64,000 bases of DNA from an uncultured cyanobacterium (GCA_963744145.1 CAVUSO010000001.1:5728001-5792000), one strand, 5' to 3'. Numbered from the stretch's first letter, positions 1 through 64,000 are shown. Notes: generated by a model from the sequence alone, not told the origin. Translations and numbers: made by a program.

Positions 1-24
1 AGTGGATTAAAACATCGCCATGAC

Positions 25-53
25 TCAAGGGGCGGATTGAATACGCCCCTTGA
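25..53. repeat. Short hairpin (TCAAGGGGCG...CGCCCCTTGA), REP-like or terminator
   Basis: 10-bp perfect inverted repeat with 9-nt loop. Confidence 0.45.
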
Positions 54-167
54 TACTGCTATCTTTTAGTCTCGTCGAACTGACATTGAAAGCTATAATT
101 TCAATATAACTTTATATATACTACACTTGTATTATTACTCTATCTACCCCTAAAAGGAGAAAAAATC

Positions 168-503
168 ATGTATACCATTAATCGCACCTCAACCACGGAA
201 ATGGAAGTAACTAGCATCAGACTGGAAAGAGAACTGAAGGAAAATCTCAAGGACATCGCAGGTGGTCAAGGTTATCAGGCTCTAATTCGAGATATTCTCT
301 GGAACTATGTACAACAGAAATCGGGCGACTATCGACCTCAATTTTCCCGGACCGATATCCGGGCCAGTATAGCGGCTACAGCCCAACGAGAGGAGCATTG
401 CGTTCTGACAGGGCAGTTAATTCGACCACAAGAACCGATGTTTTTAGGATTGACGATCAATGGCGATATGGTTCCCTTAAGTGTCAAAAGTTTAGTTGGT
501 TAG
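168..503 (+). CDS. Conserved hypothetical protein, possible ribbon-helix-helix N-terminus
   Basis: AAGGAG RBS upstream; VTSIRLERELKENLK...YQALIRDIL resembles RHH/CopG. Confidence 0.65.
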   Translation: MYTINRTSTTEMEVTSIRLERELKENLKDIAGGQGYQALIRDILWNYVQQKSGDYRPQFSRTDIRASIAATAQREEHCVLTGQLIRPQEPMFLGLTINGDMVPLSVKSLVG

Positions 504-621
504 TCAGCCTTAATAATTTTCAAGTAGCCATCGGTATTTTTCTACCGATGGCTAAATTATTACATGAACCATTAGCCGCCATACTGAAAAATAGATCAAT
601 CAACTCAGAACAGGAAAAACC

Positions 622-1773
622 ATGCTGTTATCAAAAGGTTTTGAAGTCGAAATGTATACCGGCACACCCCAGGGAGATATTGTGGGACTGTCTGACCGGA
701 TTGTCGCTAATTTAGCAGGATTTGTGCGTGAACCTGACAACCGTAATGTCGAATACACTACAGCACCCTTATTTAGTTACGAGCGTTTATTGTGTGCTTT
801 AGTCCGTCCCAGGTTGCGTTTGCGGGAATATATCAAAACTTTAGGCAATTATACCCTAATTCCCGGCAGTACCATGTCTTTAGGTGGGAGCGATCGCTTT
901 TTTCGCTCTGATCCAGCTAATCCTTACCACACCTATATTGAGCAAACCTACGGGACAAAAGTGGTCACTTCGAGTATCCATATCAACGTTGGGATTAGTG
1001 ACCCAGAAACCCTGATGCGGGCGATTCGGCTGGTCCGGGTGGAAGCCCCACTTTATTTAGCCCTCAGTGCTGCTTCACCTTTTCTTGATGGTCAAACAAC
1101 TGGATATCATTCCACCCGTTGGCAATTATTTCCCCAAACTCCTGCCCATGTGCCACTATTTGAAAGCCATGCCCACTATATTAAATGGACAGAAGAGCAA
1201 CTAAAATTGGGCACCATGCAAAATGTTCGTCATCTCTGGTCTGCGGTTCGACCCAATGGCGATCGCCGTCCCTATGATCTCAACCGAGTGGAACTGAGAA
1301 TTACCGATTTAGTCACCGACCCGATCGCTTTACTAGCAATCATGGCTTTGTTAGAAGCTCGACTTCATCAATTAATTGACGATCCGAGTTTAGATCCTTT
1401 GGAAAAAAGTCAATTACCAGCCAGCACGCGGGCTGAAGAAATGATTGCCATCACCAAGCACAACGAAATTGCTGCGACCAAAGCTAGCTTAGATGCCCAT
1501 TTAATTCATTGGCAAGATGGCAGAACTATTTTAGCGCGGGATTGGATTTTAGAAATTTATCAAGAAGTCTGGTTAATTGCCAAAAAACGTGGTTTTAGTT
1601 GCTTCCTTTCCCCATTGAAAAAAATTCTACGGGAAGGAAATGAAGCCCAAAAATGGTTAAAGCAAAATCAAGCAGGTTTTGACCACCGCACGATTATTAT
1701 GGAAGCAATTCAGGGTATGTTTCAACAAGAACTGGATTTAGAAGATAAATTATGTCAGTTGCTGGTAGCGTGA
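622..1773 (+). CDS. gshA: Glutamate--cysteine ligase (cyanobacterial GCS2 type)
   Basis: MLLSKGFEVEMYTG start, SIHINVG, HLWSAVRPNG, NRVELRI. Confidence 0.9.
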   Translation: MLLSKGFEVEMYTGTPQGDIVGLSDRIVANLAGFVREPDNRNVEYTTAPLFSYERLLCALVRPRLRLREYIKTLGNYTLIPGSTMSLGGSDRFFRSDPANPYHTYIEQTYGTKVVTSSIHINVGISDPETLMRAIRLVRVEAPLYLALSAASPFLDGQTTGYHSTRWQLFPQTPAHVPLFESHAHYIKWTEEQLKLGTMQNVRHLWSAVRPNGDRRPYDLNRVELRITDLVTDPIALLAIMALLEARLHQLIDDPSLDPLEKSQLPASTRAEEMIAITKHNEIAATKASLDAHLIHWQDGRTILARDWILEIYQEVWLIAKKRGFSCFLSPLKKILREGNEAQKWLKQNQAGFDHRTIIMEAIQGMFQQELDLEDKLCQLLVA

Positions 1774-1965
1774 ACCCAGGTATTGAGGGATCAGGTGTAT
1801 TTTTTGCTACTAAAGTCTGCCTGGGTCACTGCTTTTGGGTGATAAGAATTTTTTATCAATTTTTATTTCCCAAGTCTGATTAAAAATTTATATCAATCGC
1901 CAGGTTTTTTTTGAGAAAATGACCAAAATTTAGGCCAAATTCTCATTTTCTTACTCTTTCAGAAT

Positions 1966-2427
1966 ATGCCAAGCGTTGTTTTAATTCATCCCCAAATTCC
2001 ACCGAATACAGGTAATATTGCCCGTACTTGCGCTGCTACAGGCACAAAATTGCATTTGGTCGGACCGATGGGGTTTGAAATTACCGATCGCTATTTAAAA
2101 CGAGCTGGTCTCGATTATTGGCCTTATGTTGACTTTTGTCACCATCAATGCTTGGCAGACTTTCAAAGTTATCATCAACAGCAAGGTGGACGTTGGATCG
2201 GTTTTAGCACTAGTGGAGTATGTAGTTATATTCGCTTTCAATTTCAAGCAAATGACTGGTTATTATTTGGCAGTGAAACTATGGGTTTACCTGCTGGAGT
2301 TCTGACTCAATGTGACGCTACCCTTTATATACCAATGAGTCAACCAGGAGTCAGAAGCTTAAATCTTTCAGTCAGTGTAGCTGTAGGACTATTTGAAGCA
2401 AGACGTCAATTAGGTGTACTTGACTAA
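1966..2427 (+). CDS. trmL: tRNA (cytidine(34)-2'-O)-methyltransferase, SpoU family
   Basis: PQIPPNTGNIARTC, RAGLDYW, FGSET.GL, RSLNLS. Confidence 0.93.
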   Translation: MPSVVLIHPQIPPNTGNIARTCAATGTKLHLVGPMGFEITDRYLKRAGLDYWPYVDFCHHQCLADFQSYHQQQGGRWIGFSTSGVCSYIRFQFQANDWLLFGSETMGLPAGVLTQCDATLYIPMSQPGVRSLNLSVSVAVGLFEARRQLGVLD

Positions 2428-3379
2428 AATTTGACTTCTGACAATGCAATTATCTACCCAAGCCAGGGATAAATTCTAGATGACATTAATTACTGAGCAG
2501 TAATAACTTTCCGAAAATTAGCCCTCTGGGGAATGCTCGCGATTGAGATTTTTAGCCATAAATTAAGGAGCGAATTTTTCCCAAGTCCTGGTCAAAATTA
2601 CCATCTAACCCTAAATCGTCAATATAGATTCCCAACGCTGAATTTGCCGATTTTTCCCCTGACCTAGTTATGCCTAATTGCTATTTGCCACAGCCATCTA
2701 GGCTAATATCAGTGATTTTTTTTACTTATCAAAATAATTAAGTATTTTTACTAAATTAATCGCTCTGGAGTTAATCATCAGTACCAAAAACTCGGTGTCT
2801 CCACCGAAAAATGACCAAAAAAAGCTGCAAACTCATCAAAACCAAAGTGGGGTATGATAAGAAATTTATATTAACGACTGACTAGGCTGAACTAATGGGA
2901 ACTATAGGTATATATCATTCTTATTTACTGTCCGGAATCGGTAAAAAGACGTTGTACTAAGCATATCAGCAACTTTTATTGCTTCAGGCAAAGATCTGTG
3001 CTTTAGTAAAAACTGGCTCATGGTACATACTTATACTGTTGTTGATCTGCTAGGAATTCGCTTACAGTCTCATCGGGTCTAAAAATATCAATAGTTATCA
3101 CTCACTATTGTTGATATCCAACTTCCCAGCTATATTATCCCAAGCTAGAAACTAGATTTTAGTGGGGCATTTACATTCATAAGCCAGGTGTGATTAATTT
3201 TTTTTGAGGAGTGTAAACTTGTCTAAATTAAAGAAAGCGGGATAATCTGGCCTAACTATATTGTCCGTCGTCATCGATGACGTAGATATATTCGAGGATG
3301 TGATTGAGATCATTGACAAGTGTGATAAAGTGATGAACTCAAGGACAGTTAATCGCTGGTCATTTTAGGAGGTCGTTTT

Positions 3380-5635
3380 TTGAAACGAGCATTTCCATAC
3401 AAGGTTAAGCCGGTTCCTACCTGTGCCGGAGCCTACGATGGCATGGAAGGACAGATTAGACAGTCGCTTCCAGAAGCAAATTATCGCAGGGTTCGCACCT
3501 CGGCGGCCATGATTGGATTGGCCATTTCGATGGGAACCTCTAGTCTACTAATTCCTGGTCAAGCTGATCCGGCGATCGCCGCGGAAAGCCAACAGGTAGC
3601 TGAGACTAATGGCCCAAAGGTAGCTCAAAATCAAGAAGTTACCAATAAAAGTACACCTGAGCTGAGACCAGTCTCAGCCCAAGTCCAATTAGAAACAACT
3701 AAAACGCAAGTAGCCAAACTAGCTCAACCTGAGTTACCCCAGGCGATCGCCAATGGTAACCAGCTCGGGTCTGAATCTGTCACTCCTGAGCAACAGCAGC
3801 TAAAAAATTCTCCGGAAAATAACACAAGTGCCGCAGGAAAAACTGAATTGCTCATCGAACAGCAATCATTACCTGCAAATAAAAGTGAAAGTTACGTCAA
3901 GCCGAATCTGAAGCTATTTGCCACCGAACCGCCACAATCAGGCGAAATCAGAGCGACAAGCGTCAATCAGCAATTAAAAACCAAGCAAGACGCTGCTCTT
4001 GATAAATTGAAAGAATCATCCAACCGGTTAAAAAATAGCCTGGCGGAGTTGAGGTCTGAGGAATACAGTTCATCCAGGTTGTCCTCCACTCAGTTAGGGG
4101 GAAAACCGACAGCCATAGAACAACCAAAACCTGTTACTCCCGCGGCTACACCAGAAGCGATCCAGCCAATTGTAGTAGAATCAGCGACCACAGTCGTAAC
4201 CAAATCGGAAAATCAAGCGCCAAATGCCGATCGGTCATTGTCAACAGTAAGCAGTCCGAAAGCAATTGGGCTAAAACTAGAAAAAACAGCCGCAGTAGTA
4301 GTACCGAGCTTGGTTCAATACCAAGTTAGTTCTGGGGATACGATTGATGAGATCGCCAACAATTATGGCGTTTCTCCACAAGAATTGGTCAAAGCAAATC
4401 ATTTGAGTGATCCAAACTGGCTCCAAGTTAATCAACCTTTGGAAATACCTCAAGATGAATCCTTAGGGCGTTTAGGATCACCGGCTCAGTCTGCACCAAA
4501 AGTTCCATCGCCAATGGCGAATGTAGCAGGAGGAACAACCCAGGCGATCGCCTTAGTCCCTGAATTAGTCAACCGGAACTCGAATTATGGTGTAACTGTA
4601 CCGACAGTAGCGACTGTAGCCAACCCAGAAAAATCAGATCGCCGAGAAATCAACAGTCAAAAACTGTCCCAGGCGATCGACAATGAGCAAGGAACGTCAT
4701 CAGCATCAGCTAAGTCCTTAGCAGAATCTGGTACAGAACCTCAAGTTATCCCCACACAAGTAAAATCTGGAGTTATTGGCCAAGATTCCCTAACCCAGAC
4801 TGGATCAGTTAACTCTGAAGCTCCTTACAATCCTTACGTGGAAAACCTCAGAGGTGAAATCCTCAAACTGCGGGAGAAATATCGAGCCCAACGTAAGAGC
4901 GATCGCACCGATTTAGATCCAGCTAGAGTTTCTGTGGTTGTACCCAAGGATGGGTCGGCTAATCAGCCGAACCTCCCACTGCAACCAGTGAACTCAGAAT
5001 TAAATCTGAAAAATTACGATCGCACTTTATCTGTTGAAAAAACCAGACAACAAGCTCGAGTTGCATCAAAATTACAACCTTTACCCAATCAAGCACCAAA
5101 TTCAACATCTCATCAGTTCCAAGCCCCATTGGTAGCGACTGGTCCTCTAGGTGTGGGTAATTACGATGCTAGTCAGCCCTTATTAGGCCAAAATGTAGCG
5201 CCAAATTTACCACCTTTGGCTCCTGCTGATACCTATTTACCCAAAAACTCAGCAATTTTTACCGGCTATATTTGGCCCGCTAAAGGGGTGTTGACTTCTG
5301 GTTTTGGCTGGCGCTGGGGCAGACTGCACGCCGGAATTGATATCGCAGCTCCGATTGGTACTCCTGTGGTCGCATCAGCTCCAGGGGTGATTACTTATGC
5401 CCGCTGGAATGATGGTGGCTATGGCAATCTAGTGGAAGTGACTCACCCAGATGGTAGCACGACTCTATATGGCCATAATGACCGGATTCTCGTCCAGGAA
5501 GGTCAAACAGTAGAACAGGGTCAAGAAATTGCGGAAATGGGCACGACTGGATATAGTACCGGTCCCCACTCCCATTTTGAAGTCCATCCACCAGGACAGG
5601 GTGCAGTTAACCCGATCGCTTTTCTACCTCGTTAA
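3380..5635 (+). CDS. LysM + M23 peptidase family protein (NlpD-like)
   Basis: LysM (YQVSSGDTIDEIANNYGVS); C-terminal M23 (HAGIDIA, YGHN, TGPHSHFE); AGGAGG before TTG start. Confidence 0.88.
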   Translation: MKRAFPYKVKPVPTCAGAYDGMEGQIRQSLPEANYRRVRTSAAMIGLAISMGTSSLLIPGQADPAIAAESQQVAETNGPKVAQNQEVTNKSTPELRPVSAQVQLETTKTQVAKLAQPELPQAIANGNQLGSESVTPEQQQLKNSPENNTSAAGKTELLIEQQSLPANKSESYVKPNLKLFATEPPQSGEIRATSVNQQLKTKQDAALDKLKESSNRLKNSLAELRSEEYSSSRLSSTQLGGKPTAIEQPKPVTPAATPEAIQPIVVESATTVVTKSENQAPNADRSLSTVSSPKAIGLKLEKTAAVVVPSLVQYQVSSGDTIDEIANNYGVSPQELVKANHLSDPNWLQVNQPLEIPQDESLGRLGSPAQSAPKVPSPMANVAGGTTQAIALVPELVNRNSNYGVTVPTVATVANPEKSDRREINSQKLSQAIDNEQGTSSASAKSLAESGTEPQVIPTQVKSGVIGQDSLTQTGSVNSEAPYNPYVENLRGEILKLREKYRAQRKSDRTDLDPARVSVVVPKDGSANQPNLPLQPVNSELNLKNYDRTLSVEKTRQQARVASKLQPLPNQAPNSTSHQFQAPLVATGPLGVGNYDASQPLLGQNVAPNLPPLAPADTYLPKNSAIFTGYIWPAKGVLTSGFGWRWGRLHAGIDIAAPIGTPVVASAPGVITYARWNDGGYGNLVEVTHPDGSTTLYGHNDRILVQEGQTVEQGQEIAEMGTTGYSTGPHSHFEVHPPGQGAVNPIAFLPR

Positions 5636-5659
5636 AGTAGCAAAAATTTCCACAAAAAT

Positions 5660-5690
5660 AGTCGGCTTCCGAACAGAAGCCGGCTTTTTC
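5660..5690 (+). terminator. Rho-independent terminator
   Basis: GTCGGCTTC-loop-GAAGCCGGC followed by T run, just after the M23 gene. Confidence 0.75.
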
Positions 5691-5790
5691 TATTTTTGGA
5701 GAAATCACGATAAAATTAGCCTCTGATCTTAACCAGTTAAATTTCACTGATTCTAGATAGTATAGTAATCTTGGTGTTCAGATTGTACTC

Positions 5791-6252
5791 ATGGCAGGGA
5801 TTTTAAAAATCAATATTATCGAAACGAGTGAAGACTTGAAAACCCTCCTGATCAAACAAACAACTGCTAGGGGTAAAGAAAGAATTCAAGCGTTGTATTT
5901 ACTGAAAATTGGTCAAGTCAAAACTCTTAAAGAGCTGTCTGTTGTCTTAGGTAGAGATCAAGCAACCATTTATCGTTGGTTTCGCAAGTATAAAGTTGAA
6001 GGGATCGATGGACTGTTAGAAGTTAAAAGAGGTCAAGGTCGAAAACCTGCGATTCCTAAAAATGTGATGGAAATACTTAAACATCGTCTGAAAGATCCGA
6101 AAGCTTTTAAAAGTTATGGTGAAATTAAATCTTGGCTGAAAGAAGAACATGATGTGGATGCTTCCTATAAAGTAGTGCATGAAGCGGTGAGATACAAATT
6201 ATCGATTAAATTAAAAAAAGGGAAAAATCACTCTCATAAAAAAGATCATTAA
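5791..6252 (+). CDS. Helix-turn-helix protein resembling IS630-family OrfA, no catalytic domain
   Basis: KERIQALYLLK...TIYRWFRKY...GRKP and winged-helix-like C-part; no DDE ORF follows. Confidence 0.65.
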   Translation: MAGILKINIIETSEDLKTLLIKQTTARGKERIQALYLLKIGQVKTLKELSVVLGRDQATIYRWFRKYKVEGIDGLLEVKRGQGRKPAIPKNVMEILKHRLKDPKAFKSYGEIKSWLKEEHDVDASYKVVHEAVRYKLSIKLKKGKNHSHKKDH

Positions 6253-6818
6253 CGATTAGATAAAAAATTTAATCCTAAAAATATAGCTGCAATTGTACCA
6301 GAAACGCAAATCTCTCTTGATGATATTTTTTCCATTACTGTCGCGATCGCGATTAATTCTATTTCCACATCTTCAGTCAGATCAAGTTTTTGGACTGTCT
6401 GTTGCTGCACATTTTCAGCCAGAAATAAATGAATTTGATTGGTATCTTTTACTGGATTATCATATAACGTCGCTAGTTTAATGATTTTTTCAGCCACATA
6501 TCCAGTTTCTTCCTGTAGTTCTCTCGCTGCTGCACCTTCTCCATTTTCTTGAGTTGGATTAAATGTACCACCAGGAAGCTCTAATAAAATTTCTGCTACT
6601 CCATGTCGATATTGACGCACAAAAACTATCTCTTGTGCTGGTGTAATGGCTAAAATTAAGGCAATATCAGGTCTAATATTGACAAAATAATCATCAATTA
6701 TCAATCCATTAGGTAACTCTAATTGATCCTGTCTAACTTTGACCCATTGATGATCAATCACAGACTGAGATTTTAAAATTTTCCATTTCCGGATCTTGGT
6801 CATGTCCTTGCAATCCAA
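6249..6818 (-). CDS. NUDIX hydrolase (ADP-ribose pyrophosphatase-like)
   Basis: Nudix box GG...AARELQEETGY; QYRH; ELP. Confidence 0.9.
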   Translation of the reverse strand: MDCKDMTKIRKWKILKSQSVIDHQWVKVRQDQLELPNGLIIDDYFVNIRPDIALILAITPAQEIVFVRQYRHGVAEILLELPGGTFNPTQENGEGAAARELQEETGYVAEKIIKLATLYDNPVKDTNQIHLFLAENVQQQTVQKLDLTEDVEIELIAIATVMEKISSREICVSGTIAAIFLGLNFLSNR

Positions 6819-6824
6819 TAGGGT

Positions 6825-8006
6825 TCAGTCATGATTGGGAGTATTGTAGTTATATATTAATTTCTGTAGGTATTGATTGGCAAAATCTTGACTAATATGT
6901 TCCTGTTCTAACCGTTTTCCGTGAAGGGATAGATGGGAATATAAAACCTGTTCTTCAGGAGTTAGATTAGGTAAGTTTTCTGGATTTGATTCTGGAACAC
7001 TGACCGCAAATTCCTGAAAAGTTTCAAAGGTTTTTAGATCCATCATTATGGAGGTAGCTTGAGGGAAATAGTGTCTAAGTTGAGAGAGAATTTTAAATCC
7101 ATCAATATCTAAATCTCCCCAATAAAAAATCGGGTTGGATGTCAGCCATTTAATAGATTTTAGGATTTGAATTGCGTATCCGCTACCAAATAGAGCAAAG
7201 CTATTTTCTAAATTAGGTAGAGTTAGAAAGTTCATTAGATTTTCAGTAATAAAGAATTGATGTTTGTTTAAGTTAAGCTGTCTGAATTCGGAAATTGGGG
7301 TACTAATGTCGGTAACTGGAAACGCATATTTAGCTTTTAAGGTTTGATCTAAAATTCTTAACCGGATGCAAGGTTCACGATATTTAAGTGAAAATCGCTT
7401 TTCAAAAACATCCTCTTTTTCATCTTCTACTGATAAAAGTAATTCATTAGGTAGAATTGCTTCTAAAAGATTGCGAATAATTCCTTTATTTTGTTCGATA
7501 AATTTAGTGTGAATCTGAATCGGTAATTCTCGAATATAAAGGTTGGGTTTTGGATGACGCTGAAAATATTGGCAAACTTTAAGTAAGTCATTCCAGCGAT
7601 CGCTATATTCAATCACTTTTTTAGGGTTTTGGTAAACCCAGTGATTCAGTTCAGGAACTTGTGAGCGAATTAATTCTAGATCTGTTTTGAATTTTGAAAA
7701 TTCTTTCTCTTTCTTGAGCAGTTTTAAGTAATCCTGTTCTGTTTCAATGCTAATCCGTTGAGGTAAAGACTGCTGTCCATACTTGTGAGTATTACGAGTT
7801 TCTAGTTCCACTGTGTAACCATAACCTAAATCCTGTTTGGACTTACTGATTAACAAAGTAACAGCTTCTCGTAGATCAAGAAAATCTTTAGGACGAGAAC
7901 CAATCTCAAACTTCTTTGGAAAAAATTGATCTCCAGTAATCACTGAAGTAAGAAATGATGGATAAAGACGTTCTGCTTTTTGTTGAATTTGCTCAGGACT
8001 AATCAT
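6825..8006 (-). CDS. jetD: Wadjet JetD, Toprim nuclease (DUF3322/DUF2220-type)
   Basis: ITEN..NF, YWGDLDIDG, RLEQE motifs; overlaps jetC. Confidence 0.88.
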   Translation of the reverse strand: MISPEQIQQKAERLYPSFLTSVITGDQFFPKKFEIGSRPKDFLDLREAVTLLISKSKQDLGYGYTVELETRNTHKYGQQSLPQRISIETEQDYLKLLKKEKEFSKFKTDLELIRSQVPELNHWVYQNPKKVIEYSDRWNDLLKVCQYFQRHPKPNLYIRELPIQIHTKFIEQNKGIIRNLLEAILPNELLLSVEDEKEDVFEKRFSLKYREPCIRLRILDQTLKAKYAFPVTDISTPISEFRQLNLNKHQFFITENLMNFLTLPNLENSFALFGSGYAIQILKSIKWLTSNPIFYWGDLDIDGFKILSQLRHYFPQATSIMMDLKTFETFQEFAVSVPESNPENLPNLTPEEQVLYSHLSLHGKRLEQEHISQDFANQYLQKLIYNYNTPNHD

Positions 8007-11000
8007 AATTTGTAATTAACATATTTGGTGATTTTTTAATTTCTTCTATGTCAGTCGAGACAATCTGTGAATAACTTCCCTCCGGGTTATTATATACAAG
8101 ATGTACGCTAGAGATATAGTTGGAAACTACATGAATTTTATCTTTTGGTGTAACAACTAAAAGTTGTAAATTTAAGTTCTTGAATAGTTCCATTGCATAA
8201 CGAGCATTATGGTCATCTGATTTACTAAAAGCTTCATCAATTACCACAAAACGGAAGGATCTACTTTTTACATTGTCTTGGGTTAAACCAAACTGATAAG
8301 CGATCGCTGATGCGAGAATAGTATAGGCTAATTTAACTTTCTGTCCACCAGATTTCCCGGATGAATCGGTATGATATTCTTTTTCTGTATTGTCTGAACG
8401 ATAGCGTTCACTCACTGAAAACTCTAGCCACTTTCGCACATCAGTTACGTTCAATGTCCATCGTTCGTCTGTTTTAAAGCGTTCAATTAAGCGGGTTTGA
8501 ATATTTTTAAATCGCACTTCATTATCTTCAGCACTATAACGAGCAACATCACCAAGACAAGCGATAATATCTTGTTTAAAGTCTTTAATTTCATGATGAC
8601 GGGTATTTTCATAACATAGTTTAATATAAGTAGAATCCGTATAATTAATTTTCTGTAAAGCTTCATTTAGCTCATCAATTCCTTCCTGAATTTCTTCTTG
8701 TTTTTTTTCTAAAGCACTCTTAAACATTGAGATTGCCATAATTACTTTCTCGTTCATCAATTGTTTAAATCTTTTTTCATGGCTCGGCAAATCATCATGC
8801 TCTATCTGGGTCTTCAACTTAAGATATTCATCCAGAAATTCAATCGCTGTTCCTAATTCTACCGTTGTTTCAGGAAAATCTTTCTTAAAATTGAGCATTC
8901 GCATCGTCAATGCACTACGGGATTCATTCAGCTCTCGCTCGATTTGGCGAAGTTGTTGTTGAATGTATTCCGACAAGTCTTTCTCATCTTGATCAATCGT
9001 TTCTATTGTCATCTTATATCGTCTAAGTTTTGGTGCCATGCGGTTCGCAAATTCATAAATATCTGAATCTCTAACTGATTGCAGTTTGATTTCACAATGT
9101 TTCTGCTCAGTTTGAGCTTTGGATTGTCGATCTTTAAGAGTCTGACTTTCTCTAATTAATGCTATGCGTCGTTGATCAGCTTGAGCAATTTCTTCCTGAG
9201 TTGACTTAAGTTGTGCTTCTAACTGCTTAAGATGATCGGAACTAGCTTCTAGCTGCTGCTTTTGCTCCTGAAGTTTAAGTCGATCAAGTTCTACCGATCG
9301 CCAATCAATTTCGCTGAAGTCAGTAAATTTCATTAAATCTTGCAACCATGATCTTTTCTCATACTGCTGATTAATCTGACCCTTCAATAATTTAACTTCG
9401 TTGTCAATTTGAGCAAGTTGTTGATTAACCTGACTCAATTGATCCTCTAACGCTTTAATTTTACTAGCATTATTCCAACCTAGAATATATTTACTGCGAT
9501 CGTCAATCGCAGATCGGTCATCTTTTTCGTGGCGATCGCCGCCATGTTTAATTAGTCCATTGCTCGTAATTGCGCGACTCTCATGCTGTAACTGTTCTTC
9601 TGAATCACAACAGACATAATTAAAATCATGCACCAATCGATCGCGTAACCAATGGGAAAATATACCATTATCTTTCTTGATTTCTAATTTGGAGGGAACC
9701 CGATTGGATTCAAGAGCGCGTTGGGTTGGATTGGGAGTTGAAGTAGTAACATGATAATAAACTAAACGTCGTCCCTTGAAATAAGTTTGATTTACATACT
9801 TATTCACTGCTTGATAATGTTCTTTGGGCACAAGAATTCTTAACCCAAAGCTTCGGAGTAATCGCTCGATCGCACCTTCCCATTCCTGTGCTTCTTCACG
9901 GATTTGTAAGAGTTCACCAATAAATGGAAGTTTAGTTTCATCCAAATTTAAGTGCCGGACAATGCGATCGCGGATATCTAAATCAGCTTTAGGAATTTGG
10001 CTTCTGCGATTACGCAGTGATGTTAACTCATCCTTAAATGTAGCCGCTTGTTTCGTCAGATCACTGTGTCGCGGAATTTGTTGATCTTTTTGTTCTTCTA
10101 ATGTTTGTAACGCTGTATCAATTTCATCCTTAAGTTTCTCCCCCTGTGTTATGTTAGCGAAGAATGTGGTACTATCATTGTAATGAGTAAGTTTCAGGAG
10201 TTGGGTGAGGCGATCATAATCCTTTGCCTGACGCTGTTTACCATTCACCTCCTTTTGGCGTTGCTCAATCTCCCGTGTAAGTTCCTGTAAGCGTTGCCCA
10301 ACACTATCCTGCTTGATAGCAGAGTATAACTGTTTTTCCTGTTCACGTAGTTCTAATATGCGGTTCTCCCTTTCAGCTATCTCATGTTGCTTTTCAGTCA
10401 GATATTGTTCAATTTTTTGCAGTTCTTGAGTTAATAAATCAAGCCTCTTTCTAGCGAAGAAAGCAGGAGCAGCATTTTTATATTGCTGAAAATCTGCAAC
10501 TGTATTTTTCAGATTTGTATGTTTTTCTGCTTCTTCTGTCAGTGGTAAAAGTGCCTCTAACTGTTTTCGTGCTTTCTGAATTGCAGTATGGGAAATGTTT
10601 AAGTTCTCATAACTTTCTTGCAACTCACGAATTTTTGTTTGCACATCCATTTTTTCCAACATATGATTACGAACAAAATCATTTAATCCACCAATTTCTT
10701 TGATAGTTACCGTTTGATTGAACAAATCTAATGCTTTTTCGGATTGTAGACCAAAACGTTTGCGAAACTGCTGGCTATACTTCACAAATTCATCAAAGGT
10801 TTCTGCACCGAGCGATTTCAGTTGTTTCTTTAAGTTTGGAATGTCATTAGATTGGGTGAAATGGGAGGTAATTGTTAACTCAATATCTGCAACAACAAAA
10901 AACTTTCGTACTGAACCATCTTGCATCCATAGCACCTGTGCTAATGTCACATCTTGTTTAATCACGCGATCGCTAAAATAAGCAAGCAGTACCGAAAACT

Positions 11001-11358
11001 TTCCCTTTTCTCGCAGTAATTTGGGTTTTGAACTATATGATTCTTCAGCACGAGTGCGACCGTAAGCTCCACGAACATAGCTTTTCTCATCCCGTTCTTT
11101 TTTGCCAGTCATAGTGGAAGCTTGATTATAATTTCGGCTTCTATTCGGAACCAATAACGTTAGTAATCCATCCACCAGTGTCGATTTTCCTGAGCCATTT
11201 GCCCCAGTCAACAAGGAAATATTTCCCTGCAAATCCAGCACCCAGGGGCGTTGGTCAAAGGTTCCCCAGTTAAGCACTTCAAACCGTTGGAGGCGAAAGC
11301 CCCCCAGCGCATTATCATGGGAACCACCCATTTGTTCAATCGGTAGAACGAATTGCAT
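7999..11358 (-). CDS. jetC: Wadjet JetC, SMC-like ATPase
   Basis: NWGTF, Walker A GANGSGKST, long coiled coils, KSGGQ signature, Walker B VVIDEAF. Confidence 0.9.
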   Translation of the reverse strand: MQFVLPIEQMGGSHDNALGGFRLQRFEVLNWGTFDQRPWVLDLQGNISLLTGANGSGKSTLVDGLLTLLVPNRSRNYNQASTMTGKKERDEKSYVRGAYGRTRAEESYSSKPKLLREKGKFSVLLAYFSDRVIKQDVTLAQVLWMQDGSVRKFFVVADIELTITSHFTQSNDIPNLKKQLKSLGAETFDEFVKYSQQFRKRFGLQSEKALDLFNQTVTIKEIGGLNDFVRNHMLEKMDVQTKIRELQESYENLNISHTAIQKARKQLEALLPLTEEAEKHTNLKNTVADFQQYKNAAPAFFARKRLDLLTQELQKIEQYLTEKQHEIAERENRILELREQEKQLYSAIKQDSVGQRLQELTREIEQRQKEVNGKQRQAKDYDRLTQLLKLTHYNDSTTFFANITQGEKLKDEIDTALQTLEEQKDQQIPRHSDLTKQAATFKDELTSLRNRRSQIPKADLDIRDRIVRHLNLDETKLPFIGELLQIREEAQEWEGAIERLLRSFGLRILVPKEHYQAVNKYVNQTYFKGRRLVYYHVTTSTPNPTQRALESNRVPSKLEIKKDNGIFSHWLRDRLVHDFNYVCCDSEEQLQHESRAITSNGLIKHGGDRHEKDDRSAIDDRSKYILGWNNASKIKALEDQLSQVNQQLAQIDNEVKLLKGQINQQYEKRSWLQDLMKFTDFSEIDWRSVELDRLKLQEQKQQLEASSDHLKQLEAQLKSTQEEIAQADQRRIALIRESQTLKDRQSKAQTEQKHCEIKLQSVRDSDIYEFANRMAPKLRRYKMTIETIDQDEKDLSEYIQQQLRQIERELNESRSALTMRMLNFKKDFPETTVELGTAIEFLDEYLKLKTQIEHDDLPSHEKRFKQLMNEKVIMAISMFKSALEKKQEEIQEGIDELNEALQKINYTDSTYIKLCYENTRHHEIKDFKQDIIACLGDVARYSAEDNEVRFKNIQTRLIERFKTDERWTLNVTDVRKWLEFSVSERYRSDNTEKEYHTDSSGKSGGQKVKLAYTILASAIAYQFGLTQDNVKSRSFRFVVIDEAFSKSDDHNARYAMELFKNLNLQLLVVTPKDKIHVVSNYISSVHLVYNNPEGSYSQIVSTDIEEIKKSPNMLITNYD

Positions 11359-11902
11359 GAGTTGCTAACTTTTGTTTTAGGAGTTCGAGGGTATCAGCAT
11401 CAATTTTGGCTTTGAGAATGGGACGTACTTCGTAATTTTCATCCTGTCCAGACAAACGTTTGAGAAAACCTAATTCCTCTGTCTGCTTCACCAGTTTATC
11501 CACCTCGCGCCGAAATCTTTCCTCATTATTCCCTTCCGGTAGATAAGATTCTAACAAATCTCGAATTTTTTCAATACTAAGAATCAATCGCCCTGTAATA
11601 TCGCTAGAATCGAACTGTCGCAGTTGCTCACGCAGCAATACACATAAAACAGTAACGTTAAAGCTTAACTTACGCCGAACAGTTAGCTGGGGCAGATGTT
11701 CACCATCTTCTGCATCAGAGTCGGGCTGTTCCAGATAGGCAAATCCTTCTGTTTCGTAATTTTGGACTTGCAGACCAATTTTGCCAAAATATTCCTTAAT
11801 TTGGGTTAAATCGCTTTGCAATCGACTCCAATGGGGATCATCATAATAAATAGCTCCCCGTAAGAGTTTGAGAATGACAGGTGCATAGGGCTGAGGTTGC
11901 AT
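11336..11902 (-). CDS. jetB: Wadjet JetB (DUF4194-type)
   Basis: 188 aa between jetA and jetC; EGFAYL, VLCVLLRE, YEVRPILKA. Confidence 0.85.
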   Translation of the reverse strand: MQPQPYAPVILKLLRGAIYYDDPHWSRLQSDLTQIKEYFGKIGLQVQNYETEGFAYLEQPDSDAEDGEHLPQLTVRRKLSFNVTVLCVLLREQLRQFDSSDITGRLILSIEKIRDLLESYLPEGNNEERFRREVDKLVKQTEELGFLKRLSGQDENYEVRPILKAKIDADTLELLKQKLATHAIRSTD

Positions 11903-11911
11903 GATTGACAG

Positions 11912-13366
11912 TCAGCGGTGAAAGATTACTTGTGGTAAAGTCAGCCGGAACTGTTTTTCTGGTTCTAGGCTGGTAATTATGATTGATTCAATTATACTGT
12001 TATTAATAGTATGGCGATCGCCTTGAGTAGCGATCGCTAAATAGGCAACAATTTCTGGCAATCCCTGGGTGACTGGATAAAGTTGGAGCAATTCCGTTAG
12101 CAATACTTCTGCTTGCTGTTCCAGGGTTCGTTCAATCCGTTGTACTAATTCATCTTCATCCACATAAAATTGTTGATAAAGCGCAGCAATTTCCTCCTGA
12201 TCTAGTGTAATTTCTGGTAAGTTACTAAAATCCATTGAGAATTTTGGTGTATCTGACTCATCCAGTTCATGCAAAGGACGTGCCATGGGCAGATTTACAT
12301 TTGGTTCACATTCCAATATCCAAAAGTCTGGCTCTGGTGGTGCATGATCCACAACTTCTAATGCAAGACGTTGTACTTCAGCAATCAGTTCAGCCACAAG
12401 TCGATTTTCCCTAATATTGCGTTCATCCAACATCTGACGTAGTTTTTCCGCTAGTTGATGATTGGATTGCACGATATATTCTCCTGCATCAATCAAACTG
12501 CGCTCAATCCGGCGCAATAACCCATTCTCTTTAGTTAATGGCTGCAATTCTTCTAAACCATAAATCGTTTGAATCAGAGACTTTAGCTCCTGACGCTTAT
12601 TGGTTGACATCAGGAAATTCCAGAACCCATAAAAACTGCGTCCCTGATCGGAATTTTTCAATTCCTCATCTGCATCTAGCACCCGGTTAATTACTGCACC
12701 CTTGCGAGTATCTGGCTGAAGTTGGACTTCTTGTACAGTACGAGTTAGCTTACGAAAGTTTTGCTCAACTTCTCGAAAATCTGCAATCAACTGACGGGTC
12801 ACTTGATTTGCTAGCAGAAAACGCTCTTGGAGTTGGGTCTTGTTGAAGCGATCGACCATCCCTGTCTGACGAATTTGGTCAATTTCCTGCTGAATCTGAT
12901 CGCGATCCTCCTCCAACTGAGCAATCCGGGTCTCTACATCCGTTGTGCTGCGATCGCGAATCTCCTTCAACAGTGAAAAAATCTGCAAAAAACGCGATTC
13001 CGTACCCACAAACTCTTCCCGGTGCTTTAGATCTTCTATCCAAGCGATCGCTTTCTCCGTCGCTGGAGTTAGGGTAAATACTGGCTCATCACTACTATCA
13101 AATGTTTTCCTCAAAAACTGATCATCACACCATTCATTCAGATAATCTTTAGGCGATCGAGGATAAATATCAGGATAAATATCTTGTAGAGACTCCAGAG
13201 CATCACCCAGTTTTGTTTCTAACTCTATTTGAGCAATGGAAACACGACACGGAGTTACCTTAAACTGTTTATACAAAAAACTCAAAATCAAAGCAGCATT
13301 TCGACTTCGTAAAAGCTTTAGTATGGTAGAGCTTTCTAATTCATCCTTGATTTGTTCATATTCCAT
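11912..13366 (-). CDS. jetA: Wadjet JetA (DUF3375-type)
   Basis: FVGTESRF, DFREVEQNFR, SDQGRSF..FW.FL, GLPEIVAY. Confidence 0.87.
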   Translation of the reverse strand: MEYEQIKDELESSTILKLLRSRNAALILSFLYKQFKVTPCRVSIAQIELETKLGDALESLQDIYPDIYPRSPKDYLNEWCDDQFLRKTFDSSDEPVFTLTPATEKAIAWIEDLKHREEFVGTESRFLQIFSLLKEIRDRSTTDVETRIAQLEEDRDQIQQEIDQIRQTGMVDRFNKTQLQERFLLANQVTRQLIADFREVEQNFRKLTRTVQEVQLQPDTRKGAVINRVLDADEELKNSDQGRSFYGFWNFLMSTNKRQELKSLIQTIYGLEELQPLTKENGLLRRIERSLIDAGEYIVQSNHQLAEKLRQMLDERNIRENRLVAELIAEVQRLALEVVDHAPPEPDFWILECEPNVNLPMARPLHELDESDTPKFSMDFSNLPEITLDQEEIAALYQQFYVDEDELVQRIERTLEQQAEVLLTELLQLYPVTQGLPEIVAYLAIATQGDRHTINNSIIESIIITSLEPEKQFRLTLPQVIFHR

Positions 13367-13481
13367 ATAGCGATTCTAAATGGTTTATAAAGACTAAGTT
13401 ATTTTGAACCACAGAGGACGCGACCGAACACAGAGCGAGAGAGAATGAGGAGTTTTCATAACTCAGGCAAGGATTGCTATA
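13366..13481. mobile_element. MITE-like element with TATAGC termini
   Basis: Left TATAGCGATTCT, right AGGATTGCTATA (imperfect TIR); internal AACCACAGAGGAC/GAACACAGAG motif. Confidence 0.55.
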
Positions 13482-13650
13482 TAGCGAACCTAAATGAAAC
13501 GTGAACAGAACCCTTCGACATGCTCAGGGCAAGTTTTGTCCGTGTTCGTAGGGATGGGAGCATTTCGGCGGAGCATTTATTGCCTGGACGCAGAGAGCTA
13601 TTACCGAAATGCTTTGCCCTCGACCATTTATGAATCAAATAGATTGACTA
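13480..13650. mobile_element. Second MITE-like element carrying a REP-type palindrome
   Basis: Starts TATAGCGAACCTAAATG; contains GTAGGG..AGCATTTCGG / CCGAAATGCT arms related to the 28.3-kb unit; right end degenerate. Confidence 0.45.
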
Positions 13651-13925
13651 GATCAACCAATTTGAAAATTGTCGCGGAGGCTGGGCGAAGCATTATCCAA
13701 ATTCAGTTATCACTTAGATCATAAATTGTCGTGGGTAATGCGAAAGCCTCTACAGGTATTATTGTTTATAAAGTCAAACAGAATACCAAGTATAGATCGC
13801 CCAGCTTTTCCCTTTTATGCTCTTTCTAATTCCTGCTTGACTTTTGGAAAAATTTGTAGTAGCCCCTCTCGCTAATTCACAAGATAATCACTCAGAATTT
13901 TTAGATTTTTTTAAGCGGTGGAATA

Positions 13926-14159
13926 TCAGTTTCCTGCATAGTCAGGATTTATTGTTTTAATTGCATTGAGGGGGTAATCATCGTCCTCATTATAGACATT
14001 GTTTAGTTGCTCCTTTGACAAGCACAACCAAGATTCGTATTCTGCTGACTGTTCCGGGAGTATCGTGACAATGAGTTTTGTGTTTGGTTCAAGCTTATAT
14101 GGTTCATCTAGCTGAATAGACTGCCCATCAAAATGTGCGGACAAGGAAATAACCTTCAT
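13926..14159 (-). CDS. Small antitoxin-like protein
   Basis: AHFDGQSIQLDEP..LEPNTKLIVT N-terminus and acidic tail resemble small antitoxins. Confidence 0.55.
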   Translation of the reverse strand: MKVISLSAHFDGQSIQLDEPYKLEPNTKLIVTILPEQSAEYESWLCLSKEQLNNVYNEDDDYPLNAIKTINPDYAGN

Positions 14160-14349
14160 GGTTTGGAACTCTTAAAGACGATCACTTTTACCTACTGTAT
14201 CATCATAACAATTAAAGGGCGATCGCCCTTTAACTAAATAATGAATTTCGGATTTTCTCCCGAAACTCCAACACAGATTCCAACGGATCAGATTGCACCA
14301 CATACTCTGCCAACAGAATTAAATCCAAGCCCTCTAAGGTTTGTTGTCT

Positions 14350-15366
14350 TTAACAAGTAGGGCTCTTCGGGGAGTACGAACCTAAAAATTTCTCTCCATC
14401 AAAGTGAATCAGGTGATCGGGTGTGTCAGCAATCCAAACCTCTGTCTCCCAAGCAATATTAGGTAAAAACTGACGAAAAGTATTCCGGTCAAGAAAAGCT
14501 GTTATAAAAATTATATCAGCTTGGCACTGTTCTGTTAATTTTTTCAATTCTAAAAGACGGACAGGAGAAATTGCTCCCGAACTATGAACTGCCTCAATGA
14601 GATAAATCCAATTTTTTTGAAGCGAATAAGCGACTATATCAGGTAGTTCACCATGAGATAGTTCAAAAAAATTTAGAGCCTTCAGACGTTCCTTTTCTAA
14701 ATGAAGAAATTTGTTGGCAGTATCTCCTACATATAAAACTTCTGCTCCATATCCATAACGAGGTAAAAATTGCTCAATAATTGCTTTTTGTAGTTCGTTA
14801 TGTTTTCCAGGACTAAATTCTAATATCTTACCAGAAGAAAAAATTACTGGAATTAAGTTTATCTCTCGATGGCTAGACATCCGTTTCTCTAAAGTTATTT
14901 TATTAGCTAAACAATTGTCAACTATAGTTGCCCATTTCTCAGAGCCAAAATTTTTAATGAAAGGAATATATTCAGCATTTAACGCAAAGGATCTAGTACC
15001 ATCATTTCTAGCAGCATTGGGATTAGCTGCGCTAGGAAGAATGATTTCAGCTAAGACAATCAATTTTAAATCTTTTCTGCGTATATCATCATAAGAGCTT
15101 TCTGAAATTTTTTCATAAAAATGAGTATTCCAATATCTAATTATGTCTCGTGTTCGCAAAGCATGAAAATCATCAATATTCTGCCAATCGCCACTCTTCT
15201 TGATATTAGCAACTGCTAGAAAAGCCATAGCCATTCTTTCCTGACGACGAGAGCTAATCCCATCAACAGGTATACCAAATTTAGCCAGAATACAAAGAGC
15301 TTCGTTAAATAGTTTAATTAATGCTTCTGGTTTATTTGAATTAGTAATATATTGTATTATTTCCAT
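14350..15366 (-). CDS. Type II restriction endonuclease, BsuBI/PstI family
   Basis: SPGKHNELQKAIIEQF, LYVGDT, HGELPD, LIEAVHSSG, IAWETEVW, PDHLIHFDG. Confidence 0.88.
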   Translation of the reverse strand: MEIIQYITNSNKPEALIKLFNEALCILAKFGIPVDGISSRRQERMAMAFLAVANIKKSGDWQNIDDFHALRTRDIIRYWNTHFYEKISESSYDDIRRKDLKLIVLAEIILPSAANPNAARNDGTRSFALNAEYIPFIKNFGSEKWATIVDNCLANKITLEKRMSSHREINLIPVIFSSGKILEFSPGKHNELQKAIIEQFLPRYGYGAEVLYVGDTANKFLHLEKERLKALNFFELSHGELPDIVAYSLQKNWIYLIEAVHSSGAISPVRLLELKKLTEQCQADIIFITAFLDRNTFRQFLPNIAWETEVWIADTPDHLIHFDGEKFLGSYSPKSPTC

Positions 15367-15374
15367 GACTTCAT

Positions 15375-16421
15375 TTAAAGGGGTAATGATAGCTGAATGG
15401 GCAGATTACGCATTTTTATTTCTTTTAAAGAAAATCTTTGATGAGATTCTAAGTAAGTCCGCACACTAGCGGCAAGATGAAAAGCAAATAAAGGCGAAAC
15501 CGCGTTACCTATTTGATTAAAACAACTTGTTTCTGTTCCCACAAACTCAAACCAATCTGGAAAACTTTGTAATCTTGCTGCTTCCCTTAAAAGTAACCTA
15601 CGCCGTCGTCCATCTGCAAGTTTAATTCGGTGCATATCTCCCGTAGCTGCGGAAATATTCCGACAAGTTAAAGTTCTTGCAGGTAAATATAGATGAAGAT
15701 CGCGGGGACGCTTGCAAAAAGATGCTTTTTCATATTTAGCTATGTATTCATCCATGCTAGCTGTGAGAAACTTAGATTCGGGGGGCACTTGCAACGCTAG
15801 TTCCCCTAAAGCTTCCCCAGCACTAATTTTTTTTGTTCGTATTTTGGGAAAAGTAAAATTACCTCGATGTCCTACTACAATGACTCGTTCGCGATTTTGA
15901 GGAACTCCAAAATCAACAGCATTAAGTAGCTGAAATTCAACAATATAACCTAAAGATTGCAACAATTGACTAATTTCTTCAAAATACCATTTATTTTTAT
16001 AAAGTAAACCTCGAACATTTTCAAAGAGCCAAATCTCAGGCTGAATTTTCCCAATAGCATTAATAAATATAGGAAATCCATCTCTTGTATCTTTTAATCC
16101 TTTTTGTTTTCCTCCGACGCTAAAAGGTTGGCAGGGCGGTCCACCAATTAATATGGCAGCAGAGGGCAGATTAGTATCTATAGTTAAAAAAGCTTGGGTA
16201 CATTCACCTGTTAAATTTTTGCGATAGGTTGCACAGCAATCAGCATCCATTTCAAAACCATGCGTTTGAAAACCTTGGGCTTCAAAACCAAGAGACAATC
16301 CACCGCATCCAGCAAATAAGTCAACTACTAGGGGATGTTGAGAAATAGCTGGTTTGAGTAGATGGTCGATCTTGTCGATGTAATTCATAATTAGGTAAAG
16401 TGTAAATGATAACTCATGCAA
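15375..16421 (-). CDS. DNA (cytosine-5) methyltransferase
   Basis: DLFAGCGG, GGPPCQPFS, ENV, QNRER, RLQSFP, QIGNAV; start may be the downstream ATG (MNYIDK). Confidence 0.93.
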   Translation of the reverse strand: MHELSFTLYLIMNYIDKIDHLLKPAISQHPLVVDLFAGCGGLSLGFEAQGFQTHGFEMDADCCATYRKNLTGECTQAFLTIDTNLPSAAILIGGPPCQPFSVGGKQKGLKDTRDGFPIFINAIGKIQPEIWLFENVRGLLYKNKWYFEEISQLLQSLGYIVEFQLLNAVDFGVPQNRERVIVVGHRGNFTFPKIRTKKISAGEALGELALQVPPESKFLTASMDEYIAKYEKASFCKRPRDLHLYLPARTLTCRNISAATGDMHRIKLADGRRRRLLLREAARLQSFPDWFEFVGTETSCFNQIGNAVSPLFAFHLAASVRTYLESHQRFSLKEIKMRNLPIQLSLPL

Positions 16422-16490
16422 AGATTGCTATAGTAGTTCTTGTTTATTGCAATTAAATCGTAAAAGTTTTAATTTTTCTGATCAAAAATC

Positions 16491-17681
16491 ATGCTAGCTC
16501 AAATTAGAGCCTTAGTCCAAAAAATAAATCCTAGTCTGATCGAAATTCGTCGCCATCTTCATAGTTATCCTGAGTTAAGTGCCCAGGAATATCAAACTGC
16601 AACCTATATCGCTGGGATCTTATCTGCAAATGGTCTTGAAGTTCGCCAAGGAGTAGGTAAAACTGGAGTAGTAGCTGAATTATCAGGGGAGGGAATCGAT
16701 CGCAGAATCTTAGCTATCCGCACTGATATGGATGCGCTACCGATCCAAGAGCAAACCGATTTACCCTATACTTCTCGTTACTCACAAGTGATGCACGCTT
16801 GTGGTCATGATGTTCACTCTACCATCGGTTTGGGCACAGCGATCGTTTTAGCCCAACTATCAGAAAAATTACCAGGAAAAATCCGTTTCTTATTTCAACC
16901 CGCAGAAGAAATTATTCAGGGTGCTTTATGGATGATTCAAGACAAAGTGCTAGAGCAGGTCACCGCAATTATCGGACTCCATGTCTACCCATCAATTCTA
17001 GCTGGTTCAATTGGTATTCGCTATGGAGCATTAACAGCAGCTTCAGATGGGATCGACATCAAAATTATCGGAAAAACGGGTGATGCTGGAAGTCGTCATG
17101 AGTCAGTGGATGCAGTTTTTGTGGCTGCTCAAATTGTGCTTGGGATTCAACAGACAATTCCCCAAATGTATAATCCGCTCAAGCCAGTAGTTGTCACTAT
17201 TGGCAAAATTATCGGTGGTAAGGGAGCAAATTTGATTGCTGATCAAGTCACCCTCTCAGGAACAGTTCGCTCTCTTTACCCAGAAACTCGTGCTATGCTA
17301 CCCAAACAACTTGAACAGCTCATTAGACAAATATGTCAAATCTATGGTGCTGAATATGAGTTTGATTATCAATGGGGGGTGCCTTCAGTTCAAAACAATC
17401 ATGAACTAACCAGGTTGATTGAAACCTCCGCTCGGGAAGCATTAGGAGAGGATCAGGTGCAAATTATCCCCGATCCATCTCTGGGAGGAGAAGATTTCTC
17501 ACATTATTTGGATTATAGTCCTGGCACAATGTTTCGTCTAGGTGTAGGCGATCGCGATCGCCCCAATTACCCATTGCATCATCCTAAATTTACAGTTAAT
17601 GAGGAATGTATTGCCGCAGGTGTCATCACCCTAGCTTATGCAGCTTATCAGTTTTGGCATGATCTTCCTGGAGATAATTAA
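16491..17681 (+). CDS. M20 family amidohydrolase
   Basis: RRHLHSYPELS, DMDALP, HACGHD, QPAEE, GEDF, LHHP. Confidence 0.9.
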   Translation: MLAQIRALVQKINPSLIEIRRHLHSYPELSAQEYQTATYIAGILSANGLEVRQGVGKTGVVAELSGEGIDRRILAIRTDMDALPIQEQTDLPYTSRYSQVMHACGHDVHSTIGLGTAIVLAQLSEKLPGKIRFLFQPAEEIIQGALWMIQDKVLEQVTAIIGLHVYPSILAGSIGIRYGALTAASDGIDIKIIGKTGDAGSRHESVDAVFVAAQIVLGIQQTIPQMYNPLKPVVVTIGKIIGGKGANLIADQVTLSGTVRSLYPETRAMLPKQLEQLIRQICQIYGAEYEFDYQWGVPSVQNNHELTRLIETSAREALGEDQVQIIPDPSLGGEDFSHYLDYSPGTMFRLGVGDRDRPNYPLHHPKFTVNEECIAAGVITLAYAAYQFWHDLPGDN

Positions 17682-17749
17682 TCTCAGACATCTACAATCA
17701 AACAAAATAGACAAAAAACAGACCAGATGTCTGTCCCATCAGATTTTTT

Positions 17750-20170
17750 ATGAAACAGGAACCTCGTCATCTAGGGTTACAACGCAAACATAAATTAACT
17801 AAACGACCTCAACCTCTAGCTTTACCACCATCAACTAGACCAGGACATTTAACCAACCTCACCAATATTCCTCTGACAACAGGTAAAACTCAGTGGAAAA
17901 AATTTTTAATTTCCTTGGGCATTACTACGGCTATAGTGGGAGTCATCGGTGGACTTGCTGGGGGAGCTTGGTTGAGTTTTCAACTGATTATTAATCCTGA
18001 TATCGCGATTTGGTTAAATCAATATTTACCAAACTGGACACAAATTCCCATTAATAGCATTGATCCACCGCAAAATCTGACTCAAATTTTGGCCAGTATT
18101 GAAAAAGAAGGTATGTTTCCTAGCAATTTTATCTCTCTGGAAACAACACCTCAATTACCAAATTCATCCGTAGAACCAGATGAAATCCTAGTTCCGGTTT
18201 GGACAAGACCAGAATCCAAACAAAATCAGGTAGAGTATATTGCTGAAGTTCGCATCTACCAAGCAATTAATAAGTCTTATCAGCGTTCTGATCGAGAGAA
18301 ACTTTATCGGTTAGCGATCCAAATGTCTGTAGCTGGACCAGCGGAATCATTCGTCATCGCTCCTCTAGTAACGGAAAAATCAGCCCAAGGATCAACTACC
18401 CCGTTACCTTTAACCAAAATTAATCGTTTTGAGAGTGATGCACCAAAAGTAGGAATTTGGCTGAATCTGAGCGGTCAAAAAATGATGAATGGTAAAAACG
18501 TTACCTATGGACAAGTGCTGCACTATAACCCAGGGCGATCGCATCTGAGTATGATGTTATCTTGGACCAGTCCCGCCGGTCAAGACCCCGTTTGGCAAAA
18601 CTTGACTCAGGGTGGTTTCCCTGAATTATTAATTGATCAAACCGTAGGACTAGAACCAAAATATCTGATTGCTCAACTTAAACCTCGTGATTTTCTCCCT
18701 GATCCTATCCAGCTTGAACCAATTTCTCTGTCTGAATTCGCTTTGGACGATCGCGATTATAAAAATGCTCTGCTCCTAGCTAAAGGGGGATTATGGTCTC
18801 CTGCCTTAAAATTAATGCAATCTGTCAAAGCTAAGGTAGGAGATTGGCCGACTCTAGCCCAAACCCAGCTAGAATTAATTCAATTGCACGCTAAAATTAC
18901 TCAAGGTCAAGCTCAAGCTAGTTGGTCTAGTTCTAGTCAGAAAATTCTCGCTGATTTATTTGATGGTCAGTGGTCGGTCGCTTTACAAGCATTTACCAAA
19001 GCTTTAGATGAGGGAAATAGTGAATTAGCCAATTTCCTCAAAAATGATCCCGGACGGGTAATGAAGCGAGTCGAAGTAGCTCTCCGAGTCGATTCCAGTC
19101 AAATGGAGATCAAAGCTTGGGGAGCAATTATGCTCGCAGCTCAACAAGGACAATCTGTGGCGATCGCTTGGTTACAAAAACAACCAAAAAATACTCCTCA
19201 AACTAATGATCGGATTCAAGATTTATTAGATCAACTGGAATTTGCTTTTGTTGATCTGCAAACCGCTAATCGTTCTATGAGTAAAATCGTTGGTTCGGGA
19301 TCAATAATTGGTGGAATTAATCCTGATGATTGGTTACGTCCCAAAAAGAGTGAACTATTGAAACTAGAAGGACGACAAGTTTGGTATCTAATTGAAGTGT
19401 CTAATTTTGCTGATGGAAAACGTTGGCTGAAAGCTCCTTTTACCGAATTAAGCATCCCCAAAATCTCTCCTGGGAGAATCCTGTGGAAACTCCTGGGATT
19501 AGATAAAGATGCTGAACTTCAGCTCACTAACTGGACAGTTGATGGTCAACCCCAAACCACGAGCGCTACAGTTAAAGCAATTCGTTTGCTCAATGGCTCC
19601 CTAGAATTACTAGCTTCTGGTGAAGCGATCGCCCAACCTCCTCATCTTAGCCTGACTCAATCTCGACTGTTTGGGATGACTACATCTGCACTGAAATGGT
19701 TAGAACCTGATACAGCTACAATTATTGGGTTATCTCAACAACAACCCGAATTAATTAAGGTCATCTTACCCATTTTGTGGCAAGAGTTGCAAGCGAGCGG
19801 ACAATTGCCTCCCGGTCCAACCCCTCTATGGGAAGATATATTTCAGCGAATTGGTTATTTGGCTGTGCTACCGATTGGATTGACTGGTGAGAAATCAGCG
19901 GATTTAGCCATTACTCTGCGAACTGAAGATTTAATCACGCTGAGGAATCCGTTTAATCGCTCTTCAGGTAATGATGCCTTATCTGGTCGAAGAACTGTGA
20001 TTTTTTCTGCAACCGGAAAATTGCTATACAGCGAATTTACGACAGACTCAGGGCGATCGCTGACTGGTTTTGCTGATTTAGAGGATGGCAAATTACCAGC
20101 TTTAGTAATCGCAGGAAGCGATAATTATCGTCTCCTGCGTTGGTCATCTGCTCATAGCCAATTTGAGTAG
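17750..20170 (+). CDS. Large hypothetical protein with N-terminal membrane anchor
   Basis: 806-aa ORF with one hydrophobic segment near residues 53-78. Confidence 0.75.
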   Translation: MKQEPRHLGLQRKHKLTKRPQPLALPPSTRPGHLTNLTNIPLTTGKTQWKKFLISLGITTAIVGVIGGLAGGAWLSFQLIINPDIAIWLNQYLPNWTQIPINSIDPPQNLTQILASIEKEGMFPSNFISLETTPQLPNSSVEPDEILVPVWTRPESKQNQVEYIAEVRIYQAINKSYQRSDREKLYRLAIQMSVAGPAESFVIAPLVTEKSAQGSTTPLPLTKINRFESDAPKVGIWLNLSGQKMMNGKNVTYGQVLHYNPGRSHLSMMLSWTSPAGQDPVWQNLTQGGFPELLIDQTVGLEPKYLIAQLKPRDFLPDPIQLEPISLSEFALDDRDYKNALLLAKGGLWSPALKLMQSVKAKVGDWPTLAQTQLELIQLHAKITQGQAQASWSSSSQKILADLFDGQWSVALQAFTKALDEGNSELANFLKNDPGRVMKRVEVALRVDSSQMEIKAWGAIMLAAQQGQSVAIAWLQKQPKNTPQTNDRIQDLLDQLEFAFVDLQTANRSMSKIVGSGSIIGGINPDDWLRPKKSELLKLEGRQVWYLIEVSNFADGKRWLKAPFTELSIPKISPGRILWKLLGLDKDAELQLTNWTVDGQPQTTSATVKAIRLLNGSLELLASGEAIAQPPHLSLTQSRLFGMTTSALKWLEPDTATIIGLSQQQPELIKVILPILWQELQASGQLPPGPTPLWEDIFQRIGYLAVLPIGLTGEKSADLAITLRTEDLITLRNPFNRSSGNDALSGRRTVIFSATGKLLYSEFTTDSGRSLTGFADLEDGKLPALVIAGSDNYRLLRWSSAHSQFE

Positions 20171-20192
20171 AAGCAGAATTAAGCGCGAAAAT

Positions 20193-21251
20193 TTACTTTT
20201 GGCGGTTTAGCTGAGTGTAATATTCTTTATAGGATATATAACACTTTTCTGGATCATAAATGTGACAACGATCAGTAATTTTCTTCATTAACGCCCAAGA
20301 AAAACGGCATTCATAAAGGTAATTTTGCCAATTTTGTTGCAAACTGCGGTGAGCTAGACGCAAGTTATACCAAGGAATAGCTGTGGAAATGTGATGAGGA
20401 ATGTGAACATTAATATCGTGACAGAGGAATTCTACCCAGCGGGGGTAATCACAGTGAACTGTGCCAGTTAGCTGATTTTTGGCTTCGTGCCATTGGTCAG
20501 CGGGAAAATAGGGAATATCTGGTGCTGTATGGTGAACGAGGGTAAAGGTACTCATCCAAAAGTGATAAACCATCCAGGGAATGACCCAGAATTTAATGAC
20601 ACCCCAAATTCCTGTGGTGAGCAATAACAATGGCAAAGCGATCGTCGCAAATATGATCACAACTAAGACGGAAAACTTGACTTGCGATCGCTGTTTACCT
20701 TGAAATTGTGACCAATCAAAATGGTACATCGCCCAATGACCAATCGAACCCAACCACCAGAAACGCCCCCGTACAGATTTAAATAATGGCCGTAAAATTG
20801 GTGTTACAGTTTCATAAAATTCTGGTGCAGGAGGATTCCAAGCATTATCCACATCTAGCTTGTTCGTATGAGCATGATGGATATTATGTAGATGACGCCA
20901 GCTATGAAAAGGATAAATCAATGGTAGTAAGGTTAGATGTCCAACTAAGTCATTCACCCATTTGCGGTTAGCAAAAGAACGATGACCACAGTCGTGGGCA
21001 ATCACAAAGAATCCAGTTAATGCTGTTCCTGTAAAAATCCATAAAATCGGGAGCAAAAACCAAGGAGCGATCGCGAGCCCCCAATAGCCCAAGCCCACCA
21101 GTAAGACATTAATTAATACTGTAGCCCAGGCTTTTTGTCTCTGCTTCTGAAAACATTCTCTGGGCAGAGTTTGTAAAATATCCTTGAGTTGGAACTGGTC
21201 AGCGCTGGGGGCAGATACCAAATTCTGGGACGTGACGCTCGTTACTGTCAT
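20193..21251 (-). CDS. desA: Delta-12 acyl-lipid desaturase
   Basis: Histidine boxes HDCGH, HNIHH, HIPHH; WMSTFTLVHHT. Confidence 0.88.
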   Translation of the reverse strand: MTVTSVTSQNLVSAPSADQFQLKDILQTLPRECFQKQRQKAWATVLINVLLVGLGYWGLAIAPWFLLPILWIFTGTALTGFFVIAHDCGHRSFANRKWVNDLVGHLTLLPLIYPFHSWRHLHNIHHAHTNKLDVDNAWNPPAPEFYETVTPILRPLFKSVRGRFWWLGSIGHWAMYHFDWSQFQGKQRSQVKFSVLVVIIFATIALPLLLLTTGIWGVIKFWVIPWMVYHFWMSTFTLVHHTAPDIPYFPADQWHEAKNQLTGTVHCDYPRWVEFLCHDINVHIPHHISTAIPWYNLRLAHRSLQQNWQNYLYECRFSWALMKKITDRCHIYDPEKCYISYKEYYTQLNRQK

Positions 21252-21662
21252 GTCGAATTACAAGCTCTCCAGTTGTTAATCGGGTTAAGTTGACGCATTA
21301 AAAAACTGCTTGCCAAGATTTAAGTAGCAGGCAGTGTGTTTAGGTTTTGTTTTAAATCTATCGGTAAGCTAGTCTAGCAGATTAACTGCTAGCACTTGTG
21401 GTCATCACAACACTGCACTGTCACAAAACCTTAATTTTTATAGCACAAGGTTGAGCATTTCTGGTTCAAACTGGACTTAAATAGAGATTTTTGCAAGAGG
21501 TTAGATAAATTTTTGACCCACAGGACATCATCAGGGCAGGGGTTTTTGCTTTCTTTAACTACAAAAATCCCGATGATGAACTTGGTCAAAATCAAAGTGA
21601 GGGCGATTTAACAGTAAATCTCGGTTGGTGTTAAAACTTGATTCTCGTCTTTTGCTTCACGA

Positions 21663-21902
21663 TTATTGATCCAGAAAGGTTGATTCTTGACGATTTTGCT
21701 TCAGAATTTGCAATTGGTGCAATAAAGATTCCACTTCTGCTTGTAGATGCAAGAATTTAACTTGCTGATCAGCTGGGTACACAGATTTCATTGATTTCAT
21801 CGGGCATTTATGGTTGCTTGATGATGGGGCAGCAGTAGCCCAGTCTTTTGATTCACTGGGTAACTCCTGGGAACTAGATAAACTCACTGAACTAATCAAC
21901 AT
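21663..21902 (-). CDS. Small hypothetical protein
   Basis: YPADQQVKFLHLQAEVESLL coiled segment; start uncertain. Confidence 0.5.
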   Translation of the reverse strand: MLISSVSLSSSQELPSESKDWATAAPSSSNHKCPMKSMKSVYPADQQVKFLHLQAEVESLLHQLQILKQNRQESTFLDQ

Positions 21903-22101
21903 CTTTAATTAGATAGTTATTTTTGCTTACTTAAACCTTTTTGCCATTGTAAACCTAATTTAACATTTAAGGTTAAACAATGTGTCGGTTTATTTACTGG
22001 CAGAAATGGACATCAATCTCCCCAAAGGAGGATCAGCGATCTGAGTATGTCAGGATAAACTAGAGTGCAGCGAAAGTCTAGATGTCTGAGATATAATTAC
22101 T

Positions 22102-23229
22102 GTGCCTTTTCATCTGTCCAATTCTGAGGCTGTTGTGGTAGATAATATGAATCAGAGCGATCGCGCCGATCGCCTCCCTTGGTCAGGTCTAATTGCGACC
22201 TATCGTCCTTATCTACCAGTCAGTGCCACCACACCGGTTGTAACTCTGTTAGAAGGTAATACTCCTCTGATTCCTGTGCCCGCGATCGCCGCACTGGTGG
22301 GGAGAAATGTGGAAGTTTTTGTTAAATATGATGGTCTTAACCCCACGGGTAGTTTTAAAGACCGGGGCATGACGATGGCGATTTCTAAAGCCAAGGAAGC
22401 TGGAGCGACAGCGGTCATCTGTGCCAGTACCGGCAACACCTCAGCTTCTGCTGCGGCTTATGCTAGAAGAGGGGGAATGCGAGCTTTTGTGCTGATTCCG
22501 GATGGTTATGTGGCGTTGGGTAAATTAGCTCAAGCTTTGCTGTATGGAGCCGAGGTTCTGGCAATTAAGGATAATTTTGACCGAGCTTTAGAAATTGTGC
22601 AAGAAATGGCTGGGAGTTATCCCGTTACCTTGGTTAACTCAGTGAATCCTTTTCGTCTGGAAGGTCAAAAAACTGCGGCTTTTGAAATTGTCGATGTTTT
22701 GGGTAATGCTCCTGATTGGCTTTGTATTCCTGTTGGTAATGCCGGCAATATCACAGCATACTGGATGGGATTTTGTCAATACCATCAAGTGGGAAAATGC
22801 GATCGCTTACCCCGGATGATGGGATTTCAAGCGGCTGGGGCTGCCCCCTTGGTGACTGGACATCCCGTTGCCCATCCAGAAACGATCGCGACAGCGATTC
22901 GGATTGGTAATCCCGCTAGTTGGCAATTGGCTGTAGCAGCCCAGCAAGCTAGTCAAGGGGAATTTAATGCGGTAACTGATGAGGAAATTCTCGACGCTTA
23001 TCGTCTCCTTGCTAGTAAAGAAGGGATTTTCTGTGAACCTGCTTCTGCTGCTTCGATCGCTGGATTACTGAAAGTTAAAGATCAAGTTCCCAGTAATGCT
23101 AGGGTGGTTTGTGTCTTGACGGGTAATGGTCTGAAAGACCCAGATACAGCAATTACACATAGTCATAACCAATTTAAGCAGGGGATTGCCCCGGAATTAT
23201 TGGCGGTAGCTGGAGCAATGGGGTTTTAG
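22102..23229 (+). CDS. thrC: Threonine synthase
   Basis: [13 protein letters not shown] lysine, ASTGNT, PVGNAGN, CEPASA, TGNGLKD. Confidence 0.95.
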
Positions 23230-23755
23230 CTTCGGGCAGTTGTTTGGGAGAAAGATGGGGTTCTGGGAGCGGAGTTGAATGAGGAGTAGGTGTGGGGAGG
23301 AGATCATCGGGTTTAATTTCACGAGTACCTCGTCCCTTGGCAAACTGTTCAATCGCATCTCCCAACGCTATGGTTAAGCTAGTCCGAGTTTGAGCGTGAT
23401 TTTGTTGTTCAGTCACTAAAGCCTGAGCTAAGCGATCGCGCTCTTGTAAAACTGTGCTTAATTTAGCCTGTAAAGCTTCTACCGTGAGCAATGATGCTAG
23501 CTCTGACTCAGGTTGATTGGTTTCCTCTAGGGTCGCTGGAGTCAGACCTCGCAGTTGTTGGATTTCGACCTTGAGCGCATCAATAGCATCTTTGGCTAAC
23601 TTAGTCTCGGTTCGACGCTGCTCGGCTTCTTTATTATAAAGTTCCCGCCAATCAGCCTCCTTTGTTCTGGCTGCATCGCGATCGCGATAAGCTTGGGCTA
23701 ATTGTTGTTGTAAGGATTTAATTTCTGCCAACCATTGAATAACTTCTTGGGTCAT
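23174..23755 (-). CDS. Coiled-coil hypothetical protein
   Basis: Heptad-rich 193 aa with Pro-rich tail; GGGAG RBS. Confidence 0.7.
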
Positions 23756-23825
23756 TGATTACTGCTCCCTATTTTCCCGCTATCCAAAATGACAATGCTG
23801 AGTCATTTTTATCGTAATCAGAATT

Positions 23826-24797
23826 TTGCTCATGCAGATCATGAAATTTCTGTTCCGCTTTTTCCGTTTCTTTCTCTATGTTAATTGGAAGACACTGCGG
23901 GAAGTTGTTGATCGTATTAATAAGCAACGCTTATCTGGGTTATCTTCCGAGATCGCTTATAACTCTATTCTCGCCCTTTTTCCGGCCCTAGTAGCTCTTT
24001 TAGCAGCGATCGGTCTATTTGAATATTTGCAATCTGCTCTTTACCAACTAGCTGATCCCTTTACTGATGTTGTCCCCGAAGGAATTCAGGATCTCATTCA
24101 AAGTTTTTTTTCAGAAATTACCAGCAATAGTAACCAAGGACTATTTTCTTTAAGTTTTATTGCTTCCCTTTGGGCTTTTTCCAGTGCAATTAGTGCCACC
24201 ATGGCAGCATTGGATCAAATTCATCAAGTCCCTAGCATCCAAAGTCGTCCTTTTTGGAAATCGAAACTGGTTGCTCTTGGACTAAGTATTGGCACAATTG
24301 TTCTCCTGATCTCGGCCTCAGCTCTAGTATTCATTAGTGATATAATCGTCAAAATCTTAGCCCGTAAAAGTTGTTTAGTAGACTCTCTCACGCAATGTCA
24401 GTTAATGTCACTTCAAAATTGCCATCCCGCAATAGTTCACCATTGCGATTTAGCAGAACAATTACTGGCTGTCTGGCAACTTTGGATTTGGCCCATAACC
24501 TTCGGGATTGTGGCTGTGGCTTTTGCTTTTATTTATTATTGGGGACCTAGTCGTCGTCTTAGGGGAACTCCGATTATGCCCGGAGCCATTTTAGCCGCGA
24601 TCTCTTGGGCCGGAATTTCCCGTTTATTTCGTTTATATGTCGAGAACTTTGCTAACTATAATCGGACTTATGGTGCGATCGGTACGGTAATTATTTTACT
24701 CTTATGGCTTTATCTTAGTGCGTTAGTGATGCTGATTGGTGCCCAGCTCAATGTGACAGTTGGTCGTGCAATGCAACGCGATCGAACTCAAAAATAA
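23826..24797 (+). CDS. YihY/BrkB family membrane protein
   Basis: IAYNSILALFP, YNRTYGAIG..IILLLWLY, IGAQLN. Confidence 0.88.
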   Translation: MLMQIMKFLFRFFRFFLYVNWKTLREVVDRINKQRLSGLSSEIAYNSILALFPALVALLAAIGLFEYLQSALYQLADPFTDVVPEGIQDLIQSFFSEITSNSNQGLFSLSFIASLWAFSSAISATMAALDQIHQVPSIQSRPFWKSKLVALGLSIGTIVLLISASALVFISDIIVKILARKSCLVDSLTQCQLMSLQNCHPAIVHHCDLAEQLLAVWQLWIWPITFGIVAVAFAFIYYWGPSRRLRGTPIMPGAILAAISWAGISRLFRLYVENFANYNRTYGAIGTVIILLLWLYLSALVMLIGAQLNVTVGRAMQRDRTQK

Positions 24798-24969
24798 TTG
24801 CTCGACACTTTGGCTGTTAGATGATAAAATCCGGTTTTAATAGCTAATCTTGCTGATTCTGACCTACTGCTAAGCGTGCTGATCGCGTTTTCAGATTAAA
24901 TTGCAGTTTTGTTGTCGTTGTGAAATTCAGCACTAGACAATATAAAAAATGCAGGGAGTATCATAAAAA

Positions 24970-26355
24970 ATGTATAAAGCCACCGAGAAAACCAGAATTC
25001 ATGATGACCAAAAAAATCAGCTATGGCAAGAGGTAGAAACTGTTTTAAATCAACATCATTGGTTAGAAATTACTGAATATATTTCTCTAGCTGGCTCTGC
25101 GGTTGGTTCCCTAGTTGCCTTGTTATCTCAACAGGTATTCTATGCTTCTGCACCTCTTACCGTAGCACTCTCACTGAATTTAATTAATCGTTATCGTTGG
25201 GAAAAAAAGCCAGAAAAAAATCAGCCTCCCCGTCCTCAAATTGAACAGGTATTACCACCATCTCCCCCCAAAACTCCAGTCTTATTTCATCCGGTAGAAA
25301 CCTTCGATCCAGCAGACTTTGATCATACGGATCTGGGAGAAGTTCAGCGTTCCGTTGCAGATAACCGCGAAAGTACAGTAGCTGGAATATTGGAAGTTCG
25401 TCAGCAACTAAGTAGAGAAATTGAAAATTTGCGAGTCCAAGTGCAAACTTTGTCTCTGTCTGAGCGAGTTGATCTGAGTGGAATTGATGAATCCATTGTA
25501 AAATTAGGCAAAGCGATCGCCCATCTCAAACGGGAAAATCGTCAGACCGTGATGCCCTATTTGGTCAAAATGGGAACCGCGATTCATAAATTACAACAAT
25601 ATCAAAAAACTTCCGAATTGTCAACTATTTCTTTGCAAGATGCGATCGCCAAATTACGTCAAGAATTAGATGAGTTAGCACAACAACGTGCTACAATAAA
25701 TCCCGCCGGATCACCCACGGAAATAGAAGCTTTAGTGGCTGAATCAGTCCAAGGTTGGGTAGAAGAAATTAGTCAACAATTAAAGGACATTAAAACTCAT
25801 AATTATGATTTGATTCTGGAACGCGATCGCTCAAGAGCATTGATGATTGAAGCTCTTTTAAATGCAGAAGAGCAAGTAATTATAGTTAGTCCCTGGTTGA
25901 AACAGCGTGCATTTAAAAAAGATAATTTACTCGACCAAATTGAAGCAGCTTTAAAACGGAATATTCGGGTGCGAATTGGTTGGGGTTATGGGGAAGATAT
26001 TGGGTTAGAAACAGACCAAGAAAAATTAATTACCATCAATAATCGTCAGTGGTTTTATCACAAAAATCGAGATGAATTACTTAAATATGCTGCTTTGGGT
26101 GATTTGTTACAATTAAAGCAAACTTATCCCAATCAACTAGTGCTGAAACTTTTAGGGACCAAGGAGAATTTTTTAATTTGCGATTCATCGAAAAACGGAA
26201 TTCGCTCTCCCCATGCTTTTGCTTGGTTGGGGACCCATAGTTTACTAGGAGCAGATGGGGATAGTGGACAACCGGAAATTGGACTTTATACCACAGACCC
26301 AGGAATTATTGCCGAATTAATCTATTCTTTTGAAAAAGCAAAAATGCACAGATAG
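24970..26355 (+). CDS. TM/coiled-coil protein with degenerate phospholipase D-like C-terminal domain
   Basis: IIVSPWL, RIGWG, GTKENFLICD in place of HxKxxxxD, PEIG. Confidence 0.7.
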   Translation: MYKATEKTRIHDDQKNQLWQEVETVLNQHHWLEITEYISLAGSAVGSLVALLSQQVFYASAPLTVALSLNLINRYRWEKKPEKNQPPRPQIEQVLPPSPPKTPVLFHPVETFDPADFDHTDLGEVQRSVADNRESTVAGILEVRQQLSREIENLRVQVQTLSLSERVDLSGIDESIVKLGKAIAHLKRENRQTVMPYLVKMGTAIHKLQQYQKTSELSTISLQDAIAKLRQELDELAQQRATINPAGSPTEIEALVAESVQGWVEEISQQLKDIKTHNYDLILERDRSRALMIEALLNAEEQVIIVSPWLKQRAFKKDNLLDQIEAALKRNIRVRIGWGYGEDIGLETDQEKLITINNRQWFYHKNRDELLKYAALGDLLQLKQTYPNQLVLKLLGTKENFLICDSSKNGIRSPHAFAWLGTHSLLGADGDSGQPEIGLYTTDPGIIAELIYSFEKAKMHR

Positions 26356-26420
26356 GATTTGGGTCAAGTTAAAAGCAGCGACAGCAAATAATTAGGTGAA
26401 GACCACAGGTAAAAATAATT

Positions 26421-28334
26421 ATGATAGGTGATGGGATCAAAGCATGGATAGCCAGATCTAAGCATAGATCAGCAGTAACCGGGATGCTGACCGGAGCATG
26501 GATTATCGCTCAAGGAATATTACCTTTAGCTCCAGCGATCGCTGATCCACCTCGGACGGGGATGAGTTATAGTGAGTTATTGCAAAAAATTGATGCTGGT
26601 AAAGTTGCGAAAATTGAGATTGACCCAGCAACCAGAATCGCGAGAGTACAGTTAGAAGGTCAAAAGAAAAGTGAACCTTTAAAAGAGGTGACACTGTTTG
26701 AACAATACTCCGAGCTATTACAAAAAATTCGCGAAAAAAATCGCAATGGAGAAGAAATTCAAGTTGATGTGCGACCATCTGCTGATAACAGTGTAGCAGT
26801 TCAGTATTTGGCTAATTTTCTGCTGATCTTACTGGTAATTGGTGCATTGATGATGATTTTACGTCGCTCAACTAATGCTTCTAATCAAGCAATGAATTTT
26901 GGTAAATCCCGAGCGAGATTCCAGATGGAAGCAAAAACTGGGGTCATGTTTGATGATGTCGCTGGAATTGAAGAAGCAAAAGAAGAGCTTCAAGAAGTAG
27001 TTTCCTTCTTGAAAAAACCCGAAAAATTTACAGCGATCGGTGCAAAAATTCCCAAGGGAGTCTTGTTAGTGGGTCCACCAGGAACCGGAAAAACCCTCTT
27101 AGCAAAAGCGATCGCAGGGGAAGCAGGTGTACCTTTTTTTAGTATCTCCGGTTCAGAATTTGTCGAAATGTTTGTGGGAGTGGGAGCTTCACGAGTTCGG
27201 GATTTGTTCAAAAAAGCTAAAGAAAACTCACCCTGTATTATTTTTATTGATGAAATTGATGCTGTGGGTCGTCAACGGGGTGCTGGAATTGGTGGTGGTA
27301 ATGATGAACGAGAACAAACTCTCAACCAGTTACTCACCGAAATGGATGGATTTGAAGGGAATGTCGGAATTATCATTATTGCAGCAACCAACCGTCCCGA
27401 TGTATTGGATACAGCTCTATTACGTCCAGGAAGATTTGACCGACAGGTAATGGTAGATTTACCAGGGTATAAAGGGAGACTGGGAATTTTACAAGTTCAT
27501 GCTCGGAATAAAAAATTAGCTGAAGATGTATCAATTGAAGCGATCGCTCGAAGAACTCCTGGATTTTCCGGTGCTGATTTAGCTAATTTGCTAAATGAAG
27601 CAGCAATTTTAACTGCTCGTCGTCGTAAAGATGCAATTACTCCTTTGGAAATTGACGATGCAATCGATCGGGTGACTATTGGTTTAACTTTGACACCCTT
27701 ATTGGATAGTAAGAAAAAGCGATTAATTGCTTATCACGAAGTTGGTCATGCTTTGTTAATGACTTTGTTGAAAAACTCTGATCCCTTAAATAAAGTAACA
27801 ATTATTCCTCGTTCCGGAGGTGTGGGTGGTTTTGCTCAACAAATCTTTAATGAAGAAATGGTTGATAGTGGACTGTATAGTCGCGCTTGGATTTTAGACC
27901 AAATTACCATTTTATTAGGGGGAAGAGCCGCAGAAACTGTAGTATTTGGGGAAGCAGAAGTAACAGCAGGAGCAAGTAGTGATATTAAAGGAGTAGCGAC
28001 TTTAGCACGGGAAATGGTAACTCGTTATGGAATGTCTGATTTAGGACCAGTTGCTTTAGAAGGATCGGGTCAGGAAGTATTTCTAGGTAAAGACTGGATG
28101 GCTCGTTCCGAGTATTCTGAAGAAGTAGCTACTAAAATTGATCAAGAAGTACGAGCGATCGCTTTTCGTTGTTATGAACAAGCTTGTCAGTTAGTTCGGG
28201 AGAATCGCGTGCTGTTAGATACATTAGTCGATCTATTATTAGAACAGGAAACCATTGAGGGAGATCAATTTCGGAAAATTGCAGCAGAATATGTAGAACT
28301 ACCGGAAAAGCAACTTAATTCTTTATTCAGTTAA
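26421..28334 (+). CDS. ftsH: ATP-dependent zinc metalloprotease FtsH
   Basis: [26 protein letters not shown]. Confidence 0.97.
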
Positions 28335-29145
28335 CCGTAGGGGCGAAGCATTCGGGCGACAATGGAACAATCAAACCAGTAAAATCATATCCGAATGCTT
28401 CGCCCAGCTGCACCGATATCCCCAAAATACTCTTAATTCTTAATTCAGTCAACCGTAGGGGCGAAGCATTCGGGCGACAATGGAACAATCAAACCAGTAA
28501 AATCATATCCGAATGCTTCGCCCTGCTGCGCCGATATCCCCAAAATACTCTTAATTCTTGATTCAATTAACCGTAGGGGCGAAGCATTCGGGCGACAATG
28601 GAACAATCAAACCAGTAAAATCATATCCGAATGCTTCGCCCAGCTGCACCGATATCCCCAAAATACTCTTAATTCTTAATTCAGTCAACCGTAGGGGCGA
28701 AGCATTCGGGCGACAATGGAACAATCAAACCAGTAAAATCATATCCGAATACTTCGCCCAGCTGCACCGATATCCCCAAAATACTCTTAATTCTTGATTC
28801 AATTAACCGTAGGGGCGAAGCATTCGGGCGACAATGGAACAATCAAACCAGTAAAATCATATCCGAATGCTTCGCCCAGCTGCACCGATATCCCCAAAAT
28901 ACTCTTAATTCTTAATTCAGTCAACCGTAGGGGCGAAGCATTCGGGCGACAATGGAACAATCAAACCAGTAAAATCATATCCGAATGCTTCGCCCAGCTG
29001 CACCGATATCCCCAAAATACTCTTAATTCTTGATTCAGTCAACCGTAGGGGCGAAGCATTCGGGCGACAATTAAACAATCAAACCAATAAAATCATATCC
29101 GAATGCTTCGCCCAGCTTCGCCGATATCCCCAAAATATTCTTAAC
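28333..29145 (+). repeat. Tandem array of 7 x 118-bp units, each with a GTAG-REP-type hairpin
   Basis: Units start at 28333, 28451, 28569, 28687, 28805, 28923, 29041; arms GGGCGAAGCATTCGG/CCGAATGCTTCGCCC around a near-constant 35-nt loop. Confidence 0.95.
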
Positions 29146-29152
29146 TAATTTC

Positions 29153-29794
29153 CTAACGTCTAGAAATTGATGATCCAGAATTAATTTGGTCTGCGTACAT
29201 AGCACGAAGAACCATAGCTGGATCTACCCATTGACTAGCATATCTTAAACCCCAGTGGAGGTGAGGTCCAGTAGTCCGACCAGTCATTCCCACACGAGCA
29301 ATTCTCGTCCCAGCTGGGACCACTTCACCTTCCCAAGTTTGAATTCCCCCATTCCGATCGACCAGAGCGAGTTTACCGTCAGCTTTAGTTACCTGTCCAG
29401 AGATATGACAATAAATATGTTCCCACGGACCAGATTGAATTACTAATCCATTACCACAGCGATCGTCTTCAATAACTTCAACGACTTTACCACTCCACCA
29501 GTTACGAATATAACTACCTTCTGGTGCAGCTAAATCTAATCCATAATGAAATTCTCCATAACCCCTTGGACCAAAGGGAGATGTATACTCTTGAAAGTTT
29601 TCGACTGGAAAAGACGCACCTCTCCAACTACTACGGGTCGAAACTTGATAATTTTGTGCTTCTTGAGCATTGACAACTTGTTTTTGAGCAGGGATGCTAA
29701 GTACAAATACTAAACTTAATCCGGTCAATAGCAGTAATTTAGTAGATCTAATCAAGTTTTTGGAGGTGTCCATCGGTCTAAACTTTTGCTTCAT
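29153..29794 (-). CDS. M23 family peptidase with signal peptide
   Basis: HYGLDLA, YCH, TGPHLHW. Confidence 0.88.
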   Translation of the reverse strand: MKQKFRPMDTSKNLIRSTKLLLLTGLSLVFVLSIPAQKQVVNAQEAQNYQVSTRSSWRGASFPVENFQEYTSPFGPRGYGEFHYGLDLAAPEGSYIRNWWSGKVVEVIEDDRCGNGLVIQSGPWEHIYCHISGQVTKADGKLALVDRNGGIQTWEGEVVPAGTRIARVGMTGRTTGPHLHWGLRYASQWVDPAMVLRAMYADQINSGSSISRR

Positions 29795-30121
29795 TGCTTC
29801 GTTTCCTTAATTAAAGGTGATAATGCTGGAGTTTTTACCCTTTCAAGTGGACTGGTGTAATTACAAGTTGACTTTAGCATTGTCAGGATTTTCCAGTTTA
29901 AGATTCTCCCAGAATGCTGACCTAATTTTGGTCACTTTTTGGGACGAAAATACTTAGTCTAGGTTTCTCCCCATCTAATATCATGCTGGGATGGATATTA
30001 TCAGCAAAGTTATGTAACTGTAAACTTTGATTAGCTATAGTTGGGTCTAAACGATAAACTAAGCTGATTGGTTGCTCTAGTTGGGCTCGGAATAGCCCTA
30101 ATTGTGGATAATAGGATAGAT

Positions 30122-30508
30122 ATGAGGATGATGGTGGAAGTTTTACCATTTCAATTTGGCTTCGATGCGATTATGATCGCTAGTGTGGGGTTATGGTCTT
30201 TAGCTTTATATTTAGGTTTTTCACCGATCGGAGAGTGGATTACTGAAAAAATAATTCGTTGGTTTAATTTTGCGGAGCGATCGTTTTATTTTTCAGTGGA
30301 AGAATTTGAAAAAACTCGGGTAGCTCGAGAAAATCAAAATGCTTTTTATGCTTCGTTGTTTAGTATTGTGCCTTTTTTAGTGGTGGGATGGTTATGTAAT
30401 TATGGTGTAAATATTAGTTTAGGTCGCAGTTGGGCAATTAGTTTAGGAATCTTGTTTTGTATGACTGGTGCTGTCTATGAATTAGCTCGTCGTCACAGTC
30501 AATCCTAG
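30122..30508 (+). CDS. Conserved membrane hypothetical protein
   Basis: Three hydrophobic segments; ATG starts at 30122-30131 more likely than TTG at 30068. Confidence 0.7.
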   Translation: MRMMVEVLPFQFGFDAIMIASVGLWSLALYLGFSPIGEWITEKIIRWFNFAERSFYFSVEEFEKTRVARENQNAFYASLFSIVPFLVVGWLCNYGVNISLGRSWAISLGILFCMTGAVYELARRHSQS

Positions 30509-30528
30509 GATATTGAGTAGTAAATTTT

Positions 30529-31290
30529 ATGGAATTTCCAGTTTATATTTGGTGTGGTTCTTGGAAAATTCATCCTCATCTTTTCTTTGAAGGTTTAGCT
30601 TATGCGATCGCATTTGGTCTAGGGATATTTAAGAAACGGAAAGATCCAATTGCTCCCCACGATCGCACTTCGGTGATCACAGGAGCAATGGTAGGTGCTT
30701 TACTTGGTAGCAAGATTTTGGTAGTCTTACAGCATCTTAATTTAGCTGGAGAAAATTGGCAAGATTTGATTTGGCTGTTCTTCCAAGGAAAAACCGTCGT
30801 TGGTGCTTTAATTGGTGGGTTAATTGGGGTGGAAATCACCAAAAAGATGATTGGAGTGAAACGTTCGACAGGAGATGTGTTTGTCGAACCTTTGATTGTG
30901 GGGATTGCGATCGGAAGAATTGGTTGTTTTTTGACTGGTTTAAGCGATCGCACCTACGGAATTGCGACTAATTTACCTTGGGGTGTGGATTTTGGTGATG
31001 GAATTTCCCGACATCCAACTCAAATTTATGAGATTATGTTTTTGTTGAGTTTATTGATATTCTTACGCATTCGGAGTCACGATCAGCGTCAAGAAGGAGA
31101 TTTATTTAAGTTTTATATGATTGCTTATTTAGGGTTTCGGTTCCTGATTGATTTCATTAAACCTGATTTTCACCTATTGGTCGGACTAAGTGCCATTCAA
31201 ATTGCTTGTTTGCTGACTCTATTATATTACCGTAAAACTATCCCTCGACTAATAGCTTTTGGGTCTAAACGAGTCGAATTTCGCTCTTAA
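30529..31290 (+). CDS. Prolipoprotein diacylglyceryl transferase (Lgt) family paralogue
   Basis: GRIGCFLTG, YG..T.LPWG, RHPTQIYE, RFLIDF; GKTVVGALIGG replaces the usual SFHGG motif. Confidence 0.85.
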   Translation: MEFPVYIWCGSWKIHPHLFFEGLAYAIAFGLGIFKKRKDPIAPHDRTSVITGAMVGALLGSKILVVLQHLNLAGENWQDLIWLFFQGKTVVGALIGGLIGVEITKKMIGVKRSTGDVFVEPLIVGIAIGRIGCFLTGLSDRTYGIATNLPWGVDFGDGISRHPTQIYEIMFLLSLLIFLRIRSHDQRQEGDLFKFYMIAYLGFRFLIDFIKPDFHLLVGLSAIQIACLLTLLYYRKTIPRLIAFGSKRVEFRS

Positions 31291-31318
31291 GCTTTCATCC
31301 CAATTTTGAGGAGAATTT

Positions 31319-32734
31319 ATGTCCACTAGACCCTATTTATTTTATGCTTTGACTAATAGTGTTTGTGCTGAATGTTTAGTCAAAGTCGAAGCAAAAATAA
31401 CTTTCCAAAATGATCGGGTCTATTTAGTCAAACATTGTCCTACCCATGGACATCAGGAAGTCCTCATTGCTGATGATATTGAATACTATAAACAATCCCT
31501 GGGATTTATTAAACCTGGGGATATGCCCTTAAAATTTAATACACCAATTAAATATGGTTGTCCCTATGATTGTGGACTCTGTCCAGATCATGAACAACAT
31601 AGCTGTTTAACCTTAGTCGAATTAACCGACCGCTGTAATCTATCTTGTCCAATTTGCTATGCTGACTCTGGGGTAGAAGAAATATTTTCCCAAAACAATG
31701 AACCCCGTCGTCATCGGAGTTTAGCACAAATTGAAATGATGTTAGATGCGATCATCAGAAATGAAGGGGAACCCCAAGTTGTCCAACTGAGTGGGGGAGA
31801 ACCAACTATTCATCCAGAGTTTTTTGAAATTTTAGCTTTAGCCAAAAGTAAGCCCATTAAGCATATCATGATTAATACCAATGGGGTAAGAATTGCTAAG
31901 GATCGGAATTTTTGCGATCGCTTAAGCCAATTTATGCCCGGAATTGAGGTATACTTACAATTTGATAGCTTTGAAGCAGCAGCACTTCAGGAATTAAGAG
32001 GAGCAGATTTACGAGAAATTCGTGAACAAGCGATCGCTAATTTGAATGAGTTTAAAATTTCGACTACTCTAGTCGTCACCTTGAAAAAAGGACTAAACGA
32101 TCAAGAAATTGGTAAAATCATTGAATATGCACTCCAGCAAAGCTCGGTTCGGGGAGTAACATTTCAACCAATCCAAGCAGTGGGAAGACTAGAGGGATTT
32201 AATCCTCAACAAGACCGATATACTTTCACCGAGGTTCGACGTGCTATTTTAGCACAAAGCAACTATTTTCAACCAGAAGATTTAATTCCAGTCCCCTGTC
32301 ATCCCGATTCACTGACGATGGCTTATGCTCTCAAATTAAATGGTAAAATCATTCCCCTTACTGGTTTAATTAATCCCGATACATTTGTCAAAATTATGCC
32401 TAATAGCATTTTATATGAACAAGATCAGGAATTAAAACAAAAAATATTTGAATTATTTTCCACCAGTCATTCTCCCCAATCGTCCGCAATTTCATTAAAA
32501 CAGTTATTATGTTGTTTACCGATGTTACCAGTCCCGGAGGGGATTACCTATGAAAATATCTTTAGGGTGATGATTGTCCAATTTATGGACTCCTATAATT
32601 TTGATGTCCGCTCCGTTAAACGTTCCTGTATACACATTGTTCATCCAGATGGTAGAATTATCCCGTTCGACACCTTCAATATGTTTTATCGTTCTGGTAG
32701 TATAGGACATCACTTAGTTACCAATCGACCCTAA
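31319..32734 (+). CDS. Radical SAM enzyme, Tes/GDGT-MAS (MJ0619)-like architecture
   Basis: N-terminal CxxC...CxxHG, CPYDCGLC auxiliary motif, CNLSCPIC RS motif, GGEPT, YLQFD, FMDSYNFDV..V.RSCIH...DGRIIPF. Confidence 0.88.
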   Translation: MSTRPYLFYALTNSVCAECLVKVEAKITFQNDRVYLVKHCPTHGHQEVLIADDIEYYKQSLGFIKPGDMPLKFNTPIKYGCPYDCGLCPDHEQHSCLTLVELTDRCNLSCPICYADSGVEEIFSQNNEPRRHRSLAQIEMMLDAIIRNEGEPQVVQLSGGEPTIHPEFFEILALAKSKPIKHIMINTNGVRIAKDRNFCDRLSQFMPGIEVYLQFDSFEAAALQELRGADLREIREQAIANLNEFKISTTLVVTLKKGLNDQEIGKIIEYALQQSSVRGVTFQPIQAVGRLEGFNPQQDRYTFTEVRRAILAQSNYFQPEDLIPVPCHPDSLTMAYALKLNGKIIPLTGLINPDTFVKIMPNSILYEQDQELKQKIFELFSTSHSPQSSAISLKQLLCCLPMLPVPEGITYENIFRVMIVQFMDSYNFDVRSVKRSCIHIVHPDGRIIPFDTFNMFYRSGSIGHHLVTNRP

Positions 32735-32781
32735 TTTCACCATTAATTAAAAACTGAGATTGTCCCCTAGGGAAATATTAA

Positions 32782-32962
32782 GTTTTGTAAATCATAGATT
32801 TATGTTACCAATTTGAGTTGAAGAGTGTTAGAATCTAAAAGTAGAGAGTAAAATCGGGGACACTGTTTTGGTTTTAATATTGATAGGCTCTTTCCTGTTG
32901 GTATGGACAAGCTTTTCTCCGAAATCTCAACTGCTACATCAATTAGGTTTGGAAAATAAACT
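32782..32962 (+). promoter_or_regulatory. rbp-type promoter/5' UTR, copy 1
   Basis: Homologous to 33270-33450; TCTCCGAA box at 32916. Confidence 0.65.
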
Positions 32963-33268
32963 ATGTCTATTTACGTTGGCAATCTTTCCTACGACGTTGA
33001 AGAGAAAGATTTGAAGGAAGTGTTTAGCGAATATGGCGATGTGAAAAACGTTCAGCTACCAACAGATCGGGAAACTGGTCGGATGCGGGGATTTGGTTTT
33101 GTGGAAATGGTAACAGAAGCTGACGAACAGAAAGCGATCGAAGCTTTAGATGGAGCTGAGTGGATGGGTCGTAATCTAAAAGTTAACAAAGCTAAACCGA
33201 AAACCGATGGCGGTGGGGGCGGCAGGCGGGACGGCGGCGGCGGTGGATATTCCCGGGGAAGGTATTAA
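32963..33268 (+). CDS. rbp: RRM RNA-binding protein with Gly-rich tail (Rbp family)
   Basis: IYVGNL (RNP2), RGFGFV (RNP1). Confidence 0.93.
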   Translation: MSIYVGNLSYDVEEKDLKEVFSEYGDVKNVQLPTDRETGRMRGFGFVEMVTEADEQKAIEALDGAEWMGRNLKVNKAKPKTDGGGGGRRDGGGGGYSRGRY

Positions 33269-33269
33269 A

Positions 33270-33450
33270 TTTTGTAACAGTTATAGATCTCTGTCACCCA
33301 TTTGGGTTGAAGAGTGTTAAGATACGAGAGTACAGAGTAAATTCGGTTGCAGTGTTTGTTTTTAGTATTGATAGGCTCTTTCCTTTTGGTATTGGCAGGC
33401 TTCTCTCCGAAATCTCAACTTCTACATCAATTAGGTTTTGGAGATAAACT
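33270..33450 (+). promoter_or_regulatory. rbp-type promoter/5' UTR, copy 2
   Basis: TTCGGT, TTTGTTTTTAGT, TCTCCGAA (33404) and TTTGGAGA RBS boxes. Confidence 0.7.
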
Positions 33451-33753
33451 ATGTCTATCTACGTTGGTAATCTTTCCTACGAAGTTAACCAGCAAGATCT
33501 GGAAGCTGTATTTGCCGAATACGGTGCAGTGAAACGAGTTCAGCTACCCACCGATCGGGAAACTGGTCGTTTACGGGGATTTGGTTTTGTGGAAATGGGC
33601 ACAGATGCTGAAGAAACGGCTGCGATCGAAGCTTTAGACGGAGCCGAATGGATGGGTCGTGATCTAAAAGTTAACAAAGCCAAACCCCGGGAAAATCGCA
33701 ATTCTTCTTTTGGTGGTGGTAATCGTGGTGGTAACTCTCGTAATCGCTACTAA
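33451..33753 (+). CDS. rbp: RRM RNA-binding protein (Rbp family)
   Basis: IYVGNL, RGFGFV; tandem paralogue of 32963..33268. Confidence 0.93.
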   Translation: MSIYVGNLSYEVNQQDLEAVFAEYGAVKRVQLPTDRETGRLRGFGFVEMGTDAEETAAIEALDGAEWMGRDLKVNKAKPRENRNSSFGGGNRGGNSRNRY

Positions 33754-33827
33754 TCTTTAACGTTAGATCCTCAAAATTATCAATCGTTAAGTTTATAATA
33801 AGTTGAAAATTACTTATTATAATATAT

Positions 33828-33858
33828 GAGGCTCAGACATGAATGTTTGAGCCTTTAT
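33828..33858 (+). terminator. Probable terminator hairpin after the rbp pair
   Basis: AGGCTCAGACA-tgaa-TGTTTGAGCCT followed by TT. Confidence 0.5.
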
Positions 33859-33872
33859 TGATTGAGGAAACT

Positions 33873-34205
33873 ATGAGGAACAATTCAGATTTAAAAGGAG
33901 TATTGCTCGGATTTTTTCTATTAATCGGACTTAATATTATTGCTGGATATGTTTTATTTGCATTAATTTTTTTAATATCAGCAGTTAGTGAGAGTATCCA
34001 TAGTCCATTATTAAATTTTCTTATTTCTGATTATCGTTATCTAGTTTTACTAGCAGTTCCAGGTTTAACCCAGCTAATATATGTAATTCCCCTAGTTTTA
34101 TGGCTGAAAAAGCGAGAAAGATGGGGTTTAATGAAAGGAGTAATTATTGGTGCAGTGATCACAGCGTTATTAAATGGAGGTTGTTGGTTATTTTTGATTA
34201 GATAG
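33873..34205 (+). CDS. Small three-TM membrane protein ending in LLNGGCW
   Basis: GAGGA RBS before ATG 33873; three hydrophobic helices; single Cys near the C-terminus. Confidence 0.7.
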   Translation: MRNNSDLKGVLLGFFLLIGLNIIAGYVLFALIFLISAVSESIHSPLLNFLISDYRYLVLLAVPGLTQLIYVIPLVLWLKKRERWGLMKGVIIGAVITALLNGGCWLFLIR

Positions 34206-34319
34206 ATGGTGCCGATCTAGATTTTGATCTATAATAGAGCAAATCTTAGTCCAATTGTGCGGGTAATATATGTACCGTTCAAATTAAAATTTAGACACAA
34301 AGTAAATTGGAGAGGGGCT

Positions 34320-34895
34320 ATGTCTAAACGCAAAAAACACGATCTGCGGTGGATTAAAGAAACTCTAGAGCTAAAAGAAGACCATAATTGGAAATCCGCA
34401 CCAAATACCCGGATTTTTGTCGCGGGAAGAGGAGCATTGCGATTTGATATTCCGGAAAATTGGCATTTTGAACCAGAACCCAAGTCATTTAAGTTTTTAG
34501 ACAAAAAACCACCCGATGATGATTGTCGTTTAGAAGCTTCTTATAATCTATTACCCCCTGCTGATTGGAGTGATTTTCCCCTGACATCACTATTAAAAAA
34601 AGTCGTTGAAGAAGATGAGCGCAATCCGATCGAAATCGGTGAAGTGATTAAGCTCAATCGACAAACTGCTCGTGTGGTGTGGACTCAATTAAAATTTATT
34701 GATCCCCAAGAAAACCGTCCTGCTTATTCCCGGATTTGTATTGGGTTAGGTTCGGGAGTACAATGTTTGATTACTTTTGACTATTGGGTCGATGATGCGG
34801 AAAAGTTGACCCCGGTTTGGGATCTGGTGATGAATTCCTTGGTACTAGGTTTGTATATTCGCGATCCTCGCACCGGATTTGCTTTACCAGACTAA
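34320..34895 (+). CDS. Conserved hypothetical protein
   Basis: GGAGAGGGG RBS before ATG (MSKRKK). Confidence 0.7.
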   Translation: MSKRKKHDLRWIKETLELKEDHNWKSAPNTRIFVAGRGALRFDIPENWHFEPEPKSFKFLDKKPPDDDCRLEASYNLLPPADWSDFPLTSLLKKVVEEDERNPIEIGEVIKLNRQTARVVWTQLKFIDPQENRPAYSRICIGLGSGVQCLITFDYWVDDAEKLTPVWDLVMNSLVLGLYIRDPRTGFALPD

Positions 34896-34942
34896 AATTG
34901 TGGGATGACAGTGAGCGAGCGAGCGCGTTTACCCAATCAATT

Positions 34943-35914
34943 TTAAAACGTACTGTGATCCGCTTTCTTAGCAGGTTCAATGATCGAGCGAATCCCTTCA
35001 AAGGTAGCTGGGATATTACGAGGGTCCATAAACATCACCTTACTACTCTCGCTTCCACCAATCTTTAGCCCCATTTCCAGATAATTTTGTGCTAAGAGAA
35101 ACTGGAGTGCTTCTTTAGCATGAGGATCATCTTTGAGAGTGTTCTTAATAATTTCGATCGCTTGTGCTGATGCTTGTGCTTTCAAAATTTGTTGCTGACG
35201 TTCTGCTTCCGCTTTTAAGATAATCGCTTGTTGTTGTGCTTCAGCTTCTAAAATCTGGGCTTTTTTTTGGGATTCAGCTTGCAATACCTGTGCTTCTGCT
35301 TTACCTCTAGCACTATTAATTGCTGCTTCTCTTTCACCTTCAGAAGCTAAAATTGCTGCCCGTTTTTTTCGCTCCGAAGACATTTGCAATTCCATCGACT
35401 CCTGGACTGCTTGGGAAGGAATAATATCTCGAAGTTCAACCCTGGTTACCTTTACTCCCCAAGGTTCAGTAGACTCGTCTAAATCTTGGAGTAAAAGATC
35501 ATTAATCTTCGCACGAGCTGTAAAGGTTTCATCTAATTCCAAATTTCCTAACTCTGATCTGATTTGAGTCCGGACTAAATTCTCCATCGCTAACTGAAGA
35601 TTTTGGACTTTATAGTAAGCTCTTTCCATATCCATAATCCGCCAATAAACGATCGCATCAGCAGTAATGGAAACATTGTCACGGGTAATACATTGTTGGG
35701 GTGGAATATCTAACACTTTTTCCCGAATCGTTTCTCGGAAAACTACTTGATCTACAAACGGAACAATAAAGTGCGGACCGGGTGTGAGTTTTTTGCTAAA
35801 ACTACCTAATCTTTCCACTAATGCTTCATTACCTTGATTAATCGTTTTATAAGTGCTTAAAAGGATACTTCCTCCAAAGCCGATCGTAATTAGGAATCCA
35901 ATTAATTCGCCCAT
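34943..35914 (-). CDS. SPFH/band 7 (stomatin-like) protein
   Basis: [31 protein letters not shown]. Confidence 0.92.
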
Positions 35915-35942
35915 TTGATTAACATCCGATTTTTAACAATTA

Positions 35943-36452
35943 TTAAGAATGGAGAATATATTCAGGCATGACAATCAGTGTAGTACCTTCTCGTCTAATC
36001 ACCAAAACTTTTTGCCCAGGAGCGATCGCGATCGTCTGATCTTCACAACGAGCTTTCCAGGAATTTCCTTGATAACGCACACGACCAGCAACTCCGATCG
36101 GGATTTCCGTCAAAGTTTCTGCTTCCTGAGCATCCTCCAGAATATGAGCTTTGTGCTTGGGTGCAAAACGACGTGATAGAAAAATACCACCTCCTGAAAA
36201 TGCCATCCACAATATTACTTGCCAACCTAAAGGTAAAGGTATCGGTAACAATAAGGTCAGACCGGCTAGAATCAAAGCACTTACTCCCATCACCAACTCA
36301 ATAAACGCTGATGGGAGAATAAACTCTAGTCCACATAGAATCACCCCTAGGAGTAACCAGATGGTAGTTAAATTTGTCAGGGAAGAATGGGGGAGAGGGG
36401 TTTGCGCTAAGAACAATTTTGTTATATCATCATACCACATATCAACCTCCAA
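35943..36452 (-). CDS. NfeD family protein
   Basis: TM helices then GRVRYQGNSWKA...REGTTLIV; adjacent to SPFH gene. Confidence 0.85.
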   Translation of the reverse strand: MEVDMWYDDITKLFLAQTPLPHSSLTNLTTIWLLLGVILCGLEFILPSAFIELVMGVSALILAGLTLLLPIPLPLGWQVILWMAFSGGGIFLSRRFAPKHKAHILEDAQEAETLTEIPIGVAGRVRYQGNSWKARCEDQTIAIAPGQKVLVIRREGTTLIVMPEYILHS

Positions 36453-36705
36453 ATAATTATCCTGAGCAAAACCGGTGCAACCGGGGTGACATTGGTTTTG
36501 TCAGATCCAAGCTAGAATTGATAGTGATTTTTACAACTACTTGGCTGATCATAATTGTAAAATTTCGTAATGCTTGGTCAAATCTCAGCAGTTGCACCAC
36601 CCAGATTAGGGATAAAGTCCTAGTCTAAAAATATGCTAATTTGATCAGAATTAGCATATAGCTTAATCATAATTCCAGAATAATTTTGTAGAGTATTTTT
36701 CTCCC

Positions 36706-38601
36706 ATGAGCAGTTCCGAACCGCTGATTTCTCGCTATCTTTGGGCTGTTGGCTCTGATGCTGTCAAAATTCCACCGGGCACACAAGTAGCCGATCGATA
36801 CAAAGTAATTGCACCCCAAATATGGTTAGATACCCAACCGGAACTGCTACCGGAAGTACCAGAAGTATTACCAGAGATAAGTATTCCTTACCTTTGTCTC
36901 TATTCTCATCGGTTACATATCCCAGAAGTTTATGGATTTTGCGGTGCAAATGAAGCGGTTAGATCTGATCAGATCCTGTTGTTAGAAAATGTCCCCATTG
37001 ATGCAGATGGTAACCTATATCCCGCGATCGCCACAGCTTGGCCAACAGTGACTGGGGTGCGTCAAGTATATTGGTTATGGCAATTAATCGAATTGTGGAG
37101 ACAGCTATTATTAATCGGAGTAGGTTCGAGTCTACTCGATCTAGAGAATATTCGAGTCCAGGGTTGGAGAGTGTGGTTAAGAGAACTTTATACTGATCCA
37201 TTACCTAAAGATCAGGCTTTGAGTGCAGAAACCCAAGACCCAGTTGATCAAGCTGATGTGATTAAAGTTACCAGTAATCTGCGACTCCAGGATTTAGGTT
37301 ATTGCTGGTTTAATTTAATTACTAAAGCCCAACCCGAGGTAGCACCCCAATTAAAAGAAATTTGTCGGCAAATGCGCCAGAATGAAGCTAGTTTAGAAGC
37401 GATCGCCAAGGACTTAAATCAACTATTAATCACCACAGCAGCGAAATTGCCATTGCGCTTCCAAATTGCGAGTGGGACAGATACTGGTCCAAGTCGTCAA
37501 CAAAATGAAGATAGTTATTATCCGACATTATCAGATATCCAAAATCGAAGGTTCCCACCTCATGACCGACTAATTCCTTACCTGACTATTGTTTGTGACG
37601 GAGTCGGGGGACATGAAGGTGGGGAAGTTGCGAGTCTGTTAGCGGTGCAGTCTCTAAAAGCTTTAGTCCAAACCCTGCTCCAAGAGATCACAGCACAAAC
37701 GGAACCTACCTCTCCGGAAATAGTAATCAAACAAATCGAAGAAATTGTCAAGGTAGTGAATAACACGATCGCCGCTCAGAATAATACTCAAAATCGAGAA
37801 GCTAGACAGCGGATGGGGACAACTCTAGTCATGACGCTGCAATTACCTCAACCGATCGGGGAAAATATCGGTAATAGCCATGAAATGTATTTAGCCACAG
37901 TGGGAGATAGTCGAGCATACTGGATTACGGCTGATTATTGCCATCAATTGAGTATCGATGACGATGTAGCTACCCGGGAAGTACAATTAGGCAGATCTCC
38001 CTATCGTCATGCTCTCCAAAGAAGAGATGCTGGTGCTTTAACCCAAGCATTAGGAACTAGAGATGGCGAATTTGTCCATCCAGATCTACAACGATTTATA
38101 ATTGAAGAAGATGGTCTATTATTGCTCTGTTCGGATGGGTTAAGTGATAATAACTGGGTAGAACGCTCCTGGACTGATTATGCTGCGGCAGTTTTAAATG
38201 GAGAAATTTCTTTAGAAACTGCCACTAAGTTTTTAATTGAATTAGCTAATGAAAAAAATGGTCACGATAATACTTCGGTAGTTCTTACTTACTGTCGGGT
38301 TTCCACAGAGCCTCTAGTTTTGTTTGACACCAGTCCTGTTCCTGAGACAGAAGAGAGTTTAGGATCGGAGCTGACTGACGCTTCTAAATCGCTCCTCTAT
38401 GATGAATCAGTACAAATACTGGAACAAAACTCCCTGGTCAAATTGCCAAATTTGCGGGAACGGCGTCGTCGTAACTATAATTGGGGGGGGATAATTTTAT
38501 TGTTAGCCATGCTGTTCGTCCTAGGTGTGATTGGGTTTACCGCTTGGCAAATCTCCAATCCTCAAGGATCTGATGTACCTGGAAAAATTCTCAAACCTTG
38601 A
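36706..38601 (+). CDS. PP2C family protein phosphatase with kinase-like remnant and C-terminal TM
   Basis: TDTG..R..NED, CDGVGGH, MGTT, VGDSR, CSDGL, GHDN. Confidence 0.88.
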   Translation: MSSSEPLISRYLWAVGSDAVKIPPGTQVADRYKVIAPQIWLDTQPELLPEVPEVLPEISIPYLCLYSHRLHIPEVYGFCGANEAVRSDQILLLENVPIDADGNLYPAIATAWPTVTGVRQVYWLWQLIELWRQLLLIGVGSSLLDLENIRVQGWRVWLRELYTDPLPKDQALSAETQDPVDQADVIKVTSNLRLQDLGYCWFNLITKAQPEVAPQLKEICRQMRQNEASLEAIAKDLNQLLITTAAKLPLRFQIASGTDTGPSRQQNEDSYYPTLSDIQNRRFPPHDRLIPYLTIVCDGVGGHEGGEVASLLAVQSLKALVQTLLQEITAQTEPTSPEIVIKQIEEIVKVVNNTIAAQNNTQNREARQRMGTTLVMTLQLPQPIGENIGNSHEMYLATVGDSRAYWITADYCHQLSIDDDVATREVQLGRSPYRHALQRRDAGALTQALGTRDGEFVHPDLQRFIIEEDGLLLLCSDGLSDNNWVERSWTDYAAAVLNGEISLETATKFLIELANEKNGHDNTSVVLTYCRVSTEPLVLFDTSPVPETEESLGSELTDASKSLLYDESVQILEQNSLVKLPNLRERRRRNYNWGGIILLLAMLFVLGVIGFTAWQISNPQGSDVPGKILKP

Positions 38602-38704
38602 ATCAGAAATAATTTTTCTGTCATCTTCTATGAGAAAATAGGAAAGTTGTCTTTGTGCCAATCTCGGTGCAACTTGTTGGAAACAGAATCCTAGGTTTAG
38701 ATTG

Positions 38705-38935
38705 ATGAAAGTTGGCGATCGCGTTCGTGTTACTAAATCTGTCATTGTTTATCATCATCCTGATCATCGCAATCAACCTTATGACCTCCATGGTAAAGAA
38801 GGAGAAATTGCAGCGATCGTGAATGATTGGCATGGTCAACCCATAAGTGCTAATCTACCTTTTCAAGTTAAGTTTGAGTCAAAGTTTCGTGCCCACTTCC
38901 AAGCGGAAGAATTAGCATTAGTAACGGAAAACTAA
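38705..38935 (+). CDS. ftrV: Ferredoxin-thioredoxin reductase variable chain
   Basis: MKVGDRVRV...VYHHP.H...SANLP..V.F...F.AH...EL. Confidence 0.9.
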   Translation: MKVGDRVRVTKSVIVYHHPDHRNQPYDLHGKEGEIAAIVNDWHGQPISANLPFQVKFESKFRAHFQAEELALVTEN

Positions 38936-38970
38936 CGGAAAATGGCGATCGCTTCGCCGTTTTCTGTTTT
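38934..38970. terminator. Bidirectional terminator-like hairpin between convergent genes
   Basis: AACGGAAAATGGCGA...TCGCCGTTTTCTGTT. Confidence 0.55.
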
Positions 38971-39200
38971 TAGTTACCTCCGCGCAGAAACCAACCGAAT
39001 AGGTTAATATCGCTCCGCATTTGTACCAATTCTTGTTGATGACGTTGAGCTGCGGCATAATACCATTGGCAGTAGCGTTCAAATTCACGCCGATCGGTAA
39101 CTTCTTGATAAAATTCCTGTGTCACCTGGTGGGTTTCTAAGATTTCTAATTCTGGTTGGGGTGCTACAGGGACAATCCAACGTAATTCGTTAGGTTTCAT
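38970..39200 (-). CDS. Small hypothetical protein
   Basis: 76-aa ORF, FYQEV..R..FERYCQWY. Confidence 0.65.
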   Translation of the reverse strand: MKPNELRWIVPVAPQPELEILETHQVTQEFYQEVTDRREFERYCQWYYAAAQRHQQELVQMRSDINLFGWFLRGGN

Positions 39201-39453
39201 AAGGTTTGGTGACTGGTAAATTATGCCAGCAGTAGAGAACGGAGTCGATTTACTTCACTAAATTTAAAAAAATTTAAGTATTGTTACAAAAGAGAGCCGA
39301 AAACTGGGATTTTTAGCCAGGGAAGAGCTATCTACCCTGACGATAGCATAAATCATCAAATGAGTGTGCAAATAATTTTTTTAGTATATAATAAATTTAT
39401 GCCTAATCGTCATCCGAATTAATAAGGCAGGTTGTTACAAGTGAAGAAGTTCT

Positions 39454-40425
39454 ATGAAAAAGACAAAATCCCTTAATGATTTCACTTTTGGTGAATTCGC
39501 TACTCAGACAATTGAGAAAAATTTTCAAAAGTCAGTGAAATACGAAGCTGAAGTTCTCAAAGATGAAGATCCCGAAGCGCTCCATGAAATGAGAGTAGGA
39601 ATGAGACGCTTACGGACGGTATTACAAGTATTTGCACCAGCACTAGATCTCCCTAAATGTGTAGATGATCAGAGAATTGGGAAAATAGCTCGTTGTTTAG
39701 GAGCAGTTCGAGATTTAGATGTCCTCAAAGAAGCACTGTTAAATCGCTATCGTTCGCAGTTACAAGGAAAAGAACGTAAGCGTTTCGAGATGATCGGCAA
39801 AAATTTACAAAAGCAGCGCATTGAAGATTTTGACCAATTAAAACAAATGCTGAATAGTTCGCTGTATGAGAAATTTAAAAGCAGTTTCAGTGAATGGTTA
39901 GTAGCACCGACCTACAAAGCGATCGCCTATTTACCAATTAGAGAAGTTCTCCCCGATCTGATGCTACCTTTAATCGGAGAAATGTTCCTACATCCTGGGT
40001 GGTTTGTGGGAGTAACAGCATCAAATGGTCAAAGAAAAAATACCCCAGTAATCACCGCAGATAATGGGATTGAATGTTTAGAACAGCAAAGCGAGCTACT
40101 CCATGATCTCCGCAAGCAAATGAAGCGTGTGCGCTATCAAACTGAGTTTTTTGTAGATTTTTACAACTCAGAGTATCAAGCTCAAATTCAAGCATTCAAA
40201 AATGTTCAAGAAATTTTGGGTGGGATGCAAGATAGTTGGGTACTAAGAGAATTTTTAGTAGTGCAACTGGAAGCTGATTTAAGCCAAGTAATGCCAACTG
40301 TAGCACAACAATTGCAAGCCGAAAGACTGCAACTTTGGCAAGAATGGCAACCAGTTCGTCAGCAATATCTTAACCCAGAATTTCGTCAGACTTTACGACA
40401 GCAAGTAATGATTCCGGTTCATTAG
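39454..40425 (+). CDS. CHAD domain protein
   Basis: LHEMRVGMRRLR, RDLDV, LHDLRK..KR.RY, QEILG..QD. Confidence 0.9.
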   Translation: MKKTKSLNDFTFGEFATQTIEKNFQKSVKYEAEVLKDEDPEALHEMRVGMRRLRTVLQVFAPALDLPKCVDDQRIGKIARCLGAVRDLDVLKEALLNRYRSQLQGKERKRFEMIGKNLQKQRIEDFDQLKQMLNSSLYEKFKSSFSEWLVAPTYKAIAYLPIREVLPDLMLPLIGEMFLHPGWFVGVTASNGQRKNTPVITADNGIECLEQQSELLHDLRKQMKRVRYQTEFFVDFYNSEYQAQIQAFKNVQEILGGMQDSWVLREFLVVQLEADLSQVMPTVAQQLQAERLQLWQEWQPVRQQYLNPEFRQTLRQQVMIPVH

Positions 40426-40431
40426 TCGGAA

Positions 40432-41223
40432 TTATAACCAGCCTCGGAGACGATAAATAAATAACCCAACATATTCTTTTAAAGCTTTGCTAGTTCTGGC
40501 TAGTTGATCAACATCAGGGAGCAAATTTAAAAGTGTATATTGGGGACTATTGTCCAATTCTTGGAGATCTTGTGTTGCAATTAAAAAATCTGTCGGTGCA
40601 GGAATAGCTTGCATACCTTCATGTCGGAAAATTAATAGCGATCGCGGCATATGTAAAGCGGAAGTTACCAGTAAGATCTGGTTAATCCCTTTATTGGTCA
40701 GGATTTTTCGCACATTAACCGCATTTTGATAGGTATTAAAAGAAGTTGGGTCTTCTAAAATCGCCGCGCTGGGCACCCCCATGGCTCGAGCAATTTTTGC
40801 CATATCGCTCGACTCAGGGGGACCACCACCGTGCCAATCAACGCGTCCACCGCTGAGAATTAAGAGGGGAGCATGACCAGTCAGATAAAGTCTAGCACCG
40901 TGGATAATGCGATCGCCCGCTTCAGTCACATCGACCCAAGGACGAGGTGGAGACTCTGGTTTGATTCCTCCACCTAAAACTACGATCGCATCAGCATGAG
41001 GGAGAGTAGTTGGGGGTAGATTTTGCCATTCGAGCGATCGGACTAATGCAGTAGAGACAAAGGTATTACTACCGAGTAATAACAAGACTAGGGAGAGGAG
41101 AACGGGTAGGATTACCCATTGGGGTCGTTTCCACCACATCACCACAGCGACCAGTAAGAGCAGACAGGTAAGTCCCAAGGGATAGAGGAACAGGGGCAGG
41201 AGTTTGGACAGAAACAGAAACAT
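40432..41223 (-). CDS. YdcF/ElyC (DUF218) family protein
   Basis: IVVLGGG, LSGG, NTYQNA, LVTSALHMPR. Confidence 0.9.
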   Translation of the reverse strand: MFLFLSKLLPLFLYPLGLTCLLLLVAVVMWWKRPQWVILPVLLSLVLLLLGSNTFVSTALVRSLEWQNLPPTTLPHADAIVVLGGGIKPESPPRPWVDVTEAGDRIIHGARLYLTGHAPLLILSGGRVDWHGGGPPESSDMAKIARAMGVPSAAILEDPTSFNTYQNAVNVRKILTNKGINQILLVTSALHMPRSLLIFRHEGMQAIPAPTDFLIATQDLQELDNSPQYTLLNLLPDVDQLARTSKALKEYVGLFIYRLRGWL

Positions 41224-41521
41224 TAGCTAGGTTCAACTATATATTCTGAATTCAGAAATTGCAGATTTATCGTTTCTAGAGTTAATCTATACACAGGTCT
41301 AATTTACCTGGGATTTGCTAATTAGCCAATTTTCCATTTCGGTAAATCTACATATATGCCATTATCCTACTTTTTGGAGAACTTAATTCAGGAGATACTC
41401 AAATAATTAGATAAAAATCATATTTTTGGTTACTTTTATTGATTGATTATTTGATCATCGATAAAAATTATCTATTGAGGCCACTATTTTTTCCACTTGG
41501 AGTTAAAATTCGAGCAAAAAG

Positions 41522-44500
41522 ATGAAAATTAGAACTAAGCTAGTAATTGGATTTTTAAGCATTGCTTCTTTAGTAGGAATTTTAGGATTAATCAATATTA
41601 ATACTGAAAAAAATATCAATAAACACTTCCAGGACATTTCTAATATTAAAGCTCCCAGAATGCTAACTTTAGAAAAATTGAAAGTGGCTTGTTTAAAAAT
41701 AGTAGCTATTTCTAACAATCAAATTATTTTAGAATCTGCATCTGGAAATAATTCAGCTTATTTTATAGCTCAAACCAAAAATTTAGAAATTGCCAAAAAT
41801 AATTTACAAGTAGAATTAGATAATTTTAAAGAATTAGTTGATTTGGCCAATGAGCAAGAGATTTTTAGTAAACTAGAAATAGCCAAAGCCGAACTTTACT
41901 TAACTAGCAAATCTCTAATTGAAGCTAATAAAAATAAAATTAATCGCCAAAATATAACTGCCAAAATAATTGATTTAGCCCAAGCTGAAGCCAAATTGAT
42001 TGAAATTATCGACAACGCGATCGCTGAAGAAATAACTGCCATAGAAGCAGATAATAAATTAGCTAATCAGCAAGCAAGTGAAGCGATATATATTAATATT
42101 GCTGGGGTGATTGGAGTAGTATTAATTGCCAACTTAATCGGGTTAATTTTAGCGGCAAATATTGCCCGACCAATTGCCAAAATCAAGCAAGTTGCTAGTC
42201 AATTAGGACAAGGAAAATTAGATGTAAAAGTAGATATAAAATCGACCGATGAAATTGGAGTTTTAGCAGAAGCATTTAATCAGATGGTTGATAATTTAAA
42301 AAGAACAACAGTCTCCAAATACTATGTTGATAATATTATTAGATCAATGATGGACGCTTTAATCGTCCTCTCTCCAGATGCTAAGATCAAGACATTTAAT
42401 TTTGCGGCATTATTACTATTAGAATATGAAGACGAGGAATTAGCAGATAAATCGATCGACATCATTTTTGCCGAGCAAGATTTTTTCAAGCAATTTGAGA
42501 ATCAGACCTTAATGATTAACAGCTTTATTGGGAGAAAAGAAACCACATTATTAACAAAGAATGGTAAGCAAATTCCGGTATCTTTTGCAGCTTCAATTAT
42601 GCGCGATAGCGATGGGAAAATTCAGGGAATAGTTTGTTTAGCCCAAGATATATCGAAACGCAAACAATCCGAAATAGTCTTACGCAGACAAGCACTAACT
42701 TTTGAAAATATTTCTGATGGTGTAGTTTTGACAGATATGGAAGGAAATATCATCGATTGTAACCTAGCCGCAGAAAAAATGTTTGGGTATGAACAAGCAG
42801 AATTATTAGACAAAAGTACAGCAATATTTTATCGTCCCCAAGAAGCAAATGTATTGACATTATTAACTCTAGATGGATTAAGACGTACAGGAAAATGGTC
42901 TGGAGAAAACAAATTTATTCGTAAAGATGGTAGTATTGGAATTAGTGAAACAACAGTATTACCGATGCGAGATGAACGAAGCATTATGGTAACAGCGATT
43001 TGGGTACACCGCGATATTACAGAACGTAAACAAGCAGAAGAAGCGTTGAGATCCTCAGAAGCAAAATGGCGTTCATTAGTAGAAAATGCACCTGATATTA
43101 TTTTAACCCTTGATGAAACTGGGAAAATTTTATTTATCAATCGGAATGCTCCGGGATTAGCGATCGAAACAGCAATTGATAGCAGTATTTATAACTATAT
43201 ACCACCGGAAGCTTGTGGGGAATTACAAGAAGTAATCGAAAAAGTATTTAGCACAGGATTAGCTCAGAAATGTGAAATGGGAGGAATTGGTAGTCATGGG
43301 ATTAATGAATGGTATTCAGTGCGGATTGGACCGATTTTTAATAAGGGAAAAGTAGTTGCAGCTACATTAATTGGGACAGATATTAGCGATCGCAAACAAA
43401 TCGAAGAAGCATTAAGAACATCAGAGGAGAAATTAGAAAGTATTTTAGAATCACTCAATGATGTAGTTTGGTCAATTGCGGTGGAACCGTGGGAGATCCT
43501 ATACTTAAATCCAGCAACAGAAATAGTTTATGGTCGTGCAGTATCAGAATTTTTAGAAAATCCCAATCTTTGGTTTGAAGTAGTACATCCAGAAGAACGG
43601 GGGAGAATCAGATATTTTTGGGAACAAAGATTAACAACAGGTGCCAATGAATTAGAATATAAAATAATTCGACCAGATGGAGAAGTTCGCTGGATTCATG
43701 AACGAGGACAAGTAACCCGTGATCAAGATGGTACTGCGATCCGTTTAGAGGGAATTTCCACAGATATTACGGAACGGAAACGAGCAGAGGAAGCATTAAA
43801 ACAAGCAAATGAACAACTAGAAATTAGAGTGCAAGAAAGAACTAGAGAAGTAATGTTTGCATTTGGGCAATTACAGCAAGAAATATCAGAGCGTCGCTTA
43901 GTAGCAGAAGCATTGCGACAAAGTGAAGAACGACTAAATGGGATTCTCAATTCCCTCAATGATGTGGTTTGGTCAGCAGCTGCAAATACATTTAAAATTC
44001 TCTATATTAGTCCAGCAGCTGAAGCAATTTATGGTCGGACAGTATCGGAATTTTTTGAGCATGATCAACTGTGGATTGAGGTGATTCATCCTGAAGATAT
44101 TACCGTAGTTAAACAGATGACTGAAGACTATTTAGAAACAAATACAGTTGATATAGAATATCGAATTTTTCAGCCTAATGGTACTTTACGTTGGCTGCGT
44201 AATCGGTGGAGATTAGTTTATGATTCTGAAGGAGTAGCAATCAGGATTGATGGAATTGCCACGGATATTACTAATCGGAAAGAAGCAGAAGAAATTTTAC
44301 GAAAATCAGAAGCTCAAGCTACAGACGCAGCCAGAATTGCTCAAGAGCAAACTCAACAACTGGAATTGACTTTGAAAGAGTTGCAAAAAACACAAGCGCA
44401 GTTAATTCAGACTGAAAAAATGTCCAGTTTAGGACAATTAGTTGCTGGAGTTGCTCATGAAATTAATAATCCAATTAGCTTTATTTATGGTAATCTGACT

Positions 44501-45256
44501 CCCGCGAAAGAATATATTGGAGAACTGCGGAATTTATTGCAACTTTATCAACAGCATTATCCTCATCCAAGTAGTGAAATCCAAACCAAAATCGAAGAAA
44601 TGGAGTTAAACTTTTTATTTGCAGACTTAGAAAAACTGTTATTATCAATGCAAGTCGGAGCAGAAAGAATTCGGAATATTGTGTTAAGTTTGCGAAACTT
44701 TTCTCGTCTGGATGAATCCCAGATGAAAACAGTTGATATTCATGAAGGAATTGAGAATACACTGCTAATTTTGCAGCATCGTTTAAAGAGTAAACCAGGT
44801 ACTGCTGGGATTGAGGTGATTAAGGAATATGGTAATTTACCAAAAGTACAATGTTATGCTGGTCAATTGAACCAAGTATTTATGAATCTTTTATCAAATG
44901 CTACTGATGCACTTTTAACAGAAAATCATCAATTGGTAGTTGTAAATGGCAAAAATACTCAAGGTACAGGAGTCAATTCCACCTTACCAACTCCGACCAT
45001 TAAAATTCAGACTGAAGTTAGCAATAATCATAAGGTCGTGATTCGGATTAGTGATAATGGTCCAGGGATGACAGAACAAGTTCGGAAACGCATATTTGAT
45101 CCATTTTTTACAACTAAACCTGTCGGTCAGGGGACTGGATTAGGATTATCAATTAGTTATCAAATTATTGTTGATAAACACGGTGGAGAATTACATTGTA
45201 CTTCCACACCAGGAGCAGGAGCAGAATTTGCGATCGAATTGCCGATTACACAGTAA
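41522..45256 (+). CDS. Membrane sensor histidine kinase (helical sensor, HAMP, about five PAS, HisKA, HATPase)
   Basis: DEIGVLAEAFNQM HAMP, repeated PAS/PAC (DITERK), AHEINNP, DNGPG, GTGLGL. Confidence 0.93.
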   Translation: MKIRTKLVIGFLSIASLVGILGLININTEKNINKHFQDISNIKAPRMLTLEKLKVACLKIVAISNNQIILESASGNNSAYFIAQTKNLEIAKNNLQVELDNFKELVDLANEQEIFSKLEIAKAELYLTSKSLIEANKNKINRQNITAKIIDLAQAEAKLIEIIDNAIAEEITAIEADNKLANQQASEAIYINIAGVIGVVLIANLIGLILAANIARPIAKIKQVASQLGQGKLDVKVDIKSTDEIGVLAEAFNQMVDNLKRTTVSKYYVDNIIRSMMDALIVLSPDAKIKTFNFAALLLLEYEDEELADKSIDIIFAEQDFFKQFENQTLMINSFIGRKETTLLTKNGKQIPVSFAASIMRDSDGKIQGIVCLAQDISKRKQSEIVLRRQALTFENISDGVVLTDMEGNIIDCNLAAEKMFGYEQAELLDKSTAIFYRPQEANVLTLLTLDGLRRTGKWSGENKFIRKDGSIGISETTVLPMRDERSIMVTAIWVHRDITERKQAEEALRSSEAKWRSLVENAPDIILTLDETGKILFINRNAPGLAIETAIDSSIYNYIPPEACGELQEVIEKVFSTGLAQKCEMGGIGSHGINEWYSVRIGPIFNKGKVVAATLIGTDISDRKQIEEALRTSEEKLESILESLNDVVWSIAVEPWEILYLNPATEIVYGRAVSEFLENPNLWFEVVHPEERGRIRYFWEQRLTTGANELEYKIIRPDGEVRWIHERGQVTRDQDGTAIRLEGISTDITERKRAEEALKQANEQLEIRVQERTREVMFAFGQLQQEISERRLVAEALRQSEERLNGILNSLNDVVWSAAANTFKILYISPAAEAIYGRTVSEFFEHDQLWIEVIHPEDITVVKQMTEDYLETNTVDIEYRIFQPNGTLRWLRNRWRLVYDSEGVAIRIDGIATDITNRKEAEEILRKSEAQATDAARIAQEQTQQLELTLKELQKTQAQLIQTEKMSSLGQLVAGVAHEINNPISFIYGNLTPAKEYIGELRNLLQLYQQHYPHPSSEIQTKIEEMELNFLFADLEKLLLSMQVGAERIRNIVLSLRNFSRLDESQMKTVDIHEGIENTLLILQHRLKSKPGTAGIEVIKEYGNLPKVQCYAGQLNQVFMNLLSNATDALLTENHQLVVVNGKNTQGTGVNSTLPTPTIKIQTEVSNNHKVVIRISDNGPGMTEQVRKRIFDPFFTTKPVGQGTGLGLSISYQIIVDKHGGELHCTSTPGAGAEFAIELPITQ

Positions 45257-45295
45257 TCTAGAGTAATAAAATGTTGTTTAATTCCTCTTACTCTG

Positions 45296-45874
45296 TTGAA
45301 TCACACTATTCAGCTTTTTCAGGTTCAAAACCAGCAGTTAGTAGATGCTATCCTAACTGAAGTAACGGATAAACATCTTGAGGATGCCAATAGTCTTTGG
45401 GAGCCTATTCTAGATGGCAGTGGCCAAGATGACGAGTATTGGAACTGGGTTCGCAAGAGCCGTATGGCTAAGTTACTTCCTGGTGATGAGTTGTATGCTA
45501 TTGAATGTAATGGCATGACCCAAGGATTGATGATGCTTGATGTTTTGAAAAAACGCTGTCAGATAGAATCTCAATTACGACATCGATTAGTATATATTAG
45601 TGCCTTGGCAACTGCCCCTTGGAACCGATCTTTGATCACAAACCCTCCAATCTACAAAGGAGTTGGGGGAAATCTGGTAGATTTTGCGATCGCCAGGAGC
45701 CACGAACTGGGTTATCATGGTAGGATCGGGCTACACGCTCTGCCAGGTGCGCTAGGATTTTATAGAAAGCTTAAAATTGGATTGCTTGATAGCGGTCCTG
45801 ATCCTGAAGAACCTGATCACCTAGTTTATTTTGAAACTCTACGGATGGCAACCCATGACCCAATCGATTCCTAG
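45296..45874 (+). CDS. GNAT-family acetyltransferase-like protein
   Basis: LATAPWNR, YKGVG, GLHALPGALGFY. Confidence 0.75.
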   Translation: MNHTIQLFQVQNQQLVDAILTEVTDKHLEDANSLWEPILDGSGQDDEYWNWVRKSRMAKLLPGDELYAIECNGMTQGLMMLDVLKKRCQIESQLRHRLVYISALATAPWNRSLITNPPIYKGVGGNLVDFAIARSHELGYHGRIGLHALPGALGFYRKLKIGLLDSGPDPEEPDHLVYFETLRMATHDPIDS

Positions 45875-46523
45875 TAAGTCGAAATCTACATCTGATGAAG
45901 TTGCTCACTATCAACGTTTGATGGAGTTAGTTGAAGCAGAAGATGCTAGTCAAGGAGAAGTTGGTTGTGGAGGAAATAGGGGAAAAAGGATTTTGGAATA
46001 TTTCAGTACCCGTGGAATCACTTTTGATGATGAAAAACTAACGAGTTTGTTGCGAGAGCATTTAGGGCATATTCTGAAAGAGCCGGATTTTGATTCAATC
46101 ACAAGTCAGCTTCAGCGTCAAATTGAATCTCTGATAGTCCCATCATTTAGTCATCCATTAAGTTCTTCGTCTCCGTCAGCTTTAGTAGAAGTAACAGAAC
46201 ATATTCCAACTGACAAACTTAAAGCTTTATTTCAGTTCCATAATGCCGAGTTTTGTTCTGAAAAGATTTTAGAACAACTGGTTGATTTTAGCCATCAGAT
46301 CATCCATAAAGCAGTGCTACATCCGCGACATACCTGGTCTAAGCCAATTTGGGTGTTCAGAGGTGAAACACAGATTTATATTGTTCAGGCAATAGGAATT
46401 GAGGACGCGATCGCTAAAGTTAAGCTTCAGCACCCCCAGGAAATAGGGAATTTGGAAGTGATCAGAGTCGGGGGTGTTTTAGCACCAGATCAGGCGATCG
46501 CTCTAGATAAGTCACTTTTATGA
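45855..46523 (+). CDS. Hypothetical protein overlapping the GNAT gene
   Basis: ATG 45855 lies within the GNAT 3' end; 222 aa. Confidence 0.6.
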   Translation: MTQSIPSKSKSTSDEVAHYQRLMELVEAEDASQGEVGCGGNRGKRILEYFSTRGITFDDEKLTSLLREHLGHILKEPDFDSITSQLQRQIESLIVPSFSHPLSSSSPSALVEVTEHIPTDKLKALFQFHNAEFCSEKILEQLVDFSHQIIHKAVLHPRHTWSKPIWVFRGETQIYIVQAIGIEDAIAKVKLQHPQEIGNLEVIRVGGVLAPDQAIALDKSLL

Positions 46524-46530
46524 TTCTATT

Positions 46531-48136
46531 TTAGAAAGCAAAAGTTGTTCTAATCGTCCCAATAACACCATCAGAATTAGCCGAATTTTGATTGGGAGAA
46601 GTGATCCAAATGATCCCTGGTGTAATAGAAATATGGTCAGTAACTTGGTATTTATAAAAAGCTTCTAGATGAAGCGACAAATTGTTAGGACGAGCTGATC
46701 CTGAGATAGGGCTCTGCTCCCACTACAATCCCACCAAGATTCCCTTTTTTGCCCAGATCCGGTAACCCTAGTCCTAAACCATAATACCAAATATCGGCAC
46801 TAGCATGAGTCTTAGGATTTTCAGCATCAGTGTAGCCAAAAAAGCCATTAACGGTAAAGCGAGGGCTAAAGCGATAAAATCCAGATGTTCCATAGGAATT
46901 CGTAGCAGCTCGACCTGAAAAAGGAGTGTTAGCAGGGGCATTTCCTATTTTTGTTCCCCCTGTCCCAAAATCAAAAATCGGTCCATTAGGTTGATAAGCA
47001 TTTATGTATGTAAAAGCGATCCCAAACTGATCATTAGGTGACCAAGCAAGTTGACCGAGCGCACTATATTCACCATTAAATAAACCGTTTCCTGAACTCG
47101 GATTACTAGCAACATCATCCCCTGCAAAATAACCCCCACTCAAGGTTAATTTTTTGGTTAATTTATAATTCAGTCCAATGCCCTCCCCACCACCAATGGT
47201 ATAAATTGGATTAAATTGTGCGAAAATACTCAGTGCTTTTTTACCTCCTGTACCACCACCCAGAACAGGATTAAAAACCGGAGCGAAATCCCACCAACGA
47301 CCACTATAGGCAGGAATATAAACATAAAGCCGATCGTTAATAGGAAATTCGTAGGATAACCAATCTAGATTAATACTATTATTACCTGGTGGTAGATTAA
47401 ATGTTTGATTACCCTCCGCGTTAGAGGGATAGCCAGGAAATTGTAGTCTTTGACCGTTACCTGCTGCGAGTCGGATGGTTAAAATGTCTTTCCCTGTAAA
47501 ACTCGATTCTAGAACAAGACGTAATCGATCTTGAAAAACAGGAATACTTCCCTTTGTGGAACCTTGATATGCACCTGTGAAAGCAAAGATTGCTTCTCCT
47601 GTTAGTTTTGTTGTGCTTGAGAATTGATGAGCTTTTAGGTAAGCATTACGGCTTTCCAAATTGTCGATCCGTTTTCCTAGGGTGGCTAATTCAGTGGAAA
47701 ATTGCTTGGTTAATTGATTTAATTTGTCAATATCTTCTCGCCGTACCCCATTATTTTCTTGCAGTAACTTGGTTAGGGGCTCGATACAAGCATTTAAAAG
47801 ACCCGCAAATTCCCAACGAGTAAGAGCTCGATTACCTCGAAATGTTTGATCGGGATAACCAGTAACACACCTATAGCGTTCAACTAAACTCTTGAGAGCT
47901 TCATAAGCCCAATCCGTTGGTTGCACATCGCGTAATTGCGATACAGAGTTTATTTGGTCTAATGAATTCCCTGGAGTCAGATTGATGGGGTCTGATGATT
48001 GAGCAATAGAAGTTGACTTTGAGGGTGTTAACAATAGATTTGGAGAGTTCTCAGCTTGAGCGGGGGCGATCGCCAATAATGCTATGCCAAAGATAACTGT
48101 TCTAGTCAGTAATTGCCTATAAATTTGATTTTTCAC
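46531..48136 (-). pseudogene. SLH + OprB-type cyanobacterial porin, frameshifted near the C-terminus
   Basis: SLH (DVQPTDWAYEAL, TRWEFA), FSSTTKLTGE; missing C-terminus (LHLEAFYKYQ...IRTTFAF*) lies in another frame at 46531-46700. Confidence 0.85.
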
Positions 48137-48255
48137 AGTTAAATAGACTCCTCACACACCAAAGTATTGCTATACCTAAAGCACAAAACTTTGGCATAGT
48201 CATAACAAAACTTTTGACCAATCAGGTTGATTGATCAGTTACTCAAACTCATAAA

Positions 48256-48281
48256 TACTGTAATTCGATAGACATTGCGTA
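48256..48281 (-). promoter_or_regulatory. Candidate operator, porin side
   Basis: TACGCAATGTCTATCGAATTACAGTA on the - strand matches 48417-48442. Confidence 0.55.
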
Positions 48282-48376
48282 GTTTGAGCGGTAAGGTCTG
48301 AATTATGACACATCTTTTTAAGGAAAACAAGCTCTGTCAGAAATTTTTTTAGATTCATTTTGTGGGATTTATGGCA

Positions 48377-48406
48377 TTGACTTTTGATATTTAACTACGC
48401 TATGAT
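48377..48406 (+). promoter_or_regulatory. Putative sigma70-type promoter of the tau operon
   Basis: TTGACT-18 bp-TATGAT upstream of tauC. Confidence 0.5.
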
Positions 48407-48416
48407 GCTGCAAAAG

Positions 48417-48442
48417 TACATAAACCTTATCGACATACAGTA
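48417..48442 (+). promoter_or_regulatory. Candidate operator, tau side
   Basis: TACATAAACCTTATCGACATACAGTA just downstream of the -10 box. Confidence 0.55.
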
Positions 48443-48514
48443 TTTTGTTGCATAAGAAACTTTTTCGCAGCCAAAATGCCATCCTGATCAAACAGTTGCA
48501 AGGCTCTAAATGTT

Positions 48515-49363
48515 ATGGTGTCAAAGATAGGACAAGATCAAACGCGCCGATCACCTCATCCCAGAGGAAAACCTGGGAGAATCATTACTCGATTTTTCAG
48601 CTCAGAGAAGGGGATTTCTTTCGCTTCGGTGCTGGTGGTGCTTTTACTTTGGTACACCATTACCACCTTAAACTGGGTCAATCCTCTATTTTTGCCCTCT
48701 CCGATTGCCGTTTGGTCAGCGTTTATTGAAATCTTCAACAATGGCTATAAGGGTAATTCCTTGGGATACCATATCTTTCAAAGTATGTTGCGGTTAGTAA
48801 TAGCGTTAATTGTAGCGATCACCACCGCAATCCCGTTAGGAATGTTATGTGGTTTCTCAAAACCGATACGGGCAGCATTTGATCCCATCATTGAGTTCTA
48901 TCGACCCTTACCTCCCTTAGCTTATTACACGCTGTTAGTCCTTTGGTTGGGTATTGAAAATCCCTCAAAGATAGCGTTGTTATTTCTAGCAGCTTTTGCA
49001 CCCTTATTCCTAGCCGTAGTTTCTGGGGTGGAACGGATTTCTCTAGATCGCATTAATGGAGCGAAATCCTTAGGAGCATCAGGTTGGCAATTATTTATTT
49101 ATGTCATTTTTCCGTCCTGTTTACCCGAAATTTTTACAGGATTACGAACAGCGATCGGAGTTTCTTATTCAACCTTAGTCGCAGCCGAAATGGTAGCTGC
49201 TGTTTCCGGAATTGGCTGGATGGTTTTAGATGCTAGTAAGTTTCTCAGAAGTGATGTCATTTTCGTTGGCATTATCATCATGGGAGTCATTGCTATTTTA
49301 ATCGATACAGTCATCCGTTGGATTCAAAAAACGCAATTGCCTTGGATTGGTCGAGATACTTAA
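48515..49363 (+). CDS. tauC: Taurine/sulfonate ABC transporter permease
   Basis: LPSP, DPIIEFYRPLPPLAY, LVAAEMVAA.SG.G. Confidence 0.85.
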   Translation: MVSKIGQDQTRRSPHPRGKPGRIITRFFSSEKGISFASVLVVLLLWYTITTLNWVNPLFLPSPIAVWSAFIEIFNNGYKGNSLGYHIFQSMLRLVIALIVAITTAIPLGMLCGFSKPIRAAFDPIIEFYRPLPPLAYYTLLVLWLGIENPSKIALLFLAAFAPLFLAVVSGVERISLDRINGAKSLGASGWQLFIYVIFPSCLPEIFTGLRTAIGVSYSTLVAAEMVAAVSGIGWMVLDASKFLRSDVIFVGIIIMGVIAILIDTVIRWIQKTQLPWIGRDT

Positions 49364-49421
49364 AGAGCCTTTAATCAGTTTGGCATATTAAATCAAATTT
49401 AATTTCTGAAGAAAAAACATC

Positions 49422-50504
49422 ATGGGTCTAAAACGCAGAGAGGTTTTGTTAGGTTTAGCTAGTGCCAGTTTACCCATTATCCTGGCTAGTTGCGGTGGAG
49501 CAAAAAAGGAAGAAACACCTAATCCAACAAAAGGGAGCAATACATCTTCTCCTTCCTCTTCCTCTGTACCAGCTAATAATACTGGGCAAGTTCCTGATCA
49601 AATCCGCATTGGTTATCAAGTAATTCCGAATCCCGCATTATTAGCAAAAGCATTGGGGTTAGCAACTAAGGCTTTTCCTAATTCCAAAGTTGAGTATATT
49701 AGCTTCGATTCAGGAAGAGATGTAAATACTGCGATCGCCGCTAAAGGAATTGATTTTGGAGTTTTGGGTTCAGTTCCTGCTAGTGTCGGTATTGCTCAAG
49801 GTTTAAAATACCAAGTCTATTTCATTCAGGATGTGATCGGAGCCGCCGAAGCTCTTGTTGTTAAGAAAGACATTAAAAATCTAGCAGATTTGAAAGGTAA
49901 AAAAATCGCTACTCCCTTTGGTTCAACCGCCCATTTTTCCCTGGAATCTTTATTACAACAGGAAAATATTTCTGAGAAAGACTTACAAATTTTAGACTTG
50001 CAACCTCCTGATATTGTAGCAGCTTGGAGTAGGGGAGATATTGATGCTAGTTACCTGTGGCAACCCAATCTCGGTAAATTACAAAAAGCCGAGGGGACGG
50101 TTCTGATTACATCAGCCGATTTAGCTAAAAAAGGAGTTGTAACTGCTGATTTAGACGTGGTTAGTAAGGAATTTGCTGACAAATATCCCGATGTAGTGAA
50201 ACGCTATGTAGGGGTTTTAGATGAAGCAATTAAAACCTATCGCAGTGATTCTAAAACCGCGACCCAATCTCTAGCTAAAGAATTAAATATTACACCAGAA
50301 GAAACAGAATCATCGGTAAAAGAATTACTTTGGTTAGATTCAACGGAACAAAAAGATCCCAAATATTTAGGTGCTACTGATCAACCAGGTGATTTAGCTA
50401 AAATCTTAAAAAATCAAGCTGATTTTGCCGTTGCTCAGAAAAAAATTACCTCTGCACCTGATTTAGCTGTCTATCAACAGAGTCTTTATACTAAGGTTCT
50501 GTAA
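49422..50504 (+). CDS. tauA: Taurine/sulfonate ABC substrate-binding lipoprotein
   Basis: Lipobox LASC, FDSG.DV, ATPFGSTAHF, AAW.RGDIDA. Confidence 0.82.
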   Translation: MGLKRREVLLGLASASLPIILASCGGAKKEETPNPTKGSNTSSPSSSSVPANNTGQVPDQIRIGYQVIPNPALLAKALGLATKAFPNSKVEYISFDSGRDVNTAIAAKGIDFGVLGSVPASVGIAQGLKYQVYFIQDVIGAAEALVVKKDIKNLADLKGKKIATPFGSTAHFSLESLLQQENISEKDLQILDLQPPDIVAAWSRGDIDASYLWQPNLGKLQKAEGTVLITSADLAKKGVVTADLDVVSKEFADKYPDVVKRYVGVLDEAIKTYRSDSKTATQSLAKELNITPEETESSVKELLWLDSTEQKDPKYLGATDQPGDLAKILKNQADFAVAQKKITSAPDLAVYQQSLYTKVL

Positions 50505-51391
50505 TGTCTTTTTTATCCTCTGTTATTGTTTCAAAAATCCCTAATCCTATGACTGCTTTTTCCTCTACTCAAACCCTCGTTAGTCAAAAAACAGACCAAA
50601 ATCAAAACGCGATCGCTTCTCTTACTCAAATTGGAGTAACTTTTGGGAGGGGCAGTAATACCAATGAAGTTTTACATGATATTAATTTAGACCTAAACTT
50701 AGGAGATTTTGTCTGTGTTTTGGGATCATCGGGCTGTGGTAAAACCACACTTTTAAGAGTATTAGCGGGCTATCAACCTTTAACAAAGGGAAAAGTAACA
50801 GTAGCAGGTAAAGTCCATACTAAACCCAATCCTGATGTGGGAGTTGTCTTTCAACGTCCTAATTTGTTTCCTTGGTTAACGATCGCGGGTAACGTCGAGT
50901 TTGGTCCCAAAATGAAAGGAATCAATCCATGGGAACGTCGAGAGCGAGTTGCTAATACTTTAGAGATTGTGGATTTGAGCCACGCTGCCAATTATTTACC
51001 CTATCAACTATCAGGAGGAATGCAACAACGGGCTGCGATCGCCCGCACCTTAGCAGCAGAACCCCAAATCATTTTAATGGATGAACCCTTTGGGGCTTTA
51101 GATGCACTTACCCGTGAATCAATTCAAATCCATCTGAGAAACATTTGGAAACGTACCCAAAAAACGATCTTTTTTATTACCCATGATGTCGAAGAAGCCT
51201 TACTACTCGGTACTCGAATTATTGTCATGCACGCTCGTCCAGGACGGATTGTCAAAGAATTTATCAATCCCTTTGCTCACCGACCAGCAGAAGAAACTGC
51301 TACCAATTTAAGAATTTCTAAGGAATTTGTGGAAGCAAGAGAATTTCTGGTTAATAGCATTCGGAGCGATAAAACTGGAACAGAAAGCTGA
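50504..51391 (+). CDS. tauB: Taurine/sulfonate ABC ATP-binding protein
   Basis: GSSGCGKTT, LSGGMQQR, MDEPFGALD, ITHD. Confidence 0.85.
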   Translation: MSFLSSVIVSKIPNPMTAFSSTQTLVSQKTDQNQNAIASLTQIGVTFGRGSNTNEVLHDINLDLNLGDFVCVLGSSGCGKTTLLRVLAGYQPLTKGKVTVAGKVHTKPNPDVGVVFQRPNLFPWLTIAGNVEFGPKMKGINPWERRERVANTLEIVDLSHAANYLPYQLSGGMQQRAAIARTLAAEPQIILMDEPFGALDALTRESIQIHLRNIWKRTQKTIFFITHDVEEALLLGTRIIVMHARPGRIVKEFINPFAHRPAEETATNLRISKEFVEAREFLVNSIRSDKTGTES

Positions 51392-51415
51392 TCTTGAATG
51401 GGATCAGAGGTTATC

Positions 51416-51571
51416 TAATACGGTTCGGTTAAGTGTAGGGGCGTTCGCGTAGCGTGCCGGAGGCATAGCATTCGGGCGACAATTGAACGCTCAAATGAGT
51501 AATATTAGACCCGAATGCTTCGCCCAACTTCCGTCGATATCTCCCAAAATATCCTTAAACGAACCGTATTG
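51416..51571. mobile_element. 156-bp MITE with ~18-bp TIRs and 10-bp target duplication, carrying a REP hairpin
   Basis: TAATACGGTTCGGTTAAG ... CTTAAACGAACCGTATTG flanked by AGAGGTTATC at 51406-51415 and 51572-51581. Confidence 0.88.
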
Positions 51572-51604
51572 AGAGGTTATCTAATTTTAGCGGAGAGTAC
51601 ATCT

Positions 51605-52534
51605 ATGAGTTCTGAAAATCTTGAGATCAAACCCCTCGCAGGTCGGATTGGAGCTGAAATTGTTGGAGTTGATTTGAGTAGTCAACTAAGTGATAGTATA
51701 ATTAGCGAAATTCGGAAAGCTCTAATTAAATACAAAGTCATTTTTTTCCGTAACCAAACCATAGATGAAAAGGGTCAGGTTGCTTTTGCTGGTCGGTTTG
51801 GTCAGCTCACAATTGCTCATCCAACAGTACCAGCATATTTTCCGGAGCATCCCGAAGTTTTTGATTTAGACTACGGACGATATAAAGCCTACACTGATCA
51901 TTGGCATACCGATGTAACTTTTGTCGATCGCCCTCCTTTGGGTTCAGTTTTACGAGCTGTGGTTATTCCTCCCTACGGTGGAGACACAGTTTGGGCTAAT
52001 ACAGCAACAGCTTATCAAGATTTACCGCCGTACCTAAAAGCTCTAGCAGATCAACTGTGGGTTGTACATACCAACGACTCCGACTATGCAGCATCTACAG
52101 TTGATGTATCTGACGCTGCTAGAGCTTACGCAAAGATTTTTCAATCTACTATCTATGAAACCATTCATCCAGCGGTTCATGTGCATCCCGAATCAGGGGA
52201 ACGAGCACTATTATTGGGTAGGTTTGCGCGTCGAATTAAGGGACTTTCTTCTACTGATTCCTTTGCAACCTTGCAACTTTTGCAGTCCTATGTGACTCGT
52301 TTAGAAAATACGGTACGCTGGCGGTGGCACATTGGAGATGTAGCATTTTGGGATAATCGCGCTACCCAACATTATGCGATCGCTGATTACGGTGATCAAC
52401 CCCGTCGAGTCCAACGAGTTACGATCGCAGGAGATATTCCCGTTAGCATTAATGGTGAACGCGGGGAAATTGTCAAAGGAAATTCTTCTGATTATATTCC
52501 TGATCGTAATGTTACTGCCGAAGTAGCTGTTTAA
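51605..52534 (+). CDS. tauD: TauD/TfdA family 2-oxoglutarate dioxygenase
   Basis: WHTD, GGDT, WDNRATQH, RR..R; real start ATG 51605 after GGAGAG (longer ORF start lies inside the MITE). Confidence 0.88.
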   Translation: MSSENLEIKPLAGRIGAEIVGVDLSSQLSDSIISEIRKALIKYKVIFFRNQTIDEKGQVAFAGRFGQLTIAHPTVPAYFPEHPEVFDLDYGRYKAYTDHWHTDVTFVDRPPLGSVLRAVVIPPYGGDTVWANTATAYQDLPPYLKALADQLWVVHTNDSDYAASTVDVSDAARAYAKIFQSTIYETIHPAVHVHPESGERALLLGRFARRIKGLSSTDSFATLQLLQSYVTRLENTVRWRWHIGDVAFWDNRATQHYAIADYGDQPRRVQRVTIAGDIPVSINGERGEIVKGNSSDYIPDRNVTAEVAV

Positions 52535-52722
52535 CTGGTATATTCCTGCATAAAAAACAAAAATTACTAACTTATGCAGGAATAGTTGACTTTTGGGCGT
52601 TGCTGATTTCATCTCCTGTGTTTTACCCAATTTCGGATCGCTTGTCTAATTGCTAGTCTTCCATTTGGACGAGATTGGTCAATGATGGAGGGAATTTCTT
52701 GCACTCGCAACATTGGAAAATT
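52464..52722 (+). repeat. Direct repeat copy 1 (tauD 3' end + intergenic + uma2 3' end)
   Basis: Near-identical to 55817-56050. Confidence 0.9.
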
Positions 52723-52807
52723 TTACTTTGCCTCTTCAAACAAATCTTGGGAAATATAGCCGCGATCGCCAAATATTTGGGTGATATCAATGCGTGATAT
52801 AATGCGA

Positions 52808-54551
52808 TCACAGAATCGGTTTAATAAATTCCATAATACCAGTATCATCAAACTCATTGGCTAAATCAATCAACCGAGTAACAAAAGGTTTATAGTCAGG
52901 GTTCAACTGTTCTAACCGATTAGCCTCATTTAATACCATATCCATATCACCAATTCGACTAGCTTGATAGATTTGTTCTAGTTCCGGTGCTGATGGGAAT
53001 ATCATTTTTTGTTCGTTTACTGCTTCTACTTCTTCATAGTTCCAAGTCAGTTGTAAATGAGTTGCTAAGAGATTAAGTAAATCTGGAGCATTAACTGGTT
53101 TGGCGAGAAAATCATCACCACCCGCGTCTAAGCTCATTTGTTGATCTATTTGAGCTACTGAAGCTGAGGAAACTAATACTTTTGTATATTTTAAATCTTC
53201 ATCGTTACGTAACTGTTTAAGAAACTCAAAACCATCCATTATTGGCATTGATAAATCTGTAATTACTAAATCAGGTAAGTTTTCTCTGGTTTTATCTAAA
53301 CCTATTTGTCCATTTTCAGCGACCATAACTATAAAACCAATCGGTTCTAATAAATTGACTATTACCGCCCTATTTTCCCAGCGATCGTCTATAATTAATA
53401 TCTGTTTTGGCTCCCCCTTATAACTAATAATATTACCAACAGGGTTTGTTTGTTTTTGTACCCATTCGACATTTAAGGGTAATTCTACTTCAAAAAAGAA
53501 TTTACTCCCTACTCCCAATATACTCTCAACCTTAATTTGTCCTCCCATTAATTGGACAATTTGCTGACTGATAGCTAACCCTAGTCCTGTACCTTCAGCT
53601 TGACGCGCGCGATCGCCTACTTGTTGAAAAGCTTGGAATAATTTCTGGATATTTTCTTCACTAATACCAACTCCCGTATCGATCACAGAAAAACGTAGGT
53701 AAATAAAAGAATTTGGATCAATATTTGAGTTTAATCGCTCTACTTTTAAAGTAACACTACCTTGATCAGTAAATTTAATCGCATTACCTAAGAGATTAAT
53801 TAATACCTGACGCAATCTTTTTTCATCAGCAATAACCCCATTAGGTAAGTTAGGATCTGGTGTGTAATAAAAATCAATACCTTTTTGTTGGGCACGGATT
53901 TGAGATATTTCTCCAACTCCTTGTACCAGTGAGGGTAAATGAATGGCACTAGGAACAAGTTCAAGTTTACGGAAGCTCTCAATTTTGGCAATATCAAGAA
54001 CATCATTGATTAAAGTTAATAAATGAGAACCGCACTGATGAATAACATTAACTCCATGTTTTTCCTGATTTGGAATAGATTTAGAACGTCCTAAAATTTG
54101 AGCATAACCTAAAATACCATTTAAGGGTGTTCGTAATTCATGACTCATACTAGCAAGAAATTCACTTTTAGCTTGATTAGCACTATCAGGTACTGAGATG
54201 AGGATAAATTTGCATTTGCTCCCACATTTGCGCTTCACCTTTGGCTCCACTAACATCAATTACACCTCTGGCAAAAGCAGAAGTGTTAAGACGATTGACA
54301 GCATAGGGAATTTCTGTATAGATTTTTAGTTTTTCCTCAATGCGCTGCGATAATTCTGAGCGTAATTGGCTAGCAACCTCATTGACAGCTTTTTGCCCAT
54401 TGCGTAAAGATAACCATCCAGTCAATCCCACAGCAGCAAAGATTTGAATAATAAATGGAGCAATTAGTATTAGTCTTAGCGGAATTAAACGAAATTTAGG
54501 CGATCGTTTAGTAGAATTAAGCTCTGAGTCTGAATTTTTCACTTTAACCAT
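52808..54551 (-). pseudogene. Hybrid histidine kinase with internal out-of-frame deletion
   Basis: N-terminal TM/sensor start (54186..54551) joins out of frame to SANQAKSEFLASMSHELRTPLN-HATPase-REC (52808..~54190). Confidence 0.75.
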
Positions 54552-54817
54552 GTCTGATGTACTAGCTGCGTTTGATTATTTAGTTTCCATAGTAATTTGG
54601 ACTAGGGTATTTTATGACTAAAATACACCAATATTTGGTTTTTAGTCTTGAATGCGATCGCTGCCAATATTCCGAATTAAAGCCACATTAAATCTACAAT
54701 TATTGATCCGAGCCAATTTCAGATGATCGAAAAGAAAGGCAAAACTTGGTATTTCGATTATGGTGAAGTATTTTACAATAATACGGGTAAACACTAATAT
54801 ACCACAAGGTAACAAGA

Positions 54818-55559
54818 ATGGGCTTTAAATACATTGATGGACTGGCAACCGCTGAGAACGTTAATAAGCTACTATCTTTAGTGGATATGGTTGCTGGCGC
54901 AAGAGTTGATCCACAAAATGTATTCGATATTGAAGATGTTTTGACTAATGGCCCACAGATGGAAAAATGCTTGCAAACTGTGTGTCAAAACTCTGATTCC
55001 GTTAAATTGCTGAACGAGCGTTATCTGGGACCAGATTTCAATCTGGAATCGTTGCTCCAATTACCCAAAGGCTCGTTGGGTTGGACCTATGGAAAAGTTT
55101 TGAGTGCAATGGAGTACGATCTCCACTTCTATCGCATTCGGGAGATTAAATCAGATGTAGATTATATCACCCACCGTATTCGCAAAACCCATGACTTGCA
55201 CCACATCTTGACGGGTTTTAGCTTTGATGATCGTGGTGAGTTCGGTGTTATTTCTGTCACAATTGGTCAGATTAAATATCCAGCATTCCAGCTAGTTTGT
55301 TTAATTGGCTCATTATTATCATTTGCGATCGACCGTCCACGAGAAGGCGTCGATGACCCATTGGAATTCAACTTTGACCTAGTTACCCAAGGAATCCGTA
55401 TTGCACGACAAGCGAAGCCTCTGTTCCCAGTAAAATTTGAGGAGGGATTAGAACGTCCCCTTGATCAATGGCTGGGCTGAGTTGAATATTGTGCCTGTGA
55501 CTGAAGGAGTTTGGAGTTGGTATAGCAATCCCAAATTGAGAGCTGCGATCGCTGCATAA
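54818..55559 (+). pseudogene. Coq4-family protein with +1 frameshift near the C-terminus
   Basis: LPKGSLG, HDLHHILTGF..D..GE; tail AELNIVPVTEG...AAIAA* continues in the next frame to 55559. Confidence 0.75.
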
Positions 55560-55626
55560 TGCAGCAACTGGTCTTGAACCTACCCTAACTAAAATCTTTG
55601 AATTAGTTGGGGTAAAAAACAAATTA

Positions 55627-55816
55627 TTATTCTTTTTCTGATTGGTCGGTTAGTTTATCATAAAAATAAGGATCGGAAATCCATTGTTCAAAGGCAAATT
55701 CTAACAAACCGTTTGGCGAAAGCTTAAACATCCAATAAAACGAAGTTGTCATCACCGCCCTGCAAAAGTTGCAGTTAGCATTGGAAGCAGATAAGTTGAA
55801 AGAATCGCCCTCCCTT
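55627..55816 (-). pseudogene. C-terminal gene fragment cut at the duplication boundary
   Basis: Protein-like frame (NCNFCR...FYWMFKL...FEQW) whose 5' end runs into the tauD copy. Confidence 0.4.
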
Positions 55817-56050
55817 GGGAAATTGTCCAAGGAAATTCTTCTGATTATATTCCTGCTCGTAATGTTACTGCCGAAGTAGCTGTTTAACTGGTATATTCCT
55901 GCATAAAAAACAAAAATTACTAACTGTTGCTGATTTCATCTCCTGTGTCTTACCCAATTTCGGATAGCTTGTCTAATTGCTAGTCTTCCATTTGGACGAG
56001 ATTGGTCAATTATGGAGGGAATTTCTTGCACTCGCAACATAGGAAAAATT
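55817..56050 (+). repeat. Direct repeat copy 2
   Basis: Near-identical to 52464-52722 except for a short deletion removing one hairpin arm. Confidence 0.9.
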
Positions 56051-56562
56051 GAGCTAGTTTCTACTTCTACATATTGCTCATTTTGAAGTTGATAAATTTT
56101 CAATTTGCCAGAATTGTAACTCCAAATTTCTGGTACACCTAAACGGGCATAAATGGGAAAGCGATTTAAAGATTTATTGGTTAAATCGATTTCTAAAGCT
56201 AAATCAGGAGGTGGATCTTGATTCAAGTCAAACTTTAATTGACCTCGTACTCTGGCTTCATTTTGAAAATAAAAGCAGTTATCGGGTTCAATTCCGGCTT
56301 GGCTAATTTCCCGTTTCCAAGTAGCCGATCCGTAATTTTCATAATTGATTGCTAGTTCTTCTGATATGTCTTTAATTGCATCCCCAATGGATTCTTTGTA
56401 ATACTCATGTTCAGGTAATGGGGTCATAATTTCCAAAGTTCCGTTATCGTAAGCAACTCGTGCAGCACGAGTTTGACCTAAGTCAATTAGTAAATTTTCA
56501 AATTGCTGCCAACTAATATCTTGTAAAATCACGCGATCGGCACGGTGTTCGGTCAGTTGCAT
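55936..56562 (-). CDS. Uma2 (DUF820) family endonuclease-like protein
   Basis: LEIMTP..EHE, EPD.CFY, PPDLALEID, YARLGVPEIW. Confidence 0.9.
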   Translation of the reverse strand: MQLTEHRADRVILQDISWQQFENLLIDLGQTRAARVAYDNGTLEIMTPLPEHEYYKESIGDAIKDISEELAINYENYGSATWKREISQAGIEPDNCFYFQNEARVRGQLKFDLNQDPPPDLALEIDLTNKSLNRFPIYARLGVPEIWSYNSGKLKIYQLQNEQYVEVETSSIFPMLRVQEIPSIIDQSRPNGRLAIRQAIRNWVRHRR

Positions 56563-56653
56563 AAGCTTTTTTCATCCCGTCTGACAAACAATTACTATAT
56601 GATCATTTTACTTTGGCTCCAATCTACAAAGAAGTTGGGGCAATCTAGTAGAT

Positions 56654-57529
56654 TTAGCAAGCATGACCGAGTTCGTGCAGAAAAGTCACTAGCATGATTA
56701 AAACCGCCAAAGTCAAGACCGTGGTCGAGCCGCCGATGGCCCAAACTGTTTGATTCGATGCGATCGCTTCTTCCGCCGAATCTAGCCATACGGCGATCGA
56801 GGAGGTAATAAATGCACAAAGGATAAATCCAATTGGCCAAGTCCAAATCCAGCGTAATTTGTCGATATGTTTGGTGAGCCAAACATCGGGATTAAAGACT
56901 GGAATTTGATAATAGAATAGTTGCATTAAATTGAATTTTTTCGGAGGTTTTTGTGGATTTATTCCTTCCAGCATCCCCGATGCTGCTAACATTTGGAGGA
57001 GATATTGCAGTTCCTCTAAGGTAATGTCGTATTGATTCGCGATCGCGGGAATTGATATTAGCTGCAATTGGGAAATTATCTCCTTATCAAAATTATCTAT
57101 TTGCAGATTAGTCAGGTTTTCCGGATTGCGAAGTATCCAATAATCCTCGGGGTGATATATCCATTCCAAGCTTGATTTTAATTGAATACCATTATTAGTT
57201 ACCTGGGGTGAAACCGCATCGGATACAGGTTTTTCTCCTTCTATTTCTGGGGGAGTTAGTAAGATTTCCCAATCAGTTAATTGCTGAAGCAATTTGACAA
57301 TAAATTCGGCAGGAATAAACTTATTGAAATGAGAGCGACAACGGTTTAAAACTTGACGAGCCGTATATTTTCCCGTAAAGTGTTTTAAAGCATAGCCTTC
57401 TATCGCTTCAAATTGATAGCGACGATTTCCGATTTTCGCTTGTAAGATTACTTGACCTGAATGATATAGTTAGTCATCTATTTGCCAATGAGCAGATAGA
57501 TCGGGACAAATAAGTTCTAGGTTATCCAT
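56654..57529 (-). pseudogene. M50-family metallopeptidase, internal stop and 3' truncation
   Basis: In-frame ATG 57529 (MDNLELICPDL), TAA at 57470-57472, NPD.WL, TM helices, ends right after HELGH. Confidence 0.75.
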
Positions 57530-59895
57530 TGAAGTAACTGTATTGATGTACTGTCAAAAAAAAAATAACTTGCGGTAATCCTTTACTGAGCCAGAAAATA
57601 GATATTTTAGGATCATCTATTTACTACTTGGAGGGGAAAGGAATACTTAGTCAATCGTTCAAATATTTCCGACAGTTTTTGAGTTCAAAAGGTAGAATGT
57701 TCAAAATCGATCTATCCCCTGAAAATCAAGGGATTGCCACTAGGATCTCAAAACTATCCAAGCTATTAAGTTAAAGCTTTTGGCCAAAACTTATCATCCG
57801 AATACAGAATAACTTAACTATGAGCAGAAAACCAGCAAATTAATATAAAGTTTCTGTAAACCTATTATCAAGATTATGTAAAGTTCCTAAAAATATTCAG
57901 CTAACATCTTGACATTACAAATGAATTTTTCTAGCATAGCGGCATCCAGTTATGTGAGGAAACGACAGCTCACTGGATGGCCAAATTTTCTGAAATTAGG
58001 GGTGGATATGGCATTCTCATCTCAGGGTAAACAAGCATCTTCAGGTCAAGGTTTGGGAAAATCAACCAAAAAACGCCACATTCGACGGCGGAGTTTCATT
58101 TTAGAGGAAATTAATACCCCTAGCGCCCTGATTCCCGGTGGGTTATCTGAATGGAATCCCCTCAAGCATATCCTCGAAACATTCTCACACTTAGGTTTAC
58201 ATTTACCAATTAATTTACATTTTTTGGCCTTAGACGGTGGTACTTGTCCCACCACCCCATCAACCAATGACCCAGGAGTCCCGTTACCAGATTTTGACCC
58301 TTTAGGATTAAGACATAATGGAGTTCCCCCTCAGACACCATTTAATCTTGATAGTGCGATCGTAACTCTACCCCCTCCCACTACTATCCTGATCGATCCA
58401 CCAGGAACAGGTTCAGGTAATGTAAATAATCCTGTTACGTTAGATCCGAAACAGTTTGATTTTCCTTTATCTTCTCAGCCATTAGTTGGTGATATAGATA
58501 CAGGATTAAATGCCAATAATCCCTATTTTAACTACAATAATATTAAGGAAGGATATAATTATGTCGATAATACTAATAGTTCCTTAATTCAATCAGGTAA
58601 TCAACATGGTACTTTTACCTTTGGGATTATTGATTCAATTAATCAAACCGCACCAAAATGGGTAGGAGATGCGATCGGTTCTGGTAAATGGGCTGATTCT
58701 TTAGTAGATTTTGTGAATGCGGCTAAAGCATCTGGGCAAAAGAATGCGATCGTCAATCTTAGTTTAGATTTAACTCAGAAAAACCCTGATGGAACGGTAA
58801 CAACACGCTATGAATTGACACCTGAAGAAAGAGCAGCTTTAGAATATGCTCGTCAAAATGGAGTTCTGATCGCAGTAGCCGCAGGAAATGACGGTGGAGT
58901 AATGTCTGTTTTAGGACAAGCTTCCCAGGAATTTGACAATATTATTACAGTTGGTTCTGGAGATACTAACGGTCGCGATTCTTATTCAAGTCACGGTTAC
59001 GGTTTAGATATTTTAGCAGACGGTGGCACAAGTGAAAATCCCGTTTACTCAACCGAGGGAAGTGGCTTAGGAACAATGGCTGGAACTTCTGTAGCAACAG
59101 CTAAGGTAACAGGAGCAGCATCATTAGTTTGGGCAGCAAATCCCAATCTAAGCTATCGTCAAGTTATTGATATTTTGGAGAAAACTGCGAAGGATTTAGG
59201 AACATCAGGATGGGATCAAGATACAGGTTTTGGACTATTAAATGTAGTAGCAGCAGTGCAATTGGCAAAAAATACTACACCAGAAGTACAAGCTACACCT
59301 CCAATTTTTACACCAACAACTTGGGGGGGTGAAGGAAAAGTTACGCCGTTAGAACGAGCTGCTTCAGATATTCCAGAATCTTGGCAGATGAGTAGTTCGG
59401 CGAAAGGAGCAGGACAAATTGCAGTTAGTCGCGATCAAGATGGTCGTCTTGAAGCATTTACAATTGGCTCTGACAATAAGGTTTATCATGCTTGGCAAAC
59501 TTCTCCTAATGGTGATTGGTCTAACTGGAGTGAGATGTCTGGAGAAACTGCTAAGAGTCTAACTGTAGCTCGAAACCAAGATGGTCGTTTAGAAGTGTTT
59601 GCAATCAACACAGATGGTAAGGTTTATCACAACTGGCAAACAACTCCTAATGGTAGTTGGGATAACTGGGACCTTCTAGCTAATAGTGTTGATGCTCAAG
59701 ATTTAACCATAGGTCAAGACGCCGATGGTCACTTAGAAGCTTTTGCGATCGATACAAATAATCAAGTTATTCACACTTGGCAAGGTCCAGGTGGTTGGAG
59801 TGACTGGGGACCGATTGCAGGTGGTAGTGCCAAAAGTATTACCGTAGGTCGCAATCCAGATGGTCGTTTGGAATTATTTACAATTGATACAGATG

Positions 59896-61470
59896 CAATA
59901 CTCCGGACAAAATTAAACTGCAATCGCACCGTAGGAAAGTAGTTCTGAGTAATTGGGATGGCTTTTGATCAAAGTCGGCTCCAAATCTAACTTCAAAATA
60001 AATTGTTCCAAAAGATGCGCGTTGAAGGCTTGGCGTTTATAAGTAGCCATAGAAAAGATAAAGGGCTCATCTTCTTGATGGTTTAATCTGGCTGATAATT
60101 TGGCAATATTCAAAGCTGTCAGACTAGCATTAAAATGAAAATCTAATTTGGCCGCATCACGGGCTTGACAATCCACTAATCCTGTAAACTGTTTAGCATC
60201 ACGAAAAATAAATTCAATCTGAAAACGAGCCTGATAATACTCGTAAATTTCCAGGGCGGTCAGCGACAAATCTGTTGAAAACAAAATTAGATAACCAGTT
60301 TTGTCAGGCTGACGCTGATCAACAACCACGACAATTTTAATGTTTCTCTCTAAGGAGACATGATTAACTATCGCACTATAAATATTAACTGATTTCTCAA
60401 CTTCCTGGCCCCAAGTCAAACGACTTAAATTAGTGAAATTGACTTTTCCTGCATAGAGACGTGGGCGACCACGCTCTTTTTGTTCACCCTGATATAAATA
60501 ACGCATATTGGCATCAATCCGCAATTTACCTAGGTAATGAAAATTGACAGATATCACCCCATCAACAAACTTTTTTTTACTATAGTACCCATCAGCTACT
60601 AGGTGGCGTATATCCGATGGAATATAGCTTTGAGCTCTTTTTAGTTGCTCTAAATACTGATCTACTCTTGTAGCTTCATCCTCTTGATTGTCCGATGTTT
60701 TCGGACTAGATTTTCGGGATTTTTTCTGATTTTTTCCTGGCGATTTTTTGGTGGTTTTTCTTGGTGATTCTGTGGGCAAAGATGGTGATGTTTGCTGAAC
60801 AGATAAAGCATAAGCCGTGTTGATATCTAAATCAATAAGTGCGAGCAGAGAAATTTCTAACCCCCGTTCTGCTTGGCTCTTACTACTATTATAGAAATAA
60901 TCTTTTCCATAGGTTTTTTTACCACTTTTTTGAATAAATGAACAGTCCATTGCTAAAATTTTTCGACTCGTGACCGCTAGGGCTAATTGCAGGAGTTGTT
61001 TATTTAACTCCAAAAAATTGAAGGAGCGCTGAAAATGGCGTCGATAAGTTTTTTCGTTTAACTGCGAGTAACGACTTAAATTAGTAAAATTGACTTTACC
61101 ATAGACTAACAAGATAGTTGTCATTAAGGTTAAGAAAAATTTTTTTTGAGCTTTACTAATCCCAGCAAGTTGAGTTAAGATGTTTTCTAGAAAATTCATA
61201 ATTATCGGTCGGGTCGAATTTACATAGTAAATTCTCTCACGATCGATATTTTTTTGGTGATCTCAGTAAGGAAAAAATTGCGCCCAATCCGTTCGGTTGC
61301 CTGATTTGGCCAGAAAATTGTTCAAGTAGAAAACGATTCAGAATCGAAAATATCTGCCAAATCAGGTTTTCGGCTAGTCCCAGTCTGTCTTTTGGCTATT
61401 GGCCGAAAACTATTGGTTAGTCAATTATACCTATAAATAATTTTCTCTCACCAAAGTGTCCGGAGTATTG
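59896..61470 (-). mobile_element. Complete insertion sequence (DDE, IS4/IS701-like), 1575 bp
   Basis: TIR CAATACTCCGGACA / TGTCCGGAGTATTG; 7-bp TSD ACAGATG at 59889-59895 and 61471-61477. Confidence 0.93.
59913..61199 (-). CDS. DDE transposase
   Basis: AMDCS, VADGYY, Y..RFQIEF.FRDAK. Confidence 0.9.
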
Positions 61471-62069
61471 ACAGATGGTAAGGTTTATCACAACTGGCAA
61501 ACAAGTCCTAATGGTAGTTGGGATAATTGGGGCCTTCTAGCTAATAGTGTTGATGCTCAAGATTTAACCGTAGGTCAAGATGCTGATGGTCACTTAGAAG
61601 CTTTTGCGATCGATACAAATAATCAAGTTATTCACACTTGGTACGGTCCAGGTGGTTGGAGTAACTGGGGACCGATTGCAGGTGGTAGTGCCAAAAGTAT
61701 TACAGTAGGTCGCAATCCAAATGGTAGTTTGGAGCTATTTACAATTGGTACAGATGGTAATGTTTATCACAACTGGCAAACAACTCCTAATGGTAGTTGG
61801 GATAACTGGGGTCTTCTAGCTAATAGTGTTGATGCTCAAGATTTAACTGTAAGTCAAGATGCTGATGGTCACTTAGAAGCTTTTGCGATCAACACAGATA
61901 ATAAAGTTATCCATACTTGGTACGGTCCAGGTGGTTGGAGTAATTGGGGACCGATTTCATCCAGTTCATTGCCTTCTAATAACTCCAATAGCAATAATTC
62001 CTCTGATATTCATTATGTTAATTTCTCTGGTTCTGTTGGGCCGGATATTGGGGTTAACTTGCGTTATAG

Positions 62070-64000
62070 CCCACATTCCGCACCCTGAACTGTCACAATT
62101 CGTAATTACTGAAATAAACCTCTATCAAAGCTGAAATTTTGGCCCACTATCGTCAAAAAAGAGGTTTTTAAACCTTGATGGTCAGGTCATCAATCTCTAG
62201 TTTATTAATAATTATTAGCAATAAGTAGAAAATGAGGATTTCGGCCCGTTTTTTCAATAAATTTTGGTGTTGACTAGCTCTCTTAACTCAGTTTTGTTAG
62301 TTAATAACTGAACAATCTCTAGTTAAGATAGGTTAATTCTTAGCTCTTAATTAAATTCAAGAACTCATTCAAGCTAAATATATTTATGCTATATTAGCAA
62401 GAGGATTAAGTGATAAATTTATAGTAGCGCCGACAATCTTCTGGTAGCAGGGTCAGGATAAATTCACGTTCATTACTCCAATTAGATACTTGTTGTTGTT
62501 GTTGAAATGTGACCAGGTGAATTGCTTGAAAGCATTGAAATATCCATTTAGCTGTTGGACGGTCTGTTGCTTTCCCTAACTGATTTTTTATGGTTGATTT
62601 TGCTGCTGATAAAGCGGCTCGTATTTGTCTTTGTGCTAGGGTATAAACCAGTAAACCTAGCCCCATAATTGCTGCTAATGATTCGATGCGTTCGGGACTT
62701 TTCAGATAAACACTATCTGCAAAAAATGTGGGATCTTTAAGAAAACCAAATCCTCTTTCACAGGATTGCTGTGCCTTATACTCAGTCAGCATTGCCTCAT
62801 TACTAATTTCGCTTTCTGCTAAAACGTTCGTCGCAATTATGAATCTACCTGCACTGTTAGTTTCTTGTTCAATTTGGCTTTTATCCTCGGTAAAACTGCC
62901 GAGAATTTGATAACACTTTTTTTGACTTTTATCTAATTTATCTGGTCTGATTTCCCTGACTTCTTTTGGTTCAATTTGATGATATTTAAAGGATTTCGAT
63001 AGGTGAGTTAATGCCTTGACTGCATCAGCTTTACAGGCAAATCTATCTTGGGATAATTTTCCTAATTCGCTGTTCAGTTTGGTGGCGGATTTACTAATTT
63101 TCTGTGATAATTTCCGTAAATCTGATTCTCTTCTTTCTTGACTTTCCACAACTAGCCATCTTTGCTTTATCCCACCATAAGTCTGCTCTTTTGCCGCCCA
63201 TGAATATCCAACTAATTTGCTTTTAGTAAATTCTGAATCTGGCAAATTTGCTACTAATTCTTGGGCTAATTTTATCTTTAACGGTACTCGGCTTAACCAC
63301 TTAATTTCCGACATTAATTTGAGATTATCTTCTGTATATAAGGCACAATCAGCTACGATTAAACTATCTACTTTTATTTGATTTTTATAATCAATTGCTA
63401 TCTTCGCAAAGCATGATGAGTCGGCTTGATTTCCTGACGCTGCTTTTAAAAATATTGGGATATCTCCATCCCCGGTACATACTAATTCTATTAAAAATTG
63501 TTTTAAATCAGGTCTATGGTCACGGGAATAACCGTAATTTATTTTGATTGGTTGTCGCGATTTTATTTGGGGCTCTCCTTGGTCTGACAATTCTGGCTGA
63601 CTAAATATTATCTCTGGTAATTCTTGATGATATTCCCCATGTACGTGAATTGACGATGAGTCTAGATGGGATGTATTTAAAGATATATCAAACTTTTTAA
63701 CTGCATTTAAAGTAATTGCTAAAAATATTGTATCCAGTCCTTTACTATATAGTTTATCCATCACTCTTCCCAGTTTATCGTCATTTAAATATTCGGGCTT
63801 TACCCCGGCTCCTATTAAATGTTCACAGGGAATTGATTCAAAAAATTTCGGAAACATATATAATGGTTTAGAAATAAATCCTAACCCATTGATAATCATT
63901 GCTTTAACTGCTTGTCCAGCAGTAACTTTTTCTCCCGATTCTATCCCGATTAAATTATTAATTATTTCTACTATTCCAATCGTATCTACTATTCCTGCTA
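62070..64000 (-). mobile_element. IS1634-family element (partial, runs off window)
   Basis: S8 coding sequence breaks at CCCACATTCCGCAC (probable IS end, boundary approximate); transposase follows. Confidence 0.75.
62406..64000 (-). CDS. IS1634-family transposase (5' end outside window)
   Basis: LNDDKLGR..D, HLDSSS, YGYSRDHRPDLKQ, GNQAD, VADCALY, YK.Q...ERGF.FLK. Confidence 0.9.
   Translation of the reverse strand, partial: AGIVDTIGIVEIINNLIGIESGEKVTAGQAVKAMIINGLGFISKPLYMFPKFFESIPCEHLIGAGVKPEYLNDDKLGRVMDKLYSKGLDTIFLAITLNAVKKFDISLNTSHLDSSSIHVHGEYHQELPEIIFSQPELSDQGEPQIKSRQPIKINYGYSRDHRPDLKQFLIELVCTGDGDIPIFLKAASGNQADSSCFAKIAIDYKNQIKVDSLIVADCALYTEDNLKLMSEIKWLSRVPLKIKLAQELVANLPDSEFTKSKLVGYSWAAKEQTYGGIKQRWLVVESQERRESDLRKLSQKISKSATKLNSELGKLSQDRFACKADAVKALTHLSKSFKYHQIEPKEVREIRPDKLDKSQKKCYQILGSFTEDKSQIEQETNSAGRFIIATNVLAESEISNEAMLTEYKAQQSCERGFGFLKDPTFFADSVYLKSPERIESLAAIMGLGLLVYTLAQRQIRAALSAAKSTIKNQLGKATDRPTAKWIFQCFQAIHLVTFQQQQQVSNWSNEREFILTLLPEDCRRYYKFIT

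Follow-up and report, generated by a model that had tools for sequence, protein, structure and literature searches.

The window (the whole 64,000-nt stretch of DNA that was analysed, from an uncultured cyanobacterium) appears to encode a conserved three-component membrane module, consisting of an Lgt paralogue, a radical SAM (rSAM) enzyme and a small membrane protein. The genes and sites are as follows:

30529..31290, + strand: Lgt paralogue, a divergent Lgt-family 7-TM membrane enzyme (253 aa)
30913..30960, + strand: equivalent of the Lgt signature motif, G129-R130-I-G-C133-F-L-T-G-L-S-D-R-T-Y-G144 (profile alignment to 5AZB)
31319..32734, + strand: rSAM gene, predicted GDGT-MAS/Tes fold, Lgt-linked clade (471 aa)
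31364..31447, + strand: rubredoxin-type site of the rSAM, C16, C19, C40 and H43 (7TOL alignment)
31559..31657, + strand: N-terminal auxiliary-cluster motif of the rSAM, C81xxxC85xxC88 with H91/H94, invariant C96, and the radical SAM motif C106xxxC110xxC113 (7TOL alignment)
32582..32668, + strand: C-terminal motif of the rSAM, FMDSYNFD...RSCIH...DGRIIPFD, with an altered Cys pattern (clade alignment)
32963..33268 and 33451..33753: two RRM (rbp) genes
33843..34205, + strand: small 3-TM membrane protein, candidate lipidation substrate (120 aa)
34107..34184, + strand: last helix of the small protein, with the basic loop KKRERWGLMK, an uncharged stretch and LLNGGC114 (read from sequence)

ORF translation of the window bears out the layout given in the first-pass annotation. 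The lgt-like and rSAM genes are co-oriented with an intergenic gap of 28 bp, and the small ORF, described there as lying about 1.1 kb downstream beyond two rbp genes, starts 1108 bp past the rSAM stop. The quoted ending of the small protein, ITALLNGGC-W, is also present (C-terminus ...ITALLNGGCWLFLIR; ORF listing ...VITALLNGGCWLFLIR). The two rbp genes stand between the rSAM and small genes in the window, an interruption seen at none of three other cyanobacterial loci. No further LGT domain was found in the window among the 40 ORFs of at least 150 aa and the 8 ORFs around the module that were scanned.

The Lgt paralogue belongs to Pfam LGT (PF01790; 96.8 bits, cut-off 24.9) and scores below the NCBIfam equivalogs TIGR00544 (51 vs. 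118.9) and NF000778, the best Lgt model (77.9 vs. 334). The sole significant PDB fold match of its structure model (pLDDT 92.9) is E. coli Lgt 5AZB (E 4.4e-7, TM 0.56/0.51). In the profile alignment to 5AZB, R143, R239, Y235 and E202 of E. coli Lgt correspond to R130, R204, Y200 and E168, and the RHP motif of Lgt is retained as R161-H162-P163. Among 52 Lgt-paralogue sequences from several phyla, no exception occurs at R130, R204, Y200, G129, G132, C133, G137, T142 or G144, and E168 is nearly invariant. These scores and the alignment agree with the earlier description of an Lgt paralogue, here a divergent one unlike a housekeeping-type Lgt. The HGG His reported as missing is indeed replaced: E. 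coli H103 aligns with a hydrophobic residue, V91 in 'KTVVGALIGG' of the window. E. coli N146 aligns with the invariant C133, E151 is also not conserved, and the paralogue has a new invariant H17. The roles of the Lgt residues are taken from PMC4728403, where H103 is described as essential in E. coli Lgt, with H103A/N/Q/R/Y all inactive (PMC4728403).

Since H103 is absent and N146 and E151 are not conserved, transferase activity may have been lost or changed. The phosphatidylglycerol-binding and catalytic arginines at the outer face of the membrane are kept, so the paralogue is probably still a transferase that, judging by homology, moves diacylglyceryl or a related lipid group. The replacement of H103 by V and of N146 by an invariant Cys, together with the new His17, points to a remodelled acceptor site, which would fit a non-canonical acceptor.

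The rSAM carries the Pfam domains Zn_ribbon_HMPTM and Radical_SAM. All the rSAM motifs quoted earlier are found in its translation, i.e. C16xxC19...C40xxH43G, C81PYDCGLC88, C106xxxC110xxC113 and the C-terminal F422MDSYNFD...R435SCIH...D444GRIIPF450. It matches PDB 7TOL (GDGT-MAS) with a phmmer E-value of 3.3e-64. Foldseek aligns its structure model (pLDDT 84.8) to 7TOL with TM 0.81/0.77 and 28% identity, whereas other rSAM enzymes among the matches listed reach TM 0.39 at most. The model thus indicates that the rSAM has the whole GDGT-MAS fold. Features of Tes that it displays are the rubredoxin CX2C...CX2H, the [4Fe-4S]N CX3CX2C plus His, the radical SAM CX3CX2C and the four-domain fold; the rubredoxin-type CX2C...CX2H motif has been described in GDGT-MAS (PMC9433317). 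Across 67 sequences of the clade, C16, C19, C40 and H43 are invariant, as are the auxiliary-cluster columns (C81/C85/C88, H91/H94), C96 and C106/C110/C113.

TrsS (NF045646) is the best-scoring curated NCBIfam family (323.8 bits, cut-off 490), followed here by Tes (NF045702) with 284.8 bits against an equivalog cut-off of 450. Relatives of the rSAM in other phyla score 263.8 to 296.5 bits on the Tes model, and none of the 89 representatives scanned reaches its cut-off. In a tree made up only of TrsS and unnamed relatives, the Lgt-linked rSAM enzymes form a separate clade (support 1.0) and the 12 representatives above the TrsS cut-off form another (support 0.999). The Tes-like character proposed in the first-pass annotation therefore holds for the fold and not for membership of the Tes equivalog.

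The C-terminal domain sets the clade apart. The difference from MJ0619 given in the first-pass annotation was accurate, as the phmmer alignment to 7TOL pairs 'RCCIHY...IIPFC' of GDGT-MAS with 'RSCIHI...IIPFD' of the window. The signature of the Lgt-linked clade is [ST]436-C437-x-H439 and PF[DE]451; Cys occupies both aligned positions 436 and 451 in GDGT-MAS, in all 12 TrsS representatives and in many other representatives. Equivalents of GDGT-MAS C455 and C470 are thus missing from the clade, and C327, C398 and C399 are kept across it. GDGT-MAS Met439 is V420 in the window, with Met retained in at least 41 of the 67 clade members, and Tyr459 is I440 in the window and I/F/L across the clade. 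Both residues are described as completely conserved in 1000 archaeal homologues and as dispensable in vitro in GDGT-MAS (PMC9433317). With two Cys missing and Tyr459 replaced, Tes-type C-C coupling cannot be assumed for this rSAM.

A gene-neighbourhood survey, as the first-pass annotation had suggested, covered 80 related loci from at least seven phyla with rSAM identities of 52 to 81%. The rSAM-Lgt pairing proved conserved, with an Lgt paralogue on the strand of the rSAM in 77 loci. In 61 of them the Lgt-like ORF is directly adjacent (-60..+100 nt from the rSAM start); another 10 have it at a distance of up to 1.5 kb, 4 have it 1.9 to 6.9 kb upstream, and 2 show a weaker match downstream of the rSAM. 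It is absent from 3 of the 80 loci, 2 of them cut by contig ends. All-against-all clustering of 1149 ORFs left the Lgt-like and rSAM proteins as the only families common to more than 11 loci. Natural Lgt-like::rSAM fusions (PF01790+PF23545+PF04055) make up 33 of the 41 longer Lgt-like homologue clusters, and one of them (P0243) was verified by hmmscan. Comparative genomics thus shows the Lgt paralogue to function together with the Tes-fold rSAM as one unit, the two being adjacent in most genomes and fused in many. All three genes are annotated by RefSeq on plasmid NZ_CP111057.1. Hosts include Bacteroidota, Bacillota, Acidobacteriota, Planctomycetota, Proteobacteria and others, and the module is not cyanobacteria-specific.

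The small protein matches no Pfam or NCBIfam family. In an alignment of 15 small-protein sequences, C114 (residue 114 of 120) is the only invariant column. A phmmer search with the window protein found the ORF directly after the rSAM in nine loci (L001-L006, L024, L026, L068) from four phyla, cyanobacteria, Bacillota, Planctomycetota and Acidobacteriota, which shows the candidate substrate to be a conserved third gene and, with the pairing and fusions, supports the proposed three-gene module. Depending on definition, between 59 and 64 of the 80 loci have a small hydrophobic ORF next to the pair: 59 are positive by a C-terminal Cys, and a position-free regex brings 5 more. C-terminal-Cys ORFs make up 83 of the 596 ORFs nearby and 36 of the 5278 in the rest of the loci (odds ratio 23.6, p 2e-56), and the regex gives 55 matches in the 175 kb module zone and 5 in 2.0 Mb (p 2e-54). 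Two to five copies occur in 20 loci. No small Cys ORF was found nearby in 16 of the 80 loci, among them 9 of the 11 from Proteobacteria and 5 of the 10 from Acidobacteriota. Comparative genomics shows the enzyme pair to be accompanied by a small membrane protein in which one Cys is invariant.

The 83 ORFs share a pattern of net charge (median +3), uncharged residues (median 16), Cys and a tail (median 7 residues), the charge and uncharged stretch being partly a product of the selection rule. The consensus before the Cys is I-G-[FLN]-[GSA]-[IAVT]-C. Of the lipobox-like Cys described earlier, the Cys at a helix end stands, but the canonical lipobox [LVI][ASTVI][GAS]C fits only 2 of the 83 ORFs. 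A complex prediction of three chains with the small protein as partner scored 0.34 against 0.10 for the best control, a weak pass. Of 157 solved complexes, 116 attain this mark, as do 2 of 215 mismatched pairs; at scores of 0.60 or below only 18 of those 157 complexes attain it, along with both of the mismatched pairs. At least 62% of contacts are common to the runs, and the partner pLDDT is at least 66.

Two features of the arrangement weigh against a lipidation reading, in addition to the 16 loci without a nearby small Cys ORF. The Cys of the small protein lies near the C-terminus and not behind an N-terminal signal peptide. The topology is also awkward, since the outer leaflet is where both the active site of Lgt and the Cys lie, whereas an rSAM enzyme has to be in the cytoplasm.

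A chance neighbourhood of a housekeeping Lgt, an unrelated rSAM (perhaps a pterin methyltransferase) and a fortuitous small ORF would match the names of some homologues, '7,8-dihydro-6-hydroxymethylpterin dimethyltransferase' or 'prolipoprotein diacylglyceryl transferase'. It is contradicted by the pairing in 77 of 80 loci and the 33 fusion clusters, by Lgt-like scores under every Lgt equivalog cut-off and by the small-ORF enrichment (p about 1e-54), and one recently transferred island would not be expected to show identities of 52 to 81% across phyla. The pterin activity of MJ0619 was, moreover, not corroborated in the account of the 7TOL depositors (PMC9433317). We regard coincidence as extremely improbable.

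For the module as a whole, a dedicated lipidation of the small-protein Cys, coupled to radical chemistry on lipid tails, has in our judgement about an even chance of being correct, with the chemistry inferred. As read from the sequence, the last helix seems to resemble a lipoprotein signal peptide: a basic loop is followed by some 16 uncharged residues, then by small residues and a Cys, with few residues beyond. The Cys, at the outer end of this helix, would be the acceptor. The rSAM would be placed at the C-terminus of the Lgt paralogue, on the cytoplasmic side, matching the order in fusions, and by analogy with GDGT-MAS may abstract hydrogen from a lipid tail. The outcome of the radical step is a matter of speculation: tails could be joined to each other by C-C coupling, giving a macrocycle or a membrane-spanning link, or be modified in some other way. 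Whether this step would precede or follow lipid transfer is equally speculative.

The pair could instead modify bulk lipids, as a counterpart of Tes in bacteria. The Lgt paralogue would then have ceased to transfer lipid to protein and would only bind phosphatidylglycerol (PG) and present its tails to the rSAM, with macrocyclic or membrane-spanning lipids as the product and the small protein as an accessory or regulatory subunit. The whole GDGT-MAS fold, the PG-binding arginines kept while the acceptor-side His103 is lost, and the 16 of 80 loci without a nearby small Cys ORF would agree with this, but this reading does not account for the one invariant Cys or for small ORFs in several copies. 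Membrane-spanning lipids are not known to have been reported from cyanobacteria, Flavobacteria or Paenibacillus. A role as synthases of such lipids has been proposed for Tes homologues of bacteria (PMC8941075); however, only 3 of 14 iso-diabolic-acid-producing acidobacterial genomes are described as having Tes homologues (PMC13159169). We consider a bulk-lipid role unlikely.

Less likely still is a radical S-lipidation, in which a tail radical made by the rSAM is caught by the thiol or thiolate of the small-protein Cys to give a tail-linked thioether, and the Lgt paralogue merely supplies and positions the lipid. Two C-terminal-domain Cys are replaced in the clade ([ST]436, [DE]451), and a cluster site could open for a substrate thiolate, by analogy with sactipeptide-type maturases. 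The GDGT-MAS route includes a bond between substrate carbon and cluster sulfur (PMC9433317). However, prediction puts the Cys close to the outer leaflet, distant from the cytoplasmic rSAM, and the strict conservation of R130, R204, Y200 and E168 is unneeded for a passive Lgt role.

Returning to dedicated lipidation, we found no description in print of the three-gene module, and the gene set, present in many phyla, looks like an undescribed protein-lipidation pathway. Its fuller form, a widespread pathway in which the Lgt paralogue and Tes-fold rSAM put a radical-remodelled lipid on the invariant Cys of tiny, dedicated membrane proteins, is offered tentatively, at somewhat below even chances. 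The lipid could be macrocyclised, bilayer-linked or a tail thioether, and the enzymes would often be one fused polypeptide spanning the membrane.

Lgt is viewed as the single housekeeping entry step of lipoprotein biogenesis. A conserved Lgt paralogue that has substrates of its own and is fused to a radical enzyme would give that process a second branch and, if the reading is true, a new class of lipoprotein or lipopeptide. Tes-type chemistry is known only from the bulk ether lipids of archaea; the module links the Tes fold to an enzyme of protein lipidation, and does so in aerobic and oxygenic bacteria. The findings also bear on palaeoclimate proxies, where bacterial Tes homologues serve as leads to the brGDGT synthase (PMC8941075, PMC13159169). 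The context of a large, well-supported clade of Tes homologues suggests a different job, so homology counts should be split by clade; if the reading is true, some of the 'bacterial Tes homologues' that are now tallied as possible brGDGT synthases have another function. The three-gene system is small, occurs in tractable organisms and is accessible to mass spectrometry.

Among known systems, GDGT-MAS/Tes (MJ0619, 7TOL/7TOM) shares its four-part layout with the rSAM, including the C-terminal domain. The rSAM differs in 'CC' becoming [ST]C, 'PFC' becoming PF[DE] and the extra conserved C96, C327 and C398/C399; its hosts are bacteria with ester lipids, and it is coupled to an Lgt paralogue, whereas Tes is not. 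The (seleno)protein TrsS is of the same Zn-ribbon-HMPTM superfamily, but fuses with a DVU_1556-type methyltransferase or DUF5714, while the rSAM pairs with Lgt. E. coli Lgt (5AZB) and the paralogue share the 7-TM fold at 17% identity; the paralogue is shorter (253 vs. 291 aa) and genetically coupled, often fused, to the rSAM. Like the lipobox substrates of Lgt, the small protein has a basic segment, an uncharged helix and small residues before the Cys, but in cyanobacteria, Bacillota and Bacteroidota this unit is the last helix of a polytopic protein of 55 to 120 aa. Systems of a RiPP-type precursor and an rSAM maturase, for instance the sactipeptide maturases, are similar in their small, fast-evolving, often multi-copy ORFs with one invariant target residue, adjoining an rSAM with auxiliary clusters. 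In contrast to these, the small proteins here are integral to the membrane, the rSAM is of the lipid-binding GDGT-MAS fold and not SPASM/twitch, and a lipid transferase homologue is its obligatory partner.

A gene for an Lgt paralogue and a gene for a radical SAM enzyme (rSAM) of the Tes/GDGT-MAS fold form a unit, accompanied by a gene for a small cysteine (Cys) protein. The ORF map of the window confirms the gene coordinates, gene order and gap between the first two genes given in the first-pass annotation, and all rSAM motifs quoted there were found in the rSAM translation. The genes are laid out as follows.

30529..31290, + strand: Lgt-like gene, 253 aa
31319..32734, + strand: rSAM gene, 471 aa, starting 28 bp past the Lgt-like gene
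32963..33268 and 33451..33753: two RRM-type rbp genes, both above the NCBIfam Rbp_regulator cut-off (120.8 and 117.5 bits)
33843..34205, + strand: small ORF, 120 aa, C-terminal end ...KKRERWGLMKGVIIGAVITALLNGGCWLFLIR

The rbp pair sits between the rSAM gene and the conserved third gene. Since the small gene directly follows the rSAM gene, with no rbp pair there, in the other cyanobacterial loci (n=3 among the best 80 of 554 relatives), the pair appears to have been inserted into the module. Two flanking ORFs were left out of the module because they have no counterparts in the best 80 of 554 loci: a 223-aa ORF downstream (34224..34895) and a 146-aa membrane ORF on the same strand (30068..30508), which ends 20 bp before the Lgt-like gene and has no match among Pfam or NCBIfam families. 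In its last helix, this 146-aa ORF carries a Cys whose context (…SLGILFCMTGAVYELARR) departs from the motif of the small Cys proteins. Promoter and terminator scans of 29800..35000 returned sites no more numerous than in shuffled sequence. Other features of the window are the following.

6825..13366, - strand: Wadjet/condensin-like four-gene defence set, encoding DUF3375 (JetA-like), DUF4194/MksE (JetB-like), an SbcC/RAD50-like ATPase of 1119 aa, and JetD_C accompanied by DUF3322
14350..16421, - strand: BsuBI/PstI-type endonuclease and C-5 cytosine DNA methylase, a type II restriction-modification pair neighbouring the Wadjet set
28314..29144: tandem array between ftsH and an M23 peptidase gene, 118-bp unit, 7.0 copies, 96% matches, with spurious ORFs of 53 aa and 79 aa repeated along both strands as a ladder
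34943..36452, - strand: SPFH/Band-7 and NfeD-like membrane protein pair, just downstream of the module
59913..61199 and 62406..63899, - strand: transposase-type ORFs near the window end, DDE_5/DDE_Tnp_1, and DUF4277

Conservation of the module was surveyed in the best 80 of 554 confirmed rSAM relatives, retrieved in one scan of species-representative genomes with the rSAM alignment and sharing 52 to 81% identity with the window rSAM. A same-strand match to an HMM of cyanobacterial Lgt paralogues is present in 77 of these 80 loci. The Lgt-like ORF is directly adjacent (-60..+100 nt of the rSAM start) in 61 loci, upstream within 1.5 kb in 10, 1.9 to 6.9 kb upstream in 4, and downstream with a weaker score in 2 (L007 and L011). 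Three loci lack it; contig ends truncate L003 and L025, and L074 is the only Lgt-less locus with 8 kb of upstream sequence. In L074, a 294-aa ORF directly 3' of the rSAM gene (9461..10345) encodes a canonical lipoprotein signal peptide (…LLGLSACGS…).

The two enzymes also occur as single proteins. LGT, Zn ribbon and Radical_SAM domains are joined into a single polypeptide (638 to 753 aa) in 33 of the 41 clusters of longer Lgt-paralogue homologues, a truncated form represents 1 further cluster, and one fusion was confirmed by hmmscan. The pairing, for which the first-pass annotation had proposed a neighbourhood survey, is thus conserved both in the 77 loci and in the 33 fusion clusters. The order is invariably N-terminal Lgt-like and C-terminal rSAM, which fits the inward-facing C-terminus predicted from the positive-inside pattern of the window Lgt-like protein. 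Other fusions in the superfamily join a DVU_1556-type methyltransferase with TrsS, and TrsS with DUF5714 (P0383 and P0370). A FastTree phylogeny of 144 sequences, a set without verified Tes, groups the 67 Lgt-adjacent rSAMs with 16 of 18 fusions and 3 unnamed representatives in a single clade (support 1.0). Sequences passing the TrsS cut-off (n=12) form a separate clade (support 0.999), and neither clade includes the other 44 representatives. Lgt coupling is not confined to the main clade, because the fusions P0424 and P0425 fall outside it; their rSAM parts retain the GDGT-MAS-like 'CC…C' pattern.

Clustering of ORFs of at least 70 aa at 50% coverage had suggested a two-gene module, which was overturned by phmmer and motif scans. 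With phmmer, the 120-aa window protein matches an ORF starting within ~100 nt of the rSAM stop in nine of the best 80 of 554 loci: three from cyanobacteria (L001, L002, L003), four from Bacillota (L004, L005, L006, L024), one from Planctomycetota (L026) and one from Acidobacteriota (L068). With matches after the rSAM gene in four phyla, the candidate substrate singled out in the first-pass annotation proves to be a conserved third gene. Bacteroidota loci among the best 80 of 554 encode the same kind of protein after the rSAM gene, with 55 to 110 aa, two or three helices and ends such as ...KKKKAGKVFMILAGVYCLISLGICGAMLS. A strict motif rule, positive in 49 of the best 80 of 554 loci, was rejected, as it gave false matches in L007 and L054 and one in L047, and missed real ones.

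Two further tests were applied. Test 1 called ORFs of 40 to 170 aa with a Cys among the C-terminal 25 residues, 15 uncharged residues before it and K/R immediately preceding this stretch. It was positive in 59 of the best 80 of 554 loci, calling 83 of 596 ORFs beside the pair vs 36 of 5278 in the rest of these loci (odds ratio 23.6, p 2e-56).

Table. Sampled loci (best 80 of 554; phylum assigned by hand from record titles) and loci positive in Test 1.
Group; sampled loci; positive in Test 1
Cyanobacteriota; 3; 3
Bacillota; 9; 9
Bacteroidota; 41; 41
Planctomycetota; 4; 2, one doubtful
Acidobacteriota; 10; 2
Gemmatimonadota; 1; 1, doubtful
Unclassified MAG; 1; 1
Proteobacteria; 11; 0

Positive loci of Test 1 contain one copy of the small gene in 39 cases, two in 18, three in 1 and five in 1 (best 80 of 554). 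Test 2, a position-free regular expression for [GSN]x[GSA]xC after a hydrophobic run, a pattern that does not include the LLN[GA]xC type, gave 55 matches in the 175 kb module zone vs 5 in the other 2.0 Mb (p 2e-54; best 80 of 554 loci). It adds three loci with the small gene between the Lgt-like and rSAM genes (L012, L018, L072) and two with it immediately upstream of the Lgt-like gene (L062, L063); in four of these five (L012, L062, L063, L072) the Cys lies in the first helix with at least 40 aa after it. The two tests combined cover 64 of the best 80 of 554 loci. The small gene is also upstream of the Lgt-like gene in four Bacillota loci (L008, L014, L028, L030), on the opposite strand in L028 and L030. 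The Paenibacillus proteins L008 3016..3297 and L014 6835..7092 have a different architecture, an N-terminal Cys-rich zinc-ribbon-like segment followed by a single helix (…LLATICGAY…), and the same C-terminal Cys unit.

In an alignment of 15 small proteins from four phyla, no column other than the Cys is invariant. The logo reads I-G-[FLN]-[GSA]-[IAVT]-C-[GASF], with a median of 7 residues after the Cys; the Test 1 rule partly imposes the basic segment and uncharged stretch, but not Gly(-4) or the small residue at position -2. The Cys, called lipobox-like in the first-pass annotation, is not part of a canonical lipobox, a pattern matched by only 2 of the 83 small ORFs. Neither the window protein nor 11 other small Cys proteins belong to an NCBIfam family or score above gathering for any Pfam family. 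ESM Atlas neighbours are unnamed cyanobacterial clusters, one auto-labelled 'Lipoprotein family protein'. On a Chondrinema plasmid, all three genes are consecutive in the RefSeq annotation, the third as a 64-aa 'hypothetical protein' ending ...VIGAGVCGSFF.

The Lgt-like protein scores above the Pfam LGT cut-off and below that of every NCBIfam Lgt equivalog model. Its structural model (pLDDT 92.9) has E. coli Lgt (5AZB) as sole significant PDB neighbour (E 4.4e-7, TM 0.56/0.51, 17% identity). The protein alone matches nothing in the PDB by phmmer, and residue equivalences were taken from a 52-sequence profile aligned to 5AZB. E. coli R143, R239, Y235 and E202 correspond to window R130, R204, Y200 and E168, R246 to K211, H103 to V91, and N146 to C133; the HGG His is thus missing, as noted in the first-pass annotation. 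In E. coli Lgt, R143 and R239 are described as central in catalysis and all tested H103 substitutions as inactive (PMC4728403). Residues invariant across phyla in the paralogue are H17, E102, K105, D116, R130, C133, T142, D157, R161, H162, Y167, Y200, R204 and K211. Because the equivalents of the arginines and Y235 are kept, H103 and N146 are replaced, and the paralogue has invariant residues of its own, its predicted active site is conserved yet remodelled.

The rSAM contains Zn_ribbon_HMPTM and Radical_SAM domains (Pfam). Its best curated NCBIfam families are TrsS, at 323.8 bits against a cut-off of 490, and Tes, at 284.8 bits against 450; both scores are under the cut-off, so the enzyme is an equivalog of neither. 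The only literature record of TrsS found is a table entry (PMC13188914); a 2022 selenoprotein preprint has no mention of it. The AlphaFold model (67-sequence alignment, pLDDT 84.8) superposes on GDGT-MAS along its full length (TM 0.81/0.77, 28% identity); the remaining rSAM structures match only the core (TM at most 0.39). By phmmer, the rSAM aligns with GDGT-MAS 7TOL at E 3.3e-64, and this alignment confirms the differences from MJ0619 given in the first-pass annotation, 'RCCIHY...PFC' in MJ0619 vs 'RSCIHI...PFD' in the window. C96, C327, C398 and C399 are conserved in the Lgt-linked clade. This clade has [ST]436 and [DE]451 where GDGT-MAS, TrsS and many other relatives have Cys, and, compared with GDGT-MAS, I/F/L in place of Tyr459. 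GDGT-MAS is reported to take H from a tail end, hold the radical as a C-S bond on the C-terminal cluster and couple a second tail (PMC9433317). Since the C-terminal domain is altered in the Lgt-linked clade, Tes-like coupling may occur but cannot be assumed. A Mycolicibacterium plasmid match (H3, 37.7% identity) was assigned to another subfamily, with a methyltransferase neighbour and no Lgt.

The first-pass annotation envisaged diacylglycerylation of the small protein's Cys followed by modification of the acyl tails. The Lgt paralogue would, judging from its residues, retain PG-binding and leaving-group machinery at the outer face. In the small protein, the last helix probably runs outward from a cytoplasmic basic loop, which would place the Cys at outer-leaflet level, the site of Lgt activity. 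With H103 replaced by V, N146 replaced by C and a new H17, the acceptor side of the paralogue appears to match the non-canonical Cys motif. A three-chain complex prediction with the small protein as partner scored 0.34 (best control 0.10), to be read against a mark that 116 of 157 solved complexes and 2 of 215 mismatches attain, with 18 of 157 and both mismatches at or below 0.60; this calibration holds only roughly, given the user-supplied alignments and a job of three chains. Contact agreement between runs was at least 62% and partner pLDDT at least 66. The prediction weakly suggests a complex of the two enzymes with the small protein. The main difficulty is topology, as the transferase site and the Cys would be at the outer leaflet and the rSAM is necessarily cytoplasmic. 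Tails might pass through the cavity of the paralogue, or the rSAM might act on the lipid before transfer.

Bacterial Tes homologues are already known and were proposed as membrane-spanning-lipid synthases (PMC8941075). A later study reports that they correlate poorly with membrane-spanning lipids, and instead identified Mss, which is unrelated to them (PMC13159169). No paper tying Tes homologues to Lgt or a small Cys protein was found in the openly accessible literature searched; supplements to the Tes and Mss papers may list clade members. In a term search, 'Lgt' and 'lipoprotein' do not occur in a 2026 review of lipid-modifying rSAM enzymes (PMC13459092). Compared with these systems, the module is built of known kinds of component, an Lgt paralogue and a Tes-fold rSAM, with a precursor-like candidate substrate.
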